Origin: Alkalispirochaeta sp. | GTDB lineage: Bacteria > Spirochaetota > Spirochaetia > DSM-27196 > Alkalispirochaetaceae | NCBI GenBank assembly: GCA_965601925.1 | Contig: OZ271854.1 | Coordinates: 1,280,001 to 1,344,000 of the forward strand | DNA length: 64,000 bases | Direction: 5' to 3' | In this document: piece by piece, positions 1-64,000 of the stretch | Position numbering within the stretch: position 1 is the stretch's first letter | Layout of the letters: the number at the start of each line of letters is the position of its first letter | Translations under genes and position numbers: made by a program | The notes under the pieces: generated by a model | The model's database searches: none | The model's input: the letters and a program-made list of their open reading frames with translations, nothing else | What the model was told of the DNA's origin: nothing

Positions 1-1226
1 GCGCCGGTTGGACCGGCGACATCGCCGTGTTTTGCGAAACCGGAAGCTACCTCATGCGTACCGATCGATTCCTGTCCGACTGGATGAAAGACGTCGCCCT
101 GCAGCAGCGCGACGACGGCCGCGTTGCGAGCATCACCCCCCCGGCCGGCATGCCGTCACGCATCGACGGCTCTGCGGGGTGGGCCGATGCCGCGATCATC
201 GTGCCGCACACGCTGTATCGGATGTACGGCGACCGGTCGATACTCGTCGAACAGTACGCGACCATGCAGCGCCTCGTTGCGTTTATGGAAGGTCGTGCGC
301 ACCGTTCGCGCCGTCTCAAGAAGCTCGGTCGCGGAACCGATCGTCGATTTGTTATCGACACCGGTTTTCGCTTCGGGGAATGGCTTGAGCCGGACACGTC
401 GCTGCCGATGTCGATGCTCAGGGCGCTCTTTGCCCCCGACGCCGAGGCCGCCACGGCGTACTTCGCCCATTCGACTCGGCTCCTGTCGGAGATCGCCGAG
501 GTGTTGGACCGCCGGGACGACGCACGACGCTACGCTGCGCTCGCCGAAAACGTCCGCGCCGCGTATCGACGTACCTTTACCACCGACGGCCTCGTGCGGT
601 CGCGCCGCCAAGCGCGCTTGGTCCGCCCGTTGGCGTTCGAGCTCCTCGATACACGGGACGCGTCCCGAAACGCCGCGATATTGAACCGGTTGGTGATCGC
701 GAACGACTACAAAATCGGCACCGGCTTTCTCTCGACCCCGTTTATCCTGAATGTCCTGACCGATCACGAATATGTCGACACGGCGTACCGCGCGGCCGAG
801 AATCGTCGGCGCCCCGGCTGGTTGTACGCCGTCGACAAAGGCGCCACGACGATCTGGGAGAGTTGGAACGGCATCGACGAGAGGGGTGTTCCGCACATGT
901 CGCACAACCACTACGCGCTCGGTTCGGTCGTCGGATGGTACTTCAGCCGCGTCGCGGGTATCACGTCTCTGGATCCCGGTTTTAAGCGTGTCCGGATCAA
1001 GCCGATACCCGGCGGCAGCCTCACCCACGCCGCGTGTACCTATCGAAGCGCGGCGGGAACGATTCGCAGCGCCTGGCGCGTCTCCGGCCGCACGATCACG
1101 TTCGACATCGAAGTTCCGACTTCGGCCGAAATCGATCTTCCGGACGGCTCTCGCCACGACGTCGAGGCGGGACGATACCGGTTTCGTCGCGAGCGCCCGT
1201 TCCGAACCCTTCCCGCAGGCGGTTAA
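1..1226 (+). CDS. Alpha-L-rhamnosidase, GH78 family (5'-truncated by window edge)
   Basis: The frame is open from base 3 and reads AGWTGDIAVF. It also has GWADA, FGEWLEP, GTGFLST, GATTIWESW and SHNHY, all typical GH78 motifs. Paralogue of 9865-12612. Confidence 0.93.
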   Translation, partial: AGWTGDIAVFCETGSYLMRTDRFLSDWMKDVALQQRDDGRVASITPPAGMPSRIDGSAGWADAAIIVPHTLYRMYGDRSILVEQYATMQRLVAFMEGRAHRSRRLKKLGRGTDRRFVIDTGFRFGEWLEPDTSLPMSMLRALFAPDAEAATAYFAHSTRLLSEIAEVLDRRDDARRYAALAENVRAAYRRTFTTDGLVRSRRQARLVRPLAFELLDTRDASRNAAILNRLVIANDYKIGTGFLSTPFILNVLTDHEYVDTAYRAAENRRRPGWLYAVDKGATTIWESWNGIDERGVPHMSHNHYALGSVVGWYFSRVAGITSLDPGFKRVRIKPIPGGSLTHAACTYRSAAGTIRSAWRVSGRTITFDIEVPTSAEIDLPDGSRHDVEAGRYRFRRERPFRTLPAGG

Positions 1227-1378
1227 GGAGCTCGCGAGAACGCATCCGCAGTCGTAATGCTCGCGGGACTCGTCGTCGGCGCGGTCGCGGCTTTTTACTT
1301 ATTCTTTGCCGGCACGTACATCGCGGCGGACTTTCTTCCGCTACCCGGATCCCGCTCGTCGGAGGAATGACGCCGATA

Positions 1379-2632
1379 TTACACGCGACCGAAGAGCACC
1401 GTGCGCTCATACTCGTCCGCGCTCGCCATCCACTCGCGACCGGTCGGCACGTCGTTGATGCGGCAATAATGGTCCCACACGATGCCGAAGGGTAACGACT
1501 TCGCCTCCTCTTGGAGCGCAAGTCGATCCGCTAACCGCCCTTCCCGCTCGGCGGCGCGTACGAGCTCGATCGGTTCTAGTAATGAGTACAGAATCGCCTT
1601 GACGGTGTTGCGGACGCCGATTACCCACGCCGCCACCCGATTGATGCTGGCGTCGAAAAAATCGAGGGCGATATACACCCGACTCCACGCGTCGGCCCGC
1701 GCTATCTCGCGCATGACCGAGCGCGTCTCGTCGTCAAAGAGCACGACGTGGTCGCTATCCCACCGGACGGGACGCGAAACGTGGAGCATGAGCCGCGGAA
1801 GAAACGCGAGAAGAGCGCTTACCTTCTCGGCGATCGACTCGGTGGGGTGGTAGTGGCCGGCGTCCATCGTCAACATCACCTCGCGCGTCAACGCGTAGGC
1901 AAGATAGAACTCGTGGGATCCGACCACATACGACTCGGATCCGATCCCGAACAACTTACTCTCCACGGCGTCGATCATAAGATCCTGAGGAAGACGATCC
2001 GCATAGATCTCGTCTAAAGACTCGATTAGACGCCGACGAGGGCCGAGGCGGTCGGCAGGCATGTCTTTCCAGCCGTCGGGTATCCACAGATTGTTGATAC
2101 AAACCTCGCCCAACTTACGACCGATCCCGGATGCAACTGCTCGGCTGCGTTTCCCATGCTCGATCCAGAAACGCCGTGTCGACTCGTCGACGGACGTCAA
2201 CGTGAATCCGTCGGCGGAACGCTTGTGGGAGTAAAAGGTCGGATTGAAGTCCAGGGCGATTCCCAGCCCTTCGGCCCACTCGACCCACCCCCGGAAGTGC
2301 TCAAACTCCACCTCGTCTCTATCCACCGATCGTCCGCCGGTCTCCAGATACTTTGCGTGGAGGTTAAAGCGGTGCCGGCCCGGTATCATGCGATACGCCG
2401 CTTCGAAATCGGCTCGCAACTCATCGGGAGTCCGGGCCCGCCCGCGGTGATCCCCCGTTGCGAGTATCCCACCGGTTAACTCCGTGCTCCCTTCGAAGCC
2501 GCCGTTATCGTCACCCTGCCAGCAGTTGACCGAAACCGGCACACCGGCCGCCGTACGCAAGGCCGTCTCGACGTCTACCCCGTATGCGGCGTATTGCTCC
2601 GCGGCATATTCAAAGACGCTTTCATTCGTCAT
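1379..2632 (-). CDS. rhaA: L-rhamnose isomerase
   Basis: Motifs CWQGDD, GRARTPDELRAD, FNPTFYSH, WIPDG, ESKLFGIGSESYVVGSHEFY, GHYHPTE, HVSRPVRWDSDHVV and DFFDASINR match RhaA. Confidence 0.95.
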   Translation of the reverse strand: MTNESVFEYAAEQYAAYGVDVETALRTAAGVPVSVNCWQGDDNGGFEGSTELTGGILATGDHRGRARTPDELRADFEAAYRMIPGRHRFNLHAKYLETGGRSVDRDEVEFEHFRGWVEWAEGLGIALDFNPTFYSHKRSADGFTLTSVDESTRRFWIEHGKRSRAVASGIGRKLGEVCINNLWIPDGWKDMPADRLGPRRRLIESLDEIYADRLPQDLMIDAVESKLFGIGSESYVVGSHEFYLAYALTREVMLTMDAGHYHPTESIAEKVSALLAFLPRLMLHVSRPVRWDSDHVVLFDDETRSVMREIARADAWSRVYIALDFFDASINRVAAWVIGVRNTVKAILYSLLEPIELVRAAEREGRLADRLALQEEAKSLPFGIVWDHYCRINDVPTGREWMASADEYERTVLFGRV

Positions 2633-2860
2633 TGTGTTACGCTCCTACTCTGGATAGACCTCATGGTAAGCACGCCGCAGCCCCATGCGTTCCATGGTTC
2701 TTCCGCTCTTTTTCAGTCATATTCAATCTTAATCAATCATTTTGTCATCATTTCTTGGTAAAAACAACCTTTTTCGACTAAAACTGACTCTTCATGACTT
2801 GATTAGACGTTGTTTGCGTGAATCGGTAGCGCAGTCATCGGCTCGGTGGTAGAATCGCGT

Positions 2861-3649
2861 ATGCTGGAACGGGAACGACGCGCCACCATAGCCCGACTAT
2901 TGGAGTCGAAACGCTTTGTAAGCGTGCACGACGTGGTACGATCGACCGGCGCGTCGCAGTCGACGGTGCGGCGCGACTTCGCCGACCTGGAAAGCGCCGG
3001 TATTGCGGCGCGCGTTCGCGGAGGAATCGAGTCGGTCCGGGGATCCGATGCGTCGTCGCCCCTGCCCCTCGGTCCGGACGGCGGACTGGGTTCATTCGGA
3101 CGGCGTTCGGCCGTTCGCCTCGCTCAAAAACGAAGAATCGCCGACCGCGCGGCGGAGTTTCTACGACCCAACGACACGATCTTTGTCGACGGCGGAACCA
3201 CCACGTTTCAACTGTCCGACCATTTGTCTCTTGTGCCGCTGAACGTCGTCACCAACAGCCTCGCCCTGGCGCACCATCTGGCAACGCAGTCGCAATGCAC
3301 CGTGACGATCCCCGAAGGGCGCGTCGACTCGGAATCGCTTCTGATATTGAACACCCTCGCGGAAGATCCGTTCTCCAATTACAGCGCGGCGCGCGCCTTC
3401 ATGGGTGTCGAGGGCATTACGGAGCGGGGGCTCACCAACAACAATCCGGTGCTGATCCAGGCGGAACGGGCGATGATTCGCCACGCCGAAGAGCTGATCG
3501 TCCTTGCCGACGAGACGAAGTTCGGCACGATCGGCACCCTGTCGTTGGCCCCGATCGAGCAAGTCACGACCGTCGTTACGACCACCGACGCACCGCCGGA
3601 GGTCGTCGACGCCATTCGGGAGCAGGGAGTTCGCGTCATTCTGGCGTAA
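2861..3649 (+). CDS. DeoR/GlpR family transcriptional regulator
   Basis: N-terminal HTH (ASQSTVRRDFADL) plus TIFVDGGTTT and LADETKFG in the sensor domain. Divergent from rhaA. Confidence 0.93.
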   Translation: MLERERRATIARLLESKRFVSVHDVVRSTGASQSTVRRDFADLESAGIAARVRGGIESVRGSDASSPLPLGPDGGLGSFGRRSAVRLAQKRRIADRAAEFLRPNDTIFVDGGTTTFQLSDHLSLVPLNVVTNSLALAHHLATQSQCTVTIPEGRVDSESLLILNTLAEDPFSNYSAARAFMGVEGITERGLTNNNPVLIQAERAMIRHAEELIVLADETKFGTIGTLSLAPIEQVTTVVTTTDAPPEVVDAIREQGVRVILA

Positions 3650-3711
3650 CTCGCCGGGCAGCGTCGCATCGCTCCCACGGACCGTCGGAAGATACGACCG
3701 TAAGACGACGA

Positions 3712-4641
3712 TTACTCCCCCGTAGGCGGGCCATGAAACACTCGCTTGATCGCGTCCAAGGATTCCGCGAGCTGCTCTTCCAAACGGTAGTCGGAGTAGT
3801 CGCGTCCGACCTTAGGACCGCTGATCTCCAAGTATCCCACGACGTTACGCCGCGGTAACGCGCGGGCGCGGTTCTCGATTATCGCTCGGACGGCCGGAAG
3901 GTCGACAATGCCACGTTCCCGATCTTCGCGGCCGAACCCGAAGGTGGCGTCGTAGCGCTCATCGGTGTTCTTTAGATGAAACTCCCACATCCACGGTAGT
4001 GCGCACTCGAAGAGCTCGAGATTGCCGTGGATCGAGACGCCGTCTCGGTCGGCAACCCCATGCGAGACGTCGGGACAGAGATAGACCGGTGCCATCACGT
4101 CCTCGTATCCCTCGCGGGCGTGCACAAAGTGGCGCATGTAGCGCTCGATCTCCGTCGGCGTCGACGGCGGCTCGAAGAGCGACGACATCGGTTCGATGGT
4201 CAACGCCGCGAGGCCGTGCTCCGCGGCGTAGTGCGCAAGCTCCACCATGTACGTCAGATACCGCTCCTCTCCGTCGGTACGGGAGTCGGGTTTATCGCGG
4301 AGAACGGCGCCGGGATTCGAACCCACCGACTCGGCTCCCAACAGACTACCGATCTCGATCAAGCGACGGTAGGCGTCGAATGCGACCGGCGGTAGCGCCG
4401 GATCGGACGCGAAGAAGCTCCCGAGCTCGCGGTGGGCGGTAAAACAGCTGCGAATGCGCACGCCGTAGGTATCCGCCGTGTCACGGAGGCGCAGAAAGAA
4501 CTCGTCCGGCAACCGGTACATCTCAAAGAAGCTGCCGAGCTGGAGATTAAACACTCCCTCCCGTTGCATGAGCTCAAACAACCACTCATAACTGAAGCGG
4601 TGCAGGATCGGATCGCTCTTGATACCGATTTCGAGGTTCAC
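3712..4641 (-). CDS. Sugar-phosphate isomerase/epimerase (xylose-isomerase-like TIM barrel)
   Basis: Metal-ligand pattern IEPM, DVSH, EFHLKN, YLE. Stop/start overlap with the upstream dehydrogenase. Confidence 0.7.
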   Translation of the reverse strand: MNLEIGIKSDPILHRFSYEWLFELMQREGVFNLQLGSFFEMYRLPDEFFLRLRDTADTYGVRIRSCFTAHRELGSFFASDPALPPVAFDAYRRLIEIGSLLGAESVGSNPGAVLRDKPDSRTDGEERYLTYMVELAHYAAEHGLAALTIEPMSSLFEPPSTPTEIERYMRHFVHAREGYEDVMAPVYLCPDVSHGVADRDGVSIHGNLELFECALPWMWEFHLKNTDERYDATFGFGREDRERGIVDLPAVRAIIENRARALPRRNVVGYLEISGPKVGRDYSDYRLEEQLAESLDAIKRVFHGPPTGE

Positions 4642-5684
4642 GCGTCGCCGCCTGGGTGCTCAATGATTACCTTGTTGAACCACGTATCGCGCGCGTGCAT
4701 CCGTTGCATCATCGCTCCCGCCTCATCCAGAGCTATCCGATGGCTGATCAACGCTTCAATGTCGATCCTCGAGTCCATCATAGCGAGGACGCGCGTCCAT
4801 TCGTCGGCACCGCGCGGAACGACCTTACTATTCCACGCGCCGTAGATCGTCAGCTCCCTCCGTAAAATGGCCGAAAACTCCGCTTTGGGAATGGTCAAAT
4901 CTTGCGAGATGTTTCCCAGAAATACGACGTGACCGAACAGTCCCGCCGCCGCCAACGCCTCTCTGAACGTCTCGGGTACTCCACACGCCTCCACCACGAT
5001 ATCGGCCCCTCCGCCGGTCGACTCGATGATCGAGGCGACCGGATCGTCGGACGTCGGGTCCACTACCGTCAATCCCATGGTCGAGCAGATCTCCCGCTTC
5101 CGCGCGTCGGGCTCGGAGACGATCACCGGATCGCAGCCGCGAAGGCGCAACCACTGGGCTACCATATTTCCAATCGGACCGCCGCCGATAACGGCGGCCG
5201 ACATACCCGGGCTCACCGACGGCCGTACACTCGCATGGTAGGCGACGGCACACGGCTCGGTCATGGCCGCGTGAGACAGCGAAACGGATGCAGGTATGCG
5301 GACCAGGTTGCCCTCGGGCACCGCCAAAAAACGCTGGAACGCTCCATCCCTGCGCGAGCCGAAGTAGTCGTAGCGCTTCGCCACCGCGTACTCACCGATC
5401 TGATTGATCGCTTCATCGGGATCGGGTATCAGCGGAAACACGGCCACCGGATCGCCGGATCGAAACGCACCGCCCGGCGCCGGTTCACGGACCACTGCGG
5501 AAAACTCGTGGCCGAGGACGAGGGGATAATGATATGCCCCGTCTTCAAAGGCCCGGGGGATGTCGGACCCGCACACCCCTACGGCGGCGACCTCAACCAG
5601 TGTGTTGAATCGACCGTCCAACTCGGGAATCGGACGGTCGTGAAGGCGAAGAATCCCGTTTCGTTCCAGCACCAGTGCATCCAT
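4638..5684 (-). CDS. Zn-dependent polyol(-phosphate) dehydrogenase, galactitol-1-phosphate 5-dehydrogenase-like
   Basis: GVCGSD, GHEF, YDYFGSRRDG, EPCAVAYH and a GGGPIG Rossmann motif. Confidence 0.85.
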   Translation of the reverse strand: MDALVLERNGILRLHDRPIPELDGRFNTLVEVAAVGVCGSDIPRAFEDGAYHYPLVLGHEFSAVVREPAPGGAFRSGDPVAVFPLIPDPDEAINQIGEYAVAKRYDYFGSRRDGAFQRFLAVPEGNLVRIPASVSLSHAAMTEPCAVAYHASVRPSVSPGMSAAVIGGGPIGNMVAQWLRLRGCDPVIVSEPDARKREICSTMGLTVVDPTSDDPVASIIESTGGGADIVVEACGVPETFREALAAAGLFGHVVFLGNISQDLTIPKAEFSAILRRELTIYGAWNSKVVPRGADEWTRVLAMMDSRIDIEALISHRIALDEAGAMMQRMHARDTWFNKVIIEHPGGDA

Positions 5685-5821
5685 ATTGCCACATAGTACC
5701 GTTCACAATCGATTCAGTCAAACCATTATAATCAATAAACGATCAACGTGATCTTATATGATTGACAAAGATCATATTTGACGCAAATCTGACCACAGGA
5801 GTCCCACCAAAAGGAGTCACA

Positions 5822-6877
5822 ATGTATTCCACGATGAAGGCGTGTTACCTGGTCGATATCGGCACATTGGAGGTACGAGATACAGCGATCCCGGAACCGA
5901 AGGCGGGAGAGGCGTTATTGAAGGTGAAGGCCTGTACGGTCTGCGGATCGGATATCAAGATCTGGCGCTACGGAAACGGTCGCGTGAAGATGCCCTCGAT
6001 CATCGGACATGAGGTCGCGGGAGAGGTTGCGGCCGTCGGGCCCGATGTGGAGGCGGTTCGAGTGGGCGACCGCGTCCAGATCGGCGCCGATGTTCCGGGC
6101 TACTGGAACGAGAATATTCCCGGCAAGACGTTGTTCATCGACTACGCCACGGGTCACGAGTTTGCCGGAGGGTTTGCCGATTACATGCTTCTGAATGAAA
6201 AACTCCTCCGGTTCGGTCCGGTGGCACGTATTCCCGATACGCTGCCCTACGAGGAGGCGGCGCTGGCCGAACCGCTGGCGTGCGCCCTCAACGGGCTGGA
6301 ACTCGCCCGATTCGGCTACGGCAAGAGCATATGCATCATCGGGCTCGGGCCGATCGGGTGCATGATCCTGGAGTTGAGCAAAGCGTACGGGGCGACTACG
6401 GTGTTCGCCGCCCAGCGATCGAAGACGCGCCTGCAGATGGCGCGACAATTTCGTCCCGACGCGCGCTTCGTCGCTACCGACGACGAGAACCTCGTCGACG
6501 TCGTCATGCAAGAGACGCACGGGCTCGGCGTCGACCTGGTGATCACGACGGCCGGATCGGTAAAGGCCCACGAGGATGCGATTAATATCGTCGGCCATCG
6601 CGGCTATGTGAACCTCTTCGGCGGCCTGCGGGGCGAGCCGAAACTCCGGCTCGACAGTAACATCATCCATTACAAAGAGTGCTTTGTGATGGGGAGTCAC
6701 GGCTCGCTGCCGCGGCACAACAAACAGGCGATTGCGGCTCTCTCATCGGGTATCGTACGGGGAGCGCGATACATCTCACGACGCATGCCCCTTGCTCGCA
6801 TACAGGATGCGTTCGACTATCACGAGTCGCGCCGGGGGCTCAAGGTGGCGATAATGCCGGAGCTTGACGATGAGTAG
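5822..6877 (+). CDS. Zn-dependent sugar-alcohol dehydrogenase (MDR family)
   Basis: VCGSD, GHEVAG, EPLAC, GLGPIG. AAGGAG RBS before the ATG at 5822. Confidence 0.88.
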   Translation: MYSTMKACYLVDIGTLEVRDTAIPEPKAGEALLKVKACTVCGSDIKIWRYGNGRVKMPSIIGHEVAGEVAAVGPDVEAVRVGDRVQIGADVPGYWNENIPGKTLFIDYATGHEFAGGFADYMLLNEKLLRFGPVARIPDTLPYEEAALAEPLACALNGLELARFGYGKSICIIGLGPIGCMILELSKAYGATTVFAAQRSKTRLQMARQFRPDARFVATDDENLVDVVMQETHGLGVDLVITTAGSVKAHEDAINIVGHRGYVNLFGGLRGEPKLRLDSNIIHYKECFVMGSHGSLPRHNKQAIAALSSGIVRGARYISRRMPLARIQDAFDYHESRRGLKVAIMPELDDE

Positions 6878-7535
6878 GTCCGTCAAAATATCGCCGTCTA
6901 TGATGTGTGCCGACTTTCTGCATTTGGATCGTGAGATTCGCCTCCTCGAGTCGGCCGAGATCGACTATCTCCATATCGACATCATGGACGGCCAGTACGT
7001 TCCCAACTTCACTCTGGGGCCGGGATTCTGCGAACAGGTATCGCGAGCGTCGACGATTCCCCTCGATATCCACCTGATGATCGAGCCGGTGGATCGATAT
7101 GTCGCGGATTTCGCACGGTTCGACGGGTCGATCGTATCGTTTCATCCCGAAACGACGCGCCATCCGCTACGAACCATCGAGACGATCCGGCAACACGGAG
7201 CGCGCCCGGCAATTGCCGTGGATCCGGCGGTACCGATCGACCATCTTCGGCACCTCCTGCACGCGATCGAGCTCGTATGCGTGATGACCGTCAACCCGGG
7301 GTACGCCGGACAAACACTTCTACCGGGCGCCTTTGAGCGTATCTCTGCTTTTGCGGAATGGCGCGCCCTTCACGAAGCGTCGTTCGAGATAGAAGTAGAC
7401 GGCAACGTCAGCTGGGAGAACATCCCAAGGATGATTAAAGCCGGTGCCGACGTCCTCGTCGTGGGAACGTCATCGCTGTTCGGCGCCGCGTCGGATCGCG
7501 GTCGAGATCTGGAACGCCTCCTATCCATGGTGTAA
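6870..7535 (+). CDS. Ribulose-phosphate 3-epimerase family (Rpe/AlsE-like)
   Basis: SPSMMCADF, HIDIMDGQYVPN, DIHLM, MTVNPGYAGQ, EVDG, GAD. Confidence 0.92.
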   Translation: MSRSVKISPSMMCADFLHLDREIRLLESAEIDYLHIDIMDGQYVPNFTLGPGFCEQVSRASTIPLDIHLMIEPVDRYVADFARFDGSIVSFHPETTRHPLRTIETIRQHGARPAIAVDPAVPIDHLRHLLHAIELVCVMTVNPGYAGQTLLPGAFERISAFAEWRALHEASFEIEVDGNVSWENIPRMIKAGADVLVVGTSSLFGAASDRGRDLERLLSMV

Positions 7536-7706
7536 ACGCCCTTCCGGTGGTAGAGCGTCTTCAATCCTCGGTCGGGAGACGAGCTCACGCTCTATCGCCG
7601 CGCGGTCGATCGTCGAATCGGTGAAGGAACTCAATCCTTTCCATCACGAAATGTGAGCAGAACCTTGACACACGGCTCCCACGACGGTTTGTAATAGAGC
7701 AATCCT

Positions 7707-8309
7707 ATGAGCTCCGACAACGAAAGCAGCTACCAGCGGCAAGCCGAGATCAAGCGTCGCACACGATCTCGGATCGTCCAAGCGGCACTGTCGCTGTTTG
7801 AAGAGAAATGGATCGACGAGATTACTCTCAACGAAATTGCCGAGCGCGCCGAGGTTACGCTTCAGACCGTTATACGTCACTTCGGCGGCCGCGAGGGCAT
7901 CTTGGAGGCGATATCGCTGCCGGCCATGGGAGAGTTTATCTCCGGCAAACAGGGAGGCGATGTTCTTCCGACCGTGTACGAGGTCGATGAGGTAGTCCCC
8001 ACGATCGGCCGCATCTACGAGCAGGAACGAAACGGGCGCCTTATGAAGCAGGAAGAGCGATATCCCGCGCTGAAGCGGCTCGCGGAAGCGGGTCGGCGAC
8101 TCCATGAGGAGTGGATTCGCCGCTGCTTTGCCGTTCAGTTGGAAGGACTCGATGTCGCACCCCGCGAACGCGTGGTGCGGAAACTCCTGCACCTCACCGA
8201 CTTCTACAGCTGGCACCTGTATCGGAACGTCTACGGTCTCGATCGAGAAGAGACCGAACGGACGTTAACCGAGATGGTTCGGCTGGTACTCGACGCACCG
8301 AGACCCTAA
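7707..8309 (+). CDS. TetR/AcrR family regulator
   Basis: N-terminal HTH ITLNEIAERAEVTLQTVIRHFG. Confidence 0.9.
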   Translation: MSSDNESSYQRQAEIKRRTRSRIVQAALSLFEEKWIDEITLNEIAERAEVTLQTVIRHFGGREGILEAISLPAMGEFISGKQGGDVLPTVYEVDEVVPTIGRIYEQERNGRLMKQEERYPALKRLAEAGRRLHEEWIRRCFAVQLEGLDVAPRERVVRKLLHLTDFYSWHLYRNVYGLDREETERTLTEMVRLVLDAPRP

Positions 8310-8337
8310 CACACTATTCATAACGCAAATTCTTTCG

Positions 8338-8376
8338 TTGACGGCTCGATTTTTCGATGTTAGTATAACTAACATC
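8338..8376 (+). promoter_or_regulatory. Sigma70-like promoter overlapped by a palindromic operator
   Basis: TTGACG (8338) - N17 - TAGTAT (8361), overlapped by the perfect inverted repeat GATGTTAGT-ata-ACTAACATC (8356-8376). Lies between tetR and the MFS gene. Confidence 0.7.
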
Positions 8377-8464
8377 AAGTTCGACACGGGCCCGTTGCCG
8401 ACTTACCTCATGAACCCACCTGCACCTCGGCCGATTTTCTACGGGAATGTACGTGCAGAGATGA

Positions 8465-9868
8465 ATGTCTGGAGTGTCTATGGCAATGGAGTTACCAGCG
8501 GTGGAGCCGTCGACGGTCCCGCCGGACCAACGTATCGGGCTGTCGGAAAAGGCGGCTTTCTTCGCCGCAAACATGGGAAATGTGCCGGTAACGGTGGCAA
8601 TTTCCAGCTTTCTGCTCATCTTTTACACCGACATCGTCGGTCTCGATCCGGCCGCGGTCGGTACGATGTTTCTCATCACGAGGATCTTCGACGGATTTAA
8701 TGATCCGTTTGTCGGATACTGCATCGATCACCTGCCCCGGACGCGTTGGGGACGCTTTCGCCCGTGGCTCGTTATCGGCGGCCTTCTCGGTGCGCTCAAC
8801 TTCGCGGCGGTCTTCCTCGGCCCCAGCCTCGCACCGTCGGGAAAACTCGCGATTGCGTATATCACCTACTTGCTGATCGGCATCACCTTCGCGGCGATGG
8901 ATATTGCGAAGAACTCGCTCATGCCGGTCATGACCACCTCGACCAAAGAACGCAACACGCTGGCCTCCCTCGCCGGAATCTCGGCCCTCCTGGGAATGGG
9001 AATCGTCACCGCGGGTATGCTCCCGGCGGTCAACGCCTTTGCCGATCCGCGACGCGGCTGGCACGTTACTATCGGCGTGACCGCGGCGATCGTCTTTCTC
9101 CTGTCCGCGTTGGGGGCGTGGGGTGTTCGCGAGCGTATCGAGCCGAAGACGGATAGGAAGTACTCCGTTCGCGATCTCGTCACGCTCGTTACCGGCACAA
9201 AACCGGTGTTAATTTTGTACGGCGCGTCTCTGTTCATGATGTGCGCCTTCGCGGCCCGCAACGGCGTGATGGTGTTCTACGTCACCTACAACATGGGCAA
9301 CGCCGAGCTGATGGGCCCGGTGATGCTTTCGATGATGGGCGGCATGATCGCCGGCAGCATCGTCGGTCCACAAACGGCAAACGGCGTGGAAAAGCGTCTG
9401 CTTATGTCGATTCTGTTCTTTATATACGGCGCGGGGGCGGGTATCTCCTTCGTGCTGCCGACGAGCGTCGTCGCATTGTACGCGGGATCGGTGCTCTTCG
9501 GCATCGGCATGGGGGGAACCCTCACCCTGAGCGGGTCGATTCGCGCCGATATGCTCGACTGGATCGAGTGGAAGCACGGCTACCGCGCCGAGGGCGCAAC
9601 GGCATCGGTAGGCTCACTCGTTGCAAAAATCGCCCTTGCGATCGGCGGCGCGCTCCCCGGCTACGTACTCGCGGCAACCGATTACGTCGCCAACGCGCCC
9701 GAACAGTCTGCCGCGGCACTACGAGGTATCGTGCTCTCCATATCGGTCGTGCCCGCAGCCTTCGCCGTAGCGGCGGGACTCTTGTTTCTCTTCTATCCCA
9801 TTACCGGCGAGGACCATTCGCGAGTGAGCCGAGACTTGTTCGGAGACGACGCGGAGGTCGACCGATGA
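8465..9868 (+). CDS. MFS glycoside-pentoside-hexuronide (MelB/UidB-like) transporter
   Basis: RIFDGFNDPFVG, TRWGRFRPW, ER, and ADMLDW..RAEG motifs, with about 12 hydrophobic segments. Confidence 0.92.
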   Translation: MSGVSMAMELPAVEPSTVPPDQRIGLSEKAAFFAANMGNVPVTVAISSFLLIFYTDIVGLDPAAVGTMFLITRIFDGFNDPFVGYCIDHLPRTRWGRFRPWLVIGGLLGALNFAAVFLGPSLAPSGKLAIAYITYLLIGITFAAMDIAKNSLMPVMTTSTKERNTLASLAGISALLGMGIVTAGMLPAVNAFADPRRGWHVTIGVTAAIVFLLSALGAWGVRERIEPKTDRKYSVRDLVTLVTGTKPVLILYGASLFMMCAFAARNGVMVFYVTYNMGNAELMGPVMLSMMGGMIAGSIVGPQTANGVEKRLLMSILFFIYGAGAGISFVLPTSVVALYAGSVLFGIGMGGTLTLSGSIRADMLDWIEWKHGYRAEGATASVGSLVAKIALAIGGALPGYVLAATDYVANAPEQSAAALRGIVLSISVVPAAFAVAAGLLFLFYPITGEDHSRVSRDLFGDDAEVDR

Positions 9869-12612
9869 TCGCTGTTACCGACCTGCACTGCGAGGGACTA
9901 CGCAACCCGTTGGGTATCGACGCACGGAATCCGCGCCTCAGCTGGCGCATCGACTCCGACGAGCGCGATGTACGGCAAACGTCGTATCGGGTAGTGGTGG
10001 AACGAGAGGGTGCGGTAGTCTGGGACAGCGGGCGGGTCGCTTCCGATCGATCGGTGCACGTGCGATACGCCGGAGCGTCGCTTGAGTCGCGCCGACGCTA
10101 CACGTGGCGTGTGCGGGTGTGGGACCGGGCGGGGCGTGCAAGCGACTGGAGCGCACCGACGTGGTGGGAAATGGGGCTCCTGACGGTGTCGGACTGGCGC
10201 GCAACGTGGATCGAACCGGAGGGGACGATCGATCCGGAATCGCACCAGCCGGCGCCATTTGTCCGCACGACCTTCGAGCTCGGCGACTCCGAAGTGGCAT
10301 CCGCCCGTATCTATGCGACGGCCCACGGCGTGTACGAGCTCCACCTCAATGGTGAAGTCGTGGGCGATCGTGTGCTCGCGCCGGGCTGGACCTCGTATCA
10401 CCACCGTCTTCAGTATCAGGTCTACGATGTCGGCGCCCTTCTTCTCCCGGGCGTCAATGCCGTCGGCGCGATTATCGGCGACGGCTGGTGGCGCGGATCG
10501 TTGGGAACCGGATCGCTCCGTAACGCGTACGGTGGGAAGGTCGGTTTCCTGTTCCAACTCGAGATTCGATGTACCGACGGAAGCGAGCGCGTCATCACGA
10601 GCGACGATGCGTGGAAGACGGCGGTCGGCCCGATTCTCACATCGGATATGCAGGAGGGCGAGACGTACGATGCCCGGCTGGAGATGCCCGGCTGGGCGAC
10701 ACCCGACTTTGACGATGCCGGGTGGCCACGAGTCGCCGATGCGTCGTATCCGTTGGACAATCTCGTAGCCGAGTCGTCGCCGCCGATTCGGTGCAAGGAA
10801 GAGCTCGCACCGGTAGCAGTGCTGACGACTCCGTCGGGAAAGCGGGTCGTCGACTTCGGACAAAACATCTCGGGCCGCGTTCGTTTCACCTTGCGGGGAC
10901 GCGCGGGCCGGACGATTACACTCCACCACAATGAGTCGTTGGAAAACGGCGAGTTCGTCGTGGCGAAGGGTATCAAGGTGCCGTTCCTCGGTTTCGTCAT
11001 GCCGCGCCAAGCGGTGACGTATACGTTCGCGAGCAACGAGATCGAACGTTTTGAATCGAAATTCACGACGCAGGGGTTCAGGTATCTCTACGTTGCCGGA
11101 TACGACGGTGAGATCGCTTCGGAGGACTTCCGTGCCGTGGCGATGTACTCCGACATGGAGCGAATCGGATACTTCGAGTGCTCCGACGCACGCATCAATC
11201 GCCTGCACGAGAACATTCTCTGGAGCCAGAAAGGTAACTTCATGGACGTTCCGACCGACTGTCCGACGCGCGCGCGGGGGGGATGGACCGGTGACGCCCA
11301 GATCTTCGCCCGCACCGGCGCCACGCTCATGGAAACCGGCACATTTTTCACGAAGTGGCTCAAAGATTTGGCGGTGGACCAGGAGCCGTCGGGCAGGGTC
11401 GGCGGTATGGTGCCCGCTTTTTATCGTAGTGCCGGCAGACGTCACCTTCTACTGAACGATACCGACGGCGCAGCCGGTTGGGCGGACGCATCGGTGCTCA
11501 TACCGTGGACGATGTACCGTGTATACGGCGATCGGACGATCCTCGAGACGCAATACGAGAGTATGGCGGCGTGGATCGAATACGCACATAGCCGAACAAA
11601 GCGAGTTAACTGGAACCGGAAACTGAGCCCGCGTTACTGGCTGCGACGATCGAGGAGAGACAACCTCAAGACGCTGTGGGACACCGATTTTCATTGGGGT
11701 GAGTGGACCGAACCGGAAGACGGTCCCCTGCAAATCTTCGGCGGGGCGTTGCTCAACTTCATTATATCCAAGCCGCTGGTGGCGTCGGCCTACTACAAAC
11801 ACTCCTGCGACATCATGGCCGAGGTCGCCGCGCTACTGGGCAGGAACTCCGACGCACAGCGTTATCGCGCGCGGTCGGCGGCCGTAAAGCGGGCCTATGC
11901 CGCCGAGTTCGTCGGCAAAGACGGACGAATCAAGCCGGACAAACAGGCGTCGTACGTCAGGGTCCTGGCCTTCGATCTCGTTCCCGACGAGCTGCGCCCG
12001 GTGGTGGTTCGTCGACTCCTGGATTTGATCCGCAAAGCCGGAAATCACCTGGGCACCGGCTTTCTCTCTACCGGCATGCTATGTGGCGTACTCGCCGACG
12101 AAGGCTATCTTGACGTCGCGTACGACCTTCTCATGCAAGATACGATCCCCTCCTGGCTCTACGCGGTCGGGAAGGGGGCCACGACCATCTGGGAGGGCTG
12201 GAACACGATCAAACCTGACGGTTCGGGCGGCATAGGTTCCCACAACCACTACTCCAAGGGTGCGGTCGGCGAATGGCTCTATCGAGGTGTGGCGGGAATC
12301 GAGATCGACGAGGCGGGGTACAAGCGGAGCATCATTCGGCCGCGCCCCGGCGGCGGGCTGCGATACGTCAGGGCTTCGATCCGGTCGGTGTACGGAACGA
12401 TCGGCTCATCTTGGAACATCGACGGGAATCGGTTCGATCTCGAGGTCGAAGTCCCCCCCAATACGACGGCGACCGTCACACTTCCCGACGGTTCCGATGC
12501 TATTGAGGTCGGTTCGGGGCGTCACTCGTTTTCGTGTTCTTTGGAGCCTACGATTTCGGGCGTATCGACCACGCCGACGGAGTCTCGCGCGACGAGCAGA
12601 GACCATGCGTGA
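9865..12612 (+). CDS. Alpha-L-rhamnosidase, GH78 family
   Basis: The likely start is the ATGA overlap at 9865 (MIAVTDLHCEGLRNPLGID). Motifs LAPGWTSY, DFGQN, DCPTRARGGWTGD, GATTIWE, SHNHY. Confidence 0.93.
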   Translation: MIAVTDLHCEGLRNPLGIDARNPRLSWRIDSDERDVRQTSYRVVVEREGAVVWDSGRVASDRSVHVRYAGASLESRRRYTWRVRVWDRAGRASDWSAPTWWEMGLLTVSDWRATWIEPEGTIDPESHQPAPFVRTTFELGDSEVASARIYATAHGVYELHLNGEVVGDRVLAPGWTSYHHRLQYQVYDVGALLLPGVNAVGAIIGDGWWRGSLGTGSLRNAYGGKVGFLFQLEIRCTDGSERVITSDDAWKTAVGPILTSDMQEGETYDARLEMPGWATPDFDDAGWPRVADASYPLDNLVAESSPPIRCKEELAPVAVLTTPSGKRVVDFGQNISGRVRFTLRGRAGRTITLHHNESLENGEFVVAKGIKVPFLGFVMPRQAVTYTFASNEIERFESKFTTQGFRYLYVAGYDGEIASEDFRAVAMYSDMERIGYFECSDARINRLHENILWSQKGNFMDVPTDCPTRARGGWTGDAQIFARTGATLMETGTFFTKWLKDLAVDQEPSGRVGGMVPAFYRSAGRRHLLLNDTDGAAGWADASVLIPWTMYRVYGDRTILETQYESMAAWIEYAHSRTKRVNWNRKLSPRYWLRRSRRDNLKTLWDTDFHWGEWTEPEDGPLQIFGGALLNFIISKPLVASAYYKHSCDIMAEVAALLGRNSDAQRYRARSAAVKRAYAAEFVGKDGRIKPDKQASYVRVLAFDLVPDELRPVVVRRLLDLIRKAGNHLGTGFLSTGMLCGVLADEGYLDVAYDLLMQDTIPSWLYAVGKGATTIWEGWNTIKPDGSGGIGSHNHYSKGAVGEWLYRGVAGIEIDEAGYKRSIIRPRPGGGLRYVRASIRSVYGTIGSSWNIDGNRFDLEVEVPPNTTATVTLPDGSDAIEVGSGRHSFSCSLEPTISGVSTTPTESRATSRDHA

Positions 12613-14263
12613 CGACGAGGGACGACGCTCGGGCGCCGCGGCGTTCTTCTCGTTTTTCCTCAAGGGGCTGAGGAGTCTCAACTACGGGGAGGAGCGTAAA
12701 CTCCGCATTCTGATCGTTCTATGCGTCGTGTGCTTCAGCGTGATGACGCTTGCCGCGGTATTCAACATTGTGGGTTCCGGCGGAGGCTCGGTCAACCCGG
12801 GACAGCTCGTCGCGGTACTACTCTTTCTTGTCCCACTCATAATGATCAGGCGCGGGAAAACCCACGGCGCGGCCTTCTGCTTCCTCGTGATTTTGACGGC
12901 AACTTTCTTCCTGGTAGCTTTTCTCGATCGCGAACGCTCATTCGCCATACTCGACAGGTGGTCCACCTCGTCGGTAGTCGTTCTGACGTTCACGACTGCG
13001 GTCGCCCATACGATGTGGGTCTACTGGGGGGTGGACGCGTTGATAGTGGTGGGTTACGGCGCCCTCATCCTCCTCAAGTCGCTACCGGCGCAGCAGTGGC
13101 GGTTTCAGCCCGGCGATGTGCGGCACATATTCGACGCGGTAATCCTGAACGTGTTTGTGGCGGGGGCGGGAAAGGTCGTGTTTACCTTGACGCAAACGGC
13201 CCTCGCGCGCGCGGAAGATGAAAGCGAGCGTAACCGGCAACGCGCCGTGACGATCGGCCGCGTGTTGGCCGAATCCAACAAGACGATGAATGTGGGGTCG
13301 AATCTCGTCGGCCTGACGGACCGGAACCTTCATATCCTGAAGACGCTTCGGTCCGAAATCGACGGTCTGCGCGACTTTGCACAAGACTTCAACCGCCGAA
13401 TGGAGACGGCGGTAGTGGAGAACGGCAGCGTCCTCAACGCCGCTGAACTTGTCGAGAGAAACTTTCTCGACCAGCGGACGGTTATCGAAGAGACGGCCGC
13501 GGCGGTTAATGAGTTGACGACGTCTATTCAAAACCTGTCGCTGTCGATGCACGGCGAAAAGACGCTGATACGCACATTGATCGAGCGGTCTGAAGCGGGT
13601 GAACGAACCCTGGCGACGGTGGTCAAGAATATGACCGCCGTATCGGACAACATCGAGAGTCTCGTCGAGATATCGAACGTGATCGGTGAGATCTCGGAAC
13701 ACACCAACCTCCTGGCGATGAACGCATCGATAGAGGCGGCGCACGCCGGTAACTACGGCCACGGCTTCAAGGTCGTGGCGGCGGAAATCCGGAGCCTGTC
13801 CGTACAGACATCCGCACAGGCGAAGACGATCGGCCGAGAGGCGCTCCATAACGTAGCGCGAATTCACGACGCCCTGGAAAGCAACAAGGCCGCCGAGGAC
13901 CAGTACCGCGCCCTGATGCACGAGGTGCTCACCTTTGTCACCGCGATCGAGGAGGTCATCGCCGGTATGGACGAAATGTCGCGGGGAGCCGAACAGATCA
14001 ACACGGCGGTGAGCCACATGACGGACCTTACGGTGAACTCGACCGACTCGGTGCAAGAGGCGAAAGCGTGCGCCCGGAAAACGTCGAAAAATGTTCAATG
14101 CCTCGACGACGTGTTTGCGCGCTTTCTCGGCACTATTGAGGCGTTCGGGGATAGCTTCCACCGAATCGAGGACGGAATGAACGATATCCAAGAGATCGGT
14201 GAGCAAAACATCCGGCATATCACGCATATGAATGAACACATCGTCGTCATCGATGAGCCGTAG
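12605..14263 (+). CDS. Methyl-accepting chemotaxis protein with multi-TM sensor
   Basis: Signalling hairpin ISEHTNLLAMNASIEAAHAGNYGHGFKVVAAEIRSLS, with N-terminal TM helices. Confidence 0.92.
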   Translation: MRDDEGRRSGAAAFFSFFLKGLRSLNYGEERKLRILIVLCVVCFSVMTLAAVFNIVGSGGGSVNPGQLVAVLLFLVPLIMIRRGKTHGAAFCFLVILTATFFLVAFLDRERSFAILDRWSTSSVVVLTFTTAVAHTMWVYWGVDALIVVGYGALILLKSLPAQQWRFQPGDVRHIFDAVILNVFVAGAGKVVFTLTQTALARAEDESERNRQRAVTIGRVLAESNKTMNVGSNLVGLTDRNLHILKTLRSEIDGLRDFAQDFNRRMETAVVENGSVLNAAELVERNFLDQRTVIEETAAAVNELTTSIQNLSLSMHGEKTLIRTLIERSEAGERTLATVVKNMTAVSDNIESLVEISNVIGEISEHTNLLAMNASIEAAHAGNYGHGFKVVAAEIRSLSVQTSAQAKTIGREALHNVARIHDALESNKAAEDQYRALMHEVLTFVTAIEEVIAGMDEMSRGAEQINTAVSHMTDLTVNSTDSVQEAKACARKTSKNVQCLDDVFARFLGTIEAFGDSFHRIEDGMNDIQEIGEQNIRHITHMNEHIVVIDEP

Positions 14264-14621
14264 GCACCGAGCGGAAAGACGCGTGTGAGCCTACACCCGC
14301 ACTCGGAGCGAAAAGGTCGGATCGCGGTGTGCGTCACAGGAACGAGACCATTCGGAGTAGTCGCAGTCAAGGAGGCATCATGTGAAATCGATGTAACGCA
14401 CGGCGCACGGGGAGCGTTTTTTGGGAGCCCGACAACGACGCTCCACACCGGGCCGAATCGTCATACATGCGGAGACGCAAAGCATGGCGACGGGCGAGCG
14501 CATGAGATTCGATCCGGTTATATCCCCGCGGGGCAACGGAAATGTTCGCGACAGCAGTGAGTACCGTACAAACGACCGCATCCGAGTGCCGTTCGCGGTC
14601 GTGTTCTAAAGGAGTTTTATC

Positions 14622-15857
14622 GTGGCGAAAATAAAAAATAGATATGGAAAAATTTTATTTTCAGCAATATCTATTGTTGCTTTTGTGACTTCTCCCGTCG
14701 ACGGTATATTGGCGGAAGAAGGGGGAGTATTCGACTATGTGATATTTCCCGCATACGATTACAGACCGGGCTTCGATCACACCCTGTTACTCTTGCAACG
14801 ATTTGTCTGGAATCTGGAAGACGATCAAGTCGTCTCCTCCGATGTGCAGCTGATCAAATCTCTTAGCAATGAATCGTGGATGATCGGGAGCACCAACTTT
14901 TACAACACAAACGATTGGCGCTTTGAGTTGAATGGTTCGTTGGCGTTTGGAATCAATGAAATATCTTCGAACGACCTCGGCCTCAACGACGCCGCGAATG
15001 CCGTCCACGCTCAGTTCTTCGGCACCCCGAGCGATTATGATCTCGGTAATGTGGATACCGAATCTCGCATAAGCGTCGTGCAGGGTTTCGTGAAGAGAAG
15101 GATGGTGGGCGACCTATACCTCGGTCTCGGATTGGAATATCAATTATTGGATTTTTTTATGGAAACAGGTGAACTGGATTGGCCCGGTCCGTTGGCATCC
15201 CTGCCCTTGGATCCGTTCGAGGATATCGAGGCTCAAAATACCCTCTTGATGCCGATCATACGCTTGGAACTCGATACTCGCGACAGCTTCTTTTATCCCA
15301 CCACCGGGTTCTTTGCGACGGGGTCGGTTTTTCTGATTACCGATAGTTTCGGGACTACTTTGGAGGGACTGAACGCCGAAACCGGTGGAGTCACGGAGCT
15401 CGCCGATTACGTCATAACGAGAAACATCGTCGATGTACGATACTTCTATGCACCAACCGGCTCGTGGCGGACGGTGGTTGCGCCTCGATTGAATGTCAAT
15501 ACTCACACCGTACTCTCCGGGGACGACGACGTACCCGAGGCTCTGTTTCTCAACGCCAATGGGAGGATCAGAGGATATGAAGACGGTGACTACTCGGGAG
15601 CGCAACTCTACGCTGTGGAACTCGAGCTGCGGCAGTACGTGACCGATCGACTCGGGTTCGTAGCATTCGGTACGCTCGGGTTTCTCGGCGACGATATCGA
15701 GGACTCGTTCACCGAGAGCGAGAACTTCGTGCCCGGTTTCGGCGGCGGCTTACGCTTTCTGGCCTCGGAACGGAACAGACTCGCACTCCGAGGGGATATT
15801 GCCTTCGGGAAAGAGGGCAACTGGGCTCTTTACTTCGGAATCGCCGAGTACTATTAG
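14622..15857 (+). CDS. Omp85/BamA-TamA-like outer-membrane beta-barrel protein
   Basis: Signal peptide, DTRDSFFYPTTG, IRGY, GFGGGLRF, and aromatic C-terminus YFGIAEYY. AAGGAG RBS. Confidence 0.8.
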   Translation: MAKIKNRYGKILFSAISIVAFVTSPVDGILAEEGGVFDYVIFPAYDYRPGFDHTLLLLQRFVWNLEDDQVVSSDVQLIKSLSNESWMIGSTNFYNTNDWRFELNGSLAFGINEISSNDLGLNDAANAVHAQFFGTPSDYDLGNVDTESRISVVQGFVKRRMVGDLYLGLGLEYQLLDFFMETGELDWPGPLASLPLDPFEDIEAQNTLLMPIIRLELDTRDSFFYPTTGFFATGSVFLITDSFGTTLEGLNAETGGVTELADYVITRNIVDVRYFYAPTGSWRTVVAPRLNVNTHTVLSGDDDVPEALFLNANGRIRGYEDGDYSGAQLYAVELELRQYVTDRLGFVAFGTLGFLGDDIEDSFTESENFVPGFGGGLRFLASERNRLALRGDIAFGKEGNWALYFGIAEYY

Positions 15858-15917
15858 CACGCCCCACATGAATACCGGGGAGTCTGCGGCGCGGTGCCGG
15901 CGGCACACAGGCCGTCC

Positions 15918-15979
15918 CGCGCCTCTTCCCGGTGCTCTGTCGACGGGGACCGGGCCGGCGGCGTCGATCATTCAGCAGG
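15918..15979 (-). repeat. Degenerate half-copy of the toxin-cassette leader element
   Basis: + strand GGGGACCGGGCCGGCGGCGTCGATCATTCAGCAGG aligns with GGGGACCGGCCGACGGTGTCGATCACTCAGCAGG at 53137-53170. It is preceded by CGCGCCTCTTCCC (compare CGCGTCTCCCCC). Confidence 0.65.
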
Positions 15980-16080
15980 TTCACCGGATGCGTTCCTCGG
16001 ACTCAAGGTCCGGCGGTACGGGAGATCACCCTCGGGGCGCGGGTGTGGCGGTCTCCCGCGGCTTGTGCCACAATCAGAGT

Positions 16081-16347
16081 ATGATAACGATTGCCCGCTT
16101 CGGATTCCGCTTTCAGGCTGAACACGCTCTCGTGTTTCTGCGGCAGAACAAAATCGAAGCGATTCTGTGGGGTGACGATATGGGCGGCCTGAATCCGGCG
16201 ATCGGATTTATGGAATCGTTCGAGATTCGCGTACACCCCGACCAGGAGACGATCGCCCGGGAGTTGCTCTCCGACTTCGGCATTGCGCAACCGGAAGGGG
16301 GCACCACGGATCGGGACGACGACCTTAAGACCTCACCCTCCATGTGA
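16081..16347 (+). CDS. Small DUF2007-like protein
   Basis: MITIARF..QAEHALVFLRQNKIEAIL..D...EIRVHPDQETIARELL matches the general pattern of this family. Confidence 0.65.
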   Translation: MITIARFGFRFQAEHALVFLRQNKIEAILWGDDMGGLNPAIGFMESFEIRVHPDQETIARELLSDFGIAQPEGGTTDRDDDLKTSPSM

Positions 16348-16506
16348 ACGTATACCGTATCGGATATGTGCGTACACCGATAGGCTGAGACCTTCTCACC
16401 GATTCGGCGCAAGAGCGTGACGCGCGATTCCGTTGACACTACCCGGTGAGCGCCGCTATCGTTACGCTGCTTATCCACTCAAGGGGCGCGTGGCGGAGCG
16501 TGCGTT

Positions 16507-17184
16507 ATGATCAGACTCAGGAGTCTTACAAAGTCGTATCCCGTCGGCGAGGGCCGCCTGGAAGTGCTGAAAGGCATCGATCTTCACGTATCCGAGGGCG
16601 AGTTCGTCTCGATCATGGGTTCATCGGGATCGGGCAAGTCCACACTACTCAACGTCATCGGAATTCTCGACGATTACGATGCGGGCGACTACACGCTCAA
16701 CGATCTGGCCATTCGCGACCTTTCTGAGACCGCGGCCGCCGGTTACCGCAACCGTTTCATCTCGTTCGTCTTCCAGGCGTTTAACCTGTTGCGTTTCAAA
16801 ACGGCTCTCGATAACGTGGCGCTTCCCCTCTATTACCAGGGTGTAAAGCGCAAAGAACGCCATCGAATCGCGGGGGAGTACTTGGCGAAGGTCGGCCTGG
16901 CCGATCGGGCGGATCACCGCCCTCATCAAATGTCCGGGGGCGAGCAACAGCGGGTGGCCATCGCCCGCTCCCTCGTCTCCCGGCCCAAGTTGCTCCTCGC
17001 CGACGAGCCGACCGGAGCGCTCGACTCCTCGACATCGCACCACATCATGGAGCTTCTCACGGAGGTAAACCGAATGGGTATCACCGTGCTGTTGGTGACC
17101 CACGAACGCGACATCGCCGAGATGACGCACCGCGTCATCCATATGAAGGACGGATTGATAGAAGAGGACGCTTATGTTCGATAG
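16507..17184 (+). CDS. ABC transporter ATP-binding protein (MacB/LolD-type)
   Basis: Walker A GSSGSGKST, MSGGEQQR, LLADEPTG, VTHE. Confidence 0.95.
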   Translation: MIRLRSLTKSYPVGEGRLEVLKGIDLHVSEGEFVSIMGSSGSGKSTLLNVIGILDDYDAGDYTLNDLAIRDLSETAAAGYRNRFISFVFQAFNLLRFKTALDNVALPLYYQGVKRKERHRIAGEYLAKVGLADRADHRPHQMSGGEQQRVAIARSLVSRPKLLLADEPTGALDSSTSHHIMELLTEVNRMGITVLLVTHERDIAEMTHRVIHMKDGLIEEDAYVR

Positions 17185-18424
17185 CGATACGTGGCAGGAG
17201 ATCGCCTCAAGCGTCAAAGCACACAAACTACGCACCGCGTTGACCGCATTCGGCGTTTTTTGGGGCATCTTCATGCTGGTCATGCTCATGGGGATCGGAG
17301 GCGGCCTGGAACACGGCGTCCTACGTAACTTCTCGGGGAGCGCGGTCAACTCGTTGTACGTCTGGGGTGAGCGAACGTCGCTCCCGTATCGAGGATTGCA
17401 GCCCGGACGGTGGATCGAGCTCACGAATGAAGATACCGCGGCACTGCGCTCGTCCTTCGGCGAGATAACGCTTCTCGCGCCGAGTGTATCGCTGTGGGGC
17501 GAGTACACCGTCGATCGGCGAGCGTTGAGCGGATCATTCCACGTACGCGGCGACGTTCCGGATTTCGTCGGTATCAACGAGCGTCGAATGACCGAGGGAC
17601 GCTTTTTAAACGCCCGAGACGTCGAAGAGCATCGTAAGGTCGCGGTTATCGGGTCGCGCGTACGGGAGGTGCTCTTTGAGACCGACGAGGACCCCGTCGG
17701 AACTCCGATCCGTATCAACGGCGTCTACTTTACCGTCGTGGGCGTCTTTGCCGTCGATTCACTCCAGGGAGGACGGCGCGACGCGGAAATGATCCACATC
17801 CCTCTCCCGACGCTCCAACGGACGTTTCATCAAAACAACCGGATCGGCCACTACGCGATCGCGATCGATGAAGCGTACCCGATGGAAGAGGTAGAGGGGC
17901 GAATAAAAGCGTTCTTGGCGGCCCGCCATACGATCGCCCCTGACGACAGGCAGGCGATCGGCTCCTGGAACAATGCGCGGGAGTACCGGCAACTCACCGG
18001 GCTCTTTCGCGGTATACGACTCTTTCTCCTGATCGTGGGCGTAGGCACCATCACCGCCGGAATCGTGGGGGTGAGCAACGTCATGCTCATCGTGGTCAAG
18101 GAGCGCACCCGGGAGATCGGAATCCGCAAAGCTTTGGGCGCCACACCGCGCTCCATCGTCGGCCTCGTCCTCCAAGAGTCGGTGATCATCACCGCAACCG
18201 CGGGATATCTCGGCCTCGTGGCGGGCGTCGGCCTCGTGGAGCTGATCGGGTACACCATGGAACGCTTTCAGATAGAGAGTGAGTATTTCTCACGGCCCGA
18301 GGCCGATTTGGGCATTGCGGTATTGGCGCTCTCGTTACTCGTGGCGGCGGGCGTTCTGGCGGGCCTCTTTCCGGCACTGCGAGCCGCGCGTATCAAACCG
18401 GTAGAGGCGTTGAAGGAAGAGTAG
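17174..18424 (+). CDS. MacB/FtsX-type ABC permease
   Basis: KLRTALTAFGVFWG, VKERTREIGIRKALGA, PALRAARIKPVEAL. Confidence 0.93.
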   Translation: MFDSDTWQEIASSVKAHKLRTALTAFGVFWGIFMLVMLMGIGGGLEHGVLRNFSGSAVNSLYVWGERTSLPYRGLQPGRWIELTNEDTAALRSSFGEITLLAPSVSLWGEYTVDRRALSGSFHVRGDVPDFVGINERRMTEGRFLNARDVEEHRKVAVIGSRVREVLFETDEDPVGTPIRINGVYFTVVGVFAVDSLQGGRRDAEMIHIPLPTLQRTFHQNNRIGHYAIAIDEAYPMEEVEGRIKAFLAARHTIAPDDRQAIGSWNNAREYRQLTGLFRGIRLFLLIVGVGTITAGIVGVSNVMLIVVKERTREIGIRKALGATPRSIVGLVLQESVIITATAGYLGLVAGVGLVELIGYTMERFQIESEYFSRPEADLGIAVLALSLLVAAGVLAGLFPALRAARIKPVEALKEE

Positions 18425-18425
18425 C

Positions 18426-19499
18426 ATGACACACATATTGAGTCGGGCGCTTCTGGTGCTCTTGGTGCTGAGTTTTGTCGCGACCTTCGGTTTTCTGGTC
18501 GCGCGGTCGCGGGAAACGCCGACCTCCTACGCGTACGAGACGCCGGTTGTCATGGACATCGTGCAAAAAACGATAACGTCGGGCTCGGTCGTTCCTAAGG
18601 AGGAGATCGAGGTAAAGTCGCGCCTCTCCGGTGTCGTGGGGGCGATCTTCGTAGAACCCGGGGACGTGGTGGCCGCCGGTGATCCGCTCGTTTCGGTCAG
18701 GGTGATTCCCGCAAGCATAGAGCTCAACCGTGCCGAGGCGGAGCTGGAGCGGGCGCTGATCCTTTTAGAGGATGCCTCCGAGGAGCTGGAGCGTCGGAGC
18801 CCGTTGCGCGAACGTAACGGAATATCCGAGATGGAGTACAACGAGCTGATCACCGCGTACCGATTGGCGCTGGCCGACTACGAGGCCGCGGAAAACAACC
18901 TCACACTCCTACGGGACGGCGTCTCGGGGAGCGGACGAGAGGCGAATGTCGTCGCGGCGCCCGCGGGAGGGACGGTGTTGGAGCTGCCGATTCGTATCGG
19001 TAGCCCGGTGGTGGAGAGCAACAGCTTCAACGAGGGAACGACCGTCGCACTCCTCGCCGATATGAGTCGGCTTGTTTTCGAGGGGTATCTGGAGGAGTCG
19101 GAGATCGGCCGAGTAGAAGAAGGCATGGATATGGAAATCCATATCGCGGCGATCGAAGGCGAGACGTTCCACGCCCGCCTCGACCGTATCGCACCGAAGG
19201 GCGAGGACGTTCGCGGTTCGATCCAATTCAGAATAGAGGGTGCCCTGGACATACCGCCGGACCGCATCGTTCGTGCGGGGTACAGCGCCAACGCCGATAT
19301 CGTCCTGGCGCGCGCCGACGGCGTTCCCGCCGTCCCGGAGAGAGACGTCCTCTTTGAGGGAACGCAGACCTTTGTTGAAGTGGAGGCCGAACCGCAGCGC
19401 TTCGAACGTCGCGAGGTCACCCTGGGGATTTCCGACGGCATCATGGTGGAAATCGCCGCAGGGCTCGCCGCCGATGAGTCGGTGAAGGTCCAACAGTAG
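18426..19499 (+). CDS. Periplasmic adaptor (MacA/HlyD-like membrane fusion protein)
   Basis: N-terminal anchor, lipoyl half-motifs (VEPGDVVAAGDPL, APAGGTV), coiled-coil hairpin, EVTLGISDG. Confidence 0.9.
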   Translation: MTHILSRALLVLLVLSFVATFGFLVARSRETPTSYAYETPVVMDIVQKTITSGSVVPKEEIEVKSRLSGVVGAIFVEPGDVVAAGDPLVSVRVIPASIELNRAEAELERALILLEDASEELERRSPLRERNGISEMEYNELITAYRLALADYEAAENNLTLLRDGVSGSGREANVVAAPAGGTVLELPIRIGSPVVESNSFNEGTTVALLADMSRLVFEGYLEESEIGRVEEGMDMEIHIAAIEGETFHARLDRIAPKGEDVRGSIQFRIEGALDIPPDRIVRAGYSANADIVLARADGVPAVPERDVLFEGTQTFVEVEAEPQRFERREVTLGISDGIMVEIAAGLAADESVKVQQ

Positions 19500-19696
19500 C
19501 GCCGTTGCGACCGTTCCGCTCTCGGACATCGCGACCCGTTGTGCGCCGAGACGGATTCCCCTATCATTGAGTCATTACTTCTCGAGTGCAGCGCTCTCCT
19601 TTTTTTGGGGTGGTACGGGGCGTTCCGTGAAGTCGCCCCGTCTCGATACGGTCGACCGTCTATCGGAACCGACGGCACGTAGATCGGGAGGGTTAT

Positions 19697-20371
19697 ATGG
19701 GCTATTACATGGATCTCACAACCATGAGTCTGGACCGGTACAAGGAGCGCCTGGAGACGGGGGATCTGCTCCCCAGCAGAATGATGCTGAGGGACGGCAT
19801 CGACGAGCACTTCGACGCAATCAAGAAGCAGAAGATCGGGAATGTAGACGAACTTTATCACGCCCTGAAGACCAAGAAGAAGTTCAAGGAGTTTCTTCGT
19901 GCAAGTGCCGTTCCCGAAGCGTACCTCGCCATGGTTCTTCGTGATATTAAGGGCTTCCTGCAAAAGCCGAACAAGATAGCGGACTTTCCGACCGTCGACC
20001 CGGAAACGACGCGGGCCCTCGAAGGGGTCGGAATCAAAAACACCCTACAGCTCTACGAGAGGGTCATCACCGATACGGACCGGCGGGCCCTCGCCCGCGA
20101 GACCGGCATTGAAGAGACGGAAATTCTACGCCTCGCGCACTTGGCGGATCTCAGTCGCATAAAATGGGTCAACCATACCTTCGCCTACGTCCTTCTGGAG
20201 GCCGGATACGACTCGGCTCGGAGCGTGGCCCAGGCCGACTATCACAAGCTCTATGAAGAGGTCAGACGGCTCAACCGGGAGCGCGAGATCTACAAGGGGA
20301 ACATCGGAGCGCACGATATGAAGCTGTGCGTCGAGGCGGCCCGAGATCTCGACGATGAGATAGCGTGGTAG
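19697..20371 (+). CDS. DUF4332-like helix-hairpin-helix protein
   Basis: GIKNTLQL, RRALARETGI, LADLSRIKWV, LLEAGY. GGAGG RBS. Confidence 0.65.
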   Translation: MGYYMDLTTMSLDRYKERLETGDLLPSRMMLRDGIDEHFDAIKKQKIGNVDELYHALKTKKKFKEFLRASAVPEAYLAMVLRDIKGFLQKPNKIADFPTVDPETTRALEGVGIKNTLQLYERVITDTDRRALARETGIEETEILRLAHLADLSRIKWVNHTFAYVLLEAGYDSARSVAQADYHKLYEEVRRLNREREIYKGNIGAHDMKLCVEAARDLDDEIAW

Positions 20372-20538
20372 ATCTCCAGTGCACGACGCTGCGGACCCAT
20401 CGATAATGGGACGGCTGCACCGGAACGCCGCTCGGACACCGACAAGCGGGAGTCTCACCGAATCGCGAAAAACGCGCACAAACGGTCAAACATGTCCTCG
20501 TCCCATGCGCCACACTCCGACATAGAGAAGGAGTGTAT

Positions 20539-20892
20539 ATGAGCGACTACCGAGAAGTCTGGGAGACCTACGTTGCATCGTGGAAGGCGCCGTCCGTTGA
20601 ACAAAAGCACGCTTTGTACGAAAGAGCTCTGAGCCCGCAATGCGTGTATACCGATTCCTTGACCCAGAGGCGCGGATGGGACGAACTTCTGGCGTACATG
20701 CGTGAGTTCCACGAGCAAGTACCGGCGGGATACTTCGTCACCGTTGATTTCATGGCGCACCACGACCGGAGCCTCGCACGCTGGGAGATGCACGGCGGGG
20801 ACGGCACGGTCCTGGGCGACGGCACGAGCTACGGCGAGTACGACTCGCAGGGCAAACTCATCTCCATGAACGGCTTTTTCAAGACACCGTAG
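20539..20892 (+). CDS. SnoaL/NTF2-like small protein
   Basis: YVASW, VYTD, ARW, G.LISMNGFF pattern. AAGGAG RBS. Confidence 0.7.
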   Translation: MSDYREVWETYVASWKAPSVEQKHALYERALSPQCVYTDSLTQRRGWDELLAYMREFHEQVPAGYFVTVDFMAHHDRSLARWEMHGGDGTVLGDGTSYGEYDSQGKLISMNGFFKTP

Positions 20893-20906
20893 GAACGGAC
20901 CGCGCG

Positions 20907-21785
20907 ATGGACTACATCGGTCAAGTGCAACGAGGCATCGACTACATCGAGGGGCATCTGAACGAGGACATCGAGCTCGCCGCGGTCTCCCGTGTCGCGG
21001 GAGTGAGCCATTGGCACTATCAGCGCATGTTCAAAGCGCTCACCGGCGAAACGCTCAAGACCTATATTCGCGCCCGGCGCTTCGCCGCCGCGCGCGTTGC
21101 ACTGGTAACCACCGACGCCGGCGTACTCGACATCGCATTGAACGCCGGATTCGACTCCCAAGCGAGTTTCACCCGGGCGTTCAAAAAGGCGTTCGGGGTA
21201 CCTCCCGCGCGGTATCGAACCGGTGGGGACAAGCATCTGTTCATGGAAAAGGTGCGGATCGACGGGGAGTATCTCCAACACATCCACCGGAACATCTCGA
21301 CGGCGCCGGAGATACGTCGCGTTCCGGAGCGCCACATGGTGGGGGCGTCCACGCTCTTCTACAGCGTCGACTCGGAACGCAACAACATCGGCAAAAAAAT
21401 CCCGCCGTTGTGGGACGCCTTCCTGCCGCGCCGGGGAGAGATCGAACGGGCTGTCGCAGGATACTGCTACGGTATCGTCCGCCAGGCCGAGGCGGACAGT
21501 GAACTGTTGGAATATACCGCGGCGATGGAGGTACCGATCGCACCGGACCCGCGTCGCGTGCCGGCCGACATGGTCTACGTAACCATCCCTGAGGCGACTT
21601 ACGCAACGTTCACTCACCGCGGCGCATCGTCTCGCATAGACCAAACGGTCAACTACATCTATTCAGCATGGCTTACGCAATCGGGCCGGCGCCATAGTTA
21701 CGGACCGGACTTGGAGATCTATGACTCCCGCTGGCATCCAACGTCGCCCGATTCGGTCATGGAGTACGCGATTCCGCTCGTGTAG
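20907..21785 (+). CDS. AraC family regulator with GyrI-like effector domain
   Basis: IDYIEGHL, GFDSQASFTRAFKKAFGVPP, YATFTHRG, DLEIYD. Confidence 0.92.
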   Translation: MDYIGQVQRGIDYIEGHLNEDIELAAVSRVAGVSHWHYQRMFKALTGETLKTYIRARRFAAARVALVTTDAGVLDIALNAGFDSQASFTRAFKKAFGVPPARYRTGGDKHLFMEKVRIDGEYLQHIHRNISTAPEIRRVPERHMVGASTLFYSVDSERNNIGKKIPPLWDAFLPRRGEIERAVAGYCYGIVRQAEADSELLEYTAAMEVPIAPDPRRVPADMVYVTIPEATYATFTHRGASSRIDQTVNYIYSAWLTQSGRRHSYGPDLEIYDSRWHPTSPDSVMEYAIPLV

Positions 21786-21806
21786 CGGTCCGTCACGTCG
21801 TCGAGA

Positions 21807-22580
21807 CTATCCCTTTGTCGCCGTTATCACGGCTTCCCGGAGGCTGAAGTACATCGTCGCGTCGTCCCATCGCGGTCGGAAGAGCGTTTCCAACGGAGCG
21901 GGAATGCTTCGCATCATCTCAAGAAGACGCTCCTTCGTCGCGTCGTCGACGTGCTGACGATCGGCCCATTCGTGAAACTCGAACTCTTTGGTCAGTACTC
22001 GGGTCGACCGTACCGTCAGTCCCGCGGCGGCAAACAACGCCGTAAGCTCCACCACATTCAACACGCGATGGTGTGACGGATCACGGAGTGTCTCATACGC
22101 ATTGTAGTATTCTGCCGCAACCGGATCCTCAACGGTGACGTTGTCGGTAAACCCGAGCGTACCTCCCGGTTTCAGAACCCGCGACAGCTCTTCCGCCGCC
22201 GCCCTTTGATTCTCAAAGTGATGAAAGGCGATGCGACACGTAACGATGTCGAACGAATCGTCCGAGAACGGAAGCGCCTCGGCGCGCGCCTGTACGGTCA
22301 CCACGTTTCGAATCGCGCGCTCCTCGGCGAGACGGCGCACCGCTGCAAGCATCTGTTCGGTCACGTCCGAGGCGACGACGGACTCGACGTACCGGGCAAA
22401 GGCGAGGGCGGTGTGGCCCGCACCGGTCGCCACATCGAGCATCCGCCCGCCGCGGGGCTGCACGAGATCGACGAGCAACGAGAGACTCTCTCCCGCGGCG
22501 TGGACATCGCTGGTTGCGTAGAGCTCGGCGGACGGCCCGAACTGCGCCCGTACTCGTTCAATGTGACTGTCGTATTGCAT
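21807..22580 (-). CDS. Class I SAM-dependent methyltransferase
   Basis: [30 protein letters not shown]. Confidence 0.92.
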
Positions 22581-22753
22581 ACTCGTCTCGCACCGCGTCG
22601 TCTCCGACGCGCGACCGCATCGGCCGGAACGGGGACGACTCCTCGCTATTCAAGGTAGCAAACGCCGACGGTAGACGCCATACGTCGCCGTCGTATATCA
22701 AAAAACGGAGGCGATACCTGTACTACACCCTAGGCGCGTACTACCATTGTAGT

Positions 22754-24325
22754 ATGATCAAGCCACGACGAGGCCTCTCGTCTCGTGCGTTTCGCGAACT
22801 ACTTCTAATGCTGGCGCTATGCGCGCTGTTTTATATACTGACTCGCCCCCACGACCTGGCGGAGACGCTCTTCGCAGCGTTGGCACGAATGGAGGACTAC
22901 GAGGTCGACGAGTTGATTCCGACCGCCCTGTTCGGCCTCGTGTTGTCAATTGTATTTGCCGCGCGGCGGTCGCGGGAGAGCCGGCGCCTCTTACAGGACA
23001 AGTTGGAAACCCACGGCCAGATCGAACAGTTGGCCTATTTCGACGCTCTCACGGGTCTGCCCAACCGCACACTGCTGCTCGACCGGTTGCAACAGGCGAT
23101 AGCCCGTTGTCGTCGCGAAAACGACCAGCTGGCGGTGTTATTCATCGATCTCGACGGCTTTAAAAAGATCAACGACAGTATGGGCCACGTCGGGGGAGAC
23201 AGTTACCTGGTTACCATTTCCGAGCGTCTCGGCGAGCGGCTACGGGCCATGGATACCCTGGCCCGCTTCGGCGGCGACGAGTTTGTCCTTTTGCAAAACG
23301 GTGTCAAGAGCGAAGCGGCGAGTCTACAGTCCGTCGAAAGGGTGCTGTCCATTATCGCGCAGCCGGTAGATCTGGGAGGAAGAGAGGTCAACGGCAGCGC
23401 CAGCATCGGTATCGCCCTCTTTCCTCGCGATGCGCAGGACCGCGATATGCTTCTGAAACACGCCGATATGGCCATGTACCAGGCCAAGCAGGAGGGAAAA
23501 AATCGCTTTCACTTCTACTCCGAAGACCTCAATGTGGCTATGCAACACCAGCTGGAGCTGGAACAACGACTGCACGAGGCGTTGGCACGAGAAGAGCTGA
23601 CCATCGCCTATCAACCCCAGTACGATACGAACAGTCTTGCGTTGATCGGCGTTGAGGCGTTGGTGCGTTGGCCCCAGAGCTACGGTCCGCCCATCCCACC
23701 GTCGGTGTTCATACCCGTAGCCGAGGAGTGCGGCTTGGCGGGCCCCCTGGGCGAGTGGGTCCTTCAGCGCGCGTGCCGGGACGCCCTCCCGTGGGGCGAC
23801 ATCAAACTGTCGGTAAACCTCTCCGCCAAGCAACTCAGCGACGCCGAACTGACCGTCAAAATCGGTACTACTCTTACCGAGACGGGATTTCCCGCCGAGC
23901 GGTTGGAACTGGAGATTACCGAAACCAGTCTGGTAAACGATCTGGCCACCGCACAAAAGGTACTGCAGGACCTCTCGACGATCGGTATAACCATCGCCAT
24001 CGACGACTTCGGCACCGGCTACTGCTCGATCAACTATCTCAAGCAGTACCCGATCAGACGTTTGAAGATAGATAGAAGCTTTGTGGGCGGCGTGGCCGAC
24101 AATAAGCAGGATCGGAAATTGCTCGAGGCGATCATCCAAATGTCGCGCGCCTTCGGAATCCAGACGGTAGCCGAGGGGGTCGAGACCGACCAACAGCTAT
24201 CGTTCCTCCGCGACCACGGATGCCAGTCGATCCAAGGATTCCTCTTGAGTCGACCGGTTCCGCCGGAAGAGATTGTGACGCTCTTAAATGAGGCGGGGCG
24301 CCACAGGCTCGCTGAGGGTGAGTAG
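22754..24325 (+). CDS. Membrane-anchored GGDEF-EAL diguanylate cyclase/phosphodiesterase
   Basis: [43 protein letters not shown], with two N-terminal TM helices. Confidence 0.95.
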
Positions 24326-24369
24326 CTGCGACGCCTCATACCGACGGCGTCCGGCGTTGCCGGTACTCG

Positions 24370-24960
24370 TTAGATAGCATGACGCGACACGCCGTCTTCC
24401 CCGGGGGAAGCACCGGGACGGCGCGGGTCCTCGAGTGAGCGCAGCGTCGCATCGCACCACTCGATATGCGCCTCGGCGCTCACCCTACCGTATTCGAGCG
24501 TCGCAACCCAGTAGCGATAACCCGGTTCCGACGAGGCGCGATGGGTAAGTTCGTCCGTGATGCTCCGATACTCGGCAAGCCGCGTTTCGAGGCGAGTCCG
24601 TAGCTCTCGAATCTGAACCAGAAGGTTCGACACGCTCTGCTCATCGCAAAAGAAGAGTTTTAAGAGAAGCTCATTCCTGTCGTGGCGAAGCTCGGAGGTC
24701 GAATCGTTCAACCAAGAGCGCAACTCTACACGTCCCTTGTCCGTGATAGAATACATGCGTCTTCTGCGACCTCCTGAAGGATCTTCGCGAGACGCGACGG
24801 AGCCTTCAGCTTCCAACGCGTTGAGAATGGGATAAATCTGACCGAAGCTCTCGCTCCAAAAATGTCGGACGCTCGCCTCCAAAAACTTGCGGATGCCGTA
24901 TCCCGATGCGTCTTCAATGCTCAACACGCCCAAAACGGCGTGACGGGTCTTCCGTGCCAT
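24370..24960 (-). CDS. PadR family regulator
   Basis: SGYGI, FWSESFGQIYPIL, YSITDKG, ELLLKLFF. Confidence 0.92.
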   Translation of the reverse strand: MARKTRHAVLGVLSIEDASGYGIRKFLEASVRHFWSESFGQIYPILNALEAEGSVASREDPSGGRRRRMYSITDKGRVELRSWLNDSTSELRHDRNELLLKLFFCDEQSVSNLLVQIRELRTRLETRLAEYRSITDELTHRASSEPGYRYWVATLEYGRVSAEAHIEWCDATLRSLEDPRRPGASPGEDGVSRHAI

Positions 24961-25011
24961 ATCGCCATTATATCTGATAGTAACATGGAGACAAATACGG
25001 GTATGTTTGAT

Positions 25012-25035
25012 TTATAGATCTATAAGATATATCTT
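25012..25035. promoter_or_regulatory. Tandem palindromes, candidate PadR operator
   Basis: Perfect palindromes TTATAGATCTATAA (25012-25025) and AAGATATATCTT (25024-25035) in the AT-rich divergent gap. Confidence 0.55.
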
Positions 25036-25159
25036 GAAGCTATAATTATTCGTCTTGCGGTTTGGGCGGTCCACGAACCGTCGGTGCGGCCCGCTTCCGT
25101 GTCGGGTAGACGGCGTCGAACGATCCACCGAAAGCGCGAATAGGAAGAGAGGCACACGC

Positions 25160-26806
25160 ATGAAATCTCGACGTTATGTGACCGCGCTCTATCTCGTTCT
25201 CGGCGCGATTCTCATATACTTTTCAAGCACACGCTGGGCCATACCGATCGCCGCATGGCTGAGCTCGGTGTTCGTCCTGCGCTTTTTTCGCACGAATCAA
25301 CCATTCAAAGCTTTCGTGTCGGCGTGGCTTGTCTCCACACCGGCGGTAGTCCTGGGATATTGGGGAGTCTACCCGGCACCGGTTACGGATTACGTCGTCA
25401 CGATGACGCTCGGCACCTTGATCGGTATGGTCCCCTTCCTCGCCGACCGCCTTATTACGCCGAAACTCTCGGGCATCGCGTCGACCCTGGTACTGCCGGC
25501 TTTCGCGACGAGCCTGGAGTTCCTGAGCTCGCTCAATGCGAACTTCGGCACCTTCGCGTCGGTCGCCTATACCCAAGTGGGAAACGTACGTCTGATGCAA
25601 GTTACCTCAATAGCCGGAATCTGGCCGATCGTCTTTCTCCTCGCGTGGTTTGCATCGAGTGTAAACTACCTCTGGGAACGGGAGTTCCATCTGCGCAGCG
25701 CCCGCGGTGTCGTCGCCTCATTCGTTTGCGTATTCTGCGCCGTTCTTTTCTTCGGAGGTGTTCGCGTCAGTCTTGCGGAGCGTGCCACGATTCACGAGCC
25801 GCGGGATACGGTCAGAATCGCTTCTATCGCATTGGGAACTATGCCGGCGGTCGAGCGTGCGTATGAAGCGTATTTTGGAGAGTCGATCTCCCTTCCGCCG
25901 ACGGTCGATGACGCCGCGCCCGTCCTGCTTCGATCACGAGAGGCGATGGCGGCCTTTTACGACGCCCCCGACGCCGCCCGATTTATGAGAGTTCGCGATG
26001 TGTATCTCTCAATCAACGATCGTCTGCTGGCTATTACGGAGCGGGAAGCGATCGCCGGCGCAAGAATCGTTGCGTGGTCGGAGGCCAATGCTCGAGTGTT
26101 TAATTCCGAAGAGCGAGATGCACTGATATCCCGAGCATCGGACATTGCCTCTCGTCACGACATTTATCTGGTTATGGGTGTGTTATCGCCCGACAATGCA
26201 GTCGGATCAGCGGCTCGTTCCGCCGACAACACGCTAACCGGTTCTGGACGGAGGAGAAATGAGGTGATCGCCGTCGATCCGTCCGGCGAGGTCGTCTTTA
26301 CCTATCTTAAGACGAAACTGGCTCCCGGCGAGGCGAATGTAGCCGGCGACGGCGAGATCCCCGTTATCGAAACGTCCCACGGCCGCCTCGCATCGACGAT
26401 TTGCTGGGACATGGATTTCCCTTCCCTCATTCGACGAGCAGGGCGGCACGGCGCGGATATCATGATCGCTCCCTCCGGAGACTGGGCGGCAATAACGCCG
26501 TGGCACGCCAACATAGCGGCGGTACGCGGTATAGAAAACGGTTTTACCGTCGTTAGACCCGCACGACACGGAGAGCTCTTGGCCACAGACAGTATCGGAG
26601 GCACGGTCGCGCGGCGAAGCTATTTCTCAACTCACGAGCCGGTACTCGTAGCGGACATACCAATACGAGGGAGAAGGACGATCTATACTCGCGTGGGCGA
26701 TTTTTTCGCTCATCTTTGTCTTGTCGGATCAATAGTCTCTATCGTCGTACACATCTACAACTCTCGCCGTCGGACGAGTAAGCATCCGAAGACTATCCGA
26801 CCGTAA
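25160..26806 (+). CDS. Membrane nitrilase-fold protein (apolipoprotein N-acyltransferase-like)
   Basis: Multi-TM N-terminus and an E-K-C triad (WSE, YLKTKL, ICWD), plus RGIENG and TIYTRVGD. Confidence 0.85.
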   Translation: MKSRRYVTALYLVLGAILIYFSSTRWAIPIAAWLSSVFVLRFFRTNQPFKAFVSAWLVSTPAVVLGYWGVYPAPVTDYVVTMTLGTLIGMVPFLADRLITPKLSGIASTLVLPAFATSLEFLSSLNANFGTFASVAYTQVGNVRLMQVTSIAGIWPIVFLLAWFASSVNYLWEREFHLRSARGVVASFVCVFCAVLFFGGVRVSLAERATIHEPRDTVRIASIALGTMPAVERAYEAYFGESISLPPTVDDAAPVLLRSREAMAAFYDAPDAARFMRVRDVYLSINDRLLAITEREAIAGARIVAWSEANARVFNSEERDALISRASDIASRHDIYLVMGVLSPDNAVGSAARSADNTLTGSGRRRNEVIAVDPSGEVVFTYLKTKLAPGEANVAGDGEIPVIETSHGRLASTICWDMDFPSLIRRAGRHGADIMIAPSGDWAAITPWHANIAAVRGIENGFTVVRPARHGELLATDSIGGTVARRSYFSTHEPVLVADIPIRGRRTIYTRVGDFFAHLCLVGSIVSIVVHIYNSRRRTSKHPKTIRP

Positions 26807-26912
26807 CGAGTTACTTGTGTGAGAAAATATGAATTTTGCTCATATTCCACTGCGATATACGATGCTGCGGACTATACTCTTCGTGTGCAATGAGCACTGG
26901 AGGAGCATTCCT

Positions 26913-28661
26913 ATGAACTTGTCACGTAACGCACGACTGATACGGATATCGGTCGCGGTGGGGGCGATCGTAGGCGTCGCCGCATGCGATCTTTTCGTGG
27001 TCGACTCCGCCTCGGAAGCCGATTCGGCAATATCGCGCACGCTTCAGGACTTACCGCGGATCGAGGCGCAACTCCCTTCGAGCCTTGCGGGTGACGGGAG
27101 CGCCGCGTCGGCCTCAATCGGGACGGCTGCAGTCGGTGACGTAGACGAGCTGACCGTGTCCGACCTGCCCGATGTGCGGTCGCAAGCGTGGTACGATATG
27201 AGAGATGCTGCGGGTCTCGACTCATTTACCGAAGCGTTCATCGACGAGCTCCGCGAAATCGGATCCACGCGCGACTTGAGCTTCAACACGGTATATACGA
27301 TCGGCGAGCGCGATTTCCTCGACGGGCGGTATGACTTGGGGCGGTTGAAGATCGGTGGATCGGAGAGCGATATGACGGTGTACTGGTTTGCCAGGCCCTT
27401 TCCCGGATTGAGATTCTGGGCCAAAATCGATATCGCCCGTTCGGGCCAAGAGTGGGCCGTAACGGCCTCGATGAACGAGATCTTCGGCGAGCTGAGCTCT
27501 CAGAGCTACGCATCGTTTGATACAGCGACCAATATTTCGCTCCTCCTGTCGGACAACGTGAATCCCGACGAGACGTCGGGTCCGCCCTCCTATCGAGAAC
27601 TAACCATCGCGGCGCCGAATGCCGACGACTCGCTCACCCTGCTGTCGGCGACCTCCGAAGGAGAGGGGTGGGGAGAGATGCGCATCGGCTGGGGCGACGA
27701 TACTATGGGCGGCGTGCTCAGCATCGGCGAGGAGGACGGAGAAGACTACGCGTCTCGGGACTTCTACAACGGGGACGGGAGTCTCCTCATAGAGAGCCGA
27801 GGAACTACCGATCCACCGAGTGATTTCTCATGGGTCGAGGGCGGCGGCCTCAACTTGGCGAGTGCCGGGTTGGGTCTCGGTGCGCCGCCGGAAACGGTAT
27901 ACGTCTTTTCGGTGTGGGATAACGTAGCGGCAACGGGCTCTCGCTATGTGAGCGTGGACAACTCCTTGGCGACCGGCGGCGATAACGCCGAGATGGTCGT
28001 CGAATACGACGTGTACTACAAAGAAGGGGCACAATGGGAGGCCGGCGACGCGGTCTATTATTGGAACAGCAGCTCGGAGTACAACGACGGCGATCCGAAC
28101 ACCTTCGTCTGGCGAGAAGTATATATGATCGGCTACCAGGTACCGCTGGCGCAACAGGTTTTCGGCGGTACGTACTACTTCGAGGATCGCTATCCGATCA
28201 AACATCTACTACCGTTGACCGGCGCCTACGCCGGTAACTCGATAAAACGCGAGGAGGGCGAAACGTTCTCGGGCTCGTGGCAGGACGACGAGGGCCAAGA
28301 GTACACCTGGTCGTGGACCGATTATCGGTACTTCATCGACGTCAATGACGACGATGTGTTCAACGAAGACGGCCAGAATCCCGACGTCCGACTCGAGACC
28401 GTATGGACGAATGAGTTCTGGATTTGGGACACCGAAGCGCTCCGGGAAATCAAGGTGACCGCCCCGGTCGTCACGTCGAGCTCCGGTCGTCTACCCGGTT
28501 ACTTCGGTTTCCGCAGCACCGACCAGGCAATCGTAGATACGGTCACGACACGCATTGATACCATTTTCAACGACGAGTTCGGCGATCTCTCATTCGAGGA
28601 CTATCGCAGCTTCTTGGAAGATCTGGACAGCTTGCCGGCGTTCGACGATGTGGAGTTCTGA
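26913..28661 (+). CDS. Acidic hypothetical lipoprotein
   Basis: GGAGGAG RBS, signal peptide ending VAAC, long open D/E-rich ORF. Confidence 0.75.
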   Translation: MNLSRNARLIRISVAVGAIVGVAACDLFVVDSASEADSAISRTLQDLPRIEAQLPSSLAGDGSAASASIGTAAVGDVDELTVSDLPDVRSQAWYDMRDAAGLDSFTEAFIDELREIGSTRDLSFNTVYTIGERDFLDGRYDLGRLKIGGSESDMTVYWFARPFPGLRFWAKIDIARSGQEWAVTASMNEIFGELSSQSYASFDTATNISLLLSDNVNPDETSGPPSYRELTIAAPNADDSLTLLSATSEGEGWGEMRIGWGDDTMGGVLSIGEEDGEDYASRDFYNGDGSLLIESRGTTDPPSDFSWVEGGGLNLASAGLGLGAPPETVYVFSVWDNVAATGSRYVSVDNSLATGGDNAEMVVEYDVYYKEGAQWEAGDAVYYWNSSSEYNDGDPNTFVWREVYMIGYQVPLAQQVFGGTYYFEDRYPIKHLLPLTGAYAGNSIKREEGETFSGSWQDDEGQEYTWSWTDYRYFIDVNDDDVFNEDGQNPDVRLETVWTNEFWIWDTEALREIKVTAPVVTSSSGRLPGYFGFRSTDQAIVDTVTTRIDTIFNDEFGDLSFEDYRSFLEDLDSLPAFDDVEF

Positions 28662-28677
28662 GCTATCGATGAACAAA

Positions 28678-28698
28678 GGGCCGTCGATACGGCTCTTT
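28678..28698 (+). terminator. Possible intrinsic terminator
   Basis: GGGCCGT-cgat-ACGGCTC hairpin followed by TTT, just after the lipoprotein stop codon. Confidence 0.4.
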
Positions 28699-28851
28699 GT
28701 GTGCTCACACACAACGACATGAGTGTTTCCGTCCCGGGCCCGGCCCTCACTCACGAAGCCCATTCACGGCCCGCGCCCGGGGCTCCACATGAGCCCCCAG
28801 CACAAGTGTGAAAATCATCTCACGGTCGGAGGCCCCCCCGTTGCGCTTGAA

Positions 28852-29670
28852 CTACGAGACTTCTATGGGAGTATCCGTATCGTTACCCCATTCTAACCAG
28901 GAACCGGCATAGTTGCTCACGGTTTTATACCCCAGCAGTCTCAGCGTGAAGTAACTATGGGAAGACCGCGATCCCGAACGGCAGTAGACCAACACGTGGC
29001 TATCTTTTTTTACTCCCCGTTCTTCATAGAGCGTCGATAACTCCGCAAGGTCGCGAAAGGTCGGATCGAAGAGATCGTTGATATGATTTTGCCAATCGAC
29101 GTGAACGGCTCCGGGAATGTGACCGTCCCGTGCCGCCGTTTGGGTCCTACCCTCGAACTCTTCTACGGTTCTGGCGTCTACGATGACGGCATCGGGCGAC
29201 GCCATGGCGGCATACACGTCGGATTTATCGGCAACGATGCCTTCCTGAATCTCCGCATCGTACCGTTTGGCTGTCGGGTTGGGCTCTCCGCGTTCCAGCG
29301 GCAACCCGAGCTCCCTCCACCGTATGATGCCGCCATTGAGAAGGGCGACGTGCTTGTGGCCCAGCTTTTTCAGAATCCAGAACCACCGGGCCGACGGCAC
29401 CAAACCGGAGTCGTCATAAAAAACGAGAGAAGAGTCCGGTTCGATGCCCGCGGCGCCGATGTTGGACGTTATCTCTTCAAACGGTAGAAGCGCTCCCCGC
29501 TCGGACTGCGGATTCTGCAACTTCGTGATCGGCAAATGGAGGGCGCCGGGAATGTGGTTCTCTACGAACTCAGATGCTCCCCGGGCATCGACGACACAAT
29601 ACTCCCCGGTTCTCAGTCGCTCGGCCAGGATTTCCGGCTCAATCAACAGATCCGTGTTAAAACCCGCCAT
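28852..29670 (-). CDS. Tandem-domain rhodanese/sulfurtransferase (cytoplasmic)
   Basis: HIPGA twice, LLNGG, active loop YCRSGSRS, YAGSWLEW. Confidence 0.93.
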   Translation of the reverse strand: MAGFNTDLLIEPEILAERLRTGEYCVVDARGASEFVENHIPGALHLPITKLQNPQSERGALLPFEEITSNIGAAGIEPDSSLVFYDDSGLVPSARWFWILKKLGHKHVALLNGGIIRWRELGLPLERGEPNPTAKRYDAEIQEGIVADKSDVYAAMASPDAVIVDARTVEEFEGRTQTAARDGHIPGAVHVDWQNHINDLFDPTFRDLAELSTLYEERGVKKDSHVLVYCRSGSRSSHSYFTLRLLGYKTVSNYAGSWLEWGNDTDTPIEVS

Positions 29671-29689
29671 CACATTCCCGCCCGACCAT

Positions 29690-29944
29690 CTATCCTCGTC
29701 GAACCCGCACTACCCAGTGAGACGCTTCCGGCTTATCGATTGCAAGGACCTCATGCCCTTCCTGGTCCAAAGTGTTCGGTACATTGGTTGCCGACTCACT
29801 GTTGCCGAGATGAATCTCCAGTACGTTGCCGCGATCGAGGTCCTCGATAGCCAACTTCGACTTTACCAGAGTGTAGGGGCATACATCACCTTGAAGATCG
29901 ATCACCGCATCAACCGGATTCACGTGGTTTGAGACGTGCGCCAT
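29690..29944 (-). CDS. TusA/YeeD-family sulfur carrier
   Basis: DLQGDVCPY motif, 84 aa. Confidence 0.88.
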   Translation of the reverse strand: MAHVSNHVNPVDAVIDLQGDVCPYTLVKSKLAIEDLDRGNVLEIHLGNSESATNVPNTLDQEGHEVLAIDKPEASHWVVRVRRG

Positions 29945-29953
29945 TTCACACTC

Positions 29954-30850
29954 CTATAGTTCTATGGGCGCGTTGGGATCATTGCCCCACTCCGCCCACG
30001 ATCCGTCATAGAGACGAACCGATTCATGACCGGCGACACGCAGTGCGACGTAGGTATGGGCGCCTCGTACTCCGGTTTGACAGAGGGTAATCACCTCCGT
30101 ATCGATGCGTGCCAGTACGGAGTCGTACAGACTGCTCAAGCCGTCGGTCGTCTTAAACGAGTTATCGGCGGTAAGGTTCTGCGTCCACTCAATATGCAAC
30201 GAGCCGGGAATATGGCCTCCGCGATCCGCTCGTTTGTCCGTACCGTCATACTCGGCCTCGCTCCTGGTGTCGATCACTACAACCGAATCTCGCTCCAACG
30301 TGCTCAAAATGTACTCCTGATCGGCAATCAGGTCGCCCTGCACGTGTGCGGTAAACTCACCCCGTTCAGGAACGCGTGGATTAGTCGACACCTCGAATCC
30401 CGCTTGGGTCCACGATGCGTATCCACCGTCCAATAGATGTACCTGCGTATGGCCCACATACTCCAGCGCCCAAAATAGACGTGACGCCCACAGTCCGTTT
30501 CCGGAGTCGTACACCACCACCGGCTTGTCATGCGAGACTCCCAGATCGGATAGGTCTTGGGCCACCACGTCCGGATCGGGCAACATGCCGTCGATTCCGT
30601 CCACGCTATCCCAAACGATCGCTCTGTCGACAAGCGCGGCGCCGGGAATGTGCCCTGCAAGGAAGTCCTCTTGACTGCGCGCCATGTCCAAAATGGTAAG
30701 GTGCGCCCGATTTTCTTCCACCCACGAGGGATCAACCAAGATAGCCTCCGATGGAGTTCGATGCGCAGGAGCGCCGCACCCCACAACCAATATGCCGAGT
30801 ACCATCGCGGTTATTATAACGCCCCATGTATGTGCTTTGTCATACGCCAT
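29954..30850 (-). CDS. Tandem-domain rhodanese with lipoprotein signal
   Basis: AAGGAGG RBS, hydrophobic leader ending VVGC, HIPGA, CQTGVR, YDGSWAEW. Confidence 0.9.
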   Translation of the reverse strand: MAYDKAHTWGVIITAMVLGILVVGCGAPAHRTPSEAILVDPSWVEENRAHLTILDMARSQEDFLAGHIPGAALVDRAIVWDSVDGIDGMLPDPDVVAQDLSDLGVSHDKPVVVYDSGNGLWASRLFWALEYVGHTQVHLLDGGYASWTQAGFEVSTNPRVPERGEFTAHVQGDLIADQEYILSTLERDSVVVIDTRSEAEYDGTDKRADRGGHIPGSLHIEWTQNLTADNSFKTTDGLSSLYDSVLARIDTEVITLCQTGVRGAHTYVALRVAGHESVRLYDGSWAEWGNDPNAPIEL

Positions 30851-30882
30851 TCCGTCCTCCTTGGTCGCGATTTTGCCGGCAG

Positions 30883-31905
30883 CTACACCGCCGCTCTTTG
30901 AACGCTCAATGCTCTTTCTCGTCGAAACACCAACGCGGTCATGATCCAACAGCCCACCATGATGCTCGCAACGCCGGTAATAGATCCCAGTCCGAGAGAG
31001 GCGATACCGGAAATGCCGTGCCCGATGTTGCAGCCGCCGGCCAGCGATGCGCCCAATCCCATTACCAACCCACCGCCGGTTTGCCGAACGAAGCTCTTTG
31101 GTTCCGGCAACTTCCAGCCCGCCTCACCGTTTGCGGCGGCGGAGAAATACGCTCCCAGCGGAACCCCTACCAGGAGATACAATGGGAGACCTACTCCCGA
31201 GCCGTCGCCGCCGACTAAGAGTCTGGCGAATGCGGCACTCGGTTGCGTAAAGGACAACCCAAAATCGCGTCCGATCAAGGCCGACAGCACCCAGGTTGCC
31301 AACGCCAAGAGCCCCACCGACAAGCCGGTTTGCCTCCAACTCCATCCAATGACGAACTTCTGCTTGGGCGCGCGTATCAGATATACGGCGATGGGAATCA
31401 TGAGCAGCGCTACCACGGTCCACCGACCCCAGACCGAATCAACACCGAATAGATTAAAGAGCGTCGCCTCTCTCCCTTGCACGTCGATCACGGGAGTGCG
31501 GAGCACCCGTTGCATATCACCCAACGCACCGCCGTCCATGGCCGCGGTACCGAAGAGAAAACCGATCAACGCTCCCCACGATCCGAGCATTCCCCTGCCG
31601 GCTCGATAGTAGGTTCCGCTGGCACAGCCGCCGGCCCAGACCATGCCCACACCGAACAGTAGCCCGCCCACGATCAATGCCGGCCAGAAAAATGGAGTCG
31701 TTTGCGGTCGTAAAAAGCCGATATCGGTCGATAGCGTAACGGCGGGAATATTGATCAGAAGCACCAGACACCACGCCTTGAGCGTGCTCCTATCCTCCCC
31801 AAACATGATGCTGCGAAAGGCGGTATTCATACAAAAACCGCCCCGCTGAAGGACCCATCCCAACGCAACGCCGAGTGCGACGCCCCCGAACAACTCTATC
31901 CACAT
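30883..31905 (-). CDS. YeeE/YedE family thiosulfate/sulfur transporter
   Basis: RGGFC, GGCASG and GGCNIGHG: the three conserved Cys motifs, in a multi-TM protein. Confidence 0.92.
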   Translation of the reverse strand: MWIELFGGVALGVALGWVLQRGGFCMNTAFRSIMFGEDRSTLKAWCLVLLINIPAVTLSTDIGFLRPQTTPFFWPALIVGGLLFGVGMVWAGGCASGTYYRAGRGMLGSWGALIGFLFGTAAMDGGALGDMQRVLRTPVIDVQGREATLFNLFGVDSVWGRWTVVALLMIPIAVYLIRAPKQKFVIGWSWRQTGLSVGLLALATWVLSALIGRDFGLSFTQPSAAFARLLVGGDGSGVGLPLYLLVGVPLGAYFSAAANGEAGWKLPEPKSFVRQTGGGLVMGLGASLAGGCNIGHGISGIASLGLGSITGVASIMVGCWIMTALVFRRERALSVQRAAV

Positions 31906-31917
31906 ACGTTTCCACCC

Positions 31918-33003
31918 TTAGAAGCAGGCGAAGGAGCCGTCTCGCCTGGCGACCGCCGTAACACCACCGCTGATTCCCGCAGAATCGCCGCCGACGTCAC
32001 CGCCGGCGAGATCGATTCGATACCGGTTCTCAACTCGTCCTCCACTGAGTTCGAACACGTCGCCGGACTCGGATATGGCCAAGACCGCCTGACCGGTACC
32101 GCGAACCAGAGCCGCAATCGATACGTCGAGTTCCAACTTGGTCGGTCCGTCGTTGGACCGCAACCGATACTGATACACCGACCTTCTGTCGGCGGCTACA
32201 AATGAAACTCGATCGCTTACCACGGCTCGCTCTACGGCGACCTTCTCGGAAAAATCTCTGATTTCATCTCCGGTGCGTTCGTCAAGCACTCGTACCGTGC
32301 CGTCATTATCGATGCCCCAAAGCTCGGTGAATCCGGGCTCAAAGGCCGGATACAACAGCGTTCCGTTTATCTCCTCGATAACTTCCAACGTTTGCGCAAA
32401 AAGGCTGTAAGCCGCACGGTCGCCGCCGCGATACAACCGAGTTCCGCGCCGATTGGATACCAACGCACCCTCTCCGGGAGTGAGATCTCTCGTTCTCGGG
32501 TTTGATAACTCGGACAGTCGATGACCGTACTCCGTTATCCGGGTACCGCCGTCGGATATGATGTACACTCGACTCCCGTCGGGCGAAAACGATAGATCGG
32601 ATATATCATGCAATCCGGTATCGATTTCATTCCGAAGCTCAAAGCCTTCGGCGCCGTACATTGCAATAACCGGGCTATCTTCAAAAACGACAAAGACCGC
32701 CGCTCCACCGGGCGTCGGTACGACACGAACCGGTACCCGCCCCAGTTGAATGCGTTCTTCTATGCGCAGGGTTCCGAGATTGAGAGCGATCAGCTGTTCA
32801 CTGCCGGGACTCAGGAGAAAAATCGCCCCTTCCTGCGCATGATACGCCACCGGATCGTTCGGTTCCCGTTGATCTCGGGCGCGTGTCGTGGGATTCGCAT
32901 GGTAGGCCGCCAGAAGAACAAGAGACCCGGCGCACAGGCCGGCGTAGAGCGGTCCCTTGAGTTTGCTCCATAGGGATAGTCTTTTCGCTTCTCGATCCGC
33001 CAT
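31918..33003 (-). CDS. Exported YncE-like beta-propeller protein
   Basis: N-terminal hydrophobic segment and repeats such as VPTPGG..VFV and SFSPDGSRVY. First gene of the sulfur operon. Confidence 0.65.
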   Translation of the reverse strand: MADREAKRLSLWSKLKGPLYAGLCAGSLVLLAAYHANPTTRARDQREPNDPVAYHAQEGAIFLLSPGSEQLIALNLGTLRIEERIQLGRVPVRVVPTPGGAAVFVVFEDSPVIAMYGAEGFELRNEIDTGLHDISDLSFSPDGSRVYIISDGGTRITEYGHRLSELSNPRTRDLTPGEGALVSNRRGTRLYRGGDRAAYSLFAQTLEVIEEINGTLLYPAFEPGFTELWGIDNDGTVRVLDERTGDEIRDFSEKVAVERAVVSDRVSFVAADRRSVYQYRLRSNDGPTKLELDVSIAALVRGTGQAVLAISESGDVFELSGGRVENRYRIDLAGGDVGGDSAGISGGVTAVARRDGSFACF

Positions 33004-33343
33004 TGCGCCCCTCTACCCAACAAAGTCAAGTTGTTTAGTAGAGTATAAATCATATAAAACTTTGTCAAGTGAGATAATCAAGAATAAACGGTAGGCGAAG
33101 AAACGCTACCTGAATCCTCGCACAACGCGCCGAAGGGTGCGCAGTCGGAGCGTTGTGCTCGTGATGTGGAAGACAATGGCTACTCTCGGACGATCTGCAC
33201 GACCAGTCGGAACTCGTCGATAGTGTAATCCGAGTTTCACGTGGGGTTATATATCGGCAAGGACGTAGTGCGGGTCGAAAAGCTCGGTGGGTCGAGGCCG
33301 CACCACTCACGGCGGGTAGCGCTTGGAGGCGCATCGCAACGGA

Positions 33344-34342
33344 CTATGCGTTCGGCTCATCACCGAGTCGCGATGTCCGGCGACGCAGCTCGCGCGGGGA
33401 CATACCGAAGTAACGGTGAGCGGCGCGAGCGAACGCGCTCTGATCGCGATATCCGCACATTTCGGCCACCTCGCCGACCGGTTGCCGTCCGTGGCGCAAA
33501 AACCACGCCGCGCGACTCATCCTTCGTTCTCGCAAGACGTCCGTCGCCGTCCGGTGAAGGGTGCGTCGAAAGGAGCGATGGAGCGTAGAGGGACTCACCG
33601 ACAGAGCGCCCGCAAGGTCTCCGACGCCGACTCCGCTGTGCATGTTGGCCTCGAACCACGCGATCGCGCGCCCGACGAGATGCTCCGGGTCCAACGCGTC
33701 GTAGCGCGGAGCTGGCGTGCACAGATCGAGATATGTCGCGGTCGTATCCAACAATACGGACGAGGCGCGAAATCGTTGTGCCGCGATACGCGCGGGGGTG
33801 GAGACGGGAGCCAGCAGTCGCGCCTGTGCACACAGTCGCGCGGCGAGACGATCGAGCAAAGAATGTCGTCCCGAGGACCACACGAGGCACACCCACAGTG
33901 CGCTCCCCACGACGGTATCGAGTTCGGTGGGCACGGTATCGTAATGAAACACGGCTACCTCCGACGGTCGGTGATCCGGCGCGCTCCATCCATGGAGGGA
34001 GGCGGGACGAAACACCCACAAGCGCGCAACCTCCTCGGATCGCCGTACGCCGTCACGCCGGGTGTCCCCGGACGGGGCCACCTTCGCGCGCCGAGTGGGA
34101 GCTCCTACACTTCCGAGGCCGTTACGAGCAGACACATATGCGCCCGTTTCCACACGATCCGCAATGTTCGACGACCCCATGGTGACGGTGGTGCCCCGAT
34201 CGGCTTCACCCAAACCGAACGTAGCCTCCGCTCCTCCGAGCACCAACTGCAACTCCCATACCGATCGGCGATAGGTGGGCACCGGGTACGCACCGTATGT
34301 GCGCGTGCCCCACGAAACGTATCGAGCGTCGTATAGATCCAT
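33344..34342 (-). CDS. AraC family regulator
   Basis: C-terminal double HTH (LAGALSVSPSTLHRSF, VAEMCGYRDQSAFARA..RYFGMSP). Divergent from an oxidoreductase gene. Confidence 0.8.
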   Translation of the reverse strand: MDLYDARYVSWGTRTYGAYPVPTYRRSVWELQLVLGGAEATFGLGEADRGTTVTMGSSNIADRVETGAYVSARNGLGSVGAPTRRAKVAPSGDTRRDGVRRSEEVARLWVFRPASLHGWSAPDHRPSEVAVFHYDTVPTELDTVVGSALWVCLVWSSGRHSLLDRLAARLCAQARLLAPVSTPARIAAQRFRASSVLLDTTATYLDLCTPAPRYDALDPEHLVGRAIAWFEANMHSGVGVGDLAGALSVSPSTLHRSFRRTLHRTATDVLRERRMSRAAWFLRHGRQPVGEVAEMCGYRDQSAFARAAHRYFGMSPRELRRRTSRLGDEPNA

Positions 34343-34412
34343 GCTTCATTCTGCACAAAATCGGACCGTTTCTGCACGCCCGACTCGCATGTATCCGTGC
34401 AATCATTGCGAC

Positions 34413-35714
34413 ATGAAACGCTACATGATCGTGGGAGTAGGAAGCCGTTCGTACATGTATTTGGACGCAATAACCGGCCGATTTTCCGGTGAAGCGCGCT
34501 TAGTCGCGCTCTGCGACGCAAATCCTCACCGTCTTGATCTTGCGCGCACGAGGTGCGAAGCACAAGGCGCATCCCCGGCAACCGGCGGTTCGGCCGATTT
34601 CGAGTCGCTCATATCTGCACAATCGGTGGAAACCGTAATCGTCACGTCGATCGACCGGACCCACGACGAATACATCGTACGCGCCTTGGAGGCCGGGTGC
34701 GACGTTATCGTCGAGAAGCCACTTACGATCACACCGCGTAAACTCTCCTCGATCGAAGCGAGTCGCCGGCGTACCGGAAAAACGATACGGGTGGCGTTCA
34801 ACTATCGCTACGCGCCGCGAAACAGCGTTATCAGAGAGCTGCTTCAGGTGCGTCGAGCGATCGGTCGCATCCACTCCGTTCACTTCGAGTGGCTGCTCGA
34901 CACGCGCCACGGAGCCGACTACTTCCGTCGATGGCACCGTGACAAGCGTAACTCCGGCGGACTACTCGTCCACAAGGCGACCCACCACTTCGATCTGGTC
35001 AACTGGTGGCTCGACGACGTACCGGAGAGGGTGTTTGCCTCCGGCGATTTGGTCTACTACGGACGTGAGAACGCGGAGCGTCGCGGGCTGTCTACCTTCT
35101 CCGCGCGCGGGACGGACGCCCCTGCCGACGATCCCTTCGCACTTAACCTGAAGTCCGATCCGAAGCTGAAAGCGTTGTACTGGGACGCGGAGGAGCACGA
35201 CGGGTATCGCCGGGATGAGAACGTGTTCGGCAACTACATTTCCATCGAGGACGATATGGCGGTTCTCGTCGACTACCGCGGCGGTGCGCGTCTGTCCTAT
35301 CACCTCACGGCGTACTCTCCGTGGGAGGGCTTTCGCGTCGCCTTCAACGGCGACGGCGGCCGTATCGAGTACGAGGTGGTCGAGTCGACGACGATATCGG
35401 GAAGCGCAGCGAATCGTAACCGGACGGATCGCGCGCGGGACGAGAAGCCGTGGGAGGCGGTCTCTATCCGCCTGATGCCGCTATTCGGCGAGACGGAGAC
35501 GATATCGGTCCCGGGGGCGCACGAGGTAGGCCACGGCGGCGGTGACCGTCGCCTGCTGGAAGACATCTTTGCCGCAGCCCCGGAAGACGATCCGCTGGGA
35601 CGCGCCGCCGATCATCGGGCCGGTATCAACTCGATCGCGGTAGGTATCGCGGGAAATCTAAGTATGGCCGCAGGCCGCGCCGTGGCGATCGACGAGGTGC
35701 TGCCCCGCGCGTAA
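34413..35714 (+). CDS. Gfo/Idh/MocA oxidoreductase
   Basis: GVGSR, EKP, FNYRY, HGADYFRRWHR, HKATHHFDL, GHGGGD. Confidence 0.92.
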   Translation: MKRYMIVGVGSRSYMYLDAITGRFSGEARLVALCDANPHRLDLARTRCEAQGASPATGGSADFESLISAQSVETVIVTSIDRTHDEYIVRALEAGCDVIVEKPLTITPRKLSSIEASRRRTGKTIRVAFNYRYAPRNSVIRELLQVRRAIGRIHSVHFEWLLDTRHGADYFRRWHRDKRNSGGLLVHKATHHFDLVNWWLDDVPERVFASGDLVYYGRENAERRGLSTFSARGTDAPADDPFALNLKSDPKLKALYWDAEEHDGYRRDENVFGNYISIEDDMAVLVDYRGGARLSYHLTAYSPWEGFRVAFNGDGGRIEYEVVESTTISGSAANRNRTDRARDEKPWEAVSIRLMPLFGETETISVPGAHEVGHGGGDRRLLEDIFAAAPEDDPLGRAADHRAGINSIAVGIAGNLSMAAGRAVAIDEVLPRA

Positions 35715-35837
35715 CGCGCCTCGCAGCGGCGCGGACAGTCTCCGGGAAGGCGGCGGGCGACGTGACGCGGCCGAGGGGTCGCGCACGGCGCCGGTAGTCT
35801 CCGTGGTAGCGTCGGACGGCGTGGGCCTTCGCCTCCC

Positions 35838-37562
35838 TCAGTCGGCCTTCGCCAGCGTGACGATCTCGCGCTGTTCGGTTGCCGCAATCCGATATCCGGC
35901 GCTCAAGACCGTGAGGTCGATGATCCCCGCCTCGGCACCACTGTTCGTCGCCAGCGCGACGGCCAGCACCGTTTGGTCGGCAAAGCTTGCGTCGTCGTAC
36001 GGCCCAACGCCGCTGTCGGGGCTGAAAATGTCGCGATGAACGTGGTGCTCGCCCCCGTCGACGGTAAGGAGCTCCGCGGCAACGGGAGCGCGACTTCCTA
36101 TCGACAGAACCGTCTCCTGGCCCACGGCAAAGTCCTCCGCCCAAAGATAGTAACGCGTCGTGGAACGGTACCACGAACCGCCATCTCCGGCTCCCTCCTC
36201 ATGAGTGTAGAGTTGTATCCAACACTCACCCCCGATGTAGTCCGCAGTATGGTTGACGAGGCGCACCCAGAACGTCTCCAACTCGGCGACGGTAACCGAG
36301 GGCGTAGCGTACCCCAAGAAGTACCAGTTGATCTTGGTACCCTTGCCGTCCGTCGCGGGACCCTCTGTCCACGGATCATCGCCGATATTGCGGAAGGACC
36401 ATCCGTTGAGATCGTTGTCGGCGCCGGGAGAGGTCTCATCGGGGGCAATCGCGTTTACGGCCCCGCCTTCAATACCGTCGTTGTAGGGGATGTCCGTGGG
36501 ATAGACTAAGACGACGTCGGACGAGGCGGAGCTCAACGCGCCCTCATACTCCACCGCAACGTCCACGCGAAACACACGGCGCCCGTGCCCACCGTCACCC
36601 TTGAGAGATGCAAGGTAGTCGGGAGTCAAACTGATGCTGTCGCCGTGCTCTCCCCCGGGAACGGCAGCGCCGTCGATAGACCACCGATAGCTTGCCTCAC
36701 GGGGATCGAAATCGGCGTTGGTGACCTCGGCCCTCACGACGACGGGCGCGAGCCCACCGGCATCGACCGGCGTGCCCGCTGCGGTGATGTCGACGGACAG
36801 CGGATCGCTCGACTCGTCGACGATCGAGAGTCTCACGCGATCGGCGGGGCCGTCGTCGAGTGCGGCAAACAGACACGTTCCCTTTGAAGCGCCGCCGTGG
36901 ACGATACGGGTGGCGACGGTCCCTCCGCACCGCACGGTGTCACCGTCGCGAAGCGTCACCGCCACCGTGTAGTAGCCGGTGGGCAGAGTTGCATGTACTC
37001 CCACGGGTCGACCGTCGGTCTCCTGTACGGGTACCTCGATCGTCGAGCCTCCGGCGGCGTCGGTTACCGATACGGCGACCGTCGGAACGCCGCTTGCCGC
37101 CTCATCGTCCCACTGAAATGCGAGTTCCAACGCTCCGACTCCGTCGATCGGCGCGACGAGGACGGAGGCGTCGGTTCTCCGGTCCGCGACGATGGTGACG
37201 GTAACCGTCCCGATGCCGATCTGTGTACCACGGTCGTTCGATGCACGGACGGTCACCGACCAATCTCCGATCGGAAGGCGGTCGACGACCACGTCGGATC
37301 CCGGTTCCACCGTCGGCACCGAAAAGGTGCCGTCCGCCGGCCCCACACCCTCGACGGAATACGCCGCGGGAGACATATCGATATCGCTGTCGATCATCTG
37401 TACGCCCAGCCTCTCCTCCACAATCGAGAGGCTGAGCGTTCCGACCCGGTCTTCGCCGGTATCCACAGCGACCTGACATGCATAGATCGTCGTCAAAAGA
37501 AGGAAAAACAGCGCGCAGTACACGACGATCCATCTCCACGCTACCGAGAAGAATCGCATCAT
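35838..37562 (-). CDS. Hypothetical surface lipoprotein with beta-rich domains
   Basis: GAGGAG RBS, hydrophobic leader ending IYAC, long beta-rich ORF. Confidence 0.7.
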   Translation of the reverse strand: MMRFFSVAWRWIVVYCALFFLLLTTIYACQVAVDTGEDRVGTLSLSIVEERLGVQMIDSDIDMSPAAYSVEGVGPADGTFSVPTVEPGSDVVVDRLPIGDWSVTVRASNDRGTQIGIGTVTVTIVADRRTDASVLVAPIDGVGALELAFQWDDEAASGVPTVAVSVTDAAGGSTIEVPVQETDGRPVGVHATLPTGYYTVAVTLRDGDTVRCGGTVATRIVHGGASKGTCLFAALDDGPADRVRLSIVDESSDPLSVDITAAGTPVDAGGLAPVVVRAEVTNADFDPREASYRWSIDGAAVPGGEHGDSISLTPDYLASLKGDGGHGRRVFRVDVAVEYEGALSSASSDVVLVYPTDIPYNDGIEGGAVNAIAPDETSPGADNDLNGWSFRNIGDDPWTEGPATDGKGTKINWYFLGYATPSVTVAELETFWVRLVNHTADYIGGECWIQLYTHEEGAGDGGSWYRSTTRYYLWAEDFAVGQETVLSIGSRAPVAAELLTVDGGEHHVHRDIFSPDSGVGPYDDASFADQTVLAVALATNSGAEAGIIDLTVLSAGYRIAATEQREIVTLAKAD

Positions 37563-37790
37563 CGTTTTGCTCCTCACATATTTACCTGCAGAAACACACG
37601 CCCGGGCGTTGCGTAATGTTTTAGTATCAACCCACTGCTTGGGATACGTCAAACGAAACGTACCGGGTTTACCCTCGCTTGAGGCGGGCCCGCCCTTTGT
37701 GGGAACCGCCGGCGCAAGACGATGTTCCCGACTAACGGTAAATCGCCTCGTTCGACGCTCTCCCGGCCTACGTCGCCGAGAGTCTGTGTG

Positions 37791-38915
37791 TTATGTGACT
37801 GCGCCTGCGCGAAGGCTGCGGAGAAAGGTGTGATAGTCGCGGGGAGAGAGCGGCAGATCGAGAGAGCGTCTCTCACGGGCCGACATAATCGCCGCGTTGG
37901 CGATCTCAAGTGAGGCAACTCCGTCCCGTCCGTCGGCGATGAGCGCGACGGACCGATCACGAATAGCCTCTACGAAGTTCTCCAAAATCAAGCGGTGTCC
38001 CGCCTCGCCATGGTGGTGATAGGCGACCTCCCCAGCCTCTGCGGGCACGTGGGTCATCGTCTCGGTTGAGGTTCGAATGTACTCCAACACCGACTGTGCG
38101 GTTCGTTCGTGGAAGAGTCGCCCGTTCTCAAAGACGAGCTTTCCCAACTCTCCGACGACCTCCAGCCGATTGGTTCCCGGCGACTCGGCGGTGGACGATA
38201 CGATGTGCCCGACCATTCCGGAGGGGTGTTCCGCGATAATCGTGATCTCGTCCTCCACCTCGATGCTGTGGTACTTTCCGAACGCACCCACCGCGGTAAG
38301 GCGCGCCGGACGACCGGCGATCCACTGGTAGATGTCCAAGTTGTGCGGCGCCTGATTCATAGTGACGCCTCCGCCTTCGTTGCGCCACGAGGCTCGCCAC
38401 CCGCCCGAGTCGTAGTAAGACTGCGTGCGAAACCAATCGGTGATGATCCACGTCATACGCATCAGCCGTCCCAGCTCCCCTTCGAGCACCATCCGCCGAA
38501 TCTCACGCCAATGGCCGTAGGTACGTTGTTGGAACATCACGGCAAAGCGCAGGTCGGGCCGGGTGCGCCGCGCAGCTTCATACGCCTCATTCATCGCCGT
38601 AGCCTCCGCTACCTCGACCGCGATCGGTTTCTCCACGAGTACGTGTACTCCCCGCTCAAACGCCTCCTCGGTAAGCTCGCGGTGGCTGGGATGCGGAGTA
38701 GCGACGACGATACCGTCGGGCTCCATCGCGTCGAGCATCGTTACGAAGTCTCCGTACGCGGCGGCACCCACCTCGTCGGCGACACGACCGGCTCGTGCAG
38801 CATCAACGTCGACGACGGCGCACAGGTCGGCACCTTCCGACGCCGCGAGATCGCGACAGTGAGGCGTGCCCATGTTTCCGAGGCCTACTACGGCGATACG
38901 TATCTTGTCGTTCAT
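37791..38915 (-). CDS. Gfo/Idh/MocA oxidoreductase
   Basis: VVGLGNMG, ATPH, EKP, GGGVTMNQAPHNLD. Confidence 0.92.
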   Translation of the reverse strand: MNDKIRIAVVGLGNMGTPHCRDLAASEGADLCAVVDVDAARAGRVADEVGAAAYGDFVTMLDAMEPDGIVVATPHPSHRELTEEAFERGVHVLVEKPIAVEVAEATAMNEAYEAARRTRPDLRFAVMFQQRTYGHWREIRRMVLEGELGRLMRMTWIITDWFRTQSYYDSGGWRASWRNEGGGVTMNQAPHNLDIYQWIAGRPARLTAVGAFGKYHSIEVEDEITIIAEHPSGMVGHIVSSTAESPGTNRLEVVGELGKLVFENGRLFHERTAQSVLEYIRTSTETMTHVPAEAGEVAYHHHGEAGHRLILENFVEAIRDRSVALIADGRDGVASLEIANAAIMSARERRSLDLPLSPRDYHTFLRSLRAGAVT

Positions 38916-38916
38916 T

Positions 38917-40038
38917 TCAGCCCCCTCGAGCCGTGTCGAAGTCCGGTTTGACGATCTCCGCATGCGCTTGCGCATCTATACAGAGCTCGGCCGCGAGGAA
39001 CGTGTGCTCCTGGCGCATCGCGCGCTCGGTTCCCTCCAAGCAGTCCACGATGAGCTCGCCGAAGTACGGGAAGCCGACCGTTCCGGTACACTCAAAACGG
39101 TGCTCGCCCCGCCCGTCGACCATGAGAAGGGTGTTCTCAACCGCCTTGTGGGCGACGTCGACATACTTCCGAAGCTCGATATACCCGTCGGTTCCGAGGA
39201 TAAAGGTGCGCCCGTCTCCCCACGTGGATAACCCGTCGGGAGTAAACCAGTCGACGCGAAAGTAGTTGCTTGCGCCGTTGTCGGCCACGAGCGCGGCGTC
39301 GCCGAAGTCCTCCAGCTCGGGATAGTGAGGATGGGCGAGATTTCCCACTTTGCTGTGAACGACTCTCGCAGACGAGGCGCCGCTGTATGAGAGGAACTGT
39401 TCGATCTGGTGGCTCCCGATATCGATCAAGATGCCGCCGTAGTACTCCCGCTCGAAGAACCAAGCCGGTCTACTCTCGGCGCGCAGGCGATGGGGACCCA
39501 ATCCGACGACTTGAATGACGCGTCCGATCGCACCGTCGTCGATCAACTGCCCTGCAAACACGGCCGCTTCGTTTTGGACGCGCTCACTGTAACAGACCGC
39601 CCACATGAGTCTCGTCGCCTCGACGCTCCGCCGCGCGGAGGCGAGTTGCTCCCGCGTCGTAAAAGGCGCCTTATCGGAGAAATAGTGTTTTCCGGCCCCT
39701 TGCACGGCGAGCCCCAAAGGCCCGCGCTCGCTCGGAACGGCGGCCGAGGCCACCAATCTAATCGTAGGGTCGTCCAAAATCTCATCGCGACTACGCGCAA
39801 CGCGTACGCCCGGAAACAAGGTACGAAACTGTTCGACCTTCTGCGCGTCGGGATCCCAAACCGCTGCGAGGGTCGCTCCGGCGTCGACGAGGCCCGCGCA
39901 CATGCCGAAAATGTGGCCGTGGTCGAGACCGATCGCCGCCACGGGAAAGGCGCCGTCTTCGACGACGCGTTTTTTCGCCGCCCTCGGCGCGTAGTTCATT
40001 CCGTCGGTCGAGCCGGATCCGGTTTTCGTTGTAGCCAC
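38917..40038 (-). CDS. Gfo/Idh/MocA oxidoreductase
   Basis: IGLDHGH, DKA, GGILIDIGSHQ, RVDWFTPDGL. Confidence 0.9.
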   Translation of the reverse strand: MATTKTGSGSTDGMNYAPRAAKKRVVEDGAFPVAAIGLDHGHIFGMCAGLVDAGATLAAVWDPDAQKVEQFRTLFPGVRVARSRDEILDDPTIRLVASAAVPSERGPLGLAVQGAGKHYFSDKAPFTTREQLASARRSVEATRLMWAVCYSERVQNEAAVFAGQLIDDGAIGRVIQVVGLGPHRLRAESRPAWFFEREYYGGILIDIGSHQIEQFLSYSGASSARVVHSKVGNLAHPHYPELEDFGDAALVADNGASNYFRVDWFTPDGLSTWGDGRTFILGTDGYIELRKYVDVAHKAVENTLLMVDGRGEHRFECTGTVGFPYFGELIVDCLEGTERAMRQEHTFLAAELCIDAQAHAEIVKPDFDTARGG

Positions 40039-40045
40039 TTGGCCG

Positions 40046-40912
40046 TTACCCCTTCAGGCCGGAGGTACTAATACCCTCCACGATGTGCCTCTGGAACAGT
40101 ATGAACACGATCAAAACCGGTACCAACGAGAGAAACGACATCGCAAAGATCGCTCCCCAGTCGGTAACACCGGTCGGATCGGCAAACGAGCGCAGCGCAA
40201 CGGAGATAGTATACAGCCGCGGGTTATTGAGGTAAATCAACGGCGTGAGAAAGTCCGACCACGTCCAATAGAACGAAAAGATACTCGCGGTTACCAACGC
40301 CGGTTTGACCAGCGGCATAATTACGTACGCGAAGATGCCGAAACTGCCCATACCGTCGATCGAGGCCGCCTCGTCGAGCTCCAAGGGAATACCGCGAATA
40401 AACTGGACGATCATGAAGATGAAAAACGCCTGGCCCGCCTGACCGAGAAAGCGCGGCAACAGGAGCGGCCAGAAGGTGTTTACCCACCCCAGTTGGGTAA
40501 ACAGAATATAACGCGGAATGATTTGGATCTGCACCGGCAACATGAGAGTCGCGAGCATGCACGCAAACCAGACGTTGCGCCCTGGAAACTTCAATCGCGC
40601 AAACCCGAAAGCCACAACCGCCGAACACGCCACCGCGCCGATCGTTCCTACCCCTGCGTAGATGATCGAGTTGCGATAGAAGGTCGTAAACGAGACGCCG
40701 CCGAACCCCCGCCATCCACTCACGAAATTACGCAGCGTAGGATTGGTTGGAATGAGTCGCGATACCTCGACCCAGATCTCGTTCTCCGGCTTGAAGCTGC
40801 TTCCGGCCAGCCACAACAGGGGGTACAACATCGCAAAGCCGCAACCGATGACGAGAGCGTGAAAGATGATGCTCTCGACGGTCCGGCGCGCCTTGACTCC
40901 CATGGTGATCAC
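40046..40912 (-). CDS. Carbohydrate ABC transporter permease
   Basis: EAA loop IPLELDEAASIDG and FQRHIVEGI. GTG start overlapping the upstream stop, with an AAGGAGG RBS. Confidence 0.93.
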   Translation of the reverse strand: MITMGVKARRTVESIIFHALVIGCGFAMLYPLLWLAGSSFKPENEIWVEVSRLIPTNPTLRNFVSGWRGFGGVSFTTFYRNSIIYAGVGTIGAVACSAVVAFGFARLKFPGRNVWFACMLATLMLPVQIQIIPRYILFTQLGWVNTFWPLLLPRFLGQAGQAFFIFMIVQFIRGIPLELDEAASIDGMGSFGIFAYVIMPLVKPALVTASIFSFYWTWSDFLTPLIYLNNPRLYTISVALRSFADPTGVTDWGAIFAMSFLSLVPVLIVFILFQRHIVEGISTSGLKG

Positions 40913-41817
40913 GATTTGCCCTCCTTGGCTTCGTAGAAGACCCAGAACGACGAGGTCCGAAAGACAAGGCCGGTACACGTCGCCACGACAATGAGCAGGA
41001 TCAACGCCATTGCCGCGCCGTATCCCATCTGAAACGTTTCGAACGCGCGTCGATATAGGTACAACGCGTAAAAGTTCGTCGTATCGAGCGGCCCACCTTG
41101 AGTAATAACAAAGGGTTGGGTGAAAACGGTGAGTCCGAAAATCATTTGCATAATTAAGTTGAAGAAGATCACCGGCGACAGGAGTGGAAGGGTGATGAGA
41201 AAAAACTTCCGCACCCCGCCTGCGCCGTCGATGTGGGCGCTCTCGTATAACTCCTCGGGTATCTGTTTGAGGCCCGACAAAAAAATGAGCATCGGCGAGC
41301 CGAACTGCCACACCACCAGAAGAATGAGCGTCCAGATCGCCGTCCGAGGGTCGCCGAGCCAGGCGATTCGCTGTTGGACGCCGACTCCCGCCAACAGCGC
41401 GTTTACCAGACCGCGAGCACCGAATATCTCGCGCCACATGACCGCTACCGCAACGCTGGTGCCGAGGATCGACGGGGCGTAGTACACGGCGCGATACAGA
41501 CCGAGTAAATGGTGACGTGTATTCAGAATCATGGCGACGATCAGCGCGAAAGCCAACCTGAAAGGCACGGCAAAGAGGGCGAAGTACAACGTCGCGCGGA
41601 CGGAGTTCCAATAGCGCGGATCGGCGAAAAACATGCGCCGAAAGTTGTCCAAACCGATCCATTGCGGCGCGGTAAAAATGTCGTATGACGTGAAGCTGAG
41701 ATAGAGACTTCCCACAATGGGCGCCAAGGTGAGCCCGAAGAATCCTATCAGCCACGGTGAGATGAACACATATCCGGCGATCGTGTTATGCCGCCGGCGT
41801 TGCGCACTAAAGGTCAT
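40909..41817 (-). CDS. Carbohydrate ABC transporter permease
   Basis: WIGLDNF, IPEELYESAHIDGA, ITLPLLSP, MGYGAA. Confidence 0.93.
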   Translation of the reverse strand: MTFSAQRRRHNTIAGYVFISPWLIGFFGLTLAPIVGSLYLSFTSYDIFTAPQWIGLDNFRRMFFADPRYWNSVRATLYFALFAVPFRLAFALIVAMILNTRHHLLGLYRAVYYAPSILGTSVAVAVMWREIFGARGLVNALLAGVGVQQRIAWLGDPRTAIWTLILLVVWQFGSPMLIFLSGLKQIPEELYESAHIDGAGGVRKFFLITLPLLSPVIFFNLIMQMIFGLTVFTQPFVITQGGPLDTTNFYALYLYRRAFETFQMGYGAAMALILLIVVATCTGLVFRTSSFWVFYEAKEGKS

Positions 41818-41915
41818 GGATCCTCCCGAACGGTAACCGGAGCGTCGCGCGCTTTCCTATGCGAAGCGCGCGACGCGGAACCGGCGAATAGTATAGTTGG
41901 CCGGCCGTGCGGCGA

Positions 41916-43223
41916 TTAGTTGGCGGCACCCAAAATTTGAGTCGCCTCACGCCGCAGGTTCGCGGCAGCGTCTTCGGGGGTCCGGAACTCAAAGCGCACC
42001 TCTTCGCGTACGGCGATGTTGTAGACGTTGTTGAGCAGATCGGTCCAACCGGGCGGGTCCGGCGGCGGAATCGGCTGCCCGGACTCGGTAACGCGGACCA
42101 TGTACTCGAACACGGTCTGTTGGATCTCACCTACCTCGGCAAAGAGCTCTGAACGTATCGCATCGGCGATCGGTACGCCGCGTTCGGCCACGAGGATCTG
42201 GTTGGCCGCCGAGTCGTTGGTGACGAAGTTGATGAACTGCGCCGCCTCCTCGGGGTTGGTTGCATCGCGGGGAACAGCGAAAAACATCGACGGCTTGACG
42301 TACTGCGCCGGCAATCCGCCCTCGACACGGGGCACCATGACGAGCGTGAAGTTGCGCGCCTCGGGGCCTCCTGCGGCGGTCCACAATCCGGTGAGCTGGT
42401 TGCTCCACATGTAGTGCATCGCCGCCTCGCCGGTAACGATCGGTTGAATCTCCAAACCGATGCCGTAGTTGAAATCGCTGATCTCCCGGCTAATGTGGGG
42501 AATCGCACCCGCCTCCTGCAGCCGCATGACCATCTCCAGATGCTCGACAAGCGGCCGATCGTCGGTGTAGCCGATATCATCCCCTTCGTCGGTAAAGACC
42601 CACATGCCTTCGCTGAGGTAGCGCGACTTCCACAGGTGGTTGTTGAGCAGCCCGGCGCCGTAGCCGTACACTCCCAACTCCTCGTGCAGCTGCAGCGTGA
42701 TCGCCTCGAAGTCGGCCCAGGTCCAATCGTCGGAGGGAATCGGAATGCCGGCGGCCTCGAACATATCGACGTCGAGGACAAACACCTGAGAGTTGGTGCC
42801 CAAACTCACACCGTACAACTCGTCGCCGATTCGTCCACCGTTGAGATTGGCTTCGGCCACGTCCGATAGGTCGAGCAATCCGGCGGCCACGTACGGCTCA
42901 AGCGACTGCACCAGCCCGCGTGACTGCCATTCGGCCAAAAACTGGTAGTCGTGCTGCATCACGTCCGGTAAATTGCGCCCGGCGGCCATGGTCGTGACCT
43001 TGGTCCAATAGTCGCCCCAGCCGGCAAACTCGTGGACGATGTCGAGCTCGGCGTCTTGCGACGCGTAGAGATTAAGGGTCTCGATCGTCCGCTCGTGGCG
43101 GTTCTGCGATCCCCACCACATCACGCGCAACGTATCGGGCTCTGCTTGCTCATCCTGACCGCCGGCAAAAAGCACGGCCGAGCACACCACCATCGCTACC
43201 GACAACGCTATCATATGCTTCAT
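41916..43223 (-). CDS. Sugar ABC transporter substrate-binding protein
   Basis: Leader ending LFAGGQDE, WWGSQNR, PDV, WTW. AAGGAGG RBS. Confidence 0.92.
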   Translation of the reverse strand: MKHMIALSVAMVVCSAVLFAGGQDEQAEPDTLRVMWWGSQNRHERTIETLNLYASQDAELDIVHEFAGWGDYWTKVTTMAAGRNLPDVMQHDYQFLAEWQSRGLVQSLEPYVAAGLLDLSDVAEANLNGGRIGDELYGVSLGTNSQVFVLDVDMFEAAGIPIPSDDWTWADFEAITLQLHEELGVYGYGAGLLNNHLWKSRYLSEGMWVFTDEGDDIGYTDDRPLVEHLEMVMRLQEAGAIPHISREISDFNYGIGLEIQPIVTGEAAMHYMWSNQLTGLWTAAGGPEARNFTLVMVPRVEGGLPAQYVKPSMFFAVPRDATNPEEAAQFINFVTNDSAANQILVAERGVPIADAIRSELFAEVGEIQQTVFEYMVRVTESGQPIPPPDPPGWTDLLNNVYNIAVREEVRFEFRTPEDAAANLRREATQILGAAN

Positions 43224-43551
43224 GGGAGCACCTCCTTACATGGTCTGGACCATTGTCAGGCGGGTCCAAAGCGGCGTAAACCCACCGAAACTCGACAGAA
43301 GGTATCATTTATTGAGGTTGAACGGTGGTGAGTGCGTCTATCGTGGGTTCCCGGGTGTCCGCGGCGTACGGCGGGGCAACGATCCCATCAGTCGTCATCG
43401 GCGCCGCGCGGCGTCGAACGACACGCAGGGAACACCTCGCTCGAGCTCAACGAGGCATAAGTCGGCATGCTCGAACGATTCGAACCGGAGTTTCCCGAAC
43501 GACACATCGCCGCGAACTCCGCCGGTTCTCCATTCGCCGTGATGATCGGCT

Positions 43552-43977
43552 TCACATAGTTGGTGCCAGCCTGTACTCCTCGTACATCTGAATAAAAGCA
43601 TCGGTGACGTACCAATTGGCTGTGAGCGTATAGGTCTCTCCTTGCCGTGATAGCAGGGCGATGTACCCATGAGGCTCGTCGCCGACGGTCCAAGAGATCG
43701 TCAACGGTCGAAAAGATCGATCCGGGTCCGTGCTATACTCCCATATCCCCACAAACGGTCCATCCTCCGTTGTGATCTCCAGGACACCATCGCCCTTGAA
43801 CGATATGCTTCTCCCCACGGAGTCGCCGACGCCTTCAAGGGTCTGATCCAAGATCGACGCCGGTGCGACCAACTCTATAGCCCCTTCGGCCCGCGTCGTT
43901 GTCGACTGTTGGCTCACACACGCCCCTAATGCTGCGATAACGACGAACCCTATCGTCACACGTAACACCTGCTTCAT
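43552..43977 (-). CDS. Small hypothetical lipoprotein
   Basis: AGGAGG RBS, lipobox LGAC, AT-rich upstream region. Confidence 0.75.
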   Translation of the reverse strand: MKQVLRVTIGFVVIAALGACVSQQSTTTRAEGAIELVAPASILDQTLEGVGDSVGRSISFKGDGVLEITTEDGPFVGIWEYSTDPDRSFRPLTISWTVGDEPHGYIALLSRQGETYTLTANWYVTDAFIQMYEEYRLAPTM

Positions 43978-44098
43978 CTAATCCTCCTGAGGCTTCTTTT
44001 TATTAGATTACTGAAGTAATAGCAATATATTATCATATATCACTACTACTTCTTGCAATGTCCGCAACATCGTCGCCGAACTGCTCGGCGTGCTTGAT

Positions 44099-44188
44099 TT
44101 CCGTCGTTGTCCGCGTCGTCGTCCCACATCCGCATCCGGTGAAACGGTACGTCCATCATCGCAAGGCCCCGTCCCAGCCGCGCTTCGT
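44099..44188 (-). pseudogene. 90-bp stub of an orphan toxin cassette (cassette E)
   Basis: Matches 53012-53101 (EARLGRGLAMMDVPFHRMRMWDDDADNDG), then homology stops abruptly. Confidence 0.9.
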
Positions 44189-44553
44189 GTGTTCTCGGGC
44201 GCGTCTCCCCCAAGTTTCAGCCAGGGGACCGGCCGACGGTGTCGATCACTCAGCAGGAGGAACTTGGAGTCGCGCTCGCCACCGCCGTCCGTTCCCCTGC
44301 GGGTTCCAGCAGAGATGTTTCGTCCTCAGGTGATGTGTGGGGGAGACCGGGCTACGGGTTCCAATTCCTCAGCCCGGCTCGGTGTGGTGATAGGTGCTTT
44401 TACAGAAGTCGGACAGCTACATTTACACCGCGACGACCGCTGTTCGGCTCACTTCGGCCGCATACCCGAGCAGCACGCATTGCGTGCGACCAGGGGCCGA
44501 TCGCCAGCGGTCGTCGTCCGGGCCTGTGGGATTTCCTCCCTCCGCCCTCGCGC
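44189..44553 (-). repeat. Cassette leader element, copy E (core plus type-2 extension)
   Basis: The core is near-identical to 53102-53265. The extension is homologous to 49816-49979, with an extra insert in its hairpin loop. Confidence 0.9.
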
Positions 44554-44599
44554 TCGTTCTGTGGTGCAACAACCGTATGAGTGGTGCATCGCAGGTGGC

Positions 44600-45343
44600 T
44601 TACGGGAAGTCTCGCATACTTTCAGACCACTGATCGGGGTGTAACACGGGTCGCAATATCAAATCCCCTTCAAAATCATTCGTCGGATTCTCGATTGGCG
44701 AAATCATACGAAGCCAGAACTCATCGTCTCCATTGCGTTGATCGCGGATCACTTCTATGGTGAGCGCATCGGGTCCAAATGTTCCGTCGGTTTCCATTGT
44801 GTTTTCATCAACCCAACGAACCAAGTGAGTGCCTTGAGGCCAGAACGGCATATACCCATCGCTGATGCGTAAAACATAGTCCCATTCGCCCTCAAGATAA
44901 CGATACTCCGTCTGAAGCTCTTGATCTTGAGTATACCAGAAGCCCGAGAAATCAGGTTCATCCAAATCTTGAGAGTTTTCCGCTCGTCTCTGCGAACCAG
45001 AGAAATATCCTGCATTGAGATTATAGAATATGACACTTTGCCCATTATTGCGAAACTCATATCTGCTCGGATTGTCAAATTGTGCAAGTGATAATCGTAT
45101 GTTCTCATTCGTGTTATCATAATATGTCGTATATCGATCTAAGGCGAACCATCGTCCCTTAACCAATAGTGTTGCCTGATCACGTTCCGGTAGTGCTCGG
45201 AACGTAATCGGATGATCAGGTAACGGCACCAAATCGATATTCTGTACTCCCCACCCGTGCTCAAGGAGATACTCCGTCCGGTCTTGCGCCGGTACACAGG
45301 CAATGCATACAAACACCATGATACCCATCAACATCTTCTGCAT
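44600..45343 (-). CDS. Putative immunity protein (exported/lipoprotein), allele 2
   Basis: Immediately after the toxin-tip stop. Leader MQKMLMGIMVFVCIAC. Paralogue of 47259-48011. AT-richer than the flanks. Confidence 0.75.
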   Translation of the reverse strand: MQKMLMGIMVFVCIACVPAQDRTEYLLEHGWGVQNIDLVPLPDHPITFRALPERDQATLLVKGRWFALDRYTTYYDNTNENIRLSLAQFDNPSRYEFRNNGQSVIFYNLNAGYFSGSQRRAENSQDLDEPDFSGFWYTQDQELQTEYRYLEGEWDYVLRISDGYMPFWPQGTHLVRWVDENTMETDGTFGPDALTIEVIRDQRNGDDEFWLRMISPIENPTNDFEGDLILRPVLHPDQWSESMRDFP

Positions 45344-45357
45344 CTGATCTATCTCCC

Positions 45358-45824
45358 TCAATATCCCGGAACCGTCGGGACCCCATTCGGAACGCTCCAA
45401 TCAATTGAATACTCCAACGGATCCCATGGCATCGCCGGTTGGGGTGTACTCGGCGACACAATAAAGAAATCAAATCGGTGGATCTCGTCCAACCGCACCT
45501 CCGTCCGGTCCGATCCATGTGACGACGGACTTTGATACGGATTCATCAGCTCAATGATCAACTCCCCGTCCTCATCCAGACGGAATCCACTCATCATCGT
45601 CGAATGGTGACTCTCGCCCGATTGGGTACTGTTTAGTCGCACGTGCGCCACAAACGCATTCGTGGAGCGATCCATCCCGTTCAGCAAATCGATCGTTACC
45701 TCCGCACCCTCAAACACTTCCTGAAAGTTGAACCGATCCCCCGTCAGCAGCTCCATCGACTCCTCGACCGTGAGGAGCGTATCGTCGCTGAACGCACCCT
45801 CCTCGCGCAGTCGATTGTTCGCTT
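45358..45824 (-). pseudogene. Truncated duplicate of the papain/C39-like toxin tip
   Basis: Near-identical to 48026-48490. Cut by the IS so that the GYGC (predicted catalytic Cys) segment is missing. Confidence 0.88.
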
Positions 45825-45841
45825 TGACCTGCCCCCTGAAA

Positions 45842-46642
45842 CTAGACCACTGCTTGAGTGAGTCCGTCCTCAAAGCTTCGCCAGATTTCTTCCGGCGTGT
45901 GATTGCCAAGCGAGCTGTGTGGCCGGTACCGATTGTACTCATCGCGCCACAAAGCCAGTTTCTCCTGAGCGTCCCTCACGCCCAGGAACAGGTTCTCGTT
46001 GAGGAACTCGTCGCGTAGCTTTCCGTTGAAGCTCTCGACAAAGGAGTTCTCGATCGGCTTGCCCGGCGTGATCAGACACTGCTGAATGCCGCGCTGGATC
46101 GTCCACGCGATCATGGCCCGGGACGTGAACTCCGGCCCGTTATCACTCTTCAAACATTCCGGCTCACCGTGCATGATCATCGATTGCTCCAACGCCCGGA
46201 TGACATCAGCGCTCGAACATGAACGAGCAATTCGTGCTGTGATCAGATACCGTGTGTACTCGTCCAACACGACCAGACACTTCAACGACCGTCCGGATTC
46301 AGTCGTGTCGAAAACGAAATCCAATCCCCAGATCTGATTGGGCCGCATCGCTGCACTGGCCCTATTGCGCTGCACGATGAGCTTCTTCCGGCGTCGTGAG
46401 CGGAGCATCAACTGTTCCTCGCGATAGATCCGGTACACTTGCTTGTGATTCGCTTCACTATGGTCTCGCCGCAGTAACACGTGGATCCGACGATACCCGA
46501 ACCGCTTGTGCCTCTCGGCCAGTTCCTTGATGCGCGCCCGAATCCGAAGATCGTTCGGGTTCTTTGCCTCATACCGACATGTCGATCGATGCAGCGACGC
46601 CAGTTCGCACGCTCGTCGCTCACTGACCCCATGGTGTTTCAA
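45842..46642 (-). CDS. IS3 transposase OrfB (DDE integrase core)
   Basis: GYRRI, NHK, WGLDF, SDNGPEF, GKPIENSFVESFNGKLRDE, YNRYRPHSSL. Probably fused to OrfA by a programmed frameshift. Confidence 0.95.
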   Translation of the reverse strand: MKHHGVSERRACELASLHRSTCRYEAKNPNDLRIRARIKELAERHKRFGYRRIHVLLRRDHSEANHKQVYRIYREEQLMLRSRRRKKLIVQRNRASAAMRPNQIWGLDFVFDTTESGRSLKCLVVLDEYTRYLITARIARSCSSADVIRALEQSMIMHGEPECLKSDNGPEFTSRAMIAWTIQRGIQQCLITPGKPIENSFVESFNGKLRDEFLNENLFLGVRDAQEKLALWRDEYNRYRPHSSLGNHTPEEIWRSFEDGLTQAVV

Positions 46643-46677
46643 CGCCCCGACAGCCGATCGTCGCTGATGAGGCGTCG

Positions 46678-46941
46678 TCAGTTTTTTGACAGCACCTCCT
46701 TCATCGCGTCGATCTCAAGCGCCTGGTTGGCGACCAGCCTTTTCAGTCTGGTGTTCTCGTCTTCCAGTTCTTTCAGTCGTCGCGCCTCGCTGGTTGTCAT
46801 TCCGCCATAGCGAGATTTCCACCGGTAAAACGTATTCTCCGCAAACCCGTACTTCCGACAGATCTCCTTCGCCGGAACACCGGACTCGGCTTCCCCCAAG
46901 ATCGCAATGATCTTCTCAACCGAATACTGACCCTTCTTCAT
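46678..46941 (-). CDS. IS3 transposase OrfA
   Basis: HTH plus leucine zipper (TFYRWKSRYGGM..RLKELEDENTRLKRLVA). An AAAAAAC slippery-type run lies at its 3' end (46681-46687). Confidence 0.93.
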   Translation of the reverse strand: MKKGQYSVEKIIAILGEAESGVPAKEICRKYGFAENTFYRWKSRYGGMTTSEARRLKELEDENTRLKRLVANQALEIDAMKEVLSKN

Positions 46942-47012
46942 GTTGTCTCTCCCTCCTATTATACCGGGAAAAACTCACCTTCTTGCTGGACCAGTTTTGT
47001 GGGAGCAGGTCA

Positions 47013-47077
47013 CCACCGCATAGTCGACCGCCGCGCCGACCGCATTCGCTCCCAGGCTCACCAGTGAGTTCACCGCA
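47013..47077 (-). pseudogene. 65-bp 5' stub of orphan cassette D (beta-type module)
   Basis: Matches 52406-52470 (AVNSLVSLGANAVGAAVDYAV). Truncated by the IS. Confidence 0.88.
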
Positions 47078-47078
47078 T

Positions 47079-47185
47079 AAGGATTTGGACACGTCTCCCG
47101 ATGTATCATGAGAGGGAGCGGCGAACGGCGCCGGTCACTCAGCAGGAGGAACCTGAAGTCGCGACCGTCACCGCCCGCCGCTCCC
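47079..47185 (-). repeat. Cassette leader element, divergent copy D (core only)
   Basis: Retains TCACTCAGCAGG, GAAGTCGCG and CGTCTCCC. The stem arms have changed in sequence but remain complementary. Confidence 0.85.
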
Positions 47186-47258
47186 AGCTTTGCATGTGGG
47201 CGTGTCTTATTCTCGGATTAGATAACAGAGTTTGAGGAAGCAGGATTCTTTGGGCAAT

Positions 47259-48011
47259 CTACGGGAAATCTCGCATGGTTTCAGACCGTTGATCGGGATG
47301 CAACACAGGGTGCAATATCAAGTCGCCTTCAAACGCGTTCTCAGGATTCTCGATTGGCGAGACCATACGCAACCAGAACTGGTCTTCTCGCATCATCCGA
47401 TGCTCTTCGATCACCTCAAACACGATGCGGTTCCCAAATGTATCGTCGGTTTCCAACGTGTTCTCGTCGATCCATCGTACGAGATGGGTTCCTTTGGGCC
47501 AAACTCCGGGATGTCCGTCAGCGACAGATAGAGCAAAATCCCAATGCTCCGAGGAGTCAACATAACGATATTCTCTAAACATATCTGGCGATTCCGAGCT
47601 TTGCCAAACACCTTCTAGTGTTAAATTATCCAATGCTGCATCATTATTCTCTACTTTTATGAAATAGCCTGCTAATATATTGAAACGAGCAAGGGTTAAC
47701 TGCAAAGCCCGACCTTCATTCAGAAGCTCGTATCCTAAAGAGTTTGGATCATTGCCTATCGGTTCAATTTGAGTGTCCGTTATAGAATAAGTTTGATAGT
47801 CATTCTCTAGATGAGAAAACGATGCTTTTATGACTTGACGATCATTAACATATTCTGGCAACGACCGAAACGTAATCGGCTGATCAGGTAACGGCACCAA
47901 ATCGATATTCTGTATTCCCCACCCGTGCTCAAGGAGATACGCCGTTCGGTCTTGCGCCGGTACACAGGCAATGCATACAAACACCATGATACCCATCAAC
48001 ATCTTCTGCAT
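47259..48011 (-). CDS. Putative immunity protein (exported/lipoprotein), allele 1
   Basis: Starts 15 bp after the cassette C stop, with a GGAG RBS. Leader ending CIAC. AT-rich middle. Confidence 0.78.
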   Translation of the reverse strand: MQKMLMGIMVFVCIACVPAQDRTAYLLEHGWGIQNIDLVPLPDQPITFRSLPEYVNDRQVIKASFSHLENDYQTYSITDTQIEPIGNDPNSLGYELLNEGRALQLTLARFNILAGYFIKVENNDAALDNLTLEGVWQSSESPDMFREYRYVDSSEHWDFALSVADGHPGVWPKGTHLVRWIDENTLETDDTFGNRIVFEVIEEHRMMREDQFWLRMVSPIENPENAFEGDLILHPVLHPDQRSETMRDFP

Positions 48012-48025
48012 CTGATCTATCTCCC

Positions 48026-49666
48026 TTAATATCCCGGAACCGTCGGGACCCCATTCGGAACGCTCCAATCAATTGAATACTCCAACGGGTCCCATGGCAT
48101 CGCCGGTTGGGGTGTACTCGGCGACACAATAAAGAAATCAAATCGGTTGATCTCGTCCAACCGCACCTCCGTCCGGTCCGATCCATGTGACGACGGACTT
48201 TGATACGGATTCATCAGCTCAATGATCAACTCCCCGTCCTCATCCAGACGGAATCCACTCATCATCGTCGAATGGTGACTCTCGCCCGATTGGGTACTGT
48301 TTAGTCGCACGTGCGCTACAAACGCATTTGTCGAGCGATCCATCCCGTTCAGCAAATCGATCGTTACATCCGCACCCTCAAACACTTCCTGAAAGTTGAA
48401 CCGATCCCCCGTCAGCAGCTCCATCGACTCCTCGACCGTGAGGAGCGTATCGTCGCTGAACGCACCCTCCTCGCGCAGTCGATTGTTCGCCTCAATACCG
48501 GTCATGTCGTCACCGGTCATCGCGTTCGCCGCATACAAGGCACTATACAACACGCATCCGTATCCACCTAATGAGACAAACGGTACCTCGCCTTCGTAGC
48601 CATATTCTCGACTTACAAATGCTCTGTTGTCAGGGTCGGTAGCGAACTCCTCAAACTCCTCGCGACTCAGGCTGCTCTCAAATTCAGAGAGATTACCCTC
48701 AAAGTTAGGACCAGCTTCACGTTGAAGGAACCGATTATACGCATCATCTATCCGTTGTTCGTTGATCTGGTCTACGGTTTCACGGCTCAACGCCTCGCCC
48801 AACGCTTCCCGCCAGTTCGCCGCATCGCTCTGATACTCGCCGGCCGTATTCAACTCAGGGAAGAAATGATCCATCGGCCCTTCATTCGGTCGGTAGTTCT
48901 CCGGGTTCAAGAGCCCCGCCACAATCGCCTGCCCAAACGCCTCGTTCCCTTCCAGTCCCCACGCATCCATCAGGTTTCGGTACGTCTCTCCCGTTCGCCG
49001 GTACGCACTCGCCTCCGTCGTCTCGCCCAATACCGCGCGCTCCACCAGGTGCGTCGCTTCATGCGCCATCGCACTTCCCAACATCGCCGAGCTCTCCCGG
49101 TCGTTCCCCGTCAATGCTCGCGACAACACGATCGTGTCCGGGTTGTCCGAGTCATACCGTCCGTACTCGCCCTCCGCCATATCGTCAAACTCACTCTTAA
49201 TCCGTCGCTCCCACACCGCACCCGCTAAGGCCGTGTCGCGTCGGTCCCGGCTGTACGATAACGTGTTCGCCGCATTCAGGATCGCTCGGTTCTCCACACC
49301 CCGTTGCGTCCCCAACGCGCCGCCGACCTTCGCACTCGTCACCCGTACCACATCCGATAATCCTTCCAGGCTCGTCGCTACCAGGTCCAGTCCGACGTCG
49401 TATCCGCCGCTCCCCACGTTGAACAACGCACCGCCTCCGCCAAGGTCCATCTGCAGCACGCCCGCCGATAACTCGTTCCCCTTCTCGTCGGTGATCCCCA
49501 GCATCCGCCCCATGTTTACCACGTTCAGCGATGCGCTCCCGTCGATCGCGTACTCCGTCGCCGCGCCAATCGCACTCGAGGTGATCGTCGCCGCGCTCCG
49601 TAATGCATCCAAGTTAAAAGTATTCTCCGCGAGGGCATCGCCGATCCCGTCGGTCGTTAGACGCAC
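48026..49666 (-). CDS. Orphan toxin cassette C: alpha module (HEATH) plus papain/C39-like peptidase tip
   Basis: 49002-49650 is near-identical to 60133-60781 of the main toxin. The tip has GYGCVLYS...HHSTMMSG...LMNPY, a Cys-His-Asn order like papain-fold peptidases. Whether it has a real start is uncertain. Confidence 0.75.
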   Translation of the reverse strand: MRLTTDGIGDALAENTFNLDALRSAATITSSAIGAATEYAIDGSASLNVVNMGRMLGITDEKGNELSAGVLQMDLGGGGALFNVGSGGYDVGLDLVATSLEGLSDVVRVTSAKVGGALGTQRGVENRAILNAANTLSYSRDRRDTALAGAVWERRIKSEFDDMAEGEYGRYDSDNPDTIVLSRALTGNDRESSAMLGSAMAHEATHLVERAVLGETTEASAYRRTGETYRNLMDAWGLEGNEAFGQAIVAGLLNPENYRPNEGPMDHFFPELNTAGEYQSDAANWREALGEALSRETVDQINEQRIDDAYNRFLQREAGPNFEGNLSEFESSLSREEFEEFATDPDNRAFVSREYGYEGEVPFVSLGGYGCVLYSALYAANAMTGDDMTGIEANNRLREEGAFSDDTLLTVEESMELLTGDRFNFQEVFEGADVTIDLLNGMDRSTNAFVAHVRLNSTQSGESHHSTMMSGFRLDEDGELIIELMNPYQSPSSHGSDRTEVRLDEINRFDFFIVSPSTPQPAMPWDPLEYSIDWSVPNGVPTVPGY

Positions 49667-49979
49667 CTCCCCCGAGTTTCAGTCAGGGGGACCGGACGGC
49701 GGTGTCGATCACTCAGCAGGCCCTTCGGGCCAGAAGTCGCGCTCGTCACCACCGTCCGTTCCCCAGCGGGTTCCAGCAGAGATGTCTTGTCCTCAGTGAT
49801 GTGAGGTGGGAGACCGGACTACGGGTTCCAATTCCTCGGCCCGGCACGGTGTGGTAATAAGTGCTTTCTACAGAAGTCGGACAGCTGCAGTTACGCCACG
49901 ACGACCGCTGTTCGGCTCACTCCCGATCGCCGGCGGTCGTCGTCCGAGCCTGGAGGATTTTCTCCTTCCACCTTCGCGC
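49651..49979 (-). repeat. Cassette leader element, copy C (core plus type-2 extension)
   Basis: Shares the core hairpin and invariant motifs with the other copies. Extension hairpin CGACGACCGCTG...CGGCGGTCGTCG. Confidence 0.9.
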
Positions 49980-50106
49980 CTCGGCGAGTTGTGCAGCGTT
50001 TGATTCACTCACGCGTTGACGCGCCATGGCGTTCTGTCTTGTTCTTTCAAAAACGGCATGTGGTCCCCCTCCTCCACGATGAGGTTCTGGACACCACACC
50101 CACAGG

Positions 50107-50649
50107 TCAGGGAACGTCATCCCGGGTGATTTCAGTAACCACCGCGTCGATAATCAAGAGGTCTTCTGTTGTAGGTAGCAGCACTTCTATCTGCTCTGCC
50201 GTCACCGTGAAAGTAAAAAACCGTTCCGGCCCTACCTCGTTGCTTACTTCGGTGCCGAGAAACTGAAACAAATAGTACACCGTCATCACTCTTTCGGCAC
50301 GTTCAATGTGCTGCACTTCCGTTCGTGCCGCGCTACTCGCATACTCAACGTATCGAATGCCGGTCTCATCGAGGTAAAACGTTCCAAAATAGAACCCATC
50401 TTCGTCTTCTACGTCGATTGCTGAAAGGTCCGGTATCACCGCGAACAACTCATCGAGTGTTCTCGGCTCCACCGGTTCCTGCACTTCGGAAACAGACTCC
50501 TCAGCCTCCGCCGGTACCGGATCGGCGGTCATGACCTCCCGTGCCGATTCCTCCCGCGCACTTCCGCAACTCCATGCTACGAGAAAAAGGAGCACCACCA
50601 GACTCATCCTCACGACCATCATTCCGCGACTGGTTTGAACGTTTACCAT
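50107..50649 (-). CDS. Putative immunity lipoprotein for cassette B
   Basis: The start overlaps the toxin stop (ATGGTAA). Lipobox-like VAWSC. Confidence 0.78.
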   Translation of the reverse strand: MVNVQTSRGMMVVRMSLVVLLFLVAWSCGSAREESAREVMTADPVPAEAEESVSEVQEPVEPRTLDELFAVIPDLSAIDVEDEDGFYFGTFYLDETGIRYVEYASSAARTEVQHIERAERVMTVYYLFQFLGTEVSNEVGPERFFTFTVTAEQIEVLLPTTEDLLIIDAVVTEITRDDVP

Positions 50650-53126
50650 CGTGGTCTGAACTCCCAGTGCAAGTGCGGTCCCGTCGAGTTTCCGGTATTC
50701 CCCACGTTCCCAAACTGGTATCCCGGCGGGAGGGTGAATCGGTAGATGTCCGTCGCCCGCGCCGCTTGAAGCAGATCGTTGAGTTGGTTCGAGGCACGCG
50801 TATTAGGCTGCAAATGCCCATAGATCATATCGAAGTCGGGCGTCCTGGTTCGCAGATTCAACCCATACCCGGCACTCGGATCATTTGGGTTATCCCACCC
50901 AAGCGGATTCATGCCCACTATCACCGTCTCCTCCTGTGTCGTAAACAACGGATGGTTCTGTCCAAAGGTCCTGAGATCTATTGCCTCACCACCGCCCCAG
51001 CCATGCTCACGGCCATCCTCGTAAAGGGAGAATGTCGAAATGTCATCTCTTCCTTGAATCGGATCGATCACTCGCCCATCGCCGATTAACTCATACATCG
51101 GGTTGTTGTTGTCCAGGCTCCACTCGTCCCGGATTCGACCGAACGCCTGTGCAACGTCGTCTTGCGAGTACTGTTCGTTTCGCTCTGCGTCCAGCAACCC
51201 CGGTGCTCCGAACGACCCGTACCGCTGTCCATACAACGCCGCGTCGTACTCCTGGGCAAATCCCTCCATCGAGTTCGCCGCCTCGTACTGCGCCGCAATC
51301 TCCGGTGTCATCGTACCGTTCCGCAGCGCCGTCATGAAGTCAGTCTCGGCGCTCTCTTGCGCCGCATTCACCGCAGCTACCATGCTCCCACCGAACGCAC
51401 CTACGTTGTCGATGTAGTCCCGCTGCATGAAGTATCGCGCCTTGAAGGCTGCTCCCGGATCAAGGGTATGATCTGCGTCGTTCTTCACGTCCGTCGCCCC
51501 TCCGTTGGTCGTGAACGTCCCGTTCTCATACGTCCACCCGGCGTCGATCATCATCTGGTTCGCCTCGGCCTCCGTGATTCCCAAATGCTCGGCAAGCGAC
51601 GCCGCATAGCCACCCTCTCCCTCAAACTCTCGAAGGAGTTCGTCATTCTCGTCGTATACGCCTTTCCGGCCGTCAAAGATCAACTCGCCTTGTGCGGTGA
51701 GTTTCCAATAATCCGCACTCGAATCATACGCCGTGGCCGCATACGCCGCAAAGTCCCCCTGGCCCGCCTGCGCCTTGAGGTACTGGTTGACGTCCTCGGC
51801 AAGGTTCGCGTCGTTCATGATGAAGTCCATCCCATACGTCTCCGCAGCACGCATCGCAAACTCCGTATGGCCCGTCACCGCGCTCACCGTCTCCGCGTTG
51901 TCCCCGTCCGCGATCCCGTCTCGGTAGCTCTCATGACTCAGCACACTCGCCGCCACCAGCTGCTCCTCCAAACTATCCCCGATCGCTCCCAGGTAGATGT
52001 CCTTCCCATTCCCTCCCGCAATCGTCTGCGCGCGTGCTCCTTCGCTCCCCGGTGCCCCGGTCAGGTGTAGCCGGTCCACTCCCTCCAGGATGTTCCCGTA
52101 AGTACTTCGCTCCCCGCGCTTCCCAAAGCTCCATGTGGCGCGTAACGTGTTCTCCGCCGCGGCGTTGTGCGTGTTCTCCTCGATGTATCGGTCGATCCGG
52201 GCCCGCTGGTGTAGGACGTTCGCTCCCATCATTCCGTTCGCCACCAGGTCGACCCCGATGTCGTAGCCGCCGCTTCCCACGTTGAACAGTGCGCCGTTAC
52301 CGCCCAGGTTCATCTCTAACGCACCCGCCGAGAGGGCGTTCCCCTTCTCATCTTCGATTCCCAGCATCCGGCCCACGTTCAATACGTTAATCGCCACCTC
52401 GCGATCCACCGCATAGTCGACCGCCGCGCCGACCGCATTCGCTCCCAAGCTCACCAGTGAGTTCACCGCACCCATGTGCTCCCGGGAGAATCCCGCCAAG
52501 TCGTCCATCTTCGCCAAACTCCCGAAACCGGACTGCGCCAACCCTTGCGCCGCGCCGCCGGCGTAGCCCGCTACCGCACTCTCGCCGAAGGTCGATCGGC
52601 GGAAGCCCCGTTCGTCAAAGTCCATGTCAAAGCTCGCGTCGATCGAGAATGAGTTGATCGCGCTGCTCATCGCCGTCGTCGCTACCGCCTGCGTCGTGCT
52701 CACCCCCACGTTCACCGCCGTCTGCGTGATCGCTCTGCTGCCGTCGACCGCCTTGCCGGCAAGCGTTCCCAACTGGTCGAATCCCTTCGCCATCCCGGCG
52801 CTCGCCAGGCTCACTGCCGTGCTCTTCGCAAAGCTCCCCAACGCGTCGTCCGCGTCCGCGTATCCCGTCGCGATGTCCGTCACCGTAAACGCCGCATTCG
52901 TCGCGATCGTTGCCGCCAACGATACGCCCGCTCCCGCTCCCAACGTCGCCACCGAGACCACCACTCCCGTTACCGTCACGATGTTCGGGGCGCCGAACAG
53001 TCCGTCCGGACTTCCGTCGTTGTCCGCGTCGTCGTCCCACATCCGCATCCGGTGAAACGGTACGTCCATCATCGCAAGGCCCCGTCCCAGCCGCGCTTCG
53101 TGTGTTATCGGGCGCGTCTCCCCCAA
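50643..53126 (-). CDS. Orphan toxin cassette B: core fragment, beta module and M23-like peptidase tip
   Basis: 52536-53101 matches main toxin 60813-61378, and 51738-53101 matches 55782-57145. Tip motifs H..AIDLR, YGHL, GNVGNTGNSTGPHLHWE. Confidence 0.82.
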   Translation of the reverse strand: MGETRPITHEARLGRGLAMMDVPFHRMRMWDDDADNDGSPDGLFGAPNIVTVTGVVVSVATLGAGAGVSLAATIATNAAFTVTDIATGYADADDALGSFAKSTAVSLASAGMAKGFDQLGTLAGKAVDGSRAITQTAVNVGVSTTQAVATTAMSSAINSFSIDASFDMDFDERGFRRSTFGESAVAGYAGGAAQGLAQSGFGSLAKMDDLAGFSREHMGAVNSLVSLGANAVGAAVDYAVDREVAINVLNVGRMLGIEDEKGNALSAGALEMNLGGNGALFNVGSGGYDIGVDLVANGMMGANVLHQRARIDRYIEENTHNAAAENTLRATWSFGKRGERSTYGNILEGVDRLHLTGAPGSEGARAQTIAGGNGKDIYLGAIGDSLEEQLVAASVLSHESYRDGIADGDNAETVSAVTGHTEFAMRAAETYGMDFIMNDANLAEDVNQYLKAQAGQGDFAAYAATAYDSSADYWKLTAQGELIFDGRKGVYDENDELLREFEGEGGYAASLAEHLGITEAEANQMMIDAGWTYENGTFTTNGGATDVKNDADHTLDPGAAFKARYFMQRDYIDNVGAFGGSMVAAVNAAQESAETDFMTALRNGTMTPEIAAQYEAANSMEGFAQEYDAALYGQRYGSFGAPGLLDAERNEQYSQDDVAQAFGRIRDEWSLDNNNPMYELIGDGRVIDPIQGRDDISTFSLYEDGREHGWGGGEAIDLRTFGQNHPLFTTQEETVIVGMNPLGWDNPNDPSAGYGLNLRTRTPDFDMIYGHLQPNTRASNQLNDLLQAARATDIYRFTLPPGYQFGNVGNTGNSTGPHLHWEFRPRW

Positions 53127-53370
53127 GTTTCAGCCAGGGGACCGGCCGACGGTGTCGATCACTCAGCAGGAGGAACCTGAAGTCGCGCTCGCCACCGCCG
53201 TCCGTTCCCCTGCGGGTTCCAGCAGAGATGTTTCGTCCTCAGGTGATATGTGGGGGAGACCGGGCTCTCCGGGGCTCCGCGGCTGAATCGGCGGGCTACA
53301 CGGTACGCCCGCCTGCCGCTCCGGTCTCACGAAGTGAGACCCACTTCGCGGCCCCTTCGATCCCTCGCGC
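53102..53370 (-). repeat. Cassette leader element, copy B (core plus type-1 extension)
   Basis: Outer IR GTCTCCCCCA (53116) / TGGGGGAGAC (53251) and inner hairpin 53137-53210. The extension is near-identical to 57796-57905. Confidence 0.92.
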
Positions 53371-53559
53371 TTGTTAACGGATGTATTGTCTACGGAAGCA
53401 GCAGGTTGCCGCAGGAGCGTTGTAACACAGGCAATAGCGGATTGGTGGAACAACGCCATGTTTAGTATCACGGCGAGGCGAGACTGTGTCGAGAAAGCAC
53501 CTTGGTGCATTCCCGTTTCTACCAATCACCTGGTTATTGTTGTCATTTCGCCTTAGATA

Positions 53560-54600
53560 CTACGGTCTCTCCTCAGGGGCCAATGCTTGATACTGCACCG
53601 GTCCTGTCGACAAAACCGAACCATCCACAATCCGGCGCTCCAACTCAAACACTTCGCCAATCTCGTATCCCTCACCGAATCCCTCGCTATCCATAGCATA
53701 CACGACTGTGTCGTAATGCTCAGTTGGATCCTCGTCAACAAAGCCGTAGATATAGATGATTGATTGTCTATTTGGCATTCGAAGTACGTTTCGCGTACTC
53801 CAGGTCGCCGTGTTTTCATTGAGAAATAGGAATTGTCCCCCGGGACTTACTTGAAGGATTGTAGGATTGAGATGAAGATGCCCACTGTATACCTGAATGC
53901 TGGGCAGGACATGGGCCGTCGAACCATCCGGTCTATACAGTCGTAGATCGGACGGATCGGTTGGGTCTGTTCCATCCGACGCTCCTATTCCCACAATGTA
54001 CTCACCCCATTGTTCCCAGTCGTAGAAGCTCTCGTTCCTAACGTTCCGTCCCCGGTAAAAGTCGTTTATTGCGATCCGCGCTAACGTTTCGGAATAAGGC
54101 CTAGGCGTTCTTGGTGTTATAGCCGCACGTTGTTCCCGAACTATAATCGGTGTAGTCGGATAAACCGCACCGCTCTCAATCGAATAGACAAACCGCTCAT
54201 ACTCACGTCGAACGCCTGTGGGTGCGGAAGCGTCGATCTCGAATACTACCATAGGAGAGAAAAACATCGACTTGTTATCCCTAGACGGAGTGAGAGAAAC
54301 ACCGAATACTTCGTCGTATGACGCTACTCGTACGACGGTCCCGGCAATGAGGTCCGCCACGAATATGTCGATATTCTGAAGATCTGCTCCCCGTCGTTCC
54401 TCCACGACTTCTCGTATCGGTATGACCAGACGATGATCGTCCAGCCACAGATAGCGAGGTCTTATCTCAGACGCTCCGACAACACTATCAGATACATGCA
54501 CCGCATACTGTAATGCAAGGTACTTTTCGTCCGTAGGCTGCGCGTTTGCCGTTGGTGCGAGCGCCGCCATCAAGGCGACGATTATCCCTACGACTGCCAT
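53560..54600 (-). CDS. Putative exported immunity protein for cassette A
   Basis: Overlaps the cassette A stop. Signal peptide MAVVGIIVALMAALAPTANA|Q. Exact start uncertain. Confidence 0.72.
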   Translation of the reverse strand: MAVVGIIVALMAALAPTANAQPTDEKYLALQYAVHVSDSVVGASEIRPRYLWLDDHRLVIPIREVVEERRGADLQNIDIFVADLIAGTVVRVASYDEVFGVSLTPSRDNKSMFFSPMVVFEIDASAPTGVRREYERFVYSIESGAVYPTTPIIVREQRAAITPRTPRPYSETLARIAINDFYRGRNVRNESFYDWEQWGEYIVGIGASDGTDPTDPSDLRLYRPDGSTAHVLPSIQVYSGHLHLNPTILQVSPGGQFLFLNENTATWSTRNVLRMPNRQSIIYIYGFVDEDPTEHYDTVVYAMDSEGFGEGYEIGEVFELERRIVDGSVLSTGPVQYQALAPEERP

Positions 54601-57600
54601 AGGTTGTGTATATTTCTCATAATCAACTCCATTGCCCAGTCGCTCGCCTCGGGCGTGACGAACTGATCGTCCATCCACGGTATGAGTGAGTGTATATCAT
54701 TTCCGTTCTGTCGGTAGAGATCGATAATCGTATTCGGCATCATCCTGTTAGTCTCATGTCCCCCAAAGATCTTGGACCATGATGTCTCCGGATGCGTACT
54801 AAGAGTAGGATATGTAATGGTAGGGTCTTGCGTTGCCCAAGTGTTCTCGATTGGATCAACTAAAACGTTCGTGATGAAGTCCAAATGTGGTCCGGTAGAC
54901 TCGGCTCCGGTGTTGCCGATACTGCCGATTCTCATTCCCGCCGGCACGCCACTCAATCCTCGCCCCGTTGCGGTTACCCCCCTCGTGCCGAAGACTCCTA
55001 AGTAGTCCATGATGGTGTTCCCGTGGAGGTGGGAATACTGCCCTTGCACTGTCGCGCCAGTCGATATCGTTTGTAAGCCAAAGATCGGATCATCTTGCAA
55101 CTCGACGTGACTCTCTTCCCGCGACCGCACTCCCACTTCACCCCCGGTATACCGGCTGCCGTCCTCTCGATACACCGCAAAGTCTGCGCCCTCGTGATAG
55201 CGATTTGTTGGCTCACCGTGCCGATTCAACCGGAACCGGTGTCCTTGCGGCGAAGTCAACAGCGTATGGTCCCCCTCGCCAGGATAGATGATCGGGTCGC
55301 TCGGATCAAATGGCCCGACATTCGCGTCGTTCTGTATCAGCAAACCGCTACTCTGTGCCGCCACCAACGCCTGGTCCAATGTCGATATCCCTGCGTCCGT
55401 GACGCCGTTCCGCATCAAGTTATCGGCTATCCGCGACACATCCGCGAACTTCTCAGTCCCAGACCGGAATCGTAATAATGTATCCGCGTGCCGACTTGTG
55501 TCCGGTCCCATTCGAAACACACCTGGCTCCGTTGCTGGCGCGTCGGTCACCGCGTCCGCCACCAGATCTATGATCGTCTCGTCCATGTCCTCGTGACGCA
55601 CCCGCCCGTCTTCGGTCAGACCGCTCCCATTTCGACGCAATGCTTCTTCTACCGCCGCTCGCTTGTCCGGCGAAAGCGCACTCAGGTCAAAATCCAGATT
55701 TCCATCTTCCTGCCAGCCCCATTCACCATTCTCATCCTGCACCAACGCCCAGAAGTCCTGGTCCGATCGGTACGCCTGCGTCGCATACGCCGCAAAGTCC
55801 CCCTGGCCCGCCTGCGCCTTGAGGTACTGGTTGACGTCCTCGGCAAGGTTCGCGTCGTTCATGATGAAGCCCATCCCATACGTCTCCGCCGCACGCATCG
55901 CAAACTCCGTATGGCCCGTCACCGCGCTCACCGTCTCCGCGTTGTCCCCGTCCGCGATCCCGTCTCGGTAGCTCTCATGACTCAGTACACTCGCCGCCAC
56001 CAGCTGCTCCTCTAAACTATCCCCGATCGCTCCCAGGTAGATGTCCTTCCCATTCCCTCCCGCAATCGTCTGCGCGCGTGCTCCTTCGCTCCCCGGTGCG
56101 CCGGTCAGGTGCAGCCGGTCCACTCCCTCCAGGATGTTCCCGTAGGTGCTCCGCTCCTCGCGCTTCCCAAAGCTCCACGTGGCGCGCAACGTGTTCTCCG
56201 CCGCAGCGTTGTGCGCGTTCTCCTCGATGTATCGGTCGATCCGGGCCCGCTGGTGTAGGACGTTCGCTCCCATCATCCCGTTCGCCACCAGGTCGACCCC
56301 GATGTCGTAGCCGCCGCTTCCCACGTTGAACAGCGCACCGTCACCACCCAGGTTCATCTCTAACGCACCCGCCGAGAGGGCGTTCCCCTTCTCGTCTTCG
56401 ATCCCCAGCATCCGGCCCACGTTCAGCACGTTAATCGCCACCTCACGGTCCACCGCGTAGTCGACCGCCGCGCCGACCGCATTCGCTCCCAAGCTCACCA
56501 GTGAGTTCACCGCACCCATGTGCTCCCGGGAGAATCCCGCCAAGTCGTCCATCTTCGCCAAACTCCCGAAACCGGACTGCGCCAACCCTTGCGCCGCACC
56601 GCCGGCGTAGCCCGCTACCGCACTCTCGCCGAAGGTCGATCGGCGGAAGCCCCGTTCGTCAAAGTCCATGTCGAAGCTCGCGTCGATCGAGAATGAGTTG
56701 ATCGCGCTGCTCATCGCCGTCGTCGCTACCGCTTGCGTCGTGCTCATCCCCACGTTCACCGCCGTCTGCGTGATCGCTCTGCTGCCGTCGACCGCCTTGC
56801 CGGCAAGCGTTCCCAACTGGTCGAATCCCTTCGCCATCCCGGCGCTCGCCAAGCTCACCGCCGTGCTCTTCGCAAAGCTCCCCAACGCGTCGTCCGCGTC
56901 CGCGTATCCCGTCGCGATGTCCGTCACCGTAAACGCCGCATTCGTCGCGATCGTTGCCGCCAACGATACGCCCGCTCCCGCTCCCAATGTCGCTACCGAG
57001 ACCACTACTCCCGTTACCGTCACGATGTTCGGGGCACCGAACAGTCCGTCCGGACTTCCGTCGTTGTCCGCGTCGTCGTCCCACATCCGCATCCGGTGAA
57101 ATGGTACGTCCATCATCGCAAGGCCCCGTCCCAGCCGCGCTTCGTTCCGATAGAAGTCTTCCATGATCCGGCCCATCTCGCCGTAGCCCGCTTCCTGCAC
57201 TCGCTCCGGGTCGTCGCTCTTCATCACCGGTGCGTAGCCGACGTGGAAGTTGAATAGTCCCTCCGTGTCGTGGTGCAGGTACTCCTCCTCGCCGCTCTCT
57301 TCATTCTCCCGCGTTCGGTCGTAGCCCGCAGCGTGCGTCCAGCTCGCCTCGACCGCCGCAAAGCGCTCTTTGAGCTCGCCGTTCAGCTCTTCGACGCTGG
57401 TCGCCGCGGTCCCGTCGTCCTTCTGGTCGTCGCTCCGTCCAAAGATCAGGATCTGATATCGCTCCATCTCTTCGTACGCCGCCGCGATCATCGTCTGGAT
57501 GCCTCGGCTCGACAGGCCGTCCAACGACTCCTCCGAGAGGTCCACCTGGGGTGCAAAGACCGGCGCCGTAAAGTCATCATACGTTCCCGCCGTCTGCGTC

Positions 57601-57631
57601 TCCCGTTCGATTCCTCCCATCAGCGTCTCGT
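54588..57631 (-). CDS. Orphan toxin cassette A: long core fragment, beta module and M23-like tip
   Basis: 56580-57631 matches main toxin 60813-61864. Tip motifs HEGAD, YSHL, GNTGAESTGPHLDF. The frame stays open into the leader element (to 57728), but there is no evident native start. Confidence 0.82.
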
Positions 57632-57905
57632 GGGACTTCGGGCGCGTCTCCCGCTCGTTCAACCAACGGAACGACCGGCGGTGTCGATCACTCAGCAGGC
57701 CCTTCGGGCCAGAAGTCGCGCTCGCCACCGCCGTCCGTTCCAGGCAGGATGAAGCAGGGGGTGTTTCGTCCTTATGATAGGTTGGTGGGGGAGACCGGGC
57801 TCTCCGGGGCTCCGCGGCTGAATCGGCGGGCTACACGGTGCGCCCGCCTGCCGCTCCGGTCTCACGAAGTGAGACCCACTTCGCGGCCCCTTCGATCCCT
57901 CGCGC
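57632..57905 (-). repeat. Cassette leader element, copy A (core plus type-1 extension)
   Basis: Core hairpin GGAACG...CGTTCC with the invariant motifs. The extension contains GGTCTCAC-gaa-GTGAGACC and GGCGGGC..GCCCGCC hairpins. Confidence 0.92.
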
Positions 57906-57925
57906 ATAAGCGTGTAATGCGTTTC

Positions 57926-58256
57926 TTATGTGAGCCGTGCCATCGTGGCTACACGCCAAACCGAGAGGCGATGGTAGCCCGACCAGTGCTTTCGGGTCTT
58001 CATCATCATTACGAGCAACTTGCGACGTGAGGCTTCGTCTGTTTTTCGCGGCTTCTCATGACCGCTCGGAGGTAGTGGTGTGTCGTGCAGGTCGACGAAC
58101 TCGTGGAGCATTGCACGAGGCCGCCTCATTTGACATACCACAATGCCCGCGGAACGTTTCGTCGGCTTTCATTTCCACAAACTGCTCGCTCATCCCAGTC
58201 GTTCCACCTCGGTGCTCGTCGTTTTATCACTCAGATGAGGTTTTGGACCCCCACGC
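57926..58256 (+). mobile_element. Decayed IS remnant (integrase-core transposase C-terminus and right-end-like motif)
   Basis: The + frame ends ARPVLSGLHHHYEQLAT*, resembling the LGGLHHxY tail of rve-type transposases. GATGAGGTTTTGGACCCCCAC at 58234 resembles the ends of such elements (from recall, unverified). Confidence 0.5.
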
Positions 58257-58531
58257 CCTTACTTTCCAGGTTGCATTACCAATACGAGCGCGCAGCGCAC
58301 GTAGCATCTCCTCCATATGTTTCACGAGTGCGCCGCTACAATGGTACCGGATTGGTAATCGATAGGTGGAATATGGCGGTGGAGCGCTTCGGATCGACGA
58401 GACTCTATACCCCCGAGGTCACCTCGTAAGGCTTTCGTCTCCACCGACCGCTTACTTATCGCGGCTTCTTTATAGGCTCATCGTCCGAATGTGGTTCGGA
58501 CCCCAATGCCACGTGAGTCTTTGACCCCACG

Positions 58532-58951
58532 CTATTTTTGACCGTCTTCTGGAATACGTATACCGTACTCTTCCAGCCTTAGAATATCTTCTCTTGTTGC
58601 TTCTCGATACGTGTTACCAGGGAACTCGCCAGGCCCACTTATCTGTGTAATCTCGATTTCTCCATCATTCATGGATTGCTGAATTGAGTTCAATCCCCCC
58701 GTAGGACTTACATGGTAAATCACACCAGAGTCTGATGTAGCACCGATAGCCACTGAATAGCTATCCCATTCGAGGTCTACGAGCACTACAAACCAGTAGT
58801 TATCAAACTGCCTCAAAATAAGAAACTGTGGAATGAAACTCCCAACATTCCTAGTAGATAGCGTCCAGACACCACCCAAATCATCATTCTGGGCGCTAAG
58901 AGTCGCAACAAATGCAAAAGAGACTATTAGTACAATGATTACTTTCTTCAT
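58532..58951 (-). CDS. Putative exported immunity protein for the main toxin
   Basis: Starts 14 bp after the toxin stop, with a GAGAGGA RBS. Signal peptide MKKVIIVLIVSFAFVATLSA|Q. AT-rich. Confidence 0.8.
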   Translation of the reverse strand: MKKVIIVLIVSFAFVATLSAQNDDLGGVWTLSTRNVGSFIPQFLILRQFDNYWFVVLVDLEWDSYSVAIGATSDSGVIYHVSPTGGLNSIQQSMNDGEIEITQISGPGEFPGNTYREATREDILRLEEYGIRIPEDGQK

Positions 58952-58964
58952 CTTTATCCTCTCA

Positions 58965-61900
58965 TTAATGTTCCCAGGGTCGGGCACTCCAGTGCCGCCA
59001 CGAACGGAATAGATTGATTTCCCAACCGGTTATGTTACCACCATCATCATACACTGGATCATACCTTGTGCCGGGAAACTGCGATCCATCAAACCACCCT
59101 TCTCCGGTTTGAGGATTAGTGAAACCTGGTCCATGTTCCGGATGATTCCATATTCGTTCATGGTGTGCGTGAGCACCGCTCCCAGTGCCATGCAAACTAG
59201 TTGGAAAAGGTGCAATCTGCTCACCGGCTCCTATGATATCCCCAATGGCATGTCCTACTAAATCATCCGGATTCATATGCAAGATACGATCGGCATAACT
59301 CGTTCCTAAGACACTCAACAGAATCCCGTCCGTTGCATCCGCTCCCGGTATCACTTGTGCATAGCCAGGAGCAAATACTCCGATACCACCGGCCGTATCG
59401 ATTGCCGGATGTGCATAGTCCAGCCGCGCGGGACCTTGGATGTCAATCATCTGGCGCTCTGTGCGGAACCCTTGTGTAATCTCGGCTTCGGGTGTCACCC
59501 CCATGCTCGGCAACAAATACTGCTCGTTGTATGTTCCCATGCGCTGCTGCACGTCGCTCCACACCGCATTCGCCATCTGATAATCGCCATTCACCACCAA
59601 CTCTTCATACGCATTCAAAAGCCCGTCAATGGCGTCCCGTTCCGCTACCTGTTCCGTGATTCTGTCGCTCTCCTGGAATACCAACGACTCCTCAAGGCTT
59701 CGTGGGTTCCCGGCGGACGTCACGTACTCTTGTCCGTTCCACTCCGCGCCGGACGACGTCATCAGCGCATACGCCATGTCGGCGTCCGTCATATTCATGA
59801 CCTCTTCAGCGGGATATCCCGCCGCGACCAGATGGGCCACCGCATTACCCTCACCGACGTACTCCAACAGCGACTCACTGTATCCTAACTGGTGTCCTGT
59901 TTCGTCTACCGCAACATCGATAACGCGCCCAGTATCGGCATCGCGTAATGCTCGCTCTCCATTCCAGGTGATCCTCCCATCACGATGACGCGAAAAGTAG
60001 TCCACCGGTCCTCGATTGGGGAGGTAATTCTCAGGATTCCGTAACGCATCCTCAATCGCTTGTGAGAAATCCGCATCACCCTCCAACCCAAAGACATCCT
60101 TCAAGCGCTCGTATGTCTGCAGTGTTCGATTATACGCACTCGCCTCCGTCGTCTCGCCCAATACCGCACGCTCCACCAGGTGCGTCGCTTCATGCGCCAT
60201 CGCACTTCCCAACATCGCCGAGCTCTCCCGGTCGTTCCCCGTCAATGCTCGCGACAACACGATCGTGTCCGGGTTGTCCGAGTCATACCGTCCGTACTCG
60301 CCCTCCGCCATATCGTCAAACTCACTCTTAATCCGTCGCTCCCACACCGCACCCGCTAATGCCGTGTCGCGTCGGTCCCGGCTGTACGATAACGTGTTCG
60401 CCGCATTCAGGATCGCTCGGTTCTCCACACCCCGTTGCGTCCCCAACGCGCCGCCGACCTTGGCACTCGTCACCCGTACTACATCCGATAATCCTTCCAG
60501 GCTCGTCGCTACCAGGTCCAGTCCGACGTCGTATCCGCCGCTCCCCACGTTGAACAACGCACCGCCTCCGCCGAGGTCCATCTGCAGCACGCCCGCCGAT
60601 AACTCGTTCCCCTTCTCGTCGGTGATCCCCAGCATCCGTCCCATGTTTACCACGTTCAGCGATGCGCTCCCGTCGATCGCGTACTCCGTCGCCGCGCCAA
60701 TCGCACTCGAGGTGATCGTCGCCGCGCTCCGTAATGCATCCAAGTTAAAAGTATTCTCCGCGAGGGCATCGCCGATCCCGTCGCTCGTCAGGAAGTTCCC
60801 CACCATGCCGTTCGCCAACCCTTGCGCCGCGCCGCCGGCGTAGCCCGCTACCGCACTCTCGCCGAAGGTCGATCGGCGGAAGCCCCGTTCGTCAAAGTCC
60901 ATGTCGAAGCTCGCGTCGATCGAGAATGAGTTGATCGCGCTGCTCATCGCCGTCGTCGCTACCGCCTGCGTCGTGCTCACCCCCACGTTCACCGCCGTCT
61001 GCGTGATCGCTCTGCTGCCGTCGACCGCCTTGTCGGCAAGCGTTCCCAACTGGTCAAATCCCTTCGCCATGCCCGCGCTCGCCAGGCTCACCGCCGTGCT
61101 TTTCGCAAAGCTCCCCAACGCGTCGTCCGCGTCCGCGTATCCCGTCGCGATGTCCGTCACTGTAAACGCCGCATTCGTCGCGATCGTTGCCGCCAACGAT
61201 ACGCCCGCTCCCGCTCCCAACGTCGCTACCGAGACCACCACTCCCGTTACCGTCACGATGTTCGGGGCGCCGAACAGTCCGTCCGGACTTCCGTCGTTGT
61301 CTGCGTCGTCGTCCCACAGCCGCATCCGGTGAAACGGTACGTCCATCATCGCAAGGCCCCGTCCCAGCCGCGCTTCGTTCCGATAGAAGTCTTCCATGAT
61401 CCGGCCCATCTCGCCGTAGCCCGCTTCCTGCACCCGCTCCGGGTCGTCGCTCTTCATCACCGGTGCGTAGCCGACGTGGAAGTTGAATAGTCCCTCCGTG
61501 TCGTGGTGCAGGTACTCCTCCTCGCCGCTCTCTTCATTCTCCCGCGTTCGGTCGTAGCCCGCGGCGTGCGTCCAACTCGCCTCGACCGCCGCAAAGCGCT
61601 CTTTGAGCTCGCCGTTCAGCTCCTCGACGCTGGTCGCCGCGGTTCCGTCGTCCTTCTGGTCGTCGCTCCGTCCGAAAATCAGGATCTGATATCGCTCCAT
61701 CTCTTCGTACGCCGCCGCGATCATCGTCTGGATGCCTCGGCTCGACAGGCCGTCCAACGACTCCTCCGAGAGGTCCACTTGGGGTGCAAAGACCGGCGCC
61801 GTAAAGTCATCATACGTTCCCGCCGTCTGCGTCTCCCGTTCGATTCCTCCCATCAGCGTCTCGTCGATAATCACGCGTCGTTGCCACTCCATTCCTTGAC

Positions 61901-64000
61901 GACGGTATCCTCCGCGCTCCATCGTCGTTTGCAGGCTGCCTTCCACTGCGCGGTTCGCGTCGTTTATCCCGTCGGTCACCGCGACGACCCCTTCGCGGAT
62001 CTGTTCCCGCATTTGCAATGCCGTCACGCGCATCGCGCGCCGTTGAATCTCCTCGCCCAACTCGTCCGATAGCGCTCGGGCGCTCCGCGCGCTCTGCGTC
62101 GTCGAGCGTACCCGCGGCAGATACGCCGCCACGATCGGGCTCCCGCCGGCGCGGTCGGCGATCCGGCCCGCCTCGCGCACGATCGTCGAGAGCATCCGTC
62201 CGTCGGTCGCCTCCCGCACCGTGTGTTCCAGATTCCCCACCTCAAGGTCCAGATCCGGGACCGCGATCGCTTCGCTTTCGGCGATCAGCCGTTCGGCGTC
62301 CAGTCCCACTTGTCGCGCCGTCGCCTCGCTTCCGGCGCGTACCGCGTGCTGCGTCGTCCGTTCGATCCATTCCGTACGCGATTGCGTCATCCGGTCGTAG
62401 CGGGCGTTCCACACCGCCACCGCCTCCGCATACGCCTCCTGCGTCTCTTCCTGGAACCGTTTCCGCTGTCCCGCCAACCGGACCGATCCCGCCTGCCACT
62501 CCGTGAGGCCCGTCGCCACGAGGCTGTTCATTCGGACCGTCCAGTCGTCCTCGCGGCGCATCAGCGTCTCGTACTCCATGGTCAGGCGGTGGGATTGCGC
62601 GGTATGGACGCCGCCCAGGCGCATCCCCGCCGCGTCGTGAATGTGCTCGGCGATCAGCTCCAGCTGAAATGCCCGCGCCTCGTCGTTAAAGGTCGCAAGG
62701 GCGCCGGTCGGCGCTCCCGTCGTACCGTGGCGAATCAAGACCGACTCCATCGATCCCTGTCGATACGCCATGTGGTCGGCGATGTCGTAGGCGGGGTCGG
62801 CAAAGCGCGTGCGCGTCACCGTCTCCAGCTCCGCTTCGGTGACCTCCTCGCCCCGCAGATAGCGTCCCAACACCGTCTCGTAGGATAGCTGGTCGTTCTG
62901 TTGCGCCGTCGCAAGCTCCGCGATCCGGTCGGCGACCGCCGTTCCGGCGGTATGGACGTCCGATGCCAACCGCGTTTCGGCGGCGGCAAGGACCGAGAGG
63001 CTCGTCGCGCGCTCCGATGCGCTGCCGCCGCTCACCACCTCGGCGATCATGGCGCTCAGTTCGGCCGAAATCGCACCGGTACCCGACGCGGTCAGGGAGG
63101 TACGCACCTCCGCCGCGGTGGGGCGTTTGCCCGCCAGTACGCGCAGCTCGGCGGCCTTCGTATTCTGATCGTCGAGCGCCGTCGTCACTCCTCCCACGAG
63201 TTCCATCAGCGTCACACGTTGATCGTCCCACGCATAGTCGGGTATCTGGCGCCGCAGGGTCCGTATTCGTTTTCCCTTCCGCCGGCGGACCGTGCGCCAC
63301 CATCTGAGATAGCTGCGCTGCTTACTCTCCGCCTTCGGGTCGACATAGTCGCGCACGACCTTCGAGGCGTCGTCGGCGATAAAGTCGACGCTAAACGCTT
63401 CGTCCACCGGGCCGTCGCCGGCGACCAACATCGTGAAGAACCGATACGCTCCGTGGCTGAGCCCTGCGGAGCGAATCTGGTCGTAGGCCGCGCGCGTCTC
63501 CCGTTCCAGTTTCCACCGTACCGTACCCTCGTATGTCAAAACCCCGGTTTGCCAGTCCACGTACTCGTCCATGTTCAAGGAGATCTTGTCCAACAGGTTG
63601 TTAAAGCTCGCATCGTTGAGAATGGTCGCCTCTACGACGTTGTGGTCTGCGTCGGCGAACGCGTCGGTAAAATGGATTTCGTAGTACAGTGCGAGTCCCA
63701 TGGTCCGCAGCGCGTCGCCGCCGAGTTGGTTCATCGCCAACGCCCACGATGCGAGGTCGGTCGAAAAGGTCTCTTCCCAATCTCCCGAGAAGTAGCTCGC
63801 CGCATGAAAGCGTTCCTGATCCCCCGCAATCCGGCCCGTGCCGACCGCGTCGTAGTCCGGTGCAAAGGTGAAATCGTCGCCACGCGCCAATTGACCGGCC
63901 GTCCGCGCGACCTCCATTTGGCTCGCCGCCAATGCCCCTTCGGCTCCCGAGGTCTTGACCGCCAACGTCTCCCGGACCACCGCCGCCTCTTGGTAGGTCA
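58965..64000 (-). CDS. Large polymorphic toxin (5' part outside window) with alpha module (HEATH) and M23-like tip
   Basis: The frame is open to the window edge (>1670 aa). It has a long helical region, a Gly/Ala hydrophobic segment, AMAHEATH, and a tip with HPAID...LHM...GSGAHAHHE. Its internal segments are duplicated in the downstream cassettes. Confidence 0.85.
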   Translation of the reverse strand, partial: TYQEAAVVRETLAVKTSGAEGALAASQMEVARTAGQLARGDDFTFAPDYDAVGTGRIAGDQERFHAASYFSGDWEETFSTDLASWALAMNQLGGDALRTMGLALYYEIHFTDAFADADHNVVEATILNDASFNNLLDKISLNMDEYVDWQTGVLTYEGTVRWKLERETRAAYDQIRSAGLSHGAYRFFTMLVAGDGPVDEAFSVDFIADDASKVVRDYVDPKAESKQRSYLRWWRTVRRRKGKRIRTLRRQIPDYAWDDQRVTLMELVGGVTTALDDQNTKAAELRVLAGKRPTAAEVRTSLTASGTGAISAELSAMIAEVVSGGSASERATSLSVLAAAETRLASDVHTAGTAVADRIAELATAQQNDQLSYETVLGRYLRGEEVTEAELETVTRTRFADPAYDIADHMAYRQGSMESVLIRHGTTGAPTGALATFNDEARAFQLELIAEHIHDAAGMRLGGVHTAQSHRLTMEYETLMRREDDWTVRMNSLVATGLTEWQAGSVRLAGQRKRFQEETQEAYAEAVAVWNARYDRMTQSRTEWIERTTQHAVRAGSEATARQVGLDAERLIAESEAIAVPDLDLEVGNLEHTVREATDGRMLSTIVREAGRIADRAGGSPIVAAYLPRVRSTTQSARSARALSDELGEEIQRRAMRVTALQMREQIREGVVAVTDGINDANRAVEGSLQTTMERGGYRRQGMEWQRRVIIDETLMGGIERETQTAGTYDDFTAPVFAPQVDLSEESLDGLSSRGIQTMIAAAYEEMERYQILIFGRSDDQKDDGTAATSVEELNGELKERFAAVEASWTHAAGYDRTRENEESGEEEYLHHDTEGLFNFHVGYAPVMKSDDPERVQEAGYGEMGRIMEDFYRNEARLGRGLAMMDVPFHRMRLWDDDADNDGSPDGLFGAPNIVTVTGVVVSVATLGAGAGVSLAATIATNAAFTVTDIATGYADADDALGSFAKSTAVSLASAGMAKGFDQLGTLADKAVDGSRAITQTAVNVGVSTTQAVATTAMSSAINSFSIDASFDMDFDERGFRRSTFGESAVAGYAGGAAQGLANGMVGNFLTSDGIGDALAENTFNLDALRSAATITSSAIGAATEYAIDGSASLNVVNMGRMLGITDEKGNELSAGVLQMDLGGGGALFNVGSGGYDVGLDLVATSLEGLSDVVRVTSAKVGGALGTQRGVENRAILNAANTLSYSRDRRDTALAGAVWERRIKSEFDDMAEGEYGRYDSDNPDTIVLSRALTGNDRESSAMLGSAMAHEATHLVERAVLGETTEASAYNRTLQTYERLKDVFGLEGDADFSQAIEDALRNPENYLPNRGPVDYFSRHRDGRITWNGERALRDADTGRVIDVAVDETGHQLGYSESLLEYVGEGNAVAHLVAAGYPAEEVMNMTDADMAYALMTSSGAEWNGQEYVTSAGNPRSLEESLVFQESDRITEQVAERDAIDGLLNAYEELVVNGDYQMANAVWSDVQQRMGTYNEQYLLPSMGVTPEAEITQGFRTERQMIDIQGPARLDYAHPAIDTAGGIGVFAPGYAQVIPGADATDGILLSVLGTSYADRILHMNPDDLVGHAIGDIIGAGEQIAPFPTSLHGTGSGAHAHHERIWNHPEHGPGFTNPQTGEGWFDGSQFPGTRYDPVYDDGGNITGWEINLFRSWRHWSARPWEH

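Follow-up and report, generated by a model that had tools for sequence, protein, structure and literature searches.

A structured repeat at the joints of orphan toxin cassettes in spirochaetes and its possible role in the displacement of toxin tips

Background

Orphan toxin arrays are best described for the CDI and Rhs systems, where a full-length gene and its immunity gene are followed by truncated tip/immunity modules with variable upstream homology (Poole et al. 2011, PMC3150448). For these arrays recombination at conserved coding sequence has been invoked, and at one junction a transposon-like sequence was seen (PMC3150448). The spirochaete arrays analysed herein share this layout of a full-length gene, an immunity gene and truncated tip/immunity modules, as far as the accessible part of that account describes it, but their orphans are headed by a recurring folded element which the same part does not contain (PMC3150448). 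Homology accounts for the swapping among existing cassettes, but leaves unexplained the 5' joint at which every orphan begins, which is variable and non-homologous. In the arrays described here this joint carries a definable cis element, and it does so in two unrelated toxin families.

One-ended joining of DNA is a feature of the IS91 and ISCR elements, whose rolling-circle capture joins one fixed end to DNA at variable positions and is resolved by homology. Among small folded repeats, the accessible parts of the literature describe the REP and BIME sequences, treated together with the REPtron, as simple hairpins of 21-65 nt with a GT[AG]G guide, and REP as well as IS200/IS605 are thought to be moved in trans by a single-stranded DNA (ssDNA) enzyme that cuts at a set place from the hairpin foot (PMC6006769). 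The NTS/dRS3 repeat of Neisseria, which has 28 nt and flanks a small GIY-YIG gene (Ssn), is described as cut on its 5' side and as affecting the integration of transforming ssDNA (PMC11893778).

Results and discussion

A toxin locus with five copies of the element

The window, a stretch of 64,000 nucleotides from an Alkalispirochaeta sp. genome (G000), contains the features collected in Table 1. With a long conserved protein, a variable C-terminus, small variable downstream genes and orphan modules, the host locus has the layout of a polymorphic toxin system, and we regard it as a putative one on its sequence; for the toxin activity there are M23-like hints only, namely a lead from Atlas features that the C-terminus of gene A may be M23-peptidase-like, and a weak Peptidase_M23 match (E 4e-4, under the cut-off) at the C-terminus of orphan T2.

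Table 1. Features of the toxin locus, in window coordinates
Feature	Position	Strand	Remarks
Intact giant gene A, 3' half	58965..64000	-	3150 aa, reaches genome C1:1348417; polymorphic C-terminus
Putative immunity gene I0	58532..58987	-	151 aa, hydrophobic signal at the N-terminus; function assigned by position
Short motif RTCCARAACCTCAT	58235..58248	-	resembles the 3' end of e47; second occurrence 50079-50092
e57, type-2 outer arm + core	57632..57905	-	P1 arms 57901-57905 and 57642-57646; 10-nt spacer, then orphan T1
Orphan T1	54588..57631	-	begins at codon ~2184 of gene A
Putative immunity gene I1	53560..54678	-	homologue comes after toxin homologue in G019
e53, type-2 outer arm + core	53102..53370	-	10-nt spacer, then orphan T2
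Orphan T2	50643..53101	-	begins at codon ~2346
Putative immunity lipoprotein I2	50107..50649	-	
e49, type-1 outer arm + core	49653..49979	-	8-nt spacer, then orphan T3
Orphan T3	48026..49652	-	begins at codon ~2542, within A-type middle segment that T1/T2 do not share
Putative immunity gene I3	47259..48068	-	
e47, core only, outer arm lost	47078..47246	-	11-nt spacer, then 65-bp toxin fragment cut by IS3
IS3-family element inserted in the fourth orphan	45842..47012	-	left end approximate
T3-like tip remnant (45358-45942) and I3-like immunity gene I4 (44600-45400)	44600..45942	-	
e44, type-1 outer arm + core	44189..44553	-	10-nt spacer, then 93-bp toxin fragment; breakpoint same as T2
93-bp toxin fragment (44096-44188) and terminal 141-aa lipoprotein-like gene (43552-43977)	43552..44188	-	

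An earlier note on this DNA had reported five copies of the element, and its description of them holds in most respects. The motif TCACTCAGCAGG is present in all of them (at 44246, 47135, 49709, 53159 and 57688), with G(A/G)AGTCGCG 20-24 nt downstream of each; all five lie the same way, each abutting a truncated giant-gene copy at the latter's 5' end; and the (GT)CTCCC/GGGAGAC bracket is found in four copies, as claimed, its far half being missing from e47. The sequence past the junction has 97-99% identity, to gene A at e57, e53, e49 and e44, and to orphans T1/T2 at e47. The element is indeed absent from the intact toxin, since the core model has no match inside gene A; the sole recurrence there is a 12-mer of the element's right end, at 63492, away from the breakpoints. 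Pairwise identity of the five cores is 61-98%, and their E values are 1e-16 to 1e-30 with a model built from those same copies. The unit itself has to be redrawn: instead of the ~145-bp core proposed before, it is the whole element, closed by a GCGCG/CGCGC stem (P1), which measures 259-355 nt here from P1 to P1 and about 260-415 nt across copies. Motifs like RTCCARAACCTCAT also come after the immunity genes at loci B and C, and are possibly scars of older junctions.

The junctions

At all five distinct mappable breakpoints in G000 the junction lies 8-11 nt past P1, and in three of them at 10 nt, while in the relatives G017 and G028 the offset is 11-17 nt, so that across genomes it is not one fixed base; an A at +11 (10/22, p 0.006 before correction for 14 positions) gives a weak signal. 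On the toxin side the breakpoint varies (gene A codons ~2184, 2346 and 2542; gene B codon 2254). Moreover T3 starts in sequence with 98% likeness to gene A, as against only 74-77% to the cassette preceding it, and the joint therefore does not come from homology between neighbouring cassettes. From this observed pattern we infer that the 3' end of the element is the joining end, which would be fused to unrelated downstream DNA by a chemistry that is itself deduced.

Fold and strand

The core fold has 90% of cells paired and double changes in 12 of 38 pairs (0/500 shuffles), and the family fold has 93% of cells paired with double changes in 14 of 28 pairs, where P1 is 100% paired, again with double changes. 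On the toxin-sense strand G·T outnumbers A·C by 45 to 10, the folding z is -4.5 vs -1.6 for the other strand, and cGNAg triloops number 9 vs 1 and 7 vs 0 on the two strands. Such triloops (with any N), as well as GNA/GNA internal loops, are DNA-type motifs. Altogether the predicted fold, the covariation, the G·T bias and the triloops suggest that the element folds as ssDNA, and it probably works as DNA rather than RNA. Pairing between the variable spacer and an internal guide was not found in three copies inspected by eye.

A structured RNA would be the obvious rival to a DNA fold, namely a co-transcribed 3' element serving as a ribozyme or as a handle for reverse transcriptase (RT), with the cassettes being cDNA primed at the element and resolved by homology. 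In its favour, the strand that folds is also that of the toxin mRNA, G·U wobble is no less typical of RNA, copies of G028 have some loops of the GNRA type, and the copies of G032 and G048, from two genera, stand in sense between nrdA-like and nrdB-like genes. However, at most dispersed sites in G000 the folding strand is antisense to the abutted gene, the loops named above are of DNA type, no RT was found in G000 (PF00078, 0 matches), and the Rfam comparison proposed in the earlier note gave 0 covariance-model matches at E<=1 over window positions 43000-64000. We consider this RNA reading improbable. With no RT, a handle of a group II intron, retron or DGR was likewise set aside, and resemblances to group I/II introns, RNase P, hammerhead and primosome assembly sites found no support and were abandoned. 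Literature searches, with subscription papers mostly outside their coverage and supplements excluded, found no description of the element.

Candidate enzymes

No cognate enzyme came to light in G000. An intact integron integrase (IntI) is found there (TIGR02249, 401 bits), while searches of this genome for Y1, RT, IS110 and Rpn were all negative, and its XerC/XerD-like and two more tyrosine recombinases have no copy beside any of them. Across the order Y1 genes occur in 32 of 99 genomes, and none of them adjoins a copy among those listed. The only GIY-YIG match in G000 is in a 607-aa UvrC-sized frame, and a small GIY-YIG gene flanked by the repeat was not found in the 5 genomes searched, where the matches lie in 563-686-aa frames and a contig-edge fragment of G009; an Ssn/NTS assignment was thus rejected. 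Two broken IS91-like remnants (C1:3753892-3755261 and 3626441) have no element flanking them and carry unrelated ends of their own, and so the element was rejected as an IS91/ISCR ori or ter end.

The presence of IntI leads to the reading of the element as an atypical integron-type site, the folded strand of which IntI would recombine in trans, much as it does attC bottom strands, into sites of the genome that resemble attG. It is consistent with the better folding of one strand, with an AAC immediately 5' of P1 in 4 of 8 copies, with a type-2 arm fragment just downstream of the end of an integrase-like gene in G023, and with IntI in 8 of 9 genomes having the element at a toxin locus vs 37 of 99 in the order, although these kin are not independent and three of the nine loci were assigned by ORF appearance only. 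Against it, 7 of 8 copies have no GTT closing an R box 3' of P1, the fold is branched and not a single imperfect hairpin, the toxin breakpoints lie opposite the AAC end, where the other strand reads GTC, GTT and GTA/GTG with no uniform GWT, and the true attC family of the genome (9 BLAST matches) is unrelated and absent from the toxin loci. An integron-type site is thus a very improbable account.

Distribution of the family

In the order, 40 of 99 genomes carry the family, most members of which stand in ordinary spacers, as found by searches that score sequence only and miss distant members. The outer-arm model matches in 5 of 16 congeners, a patchy presence such as a mobile element would give. 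Beyond the order, 150 other genomes of the phylum gave 1 weak match; in viral contigs the core pattern hit 21 loci, with 0 real copies by covariance model, and three further family patterns had 0 matches; a genome-collection pattern search gave 32 loci with 1 real (L105), a metagenome search 7 loci with 3 real, all being the G009 copy and counted once, and plasmid and phage BLAST found no match to the element.

Within this family, members head orphan cassettes both of the giant-protein family and of unrelated RHS genes (G017, G028 and G009), the RHS fragments concerned being 5 of 7 in G017 and one each in G028 and G009. The link to cassettes is hence borne out in other genomes and in a second toxin family, so that the tie to cassette building is no local accident. 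Orphans without the element also exist, namely 2 of the 7 RHS fragments in G017, 1 of 4 giant-gene orphans in G028 and all those in G030; a relative's array without the element, which the earlier note had counted against its idea, is to this extent found, with a different repeat at the same seams of the homologous array in G030.

In G000 itself, 9 of 15 full cores lie at three toxin loci, within 1.1% of the genome, though these copies are not independent. About 26 loci in G000, as well as most matches in relatives, are ordinary intergenic sites, and the term dedicated leader is therefore not tenable; the dispersed copies have no significant leading/lagging-strand bias (18:8, p 0.08). Nor does the element always head an orphan cassette: the copies at locus C and at the end of locus B, that in G019 and the last one of G017 come after immunity or other genes and have no orphan behind them, which makes the element a trailer as much as a leader. 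Even though the element is not exclusive to toxins, its link to them is strong and general on the sequences compared.

Such a distribution raises the question of whether the element is merely a passive passenger or portable homology, that is, a REP- or MITE-like repeat that inserts into or deletes beside dispensable DNA with no special role in tip loading, where toxin insertions survive through a useful downstream immunity gene and homologous recombination between elements stacks the broken alleles. In fact most copies are dispersed, and at 16 of 24 dispersed G000 loci (counted with no null model) a convergent ORF stops within 70 nt of the 3' end, at 15 of them within 30 nt, as selection against gene damage would give. 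Moreover a G009 copy separates two RHS pieces where, compared with the G017 gene, ~127 codons are missing, G030 uses another repeat, and the same breakpoint is found more than once (e53/e44; four of five in G017), implying that some cassettes spread by copying. The terminal inverted repeat, as a MITE feature, is limited to a 5-bp stem. However, every toxin-associated copy examined has the same orientation with its 3' end facing the toxin, none was seen with toxin sequence running on from one side to the other, the copies of a single array are 20-40% different from each other, and the same placement recurs in two unrelated toxin families. Weighing these together, we find a passive role rather unlikely.

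A model of tip displacement

Among the options raised by the earlier note, a folded ssDNA site and a non-autonomous element displacing the old tip fit best, whereas the evidence speaks against a canonical attC and a leader RNA. Our preferred reading, to which we give an even chance, is that of a homology-anchored tip displacement in which a non-autonomous ssDNA element, by its 3' end, provides the non-homologous joint. The element would be a non-autonomous mobile repeat of this spirochaete order, acting as folded ssDNA on one fixed strand, and its 3' end, ~10 nt past the closing GCGCG/CGCGC stem, would fuse to unrelated DNA downstream. At the start a copy would sit behind a toxin-immunity pair. 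Incoming DNA of a relative, with conserved toxin body, new tip, new immunity gene and element in this order, would undergo homologous recombination at its 5' side, while the end of the element would become linked to a more distal point of the resident toxin gene. The full-length gene would then receive the new tip, and the old tip with its immunity gene would be pushed downstream as an element-headed orphan; repeated rounds would build the array and leave the last copy trailing the locus. Neither an empty site nor an allele with an exchanged tip was seen. The enzyme, acting in trans, could be a structure-guided ssDNA nuclease or strand-transferase, or alternatively a nuclease might be halted at the protein-bound fold before microhomology joining. 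By this means the element may let free-living spirochaetes gain a new toxin tip and keep the old tip together with its immunity gene.

More generally, branched ssDNA signals could be a capture end independent of toxin family which, with a structure-guided enzyme, makes the non-homologous joint of C-terminal displacement, through which spirochaete toxin loci would build up orphan arrays that preserve immunity; in G030 a second element, unrelated to the first and with Rpn or HicAB cargo, would play the same part. We offer this extension tentatively, thinking it somewhat likelier to fail than to hold.

With a definable cis element, a predicted fold and a narrow junction window, the displacement model is directly testable by mutation, and the element can serve as bait for the predicted enzyme that processes ssDNA. 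Should the element prove passive, it would still be a structured repeat family of order-wide extent with no match in Rfam or in the literature searches.

Comparison with known systems

The element is like IS91/ISCR in joining by one fixed end at variable positions, and unlike them in having no transposase inside or beside it, the ends of the IS91-like remnants in G000 being unrelated. With REP/BIME and TnpA-REP (RAYT) and the IS200/IS605 ends, as the accessible part of that literature presents them, it shares the character of a dispersed extragenic repeat, multi-copy and folded on one strand, but its 130-415 nt, its branched fold, the missing conserved GT[AG]G guide and the missing flanked Y1 gene set it apart, and a REP/RAYT assignment was rejected on these grounds (PMC6006769). 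Like NTS/dRS3 it is a strand-specific folded DNA repeat clustered at variable genes, whereas its junction lies 3' of the fold and G000 has no small GIY-YIG gene, in so far as the accessible account of NTS allows the comparison (PMC11893778). Finally, within what the accessible parts of the integron sources cover, it resembles attC/attG as a strand-selective ssDNA site that is defined by its structure and lies at cassette boundaries, and departs from attC in that it is without an R box, its fold is branched, and a separate true attC family exists in the same genome (PMC8946536; 10.1101/2022.09.11.507474).

Element copies at toxin loci and elsewhere in the genome

Our analysis reveals a new structured repeat family which is real and reproducibly tied to the seams of polymorphic-toxin arrays, and for which a plausible mechanism can be proposed. 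The five copies previously claimed at locus A (e57, e53, e49, e47 and e44, after their window positions in kb) were all recovered on re-checking the sequence, and each indeed has a putative immunity gene on one side and, on the other, an orphan (a giant-gene copy truncated at its 5' end). The sequence after the junction is 97-99% identical to the intact giant gene (gene A) at e57, e53, e49 and e44, and to the orphans T1/T2 at e47. The earlier note had stated that the element is missing at the matching positions of the intact gene, and the core covariance model gives no copy inside it; a 12-mer at window 63492-63503, within this gene and away from known breakpoints, equals the 3' end of e57, probably by chance.

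The complete 5.05-Mb genome (G000) has three paralogous ~3100-aa genes at loci A, B and C, with nearly identical N-termini and mosaic interiors. Genes A and C gave no match in NCBIfam; by their architecture the giant genes are putative toxins, with M23-like segments as sole domain hints. At locus A an efflux/secretion-like gene cluster adjoins the giant gene, and an IS3-family element (window 45842-47012), with more copies elsewhere in contigs of the same sample, is inserted in the fourth orphan. A 14-bp motif resembling the 3' end of e47 stands behind several immunity genes (window 58235-58248 and 50079-50092; C1:4143071 and 4314052) and may mark older junctions.

Coordinates of giant genes, enzyme genes and the composite-element array
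Feature	Genome	Position	Extracted locus
~3100-aa gene (gene A)	G000	C1:1338965-1348417	
~3100-aa gene	G000	C1:4152466-4161678	
~3100-aa gene	G000	C1:4315336-4324689	
IS91/ISCR-like remnant	G000		L133:3892-5261
IS91/ISCR-like remnant	G000	C1:3626441	L134
Intact integron integrase, attC sites upstream	G000	C1:3568284-3569585	L125:6284-7585
Composite-element array	G030	C1:1016328-1046250	L138-L140

With the core model, 15 full cores are found in G000, five at locus A, three at B, one at C and six elsewhere, nine of them within the 1.1% of the genome covered by toxin loci. Of the copies at locus B, two stand in front of orphans and one in front of an unrelated 275-aa ORF; at locus C two degenerate cores lie behind an immunity gene with no orphan after them; the element is therefore a trailer as well as a leader, enriched at toxin loci and unconfined to them. 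The proposal of a dedicated toxin-cassette leader thus fails, for besides these trailing copies there are 26 dispersed loci in G000, partial copies counted, whose neighbours include housekeeping genes (for example fusA, ilvD and guaA, as judged by translation). At 16 of 24 dispersed loci an ORF converging on the element ends no more than 70 nt from the element 3' end, compared with nine of 24 where a co-oriented ORF ends on the 5' side, both being raw counts without a null model at 60% GC, where long spurious ORFs are common.

Fold and strand

The 145-bp core described earlier is present, but as the inner part of a longer unit. On the toxin-sense (minus) strand this unit begins with GCGCG and ends with CGCGC; it measures 259-413 nt in G000 and has two kinds of outer arm. 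The element is structured, as had been claimed: double-sided changes occur at 12 of 38 core pairs and at 14 of 28 pairs of the family skeleton, with the closing stem P1 paired throughout, although both structures were derived from the sequences on which they were scored, which inflates the slide control. The non-Watson-Crick pairs on the minus strand are 45 G·T against 10 A·C, and e53 folds with z of -4.5 on the minus and -1.6 on the plus strand; these values identify the minus strand as the one that folds. Moreover, cGNAg triloops close hairpins 9 versus 1, 7 versus 0 and, in full G000 copies, 7 versus 3 times on the folding versus the other strand, and many family members have an internal loop with GNA on both sides. 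Because both motifs are stable in single-stranded DNA, they favour DNA over RNA as the form, and that the element acts as RNA seems improbable.

Junctions with the toxin genes

The offset from P1 to the toxin is 10 nt at e57, e53/e44 and the locus B copy B3; e49 has 8 nt and e47 has 11 nt. In relatives it is 11 and 16 nt (G017) or 11 and 17 nt (G028), these last being maximum values should the donor allele have been unlike the present reference. The toxin-side breakpoints are variable. An A at +11 is found in 10 of 22 copies, often within CTA or TTA, a preference weak after correction. The start segment of orphan T3 matches gene A at 98% but the preceding cassette at 74-77%. One crossover of a circle from one cassette to its neighbour is therefore insufficient to explain it, whereas anchoring by homology upstream, combined with non-homologous joining where the element ends, can. 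The family, its fold and folding strand, its placement and the junction window are shown directly; our preferred reading beyond these, which stands at about even chances, is that the element works as single-stranded DNA with an active 3' joining end and allows homology-anchored displacement of the toxin tip. For the same seams, a passive repeat serving as portable homology is a possible but clearly less probable explanation.

The element family in relatives

Of the order's 98 other genomes, G009 alone was matched by the core model, and the genome collection yielded a single true core match, in an Alkalispirochaeta sp. record; G019 has a degenerate copy behind homologues of the toxin and of I1, the putative immunity gene behind T1. 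The outer skeleton models, which score sequence only, matched 13 of the order's 99 genomes in one search and 40 in the next, and one of 150 other genomes of the phylum, weakly. Giant-gene homologues are found in 20 of the 98 genomes, and orphan arrays in two complete ones. In G028, a repeat of ~200 nt, homologous to the type-1 outer arm of G000 and with a short hairpin in place of the core, stands at the head of three of four giant-gene orphans; a fourth copy does so for an orphan of an RHS array. For RHS arrays, the complete genome G017 has six copies in one array, five heading truncated modules and the last ending the array, besides two RHS fragments without a copy; G009 has one copy between two RHS pieces. 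In G012, G015 and G036 copies lie behind apparent tip-immunity pairs, so judged by ORF appearance only. Other family matches, among those listed, are mostly at ordinary intergenic sites.

Some further placements were observed. A family copy lies directly upstream of an nrdB-like gene in two genera (L244 in G032, L250 in G048, L179 in G022), with an nrdA-like gene in front of the same copy in G032 and G048; the insertion is either old or has been co-opted. The 3' terminal segment is tandemly duplicated at L226, L220, L212 (G069) and L177 (G044), which suggests a recombinogenic 3' end. Fragments of the type-2 outer arm follow the end of an integrase-like gene (L132:340-560, G023) and adjoin a tRNA-like gene (L131:3940-4110, G009).

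Homologous arrays lacking the element, which by the earlier note would refute its reading, exist in part: the giant-gene orphan array of G030 gave no match to the family, while the giant-gene array of G028 and the RHS array of G017 carry family copies. At the seams of G030 stands an unrelated composite element, made of a left hairpin, Rpn/YhgA-like or HicA-containing cargo and a right repeat, whose six genomic copies are all in the array, five heading giant-gene orphans. A related hairpin lies behind an RHS tip and a small gene in G038 (L159), and G028 shares with G030 an Rpn/YhgA-like gene (C1:1415153-1416073, L136, in G028) placed immediately before the giant-gene orphan that comes first.

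Enzymes and known systems

No cognate enzyme was found for the element; G000 gave no matches for Y1, RT, IS110 or Rpn, and no small GIY-YIG. It has two broken IS91/ISCR-like Y2 transposase remnants without the element and with similar downstream ends. It also has an intact integron; the attC family that belongs to it is unrelated to the element, and further attC copies of this kind lie away from the integrase (C1:2185016-2199779 and 3734245-3738715). IntI is present in eight of nine genomes with toxin-linked copies, to be taken as a lead only, and that the element is an atypical IntI site appears the least probable of the explanations.

Our literature searches returned no description of the element, and it fails membership in each of the families with which it is compared here. 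In its working it is like the folded DNA sites of the REP (PMC6006769), NTS (PMC11893778) and attC (10.1101/2022.09.11.507474; PMC8946536) types, and the outcome at its seams is that of the Rhs/CDI orphan arrays (PMC3150448).

Follow-up and report, generated by a model that had tools for sequence, protein, structure and literature searches.

A toxin-like locus of Alkalispirochaeta sp. raises the question of how 5'-truncated toxin modules come to begin at a constant distance from a repeated element. The only explanation found in print for the entry of orphan toxin-immunity modules into arrays is a hypothetical homology-facilitated illegitimate recombination (PMC5361080). The window, that is, the whole 64,000-nucleotide stretch analysed (GCA_965601925.1, contig OZ271854.1, positions 1,280,001 to 1,344,000), belongs to the genome denoted G000, and contains the following features, given in window positions, with codons numbered in the full-length gene.

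58965..64000, minus strand, 3' part of a full-length 3110-aa polymorphic-toxin-like gene, continuing to G000:C1:1348297
61862, 61376 and 60779, parent sites in the full-length gene
58532..58987, minus strand, small gene after the full-length gene, candidate immunity gene
57630..57905, minus strand, element A, Flavo-1-like repeat, 276 nt, GCGCG...CCCAC
54588..57629, minus strand, orphan toxin-like 3' cassette A, beginning at codon 2146
53560..54678, minus strand, small gene after cassette A, candidate immunity gene by position, no family
53100..53370, minus strand, element B, 271 nt
50643..53099, minus strand, orphan cassette B, beginning at codon 2308
50107..50649, minus strand, small gene after cassette B, candidate immunity gene
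49649..49979, minus strand, element C, 331 nt, with a compensated end helix AGGCGC/GCGUCU
48026..49648, minus strand, orphan cassette C, beginning at codon 2507
47259..48068, minus strand, small gene after cassette C, candidate immunity gene
47077..47224, minus strand, element D, 3' part only, ending in AT
47013..47076, minus strand, short toxin-like fragment after D, interrupted by an IS3 element
45842..46941, minus strand, IS3-family transposase ORFs
45358..45820, minus strand, orphan tip without element, copy of the cassette C tip beginning at the IS3 end
44187..44553, minus strand, element E, 367 nt, a tetraloop carrying a small hairpin insert
44096..44186, minus strand, short toxin-like fragment after E

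The junctions were checked base for base. On the minus strand, the first toxin base was located at 57629 (junction A), 53099 (B), 49648 (C), 47076 (D) and 44186 (E, the same junction as B). As the preliminary description had it, each element's GGAG was followed by 18 nt ending in AC or AT and then by G, and the toxin-like reading resumed at a codon start in all five. Its parent sites were also borne out, at codons 2146, 2308 and 2507 of the main gene and, for D, in the cassette A/B variant (GGT|GCG, the bar marking the joint), as was the GCGCGA(G/A)G start of all four long element copies. At a second locus of G000, junctions F (C1:4151411) and G (C1:4146883) showed the same +18 spacing and AC|G. 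Thus, the +18 end and the AY|G core were present in 7 of 7 toxin-junction copies of this genome. Since AY|G occurs at only 5.6-6.7% of positions in the toxin region, this combination of spacing and motif is far beyond chance. The earlier view of precise junctions produced by a mechanism is supported. Among the non-toxin copies in G000, three of eight also ended in AC at +18, and beyond those three ends came the end of a convergent gene, read on its opposite strand.

The repeat end and the target had 1-7 bases in common at the joints. At the 10 joints with an available homologous parent, the first four bases in common included AC seven times (A, B/E, C, F, G, G17-1 and G17-2); of the remaining joints, G28a shared CTTTAC, and D and G28d were without AC.

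The truncated alternative 3' tips were homologous to the full-length gene, and a small gene followed each of them, as in orphan modules. This arrangement resembles the orphan CT/immunity modules of Rhs, CdiA and MafB polymorphic toxin systems (PMC4436062; bioRxiv 10.1101/2025.05.08.652813), in which a full-length gene is followed by 5'-truncated alternative tips, with conserved parts 80-99% identical and small genes downstream. In contrast to the modules in those accounts, the orphans here begin at a defined repeat end. Apart from M23 peptidase in the tips, no Pfam or NCBIfam model matched the long toxin family, so the label "toxin", probably an antibacterial one, is inferred from architecture. 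In the 10 tips scanned, M23 peptidase was above the cut-off in 2 and below it in 2, with nothing relevant in 6; the match was weak in the cassette A tip and below the cut-off in cassette B. The homologues of the 3110-aa protein were unnamed, and Atlas offered only a sub-0.9 M23 lead.

The element is a dispersed repeat related to Flavo-1 (RF01705), which is not filed here as an RF01705 member. Compact relatives found with the element's own model matched RF01705 at 32.5, 30.2 and 25.7 bits, and others at 33.6 and 30.9 bits; the best of them (30.9-33.6 bits, E 4e-5 to 0.015) stayed under the gathering cut-off of 42 bits, which no relative reached. The window copies themselves did not match RF01705, and scanning the region and the single elements against Rfam returned nothing meaningful. 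The conserved core is nevertheless Flavo-1-like. In the portion of PMC2864571 consulted, Flavo-1 has a long stem, GA-rich internal loops, GCGYNAGGGAU...AGCGGA.AGCCCG flanks, a variable central insert and many copies per genome, all of which have counterparts here, whereas the window copies differ in their long inserts, an outer closing helix and a 3' domain. The repeat is 130-370 nt long, with nested variable inserts and covarying helices. Paired positions made up 90.1% of alignment cells, compared to 77.7% after shuffling and 27-46% after sliding, and 11 of 34 pairs in the extended stem changed on both sides, in a set of 9 sequences that come largely from two lineages and from which the structure itself was derived. 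An extended stem with GA-rich internal loops and a variable apex is thus supported by covariation, and the copies are many, dispersed and mostly intergenic, as in RF01705. The GNRA-type loops and G-U pairs would suit RNA as well as single-stranded DNA. Element B was a mosaic, its 5' half 99% identical to A and its 3' half 98% identical to E. AY preceded the 5' GCG in 15 of 51 copies against a 12% background, in a post hoc test that dropped 10 of 61 copies for lack of an anchor, kept one mis-anchored copy and counted related copies. No function is assigned to the Flavo-1 RNA motif (Weinberg et al. 2010) in the parts of PMC2864571 and PMC9723704 consulted, and no link between Flavo-1 and toxin cassettes was found in the literature as far as it was covered, on which PMC2864571's own Flavo-1 commentary, if any, could bear.

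Of the 99 genomes of the order, 28 contained the repeat, and G000 had at least 22 copies. All copy numbers are minimum values, as the model used (R1) spans 85 nt and scoring was limited to 45 candidates per genome in the order and 30 in the phylum. Ten of the 22 G000 copies lay within toxin loci, which make up 1.1% of the genome, and most copies elsewhere were intergenic with housekeeping neighbours. The repeat headed 7 of 8 orphan fragments in G000; in G028 this was so for 3 of 4, and in G017 for 5 of 7 Rhs orphans, with constant orientation before most orphan tip-immunity modules. Its place at the head of most orphan toxin modules, in two toxin families and three genomes, is new. The toxin arrays of G030, G038 and G001 were without the element. 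Pattern scans of public collections matched 11 stretches in genomes, 10 in metagenomes and none in viruses, and these contained just two distinct genuine loci. In G041, the element abutted an N6-methylase fragment (PF02384, E 2e-4) on the opposite strand, suggesting that joining ignores strand and frame; this was the one confirmed case among three presumed methylase fragments beside elements, the other two having no family match.

From these observations, we consider it likely, with a probability of roughly 0.65, that the fixed 3' end of the Flavo-1-related repeat is joined to toxin-like genes as DNA by a putative enzyme, at an AY|G-type core that would be common to the repeat's end and the target. 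By one possible route, a repeat inserted into a toxin gene would recombine with another copy, and the 5' part of that gene would be lost. By another, a copy behind an immunity gene may capture the 3' part of an incoming allele, in a one-ended joining anchored by flanking homology. Either route would let modules of repeat, truncated toxin and immunity gene pile up; these may be shuffled by crossovers inside the repeat and could then take part in homologous tip exchange like any other silent orphan module. Counted in favour of joining as DNA were the fixed end and core in G000, the out-of-frame junction G with its identical spacing, the AC in common at most joints, the non-toxin copies ending at +18, the opposite-strand neighbour in G041, the AY before the 5' GCG, the mosaic element B and the Flavo-1 link, together with the share of copies in toxin loci and the same architecture in G028 and G017. 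Counted against it were the negative search for a mobilising enzyme and for a clean insertion or circle, the rarity of AY at +18 in other genomes (2 of 26 copies), a residual frame bias, folds that fit RNA equally well and the element-free arrays of G030, G038 and G001. The proposal resembles the model in PMC5361080 in combining one homologous anchor with one non-homologous joint. As far as the consulted part of that source goes, its illegitimate joint has no defined sequence and it notes no evidence for an integrase, whereas a conserved structured repeat forms the joint here, and its end is fixed.

The search for a mobilising enzyme covered several families. A Y1 transposase (PF01797), as expected of REP/RAYT or IS200/IS605 systems, was found in 0 of 5 genomes, including G000. 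G000 had no GxxExxY nuclease, and an IS110 transposase (PF02371) was absent from G000, G028 and G041 and present in G009 and G017, in the latter away from the array. No reverse transcriptase (PF00078) was detected in G000, a genome 96.7% complete, and none of its five tyrosine recombinase matches was at a toxin locus. Among 141 ORFs beside about 40 copies, no recombinase recurred. Integron attC/attI boxes (consensus RYYYAAC...GTTRRRY) were not seen in the elements, and neither a clean insertion with a matching empty site nor a circle was observed.

Joining may also have needed no dedicated enzyme, if the repeats accumulate past the stop codons of immunity genes just as they do past other stop codons, and are then fused to toxin remnants downstream by ordinary deletions at microhomologies. 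The mostly intergenic copies with housekeeping neighbours agree with this, and so does the variable spacing in other genomes, 11 to 25 nt (AC ends at +11, +15, +20, +20, +21, +23 and +25, or no AC). Some joints (L002, L025 and G28d) cut into the repeat. L002, the one copy with Rhs sequence on both sides, lacks about 130 codons, as estimated from the Rhs gene of G017, which also counts against the joining proposal. Orphans without the repeat also exist, two in G017 and one in the window. However, random deletion would leave ragged ends, and six independent joints of G000 with different tails lay exactly at +18 on AY|G, against a background of about 6% per site. We regard plain deletion as improbable, though it is the best of the alternatives.

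The reading frame bears on a further explanation, in which the repeat is a translation leader, starts in its last hairpin yield N-terminally truncated toxin pieces and the frame is selected. At each of junctions A-F, a TTG, GTG or ATG lay in frame 6-12 codons upstream, and one frame was common to 10 of 14 independent junctions in all genomes (p 0.004 at 1/3, p 0.04 at 0.45). Nevertheless, G, G17-1 (four copies), L002 and G28d were out of frame, G28a and G28b had no ATG, GTG or TTG in frame, no Shine-Dalgarno sequence at a usable distance was seen by eye, and the truncated products would lack an export signal. The starts also lie in homologous sequence and are thus not independent. In-frame translation from within the element, raised earlier as an option, is not general, since B, C, E and G28a have in-frame stops 10 codons upstream, and a leader function seems quite unlikely. 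The earlier statement that the frame is always the same failed at junction G, where the ACG is itself a Thr codon and the homologues read TGG ACG GGN. A homopolymer error there was rejected, as contigs X1 and X2 show no indel, although these short-read contigs come from the same sample and are not independent support. In G000, an AC|G target alone predicts phase 0 in 46-54% of cases, and 5 of 6 independent events were in frame (p = 0.11 against a background of about 0.5); outside G000, the frame was kept at 5 of 8 junctions. Within G000, the frame is explained by target preference, a caveat that the preliminary description had itself entered, and most of the frame bias follows from the codon positions that ACG takes in the toxin genes. 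The variable spacing and other frames in further junctions, which it had named as contrary evidence, were found outside G000, and G was out of frame, whereas the spacing within G000 stayed constant.

That the repeat is a group II-derived ribozyme part trans-splicing the main toxin mRNA to orphan tips is very improbable, despite the GCGCG...AY ends that look like group II boundaries, RNA folds that are stable (z -2.4 to -3.9) and the Clostridium tetani precedent for alternative 3' exons (PMC3919590, in the part consulted). Neither RF00029 nor the Rfam group II models matched the elements, and the stated absence of domain V held, with 0 RF00029 matches in G000 (150 of 359 candidates scored). The longest EBS1/EBS2-type complement to the 20 nt before the parent sites was 5-7 nt, equalled by 24-99% of random sites. 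The 5' GCGCG pairs with the 3' end and is not free, G would splice out of frame, and the same repeat adjoins genes on the opposite strand. The alternatively spliced group II intron C.te.I1 (PMC3919590) and the CP group II ribozymes (PMC8637638) likewise place repeated structured elements before alternative 3' coding parts; they have, in the parts of these sources consulted, domain V/VI copies, one shared 5' splice site and EBS1-IBS1 pairing, none of which is present here. With no domain V, reverse transcriptase or EBS-IBS pairing and with a Flavo-1-like core, the group II-like boundaries suggested earlier were not borne out, and the same evidence leaves RNA-level exon exchange unsupported. A resemblance to group II domain I was rejected on the Flavo-1 matches and on the 85-nt model R1, which gave no match at E <= 10 on L105 and L106, loci with real group II intron 5' ends. 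Joints in contigs were explained by repeats and the paralogous loci.

Joining of the repeat to toxin-like genes as DNA would be one way in which the spare-tail arrays grew. The repeat at the head of most orphans ties the questions of array growth and of Flavo-1 function together, and its fixed end supplies exact, testable joints. A bolder version, which we hold only tentatively, is that Flavo-1-type repeats are dedicated capture sites whose 3' end a putative host enzyme joins to AY|G in incoming toxin genes, thereby adding new tip-immunity modules to the array. If true, such capture sites would build libraries of polymorphic toxins in the manner of integrons, and this would be the first function to be defined for Flavo-1.

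On the minus strand of the window, the 3' half of a gene encoding 3110 amino acids preceded five truncated copies of it, and a folded repeat stood immediately in front of every one (elements A-E). Two more full-length paralogues were present in the genome (G000). The architecture of this gene family suggests the label "toxin"; the gene body had no family match, an M23 peptidase match was found in some tips only, and the named homologues were hypothetical Spirochaetia proteins. In all five junctions, 18 nt lay between the GGAG of the repeat and the first toxin base (+18), the repeat ended in AC or AT, and the toxin restarted on a G that opens a codon. The parent sites lay where the preliminary description had put them. 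Furthermore, two new junctions at a second toxin locus, F (C1:4151411) and G (C1:4146883), both showed +18 and AC|G. Since ~6% of toxin-region positions carry AY|G, the spacing and motif are not due to chance. The junction class is real and precise.

Another short repeat, GTGGGG..CCAAAACCTCAT-like, followed the stop codons of candidate immunity genes on the upstream side of the elements, and was also observed in locus L025:
Window 58225-58255, minus strand, short repeat
Window 58510-58545, minus strand, short repeat
Window 50075-50110, minus strand, short repeat
Two repeat remnants with no attached toxin fragment lay behind a third toxin-immunity pair (G000:C1:4313402-4313740).

The proposal that the toxin always resumes in the same frame did not hold. 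Junction G broke the frame: ACG there encodes Thr, as it does in its homologues F and T2, and two short-read contigs from the same sample showed no indel. When B and E were counted as one independent event, 5 of 6 junctions in G000 were in frame (p = 0.11), which is unremarkable because the AC|G target alone would give phase 0 at a rate of 46-54%. B, C, and E each have an in-frame stop 10 codons upstream, which excludes read-through from further up. Among junctions from all genomes, 10 of 14 independent events kept the frame of the window and four did not, and the +18 AY|G rule held in G000 only.

Within the order, the toxin search matched 27 of 99 genomes. In G028, from another family, the repeat took a compact form of 200 nt and preceded three of four array fragments, with junctions ending TAC|CGA at +20, +20, and +23, and one copy preceded an Rhs fragment. 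In G017, orphan Rhs cassettes were headed by five copies, which represent two independent types of junction; two further orphans had no repeat, and a sixth copy had no toxin behind it. L025 and L002 gave one further junction each, L002 being counted once although present in further records. The junctions of L025, L002, and G28b (in G028) lacked a parent sequence for comparison, and the parent of G28c had diverged. The repeat was absent from the arrays of G030, G038, and G001. Those of G030 and G038 carried a different hairpin of ~70 nt (CCCC...GAGCTG...CAGCTC...GGGG), which recurred between the cassettes of family f10 arrays, both toxin and Rhs (G030:C1:1019876-1045068, L061-L063; G038, L175 and L177), and is possibly a parallel system.

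In a cross-lineage alignment the repeat folded as a long stem whose internal loops are symmetric and GA-rich, with an inner hairpin capped by a GNRA-type loop; its 3' domain varies, and a GCGC/GCGC helix closes the structure. Both sides changed in 11 of 34 pairs, and the structure outperformed shuffled and slid controls, results qualified by the relatedness of the nine sequences used. With a model built on the initial 85 nt, members were detected in 28 of 99 genomes from the order and in none of 149 genomes sampled elsewhere in the phylum. Most copies lay between genes and had varied neighbours. Compact relatives matched the Rfam Flavo-1 motif (RF01705) with scores under the cut-off, elements A and B could be aligned with them, and excerpted rows of the published Flavo-1 alignment (PMC2864571) had the same flanks. 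As the window copies themselves had no RF01705 match, we named the repeat Flavo-1-related. Group II intron features were tested and not found, and the earlier suggestion of splicing is unsupported.

A small hairpin of ~40 nt was inserted in the tetraloops of several copies:
Window 44455-44497, tetraloop hairpin
G000:C1:4142900, tetraloop hairpin
G000:C1:4265150, tetraloop hairpin
G000:C1:4313500, tetraloop hairpin

Several results point to the joining of a defined repeat end at the DNA level. Repeat end and target shared 1-7 bases at the joint, usually including AC. Of the eight copies in G000 not joined to a toxin, three likewise ended in AC at +18, with identical spacing and over the TAG with which a convergent gene stops; such +18 ends were rare elsewhere (2 of 26 copies in other genomes):
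G000:C1:4264854, repeat tail on TAG
G000:C1:3262173, repeat tail on TAG
G000:C1:1271532, repeat tail on TAG
In G041, one copy adjoined an N6-methylase fragment that lies on the other strand. AY preceded the 5' GCG in 15 of 51 anchored copies versus a 12% background (post hoc test). Copies were enriched in toxin loci: 10 of the 22 listed in G000 lay there, and these loci make up 1.1% of the genome. Moreover, element B consisted of the 5' half of A and the 3' half of E, indicating crossovers inside the repeat. Genome searches and repeat neighbourhoods revealed no mobilising enzyme, empty site, or circle, and no nuclease cassette was seen. Arrays probably formed in one of two ways: a repeat inserted and deletion between copies followed, or a single end was captured with homology in the flanks as its anchor, in line with the model of PMC5361080.

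Other neighbours were also recorded. In G041:C257 (L147), four Flavo-1-like copies spaced a cassette-like array with PIN, cupin, GNAT-like, and IS66 genes. Three copies there and in L133 adjoined short opposite-strand fragments resembling type I methyltransferase pieces, one of the three confirmed by Pfam. In two families, single copies separated the large-subunit gene of ribonucleotide reductase from that of the small subunit (L136, L138). Toxin-antitoxin genes (PIN, HEPN, HicB, HepT) were frequent neighbours (L118, L125, L127, L128, L131, L002, L147). At L107:600-1500 (G019:C55), a small ORF and an AAC-rich repeat lay upstream of an RT gene, a pattern we take to be suggestive of a diversity-generating retroelement.

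Orphan modules (PMC4436062) and Flavo-1 (PMC2864571, PMC9723704) are already known. The literature search found no published description of a link between them or of the fixed joint. The finding is a precise junction class, whose parts are known and whose variant is new.

What the first reader, a model, noticed from the sequence alone, without database searches (positions are those of the whole stretch)
47114..47185. Covariation and G-U pairs show the leader hairpin is selected, and favour the toxin-sense strand
Seen: on the minus strand, copy D folds as GGGAGCGGCGGGCGGUGACGGUC / GACCGGCGCCGUUCGCCGCUCCC (22 of 23 paired, three of them G-U). Copy B uses different arms, GGGGAACGGACGGCGGUGGCGA / UCGACACCGUCGGCCGGUCCCC. 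Above the stem all copies keep the same architecture: a 3-nt GCG bulge, an ACUU/GAGU helix (ACUC/GAGU in copy E, turning G-U into G-C), a 2-nt CU bulge, then one of two interchangeable caps (CAGG-uuccu-CCUG in B and D, varied in E; GGCCC-gaa-GGGCC in A and C). Inference: the stem sequence is free to vary while the bulged apical region is invariant. That is typical of a protein-binding or catalytic site in an RNA or ssDNA. On the plus strand the G-U pairs would be A-C mismatches.
Basis: partly seen in the sequence, partly recalled or inferred. Interest (0 to 1): 0.85.

Follow-up and report, generated by a model that had tools for sequence, protein, structure and literature searches.

The report
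Hairpin repeat joining orphan toxin cassettes
The hairpin is one arm of a repeated, folded DNA element scattered through this bacterium's genome, and its precisely defined end marks the points where spare toxin cassettes were cut out of toxin genes, hinting at how such arsenals are built.

Summary
The hairpin and its covariation are real, and the minus strand folds better. It is not a toxin leader. It is an optional arm of a ~160-400-nt non-coding repeat with 30 copies in this genome: 10 at three polymorphic-toxin loci, 20 elsewhere, none before an intact toxin gene. The repeat's 5' module is a derived Flavo-1 motif (Rfam RF01705). Relatives without the hairpin occur in other spirochetes, Bacteroides conjugative plasmids (upstream of ardC) and microvirus-like phages. 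Caps are C-GNA-G triloops in 12 of 14 simple triloop caps, which favours folding as single-stranded DNA. The new point: orphan toxin fragments begin exactly 16 nt after the element's GGGAG, at ACG (one ATG), at five to six independent sites. A homologue lacking the hairpin sits at four such joints in another family's genome, one of them in an unrelated Rhs system. Best reading: a non-autonomous ssDNA element whose right end is joined to AC sites inside toxin genes, creating orphan cassettes. The enzyme is unidentified. RNA function and passive accumulation remain open; nothing supports catalysis.

The parts
47114..47185 (-). Copy D hairpin (the finding): long stem, conserved purine-rich internal loop, variable cap
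47079..47230 (-). Copy D core, lacking the 5' Flavo-1-like module; joint to toxin fragment near 47078/47079, 16 nt past GGGAG, at ATG
57632..57905 (-). Copy A, full element; joint to orphan toxin at 57631/57632 (ACG)
53102..53373 (-). Copy B, full element; joint at 53101/53102 (ACG)
49651..49985 (-). Copy C, full element; joint near 49650/49651 (ACG; could lie about 10 nt further in)
44189..44557 (-). Copy E, full element with the clearest Flavo-1-like 5' module; same joint as B
15920..15987 (-). Partial copy outside the toxin locus
58965..64000 (-). 3' part of the intact ~3150-aa polymorphic toxin-like gene (continues beyond the window)
   Evidence: toxin role inferred from the array and from M23 domains in paralogues
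58532..58987 (-). Putative immunity gene (inferred from position; no family hit)
54588..57631 (-). Orphan toxin fragment A
53560..54678 (-). Putative immunity gene
50643..53101 (-). Orphan toxin fragment B, weak M23 peptidase match (E 4e-4, below cut-off)
50107..50649 (-). Putative immunity gene
48026..49650 (-). Orphan toxin fragment C
47259..48068 (-). Putative immunity gene directly before copy D
45825..47012 (-). IS3-family element (3 genome copies) splitting orphan D
44600..45942 (-). Rest of orphan D and its putative immunity gene (duplicate of the C module's 3' part)
44097..44188 (-). 93-nt toxin remnant after copy E

Best explanation
The hairpin is an accessory arm of a non-coding, non-autonomous dispersed element of the Flavo-1 type. 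Its anatomy on the toxin-sense strand is: Flavo-1-like module, then helix P1, then a fixed right end 16 nt past GGGAG. The element most likely acts while the DNA is single-stranded, folding on this strand. An enzyme supplied in trans joins the right end to AC(G) sites. When a copy lies after an immunity gene, joining its right end to a site upstream inside the toxin gene gives a unit of [toxin 3' part - immunity - element]. That unit re-enters a toxin locus by homologous recombination and builds the orphan array. Shown: the repeat family, covariation, strand bias, fixed joint geometry, enrichment at toxin loci and homology to Flavo-1. Inferred: action as ssDNA, the circular intermediate, the order of events and the enzyme (the intact integron integrase or another host or HUH enzyme).
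For: There are 30 copies against 0 hits in the reversed genome; 10 of 30 lie in 1.1% of the genome (p about 7e-13, copies not independent). Toxin homology starts at the same offset in A, B/E, the first copy of the second toxin locus and C. D and the second copy there fit when compared by eye with sister orphans. ACG is the start at 5 of 6 sites against a 5% background. Two targets resemble the element's own left end (background fraction 0.007 and 0.0015). G028, another family, has a homologue with the same ends at 3 immunity-to-orphan joints and 1 Rhs joint. G019 has one after an immunity-like gene in its toxin locus, and in G009 a copy lies between two Rhs pieces. Flavo-1 link: bridge copies in relatives score 25-40 bits and match genome copies by blastn (best E 7e-7). 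An HMM built without G000 sequences puts 4 of its 9 hits (E<=5) on known copies. ssDNA: 12 of 14 simple triloop caps are C-GNA-G, with all four N. The motif occurs in microvirus-like contigs and in 53 plasmids, 48 of them conjugative.
Against: No enzyme is tied to the element. G000 has no Y1 transposase, RT, IS110, TnpB or Rpn, and its IS91-like gene is split over two frames. Neighbouring genes are unrelated to each other. The integron integrase also occurs in G004 and G030, whose arrays lack this element. No circle or empty-site joint was seen in contigs of one sample. Of the six targets, three do not resemble the left end (0.30-0.58) and one is borderline (0.06). The G028 offsets vary: 10-11 nt past GCGCC, and only one could be checked against a donor. 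The G009 joint may be shorter than 16 nt. G000 copies themselves score no Flavo-1 hit at E<=1. In microviruses the GNA-bearing strand is opposite to the coding strand, which (recalled) is the packaged one.
Confidence: 0.52

Rival explanations
1. Passive model. A selfish repeat inserts at AC sites by an unknown transposase. Insertions inside toxin genes, followed by homologous recombination between copies, give the same joints. Toxin arrays are merely tolerant landing zones.
For: 20 of 30 copies are at unrelated genes, many flush with stop codons as REPs are (PMC3733652 passages). An AC(G) core is seen at both ends of several copies. Same-genus Flavo-1 copies sit in toxin-antitoxin-rich islands. 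Arrays in G004 and G030 form without this element.
Against: No intact toxin gene interrupted by a whole copy was seen in G000. All copies at toxin or Rhs loci (10 in G000, 4 in G028, 1 in G019, 1 in G009) have one orientation; only about three of these loci are independent, so this is weak.
Confidence: 0.22
2. RNA element. The structure works in the toxin operon transcript as a processing, stabilising or terminating site between cassettes, or as a small RNA (the original Flavo-1 proposal).
For: G-U wobble bias and good RNA folding on the toxin-sense strand. Rfam lists Flavo-1 as a putative sRNA. It is sense to the operon at every toxin locus.
Against: GNA triloops rather than GNRA or UNCG tetraloops. 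Eleven non-toxin copies face a convergent gene's stop (9 within 30 nt, 2 read by eye). Flavo-1 hits in Flavobacterium were indifferent to strand and often untranscribed (PMC9723704 passage). An RNA role does not explain fixed DNA joints. No terminator or promoter match lies on any copy.
Confidence: 0.13
3. ssDNA promoter or priming origin (Frpo/ssi-like). Synthesis starts at the folded element, and joints arise when the nascent strand switches template onto toxin DNA by 3-5 nt of microhomology.
For: The motif lies upstream of ardC in a Bacteroides plasmid and in 5 of 13 viral-collection contigs that share one element type (ardC seen in 4, Pfam-checked in 1). It lies between VP2 and the replication gene in microvirus-like contigs. 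GNA hairpins mark priming sites and N4 promoters (PMC13037366 passages); Frpo acts so in F (PMC9849209 passages).
Against: No -35/-10 boxes on the copies (sigma-70 scan only). It does not explain 30 dispersed copies. The strand logic differs between plasmids and microviruses.
Confidence: 0.1
4. Ribozyme, intron or retron-like RNA that splices or primes toxin cassettes.
For: Five of six joints are in frame with a codon run at the element's end. P1 encloses a long hairpin, loosely as in retron ncRNA (recalled).
Against: No Rfam match and no RT in G000. One joint is out of frame. The hairpin is absent in G028. No frame runs through the hairpin, because the caps differ by 4 nt.
Confidence: 0.03

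Closest known systems
Flavo-1 RNA motif (Rfam RF01705; Weinberg 2010, PMC2864571)
   Same: The 5' module has the same two repeated motifs around a variable stem and the same GCG..AGGG start and AGCCCG end. It is a multi-copy intergenic repeat, and relatives in the order score up to 46.5 bits.
   Different: G000 copies are too derived to score. A fixed joining end and a link to toxin arrays were not found in the searches run.
REP/REPIN repeats and MITEs (GTAG and CGTC families, PMC3733652)
   Same: Dispersed, palindromic, often flush with stop codons. GTAG or ATAG is read at the right joint of several copies, and CGTC in P1.
   Different: 160-400 nt with multi-loop structure, against 20-40 bp. 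No RAYT/Y1 gene in G000. The joint lies 8 nt beyond the imperfect inverted repeat, with no target duplication seen.
Integron attC sites
   Same: Single-strand hairpin with strand bias, variable terminal structure and an AC/GT crossover-like core. An intact IntI (401 bits) and true attC sites exist in G000.
   Different: No paired AAC/GTT R boxes; no copy was among the 24 attC-like candidates. Copies lie outside the integron array.
IS91/ISCR oriIS one-ended transposition and Tn916/Tn554-type ends (recalled)
   Same: One fixed end joined to variable upstream sites, which mobilises adjacent DNA; a short variable stretch between a conserved arm and the target.
   Different: No cognate intact transposase beside any copy. 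The IS91-like gene in G000 is split and has no element hit next to it.
Orphan toxin/immunity arrays (cdi, rhs; recalled, search listing only)
   Same: An intact gene followed by 5'-truncated toxin-immunity modules.
   Different: Here each module is bounded by a conserved structured element at a fixed distance from the break.

Membership tests
Flavo-1 (RF01705) | Score at or above the gathering threshold (42 bits) | tested here: not met
   0 hits in G000 at E<=1; none in the window.
Flavo-1 (RF01705) | Two repeated motifs around a variable stem, with AGGG start and AGCCCG end | tested here: met
   Present in derived form in copies C, E, A and B; bridge copies score 25.7-40 bits and match genome copies. 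Absent from copy D.
Flavo-1 (RF01705) | Expressed as an RNA | not testable with these tools
   No RNA holder listed.
attC site | Complementary R'' (AAC) and R' (GTT) boxes closing the hairpin, L box with extrahelical bases | tested here: not met
attC site | Integron integrase available | tested here: met
   TIGR02249, 401 bits; also in genomes whose arrays lack the element.
REP/RAYT | GTAG tag at the foot of a 20-40 bp palindrome | tested here: inconclusive
   GTAG or ATAG at the joint in several copies, but it coincides with host stop codons and is absent at most toxin joints.
REP/RAYT | RAYT/Y1 transposase in the genome | tested here: not met
   0 hits, genome 96.7% complete.
DDE-type MITE | Terminal inverted repeats flush with a target duplication | tested here: not met
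   The imperfect repeats are subterminal; 8 further nt precede the target.
IS110/IS1111 | IS110 transposase present | tested here: not met
IS91/ISCR ori end | Adjacent intact Y2 transposase | tested here: not met
   One split gene elsewhere.
Retron / group II intron / DGR | Reverse transcriptase and the family's RNA motifs | tested here: not met
Frpo/ssi-type ssDNA signal | Promoter or priming activity on ssDNA | not testable with these tools
   Context only.

The most novel reading that the evidence does not exclude
Flavo-1 is not a small RNA but a widespread folded-ssDNA signal, used by microviruses and plasmid leading regions. In these spirochetes it has been recruited as a cassette boundary: its right end is recombined site-specifically into toxin and Rhs genes, so it generates and recycles orphan toxin-immunity modules.
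Probability: 0.3. Interest if true: 0.85.

Novelty: new variant of a known kind. Interest (0 to 1): 0.62.

Why it matters
How orphan toxin-immunity modules first arise is, to my knowledge (recalled), unresolved; here the break points lie at a fixed distance from a conserved element, so the step can be tested directly. It also gives a first functional lead for Flavo-1, a motif without known function since 2010, and suggests that it works as DNA.

Tried and rejected
Rfam found nothing meaningful in the window or at 18 other copy loci or at 7 related loci. Exact hairpin patterns: 0 of 60 relatives, 0 in GTDB. Metagenomes: 6 hits, 3 near-identical to the G009 locus and 3 chance. Model R1 found 1 of 16 other same-genus genomes and 1 of 69 other order genomes; most are fragmented, so absence is not shown. 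Plasmid and phage blastn with the window element found nothing; two short queries gave only chance plasmid hits, and the phage collection gave one partial hit. A combined viral pattern gave 0. Fourteen downstream regions of toxin homologues in other genomes showed no element and no orphan (several contigs end early). No RNA holder listed. Contigs of one sample cover the region and show no circle joint; contigs drop rare variants. The first attC scan was too strict and was redone. The in-frame bias is not treated as evidence: 5 of 6 joints are in frame, and ACG lies in that codon position in 48 of 105 cases, so the site preference alone explains much but not all of it. Hammerhead, k-turn, T-box, SRP and group II domain V resemblances (recalled) were dropped for lack of any Rfam match. 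Earlier scan notes: none.

Full report
Observation. Copy D (47114-47185, minus) pairs 22 of 23 positions with three G-U, as described. All five window copies fold better on the minus strand, as RNA and as DNA. On 15 genome copies, 95.6% of cells pair and 7 of 21 pairs change on both sides (relatedness inflates the shuffle control). The apical register is open. Folding programs prefer CGC/GUG under a GAC..UGA loop, and that middle pair holds in 25 of 25 copies with three pair types. These 25 are the copies that fitted one regex, of 32 sites tried (7 did not fit).

Setting. The window end is a polymorphic-toxin-like array on the minus strand: an intact gene of about 3150 aa, then four 5'-truncated toxin fragments each with a putative immunity gene, and a 93-nt remnant. 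The toxin and immunity labels are inferred; the only family hits are M23 peptidase in two fragments and the IS3 that splits orphan D. The genome is a spirochete; the one GTDB record that matched a 37-nt pattern is titled Alkalispirochaeta sp..

The hairpin belongs to a dispersed repeat. An HMM found 37 hits: 30 distinct copies, one copy split in two hits, and 6 opposite-strand self-hits. The reversed genome gave 0. A covariance model found 25 matches. Ten copies lie at three toxin loci, always after an immunity-like gene or a previous copy and never before an intact toxin gene. Twenty lie beside unrelated genes (one search scanned the neighbours in 19 loci). Nine of these end within 30 nt of a convergent gene's stop, and two more do so on reading.

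The right end is precise. Against the three intact toxin genes, homology starts 16 nt after the element's GGGAG, at ACG, in A, B, E (same site as B) and the first copy of locus 2. C fits too, but similarity may begin about 10 nt earlier. D (ATG) and the second copy of locus 2 gave no junction hit and were placed by eye against sister orphans. ACG has a 5% background. Two of the six targets resemble the element's own left end, one is borderline and three do not. Several left ends also read AAC or ACG before the conserved start.

Other genomes. G028 (another family, one contig) has four full homologues. Three lie at immunity-to-orphan joints of the homologous toxin array and one between an Rhs toxin-immunity pair and an Rhs fragment. 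G019 has a hairpin-bearing copy after an immunity-like gene of its toxin locus and a second weak one nearby. G009 has a copy between two Rhs pieces. Against generality: G030's joints carry other repeats with Rpn or HicA cargo, G004's array has none, and 14 further toxin-downstream regions show neither element nor orphan.

Identity. The 5' module is a derived Flavo-1 motif. I saw the table row in PMC2864571, searched its supplements and read part 50 of file 5; the supplementary text on this motif was not found and may bear on prior knowledge. Rfam RF01705 hits 11 of 99 order genomes at E<=0.01, one above the cut-off, and many are the loci that my pattern found in 14 of 99. These short members also carry P1 and, in many, a GCGCCC-like end. 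G000 itself has no hit; the link rests on shared inserts and blastn and on a weak independent HMM. A passage of PMC9723704 reports that Flavo-1 hits are indifferent to strand and often untranscribed.

DNA or RNA. Of 14 simple triloop caps, 12 are C-GNA-G with GAA, GGA, GTA and GCA; the other 11 caps are larger or carry inserts. Passages of PMC13037366 describe GNA mini-hairpins as far more stable in DNA than in RNA and as parts of priming sites and N4 promoters. The motif occurs in 4 of 6 viral hits that are microvirus-like (three closely related), always antisense to the genes and, in those three, between VP2 and the replication gene. It occurs in 53 plasmids, 48 conjugative, and upstream of ardC in the one opened. 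Rfam scores 7 of these 11 loci as Flavo-1 at 32-37 bits. This favours a folded-ssDNA role but does not prove it.

Mechanism. The fixed end, the AC core and the one-sided capture of upstream DNA fit a join between the right end and a site inside the toxin gene, then re-entry by homologous recombination (inferred). The enzyme is unknown. Y1, RT, IS110, TnpB and Rpn were not found. An intact integron integrase and a split IS91-like gene are present, but the copies lack attC boxes. The passive model, insertion followed by recombination between copies, gives the same joints and is the main rival.

Novelty. Literature searches on Flavo-1, RF01705, orphan toxins with hairpins, spirochete toxins, attG sites and microvirus origins (listings only) showed no report of this link. 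The library lacks most subscription journals. PMC3733652 and PMC9849209 were seen as passages. Verdict: a real, selected structure, misread as a leader; a new variant of a known but unexplained motif, with an unexpected and testable tie to orphan toxin formation.

Noticed in passing
L064 (G000 3,560,000-3,572,000): Intact integron integrase with an attC cassette array; IS1182 copies are inserted right at attC sites. The attC loops share short motifs with the element's modules.
   Followed up: partly
L103-L104 (G030 toxin array): Joints are bounded by an attC-like hairpin at the immunity stop codon and a second repeat. They enclose either an Rpn/Transposase_31 gene (4 of 4 in that genome lie here) or a HicA-type module: a second, different junction element.
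   Followed up: partly
L164, L167-L169: Flavo-1 motif in microvirus-like contigs, antisense to the genes; a candidate origin or promoter signal.
   Followed up: partly
L182 5548-5632; L171, L173, L174, L179: Flavo-1 motif upstream of ardC in a Bacteroides conjugative plasmid and related elements. The plasmid region also carries tet(X2) and ere(D).
   Followed up: partly
G000 1,522,600; 1,529,100; 2,060,600; 2,356,800; 4,987,900: A second hairpin module (33 matches, 0 in the reversed genome) forms tandem arrays of 47-100 nt units and is inserted into the caps of several copies.
   Followed up: no
window 45825-47012: IS3-family element inserted 66 nt into orphan D; three copies in the genome.
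   Followed up: partly
L070 (G000 3,753,900-3,755,200): IS91-family transposase gene split over two frames.
   Followed up: partly
L137: Flavo-1 copy beside a WYL/WCX regulator and a Cas1-like ORF (the latter label recalled; no Pfam hit on the fragment).
   Followed up: no
window 43552-43977: Lipoprotein-like gene ends the array; a similar-looking gene ends the G030 array (by eye).
   Followed up: no
G000 821,000-841,600: Cluster of small immunity-like genes with a left-end-only copy of the element next to a broken transposase.
   Followed up: no
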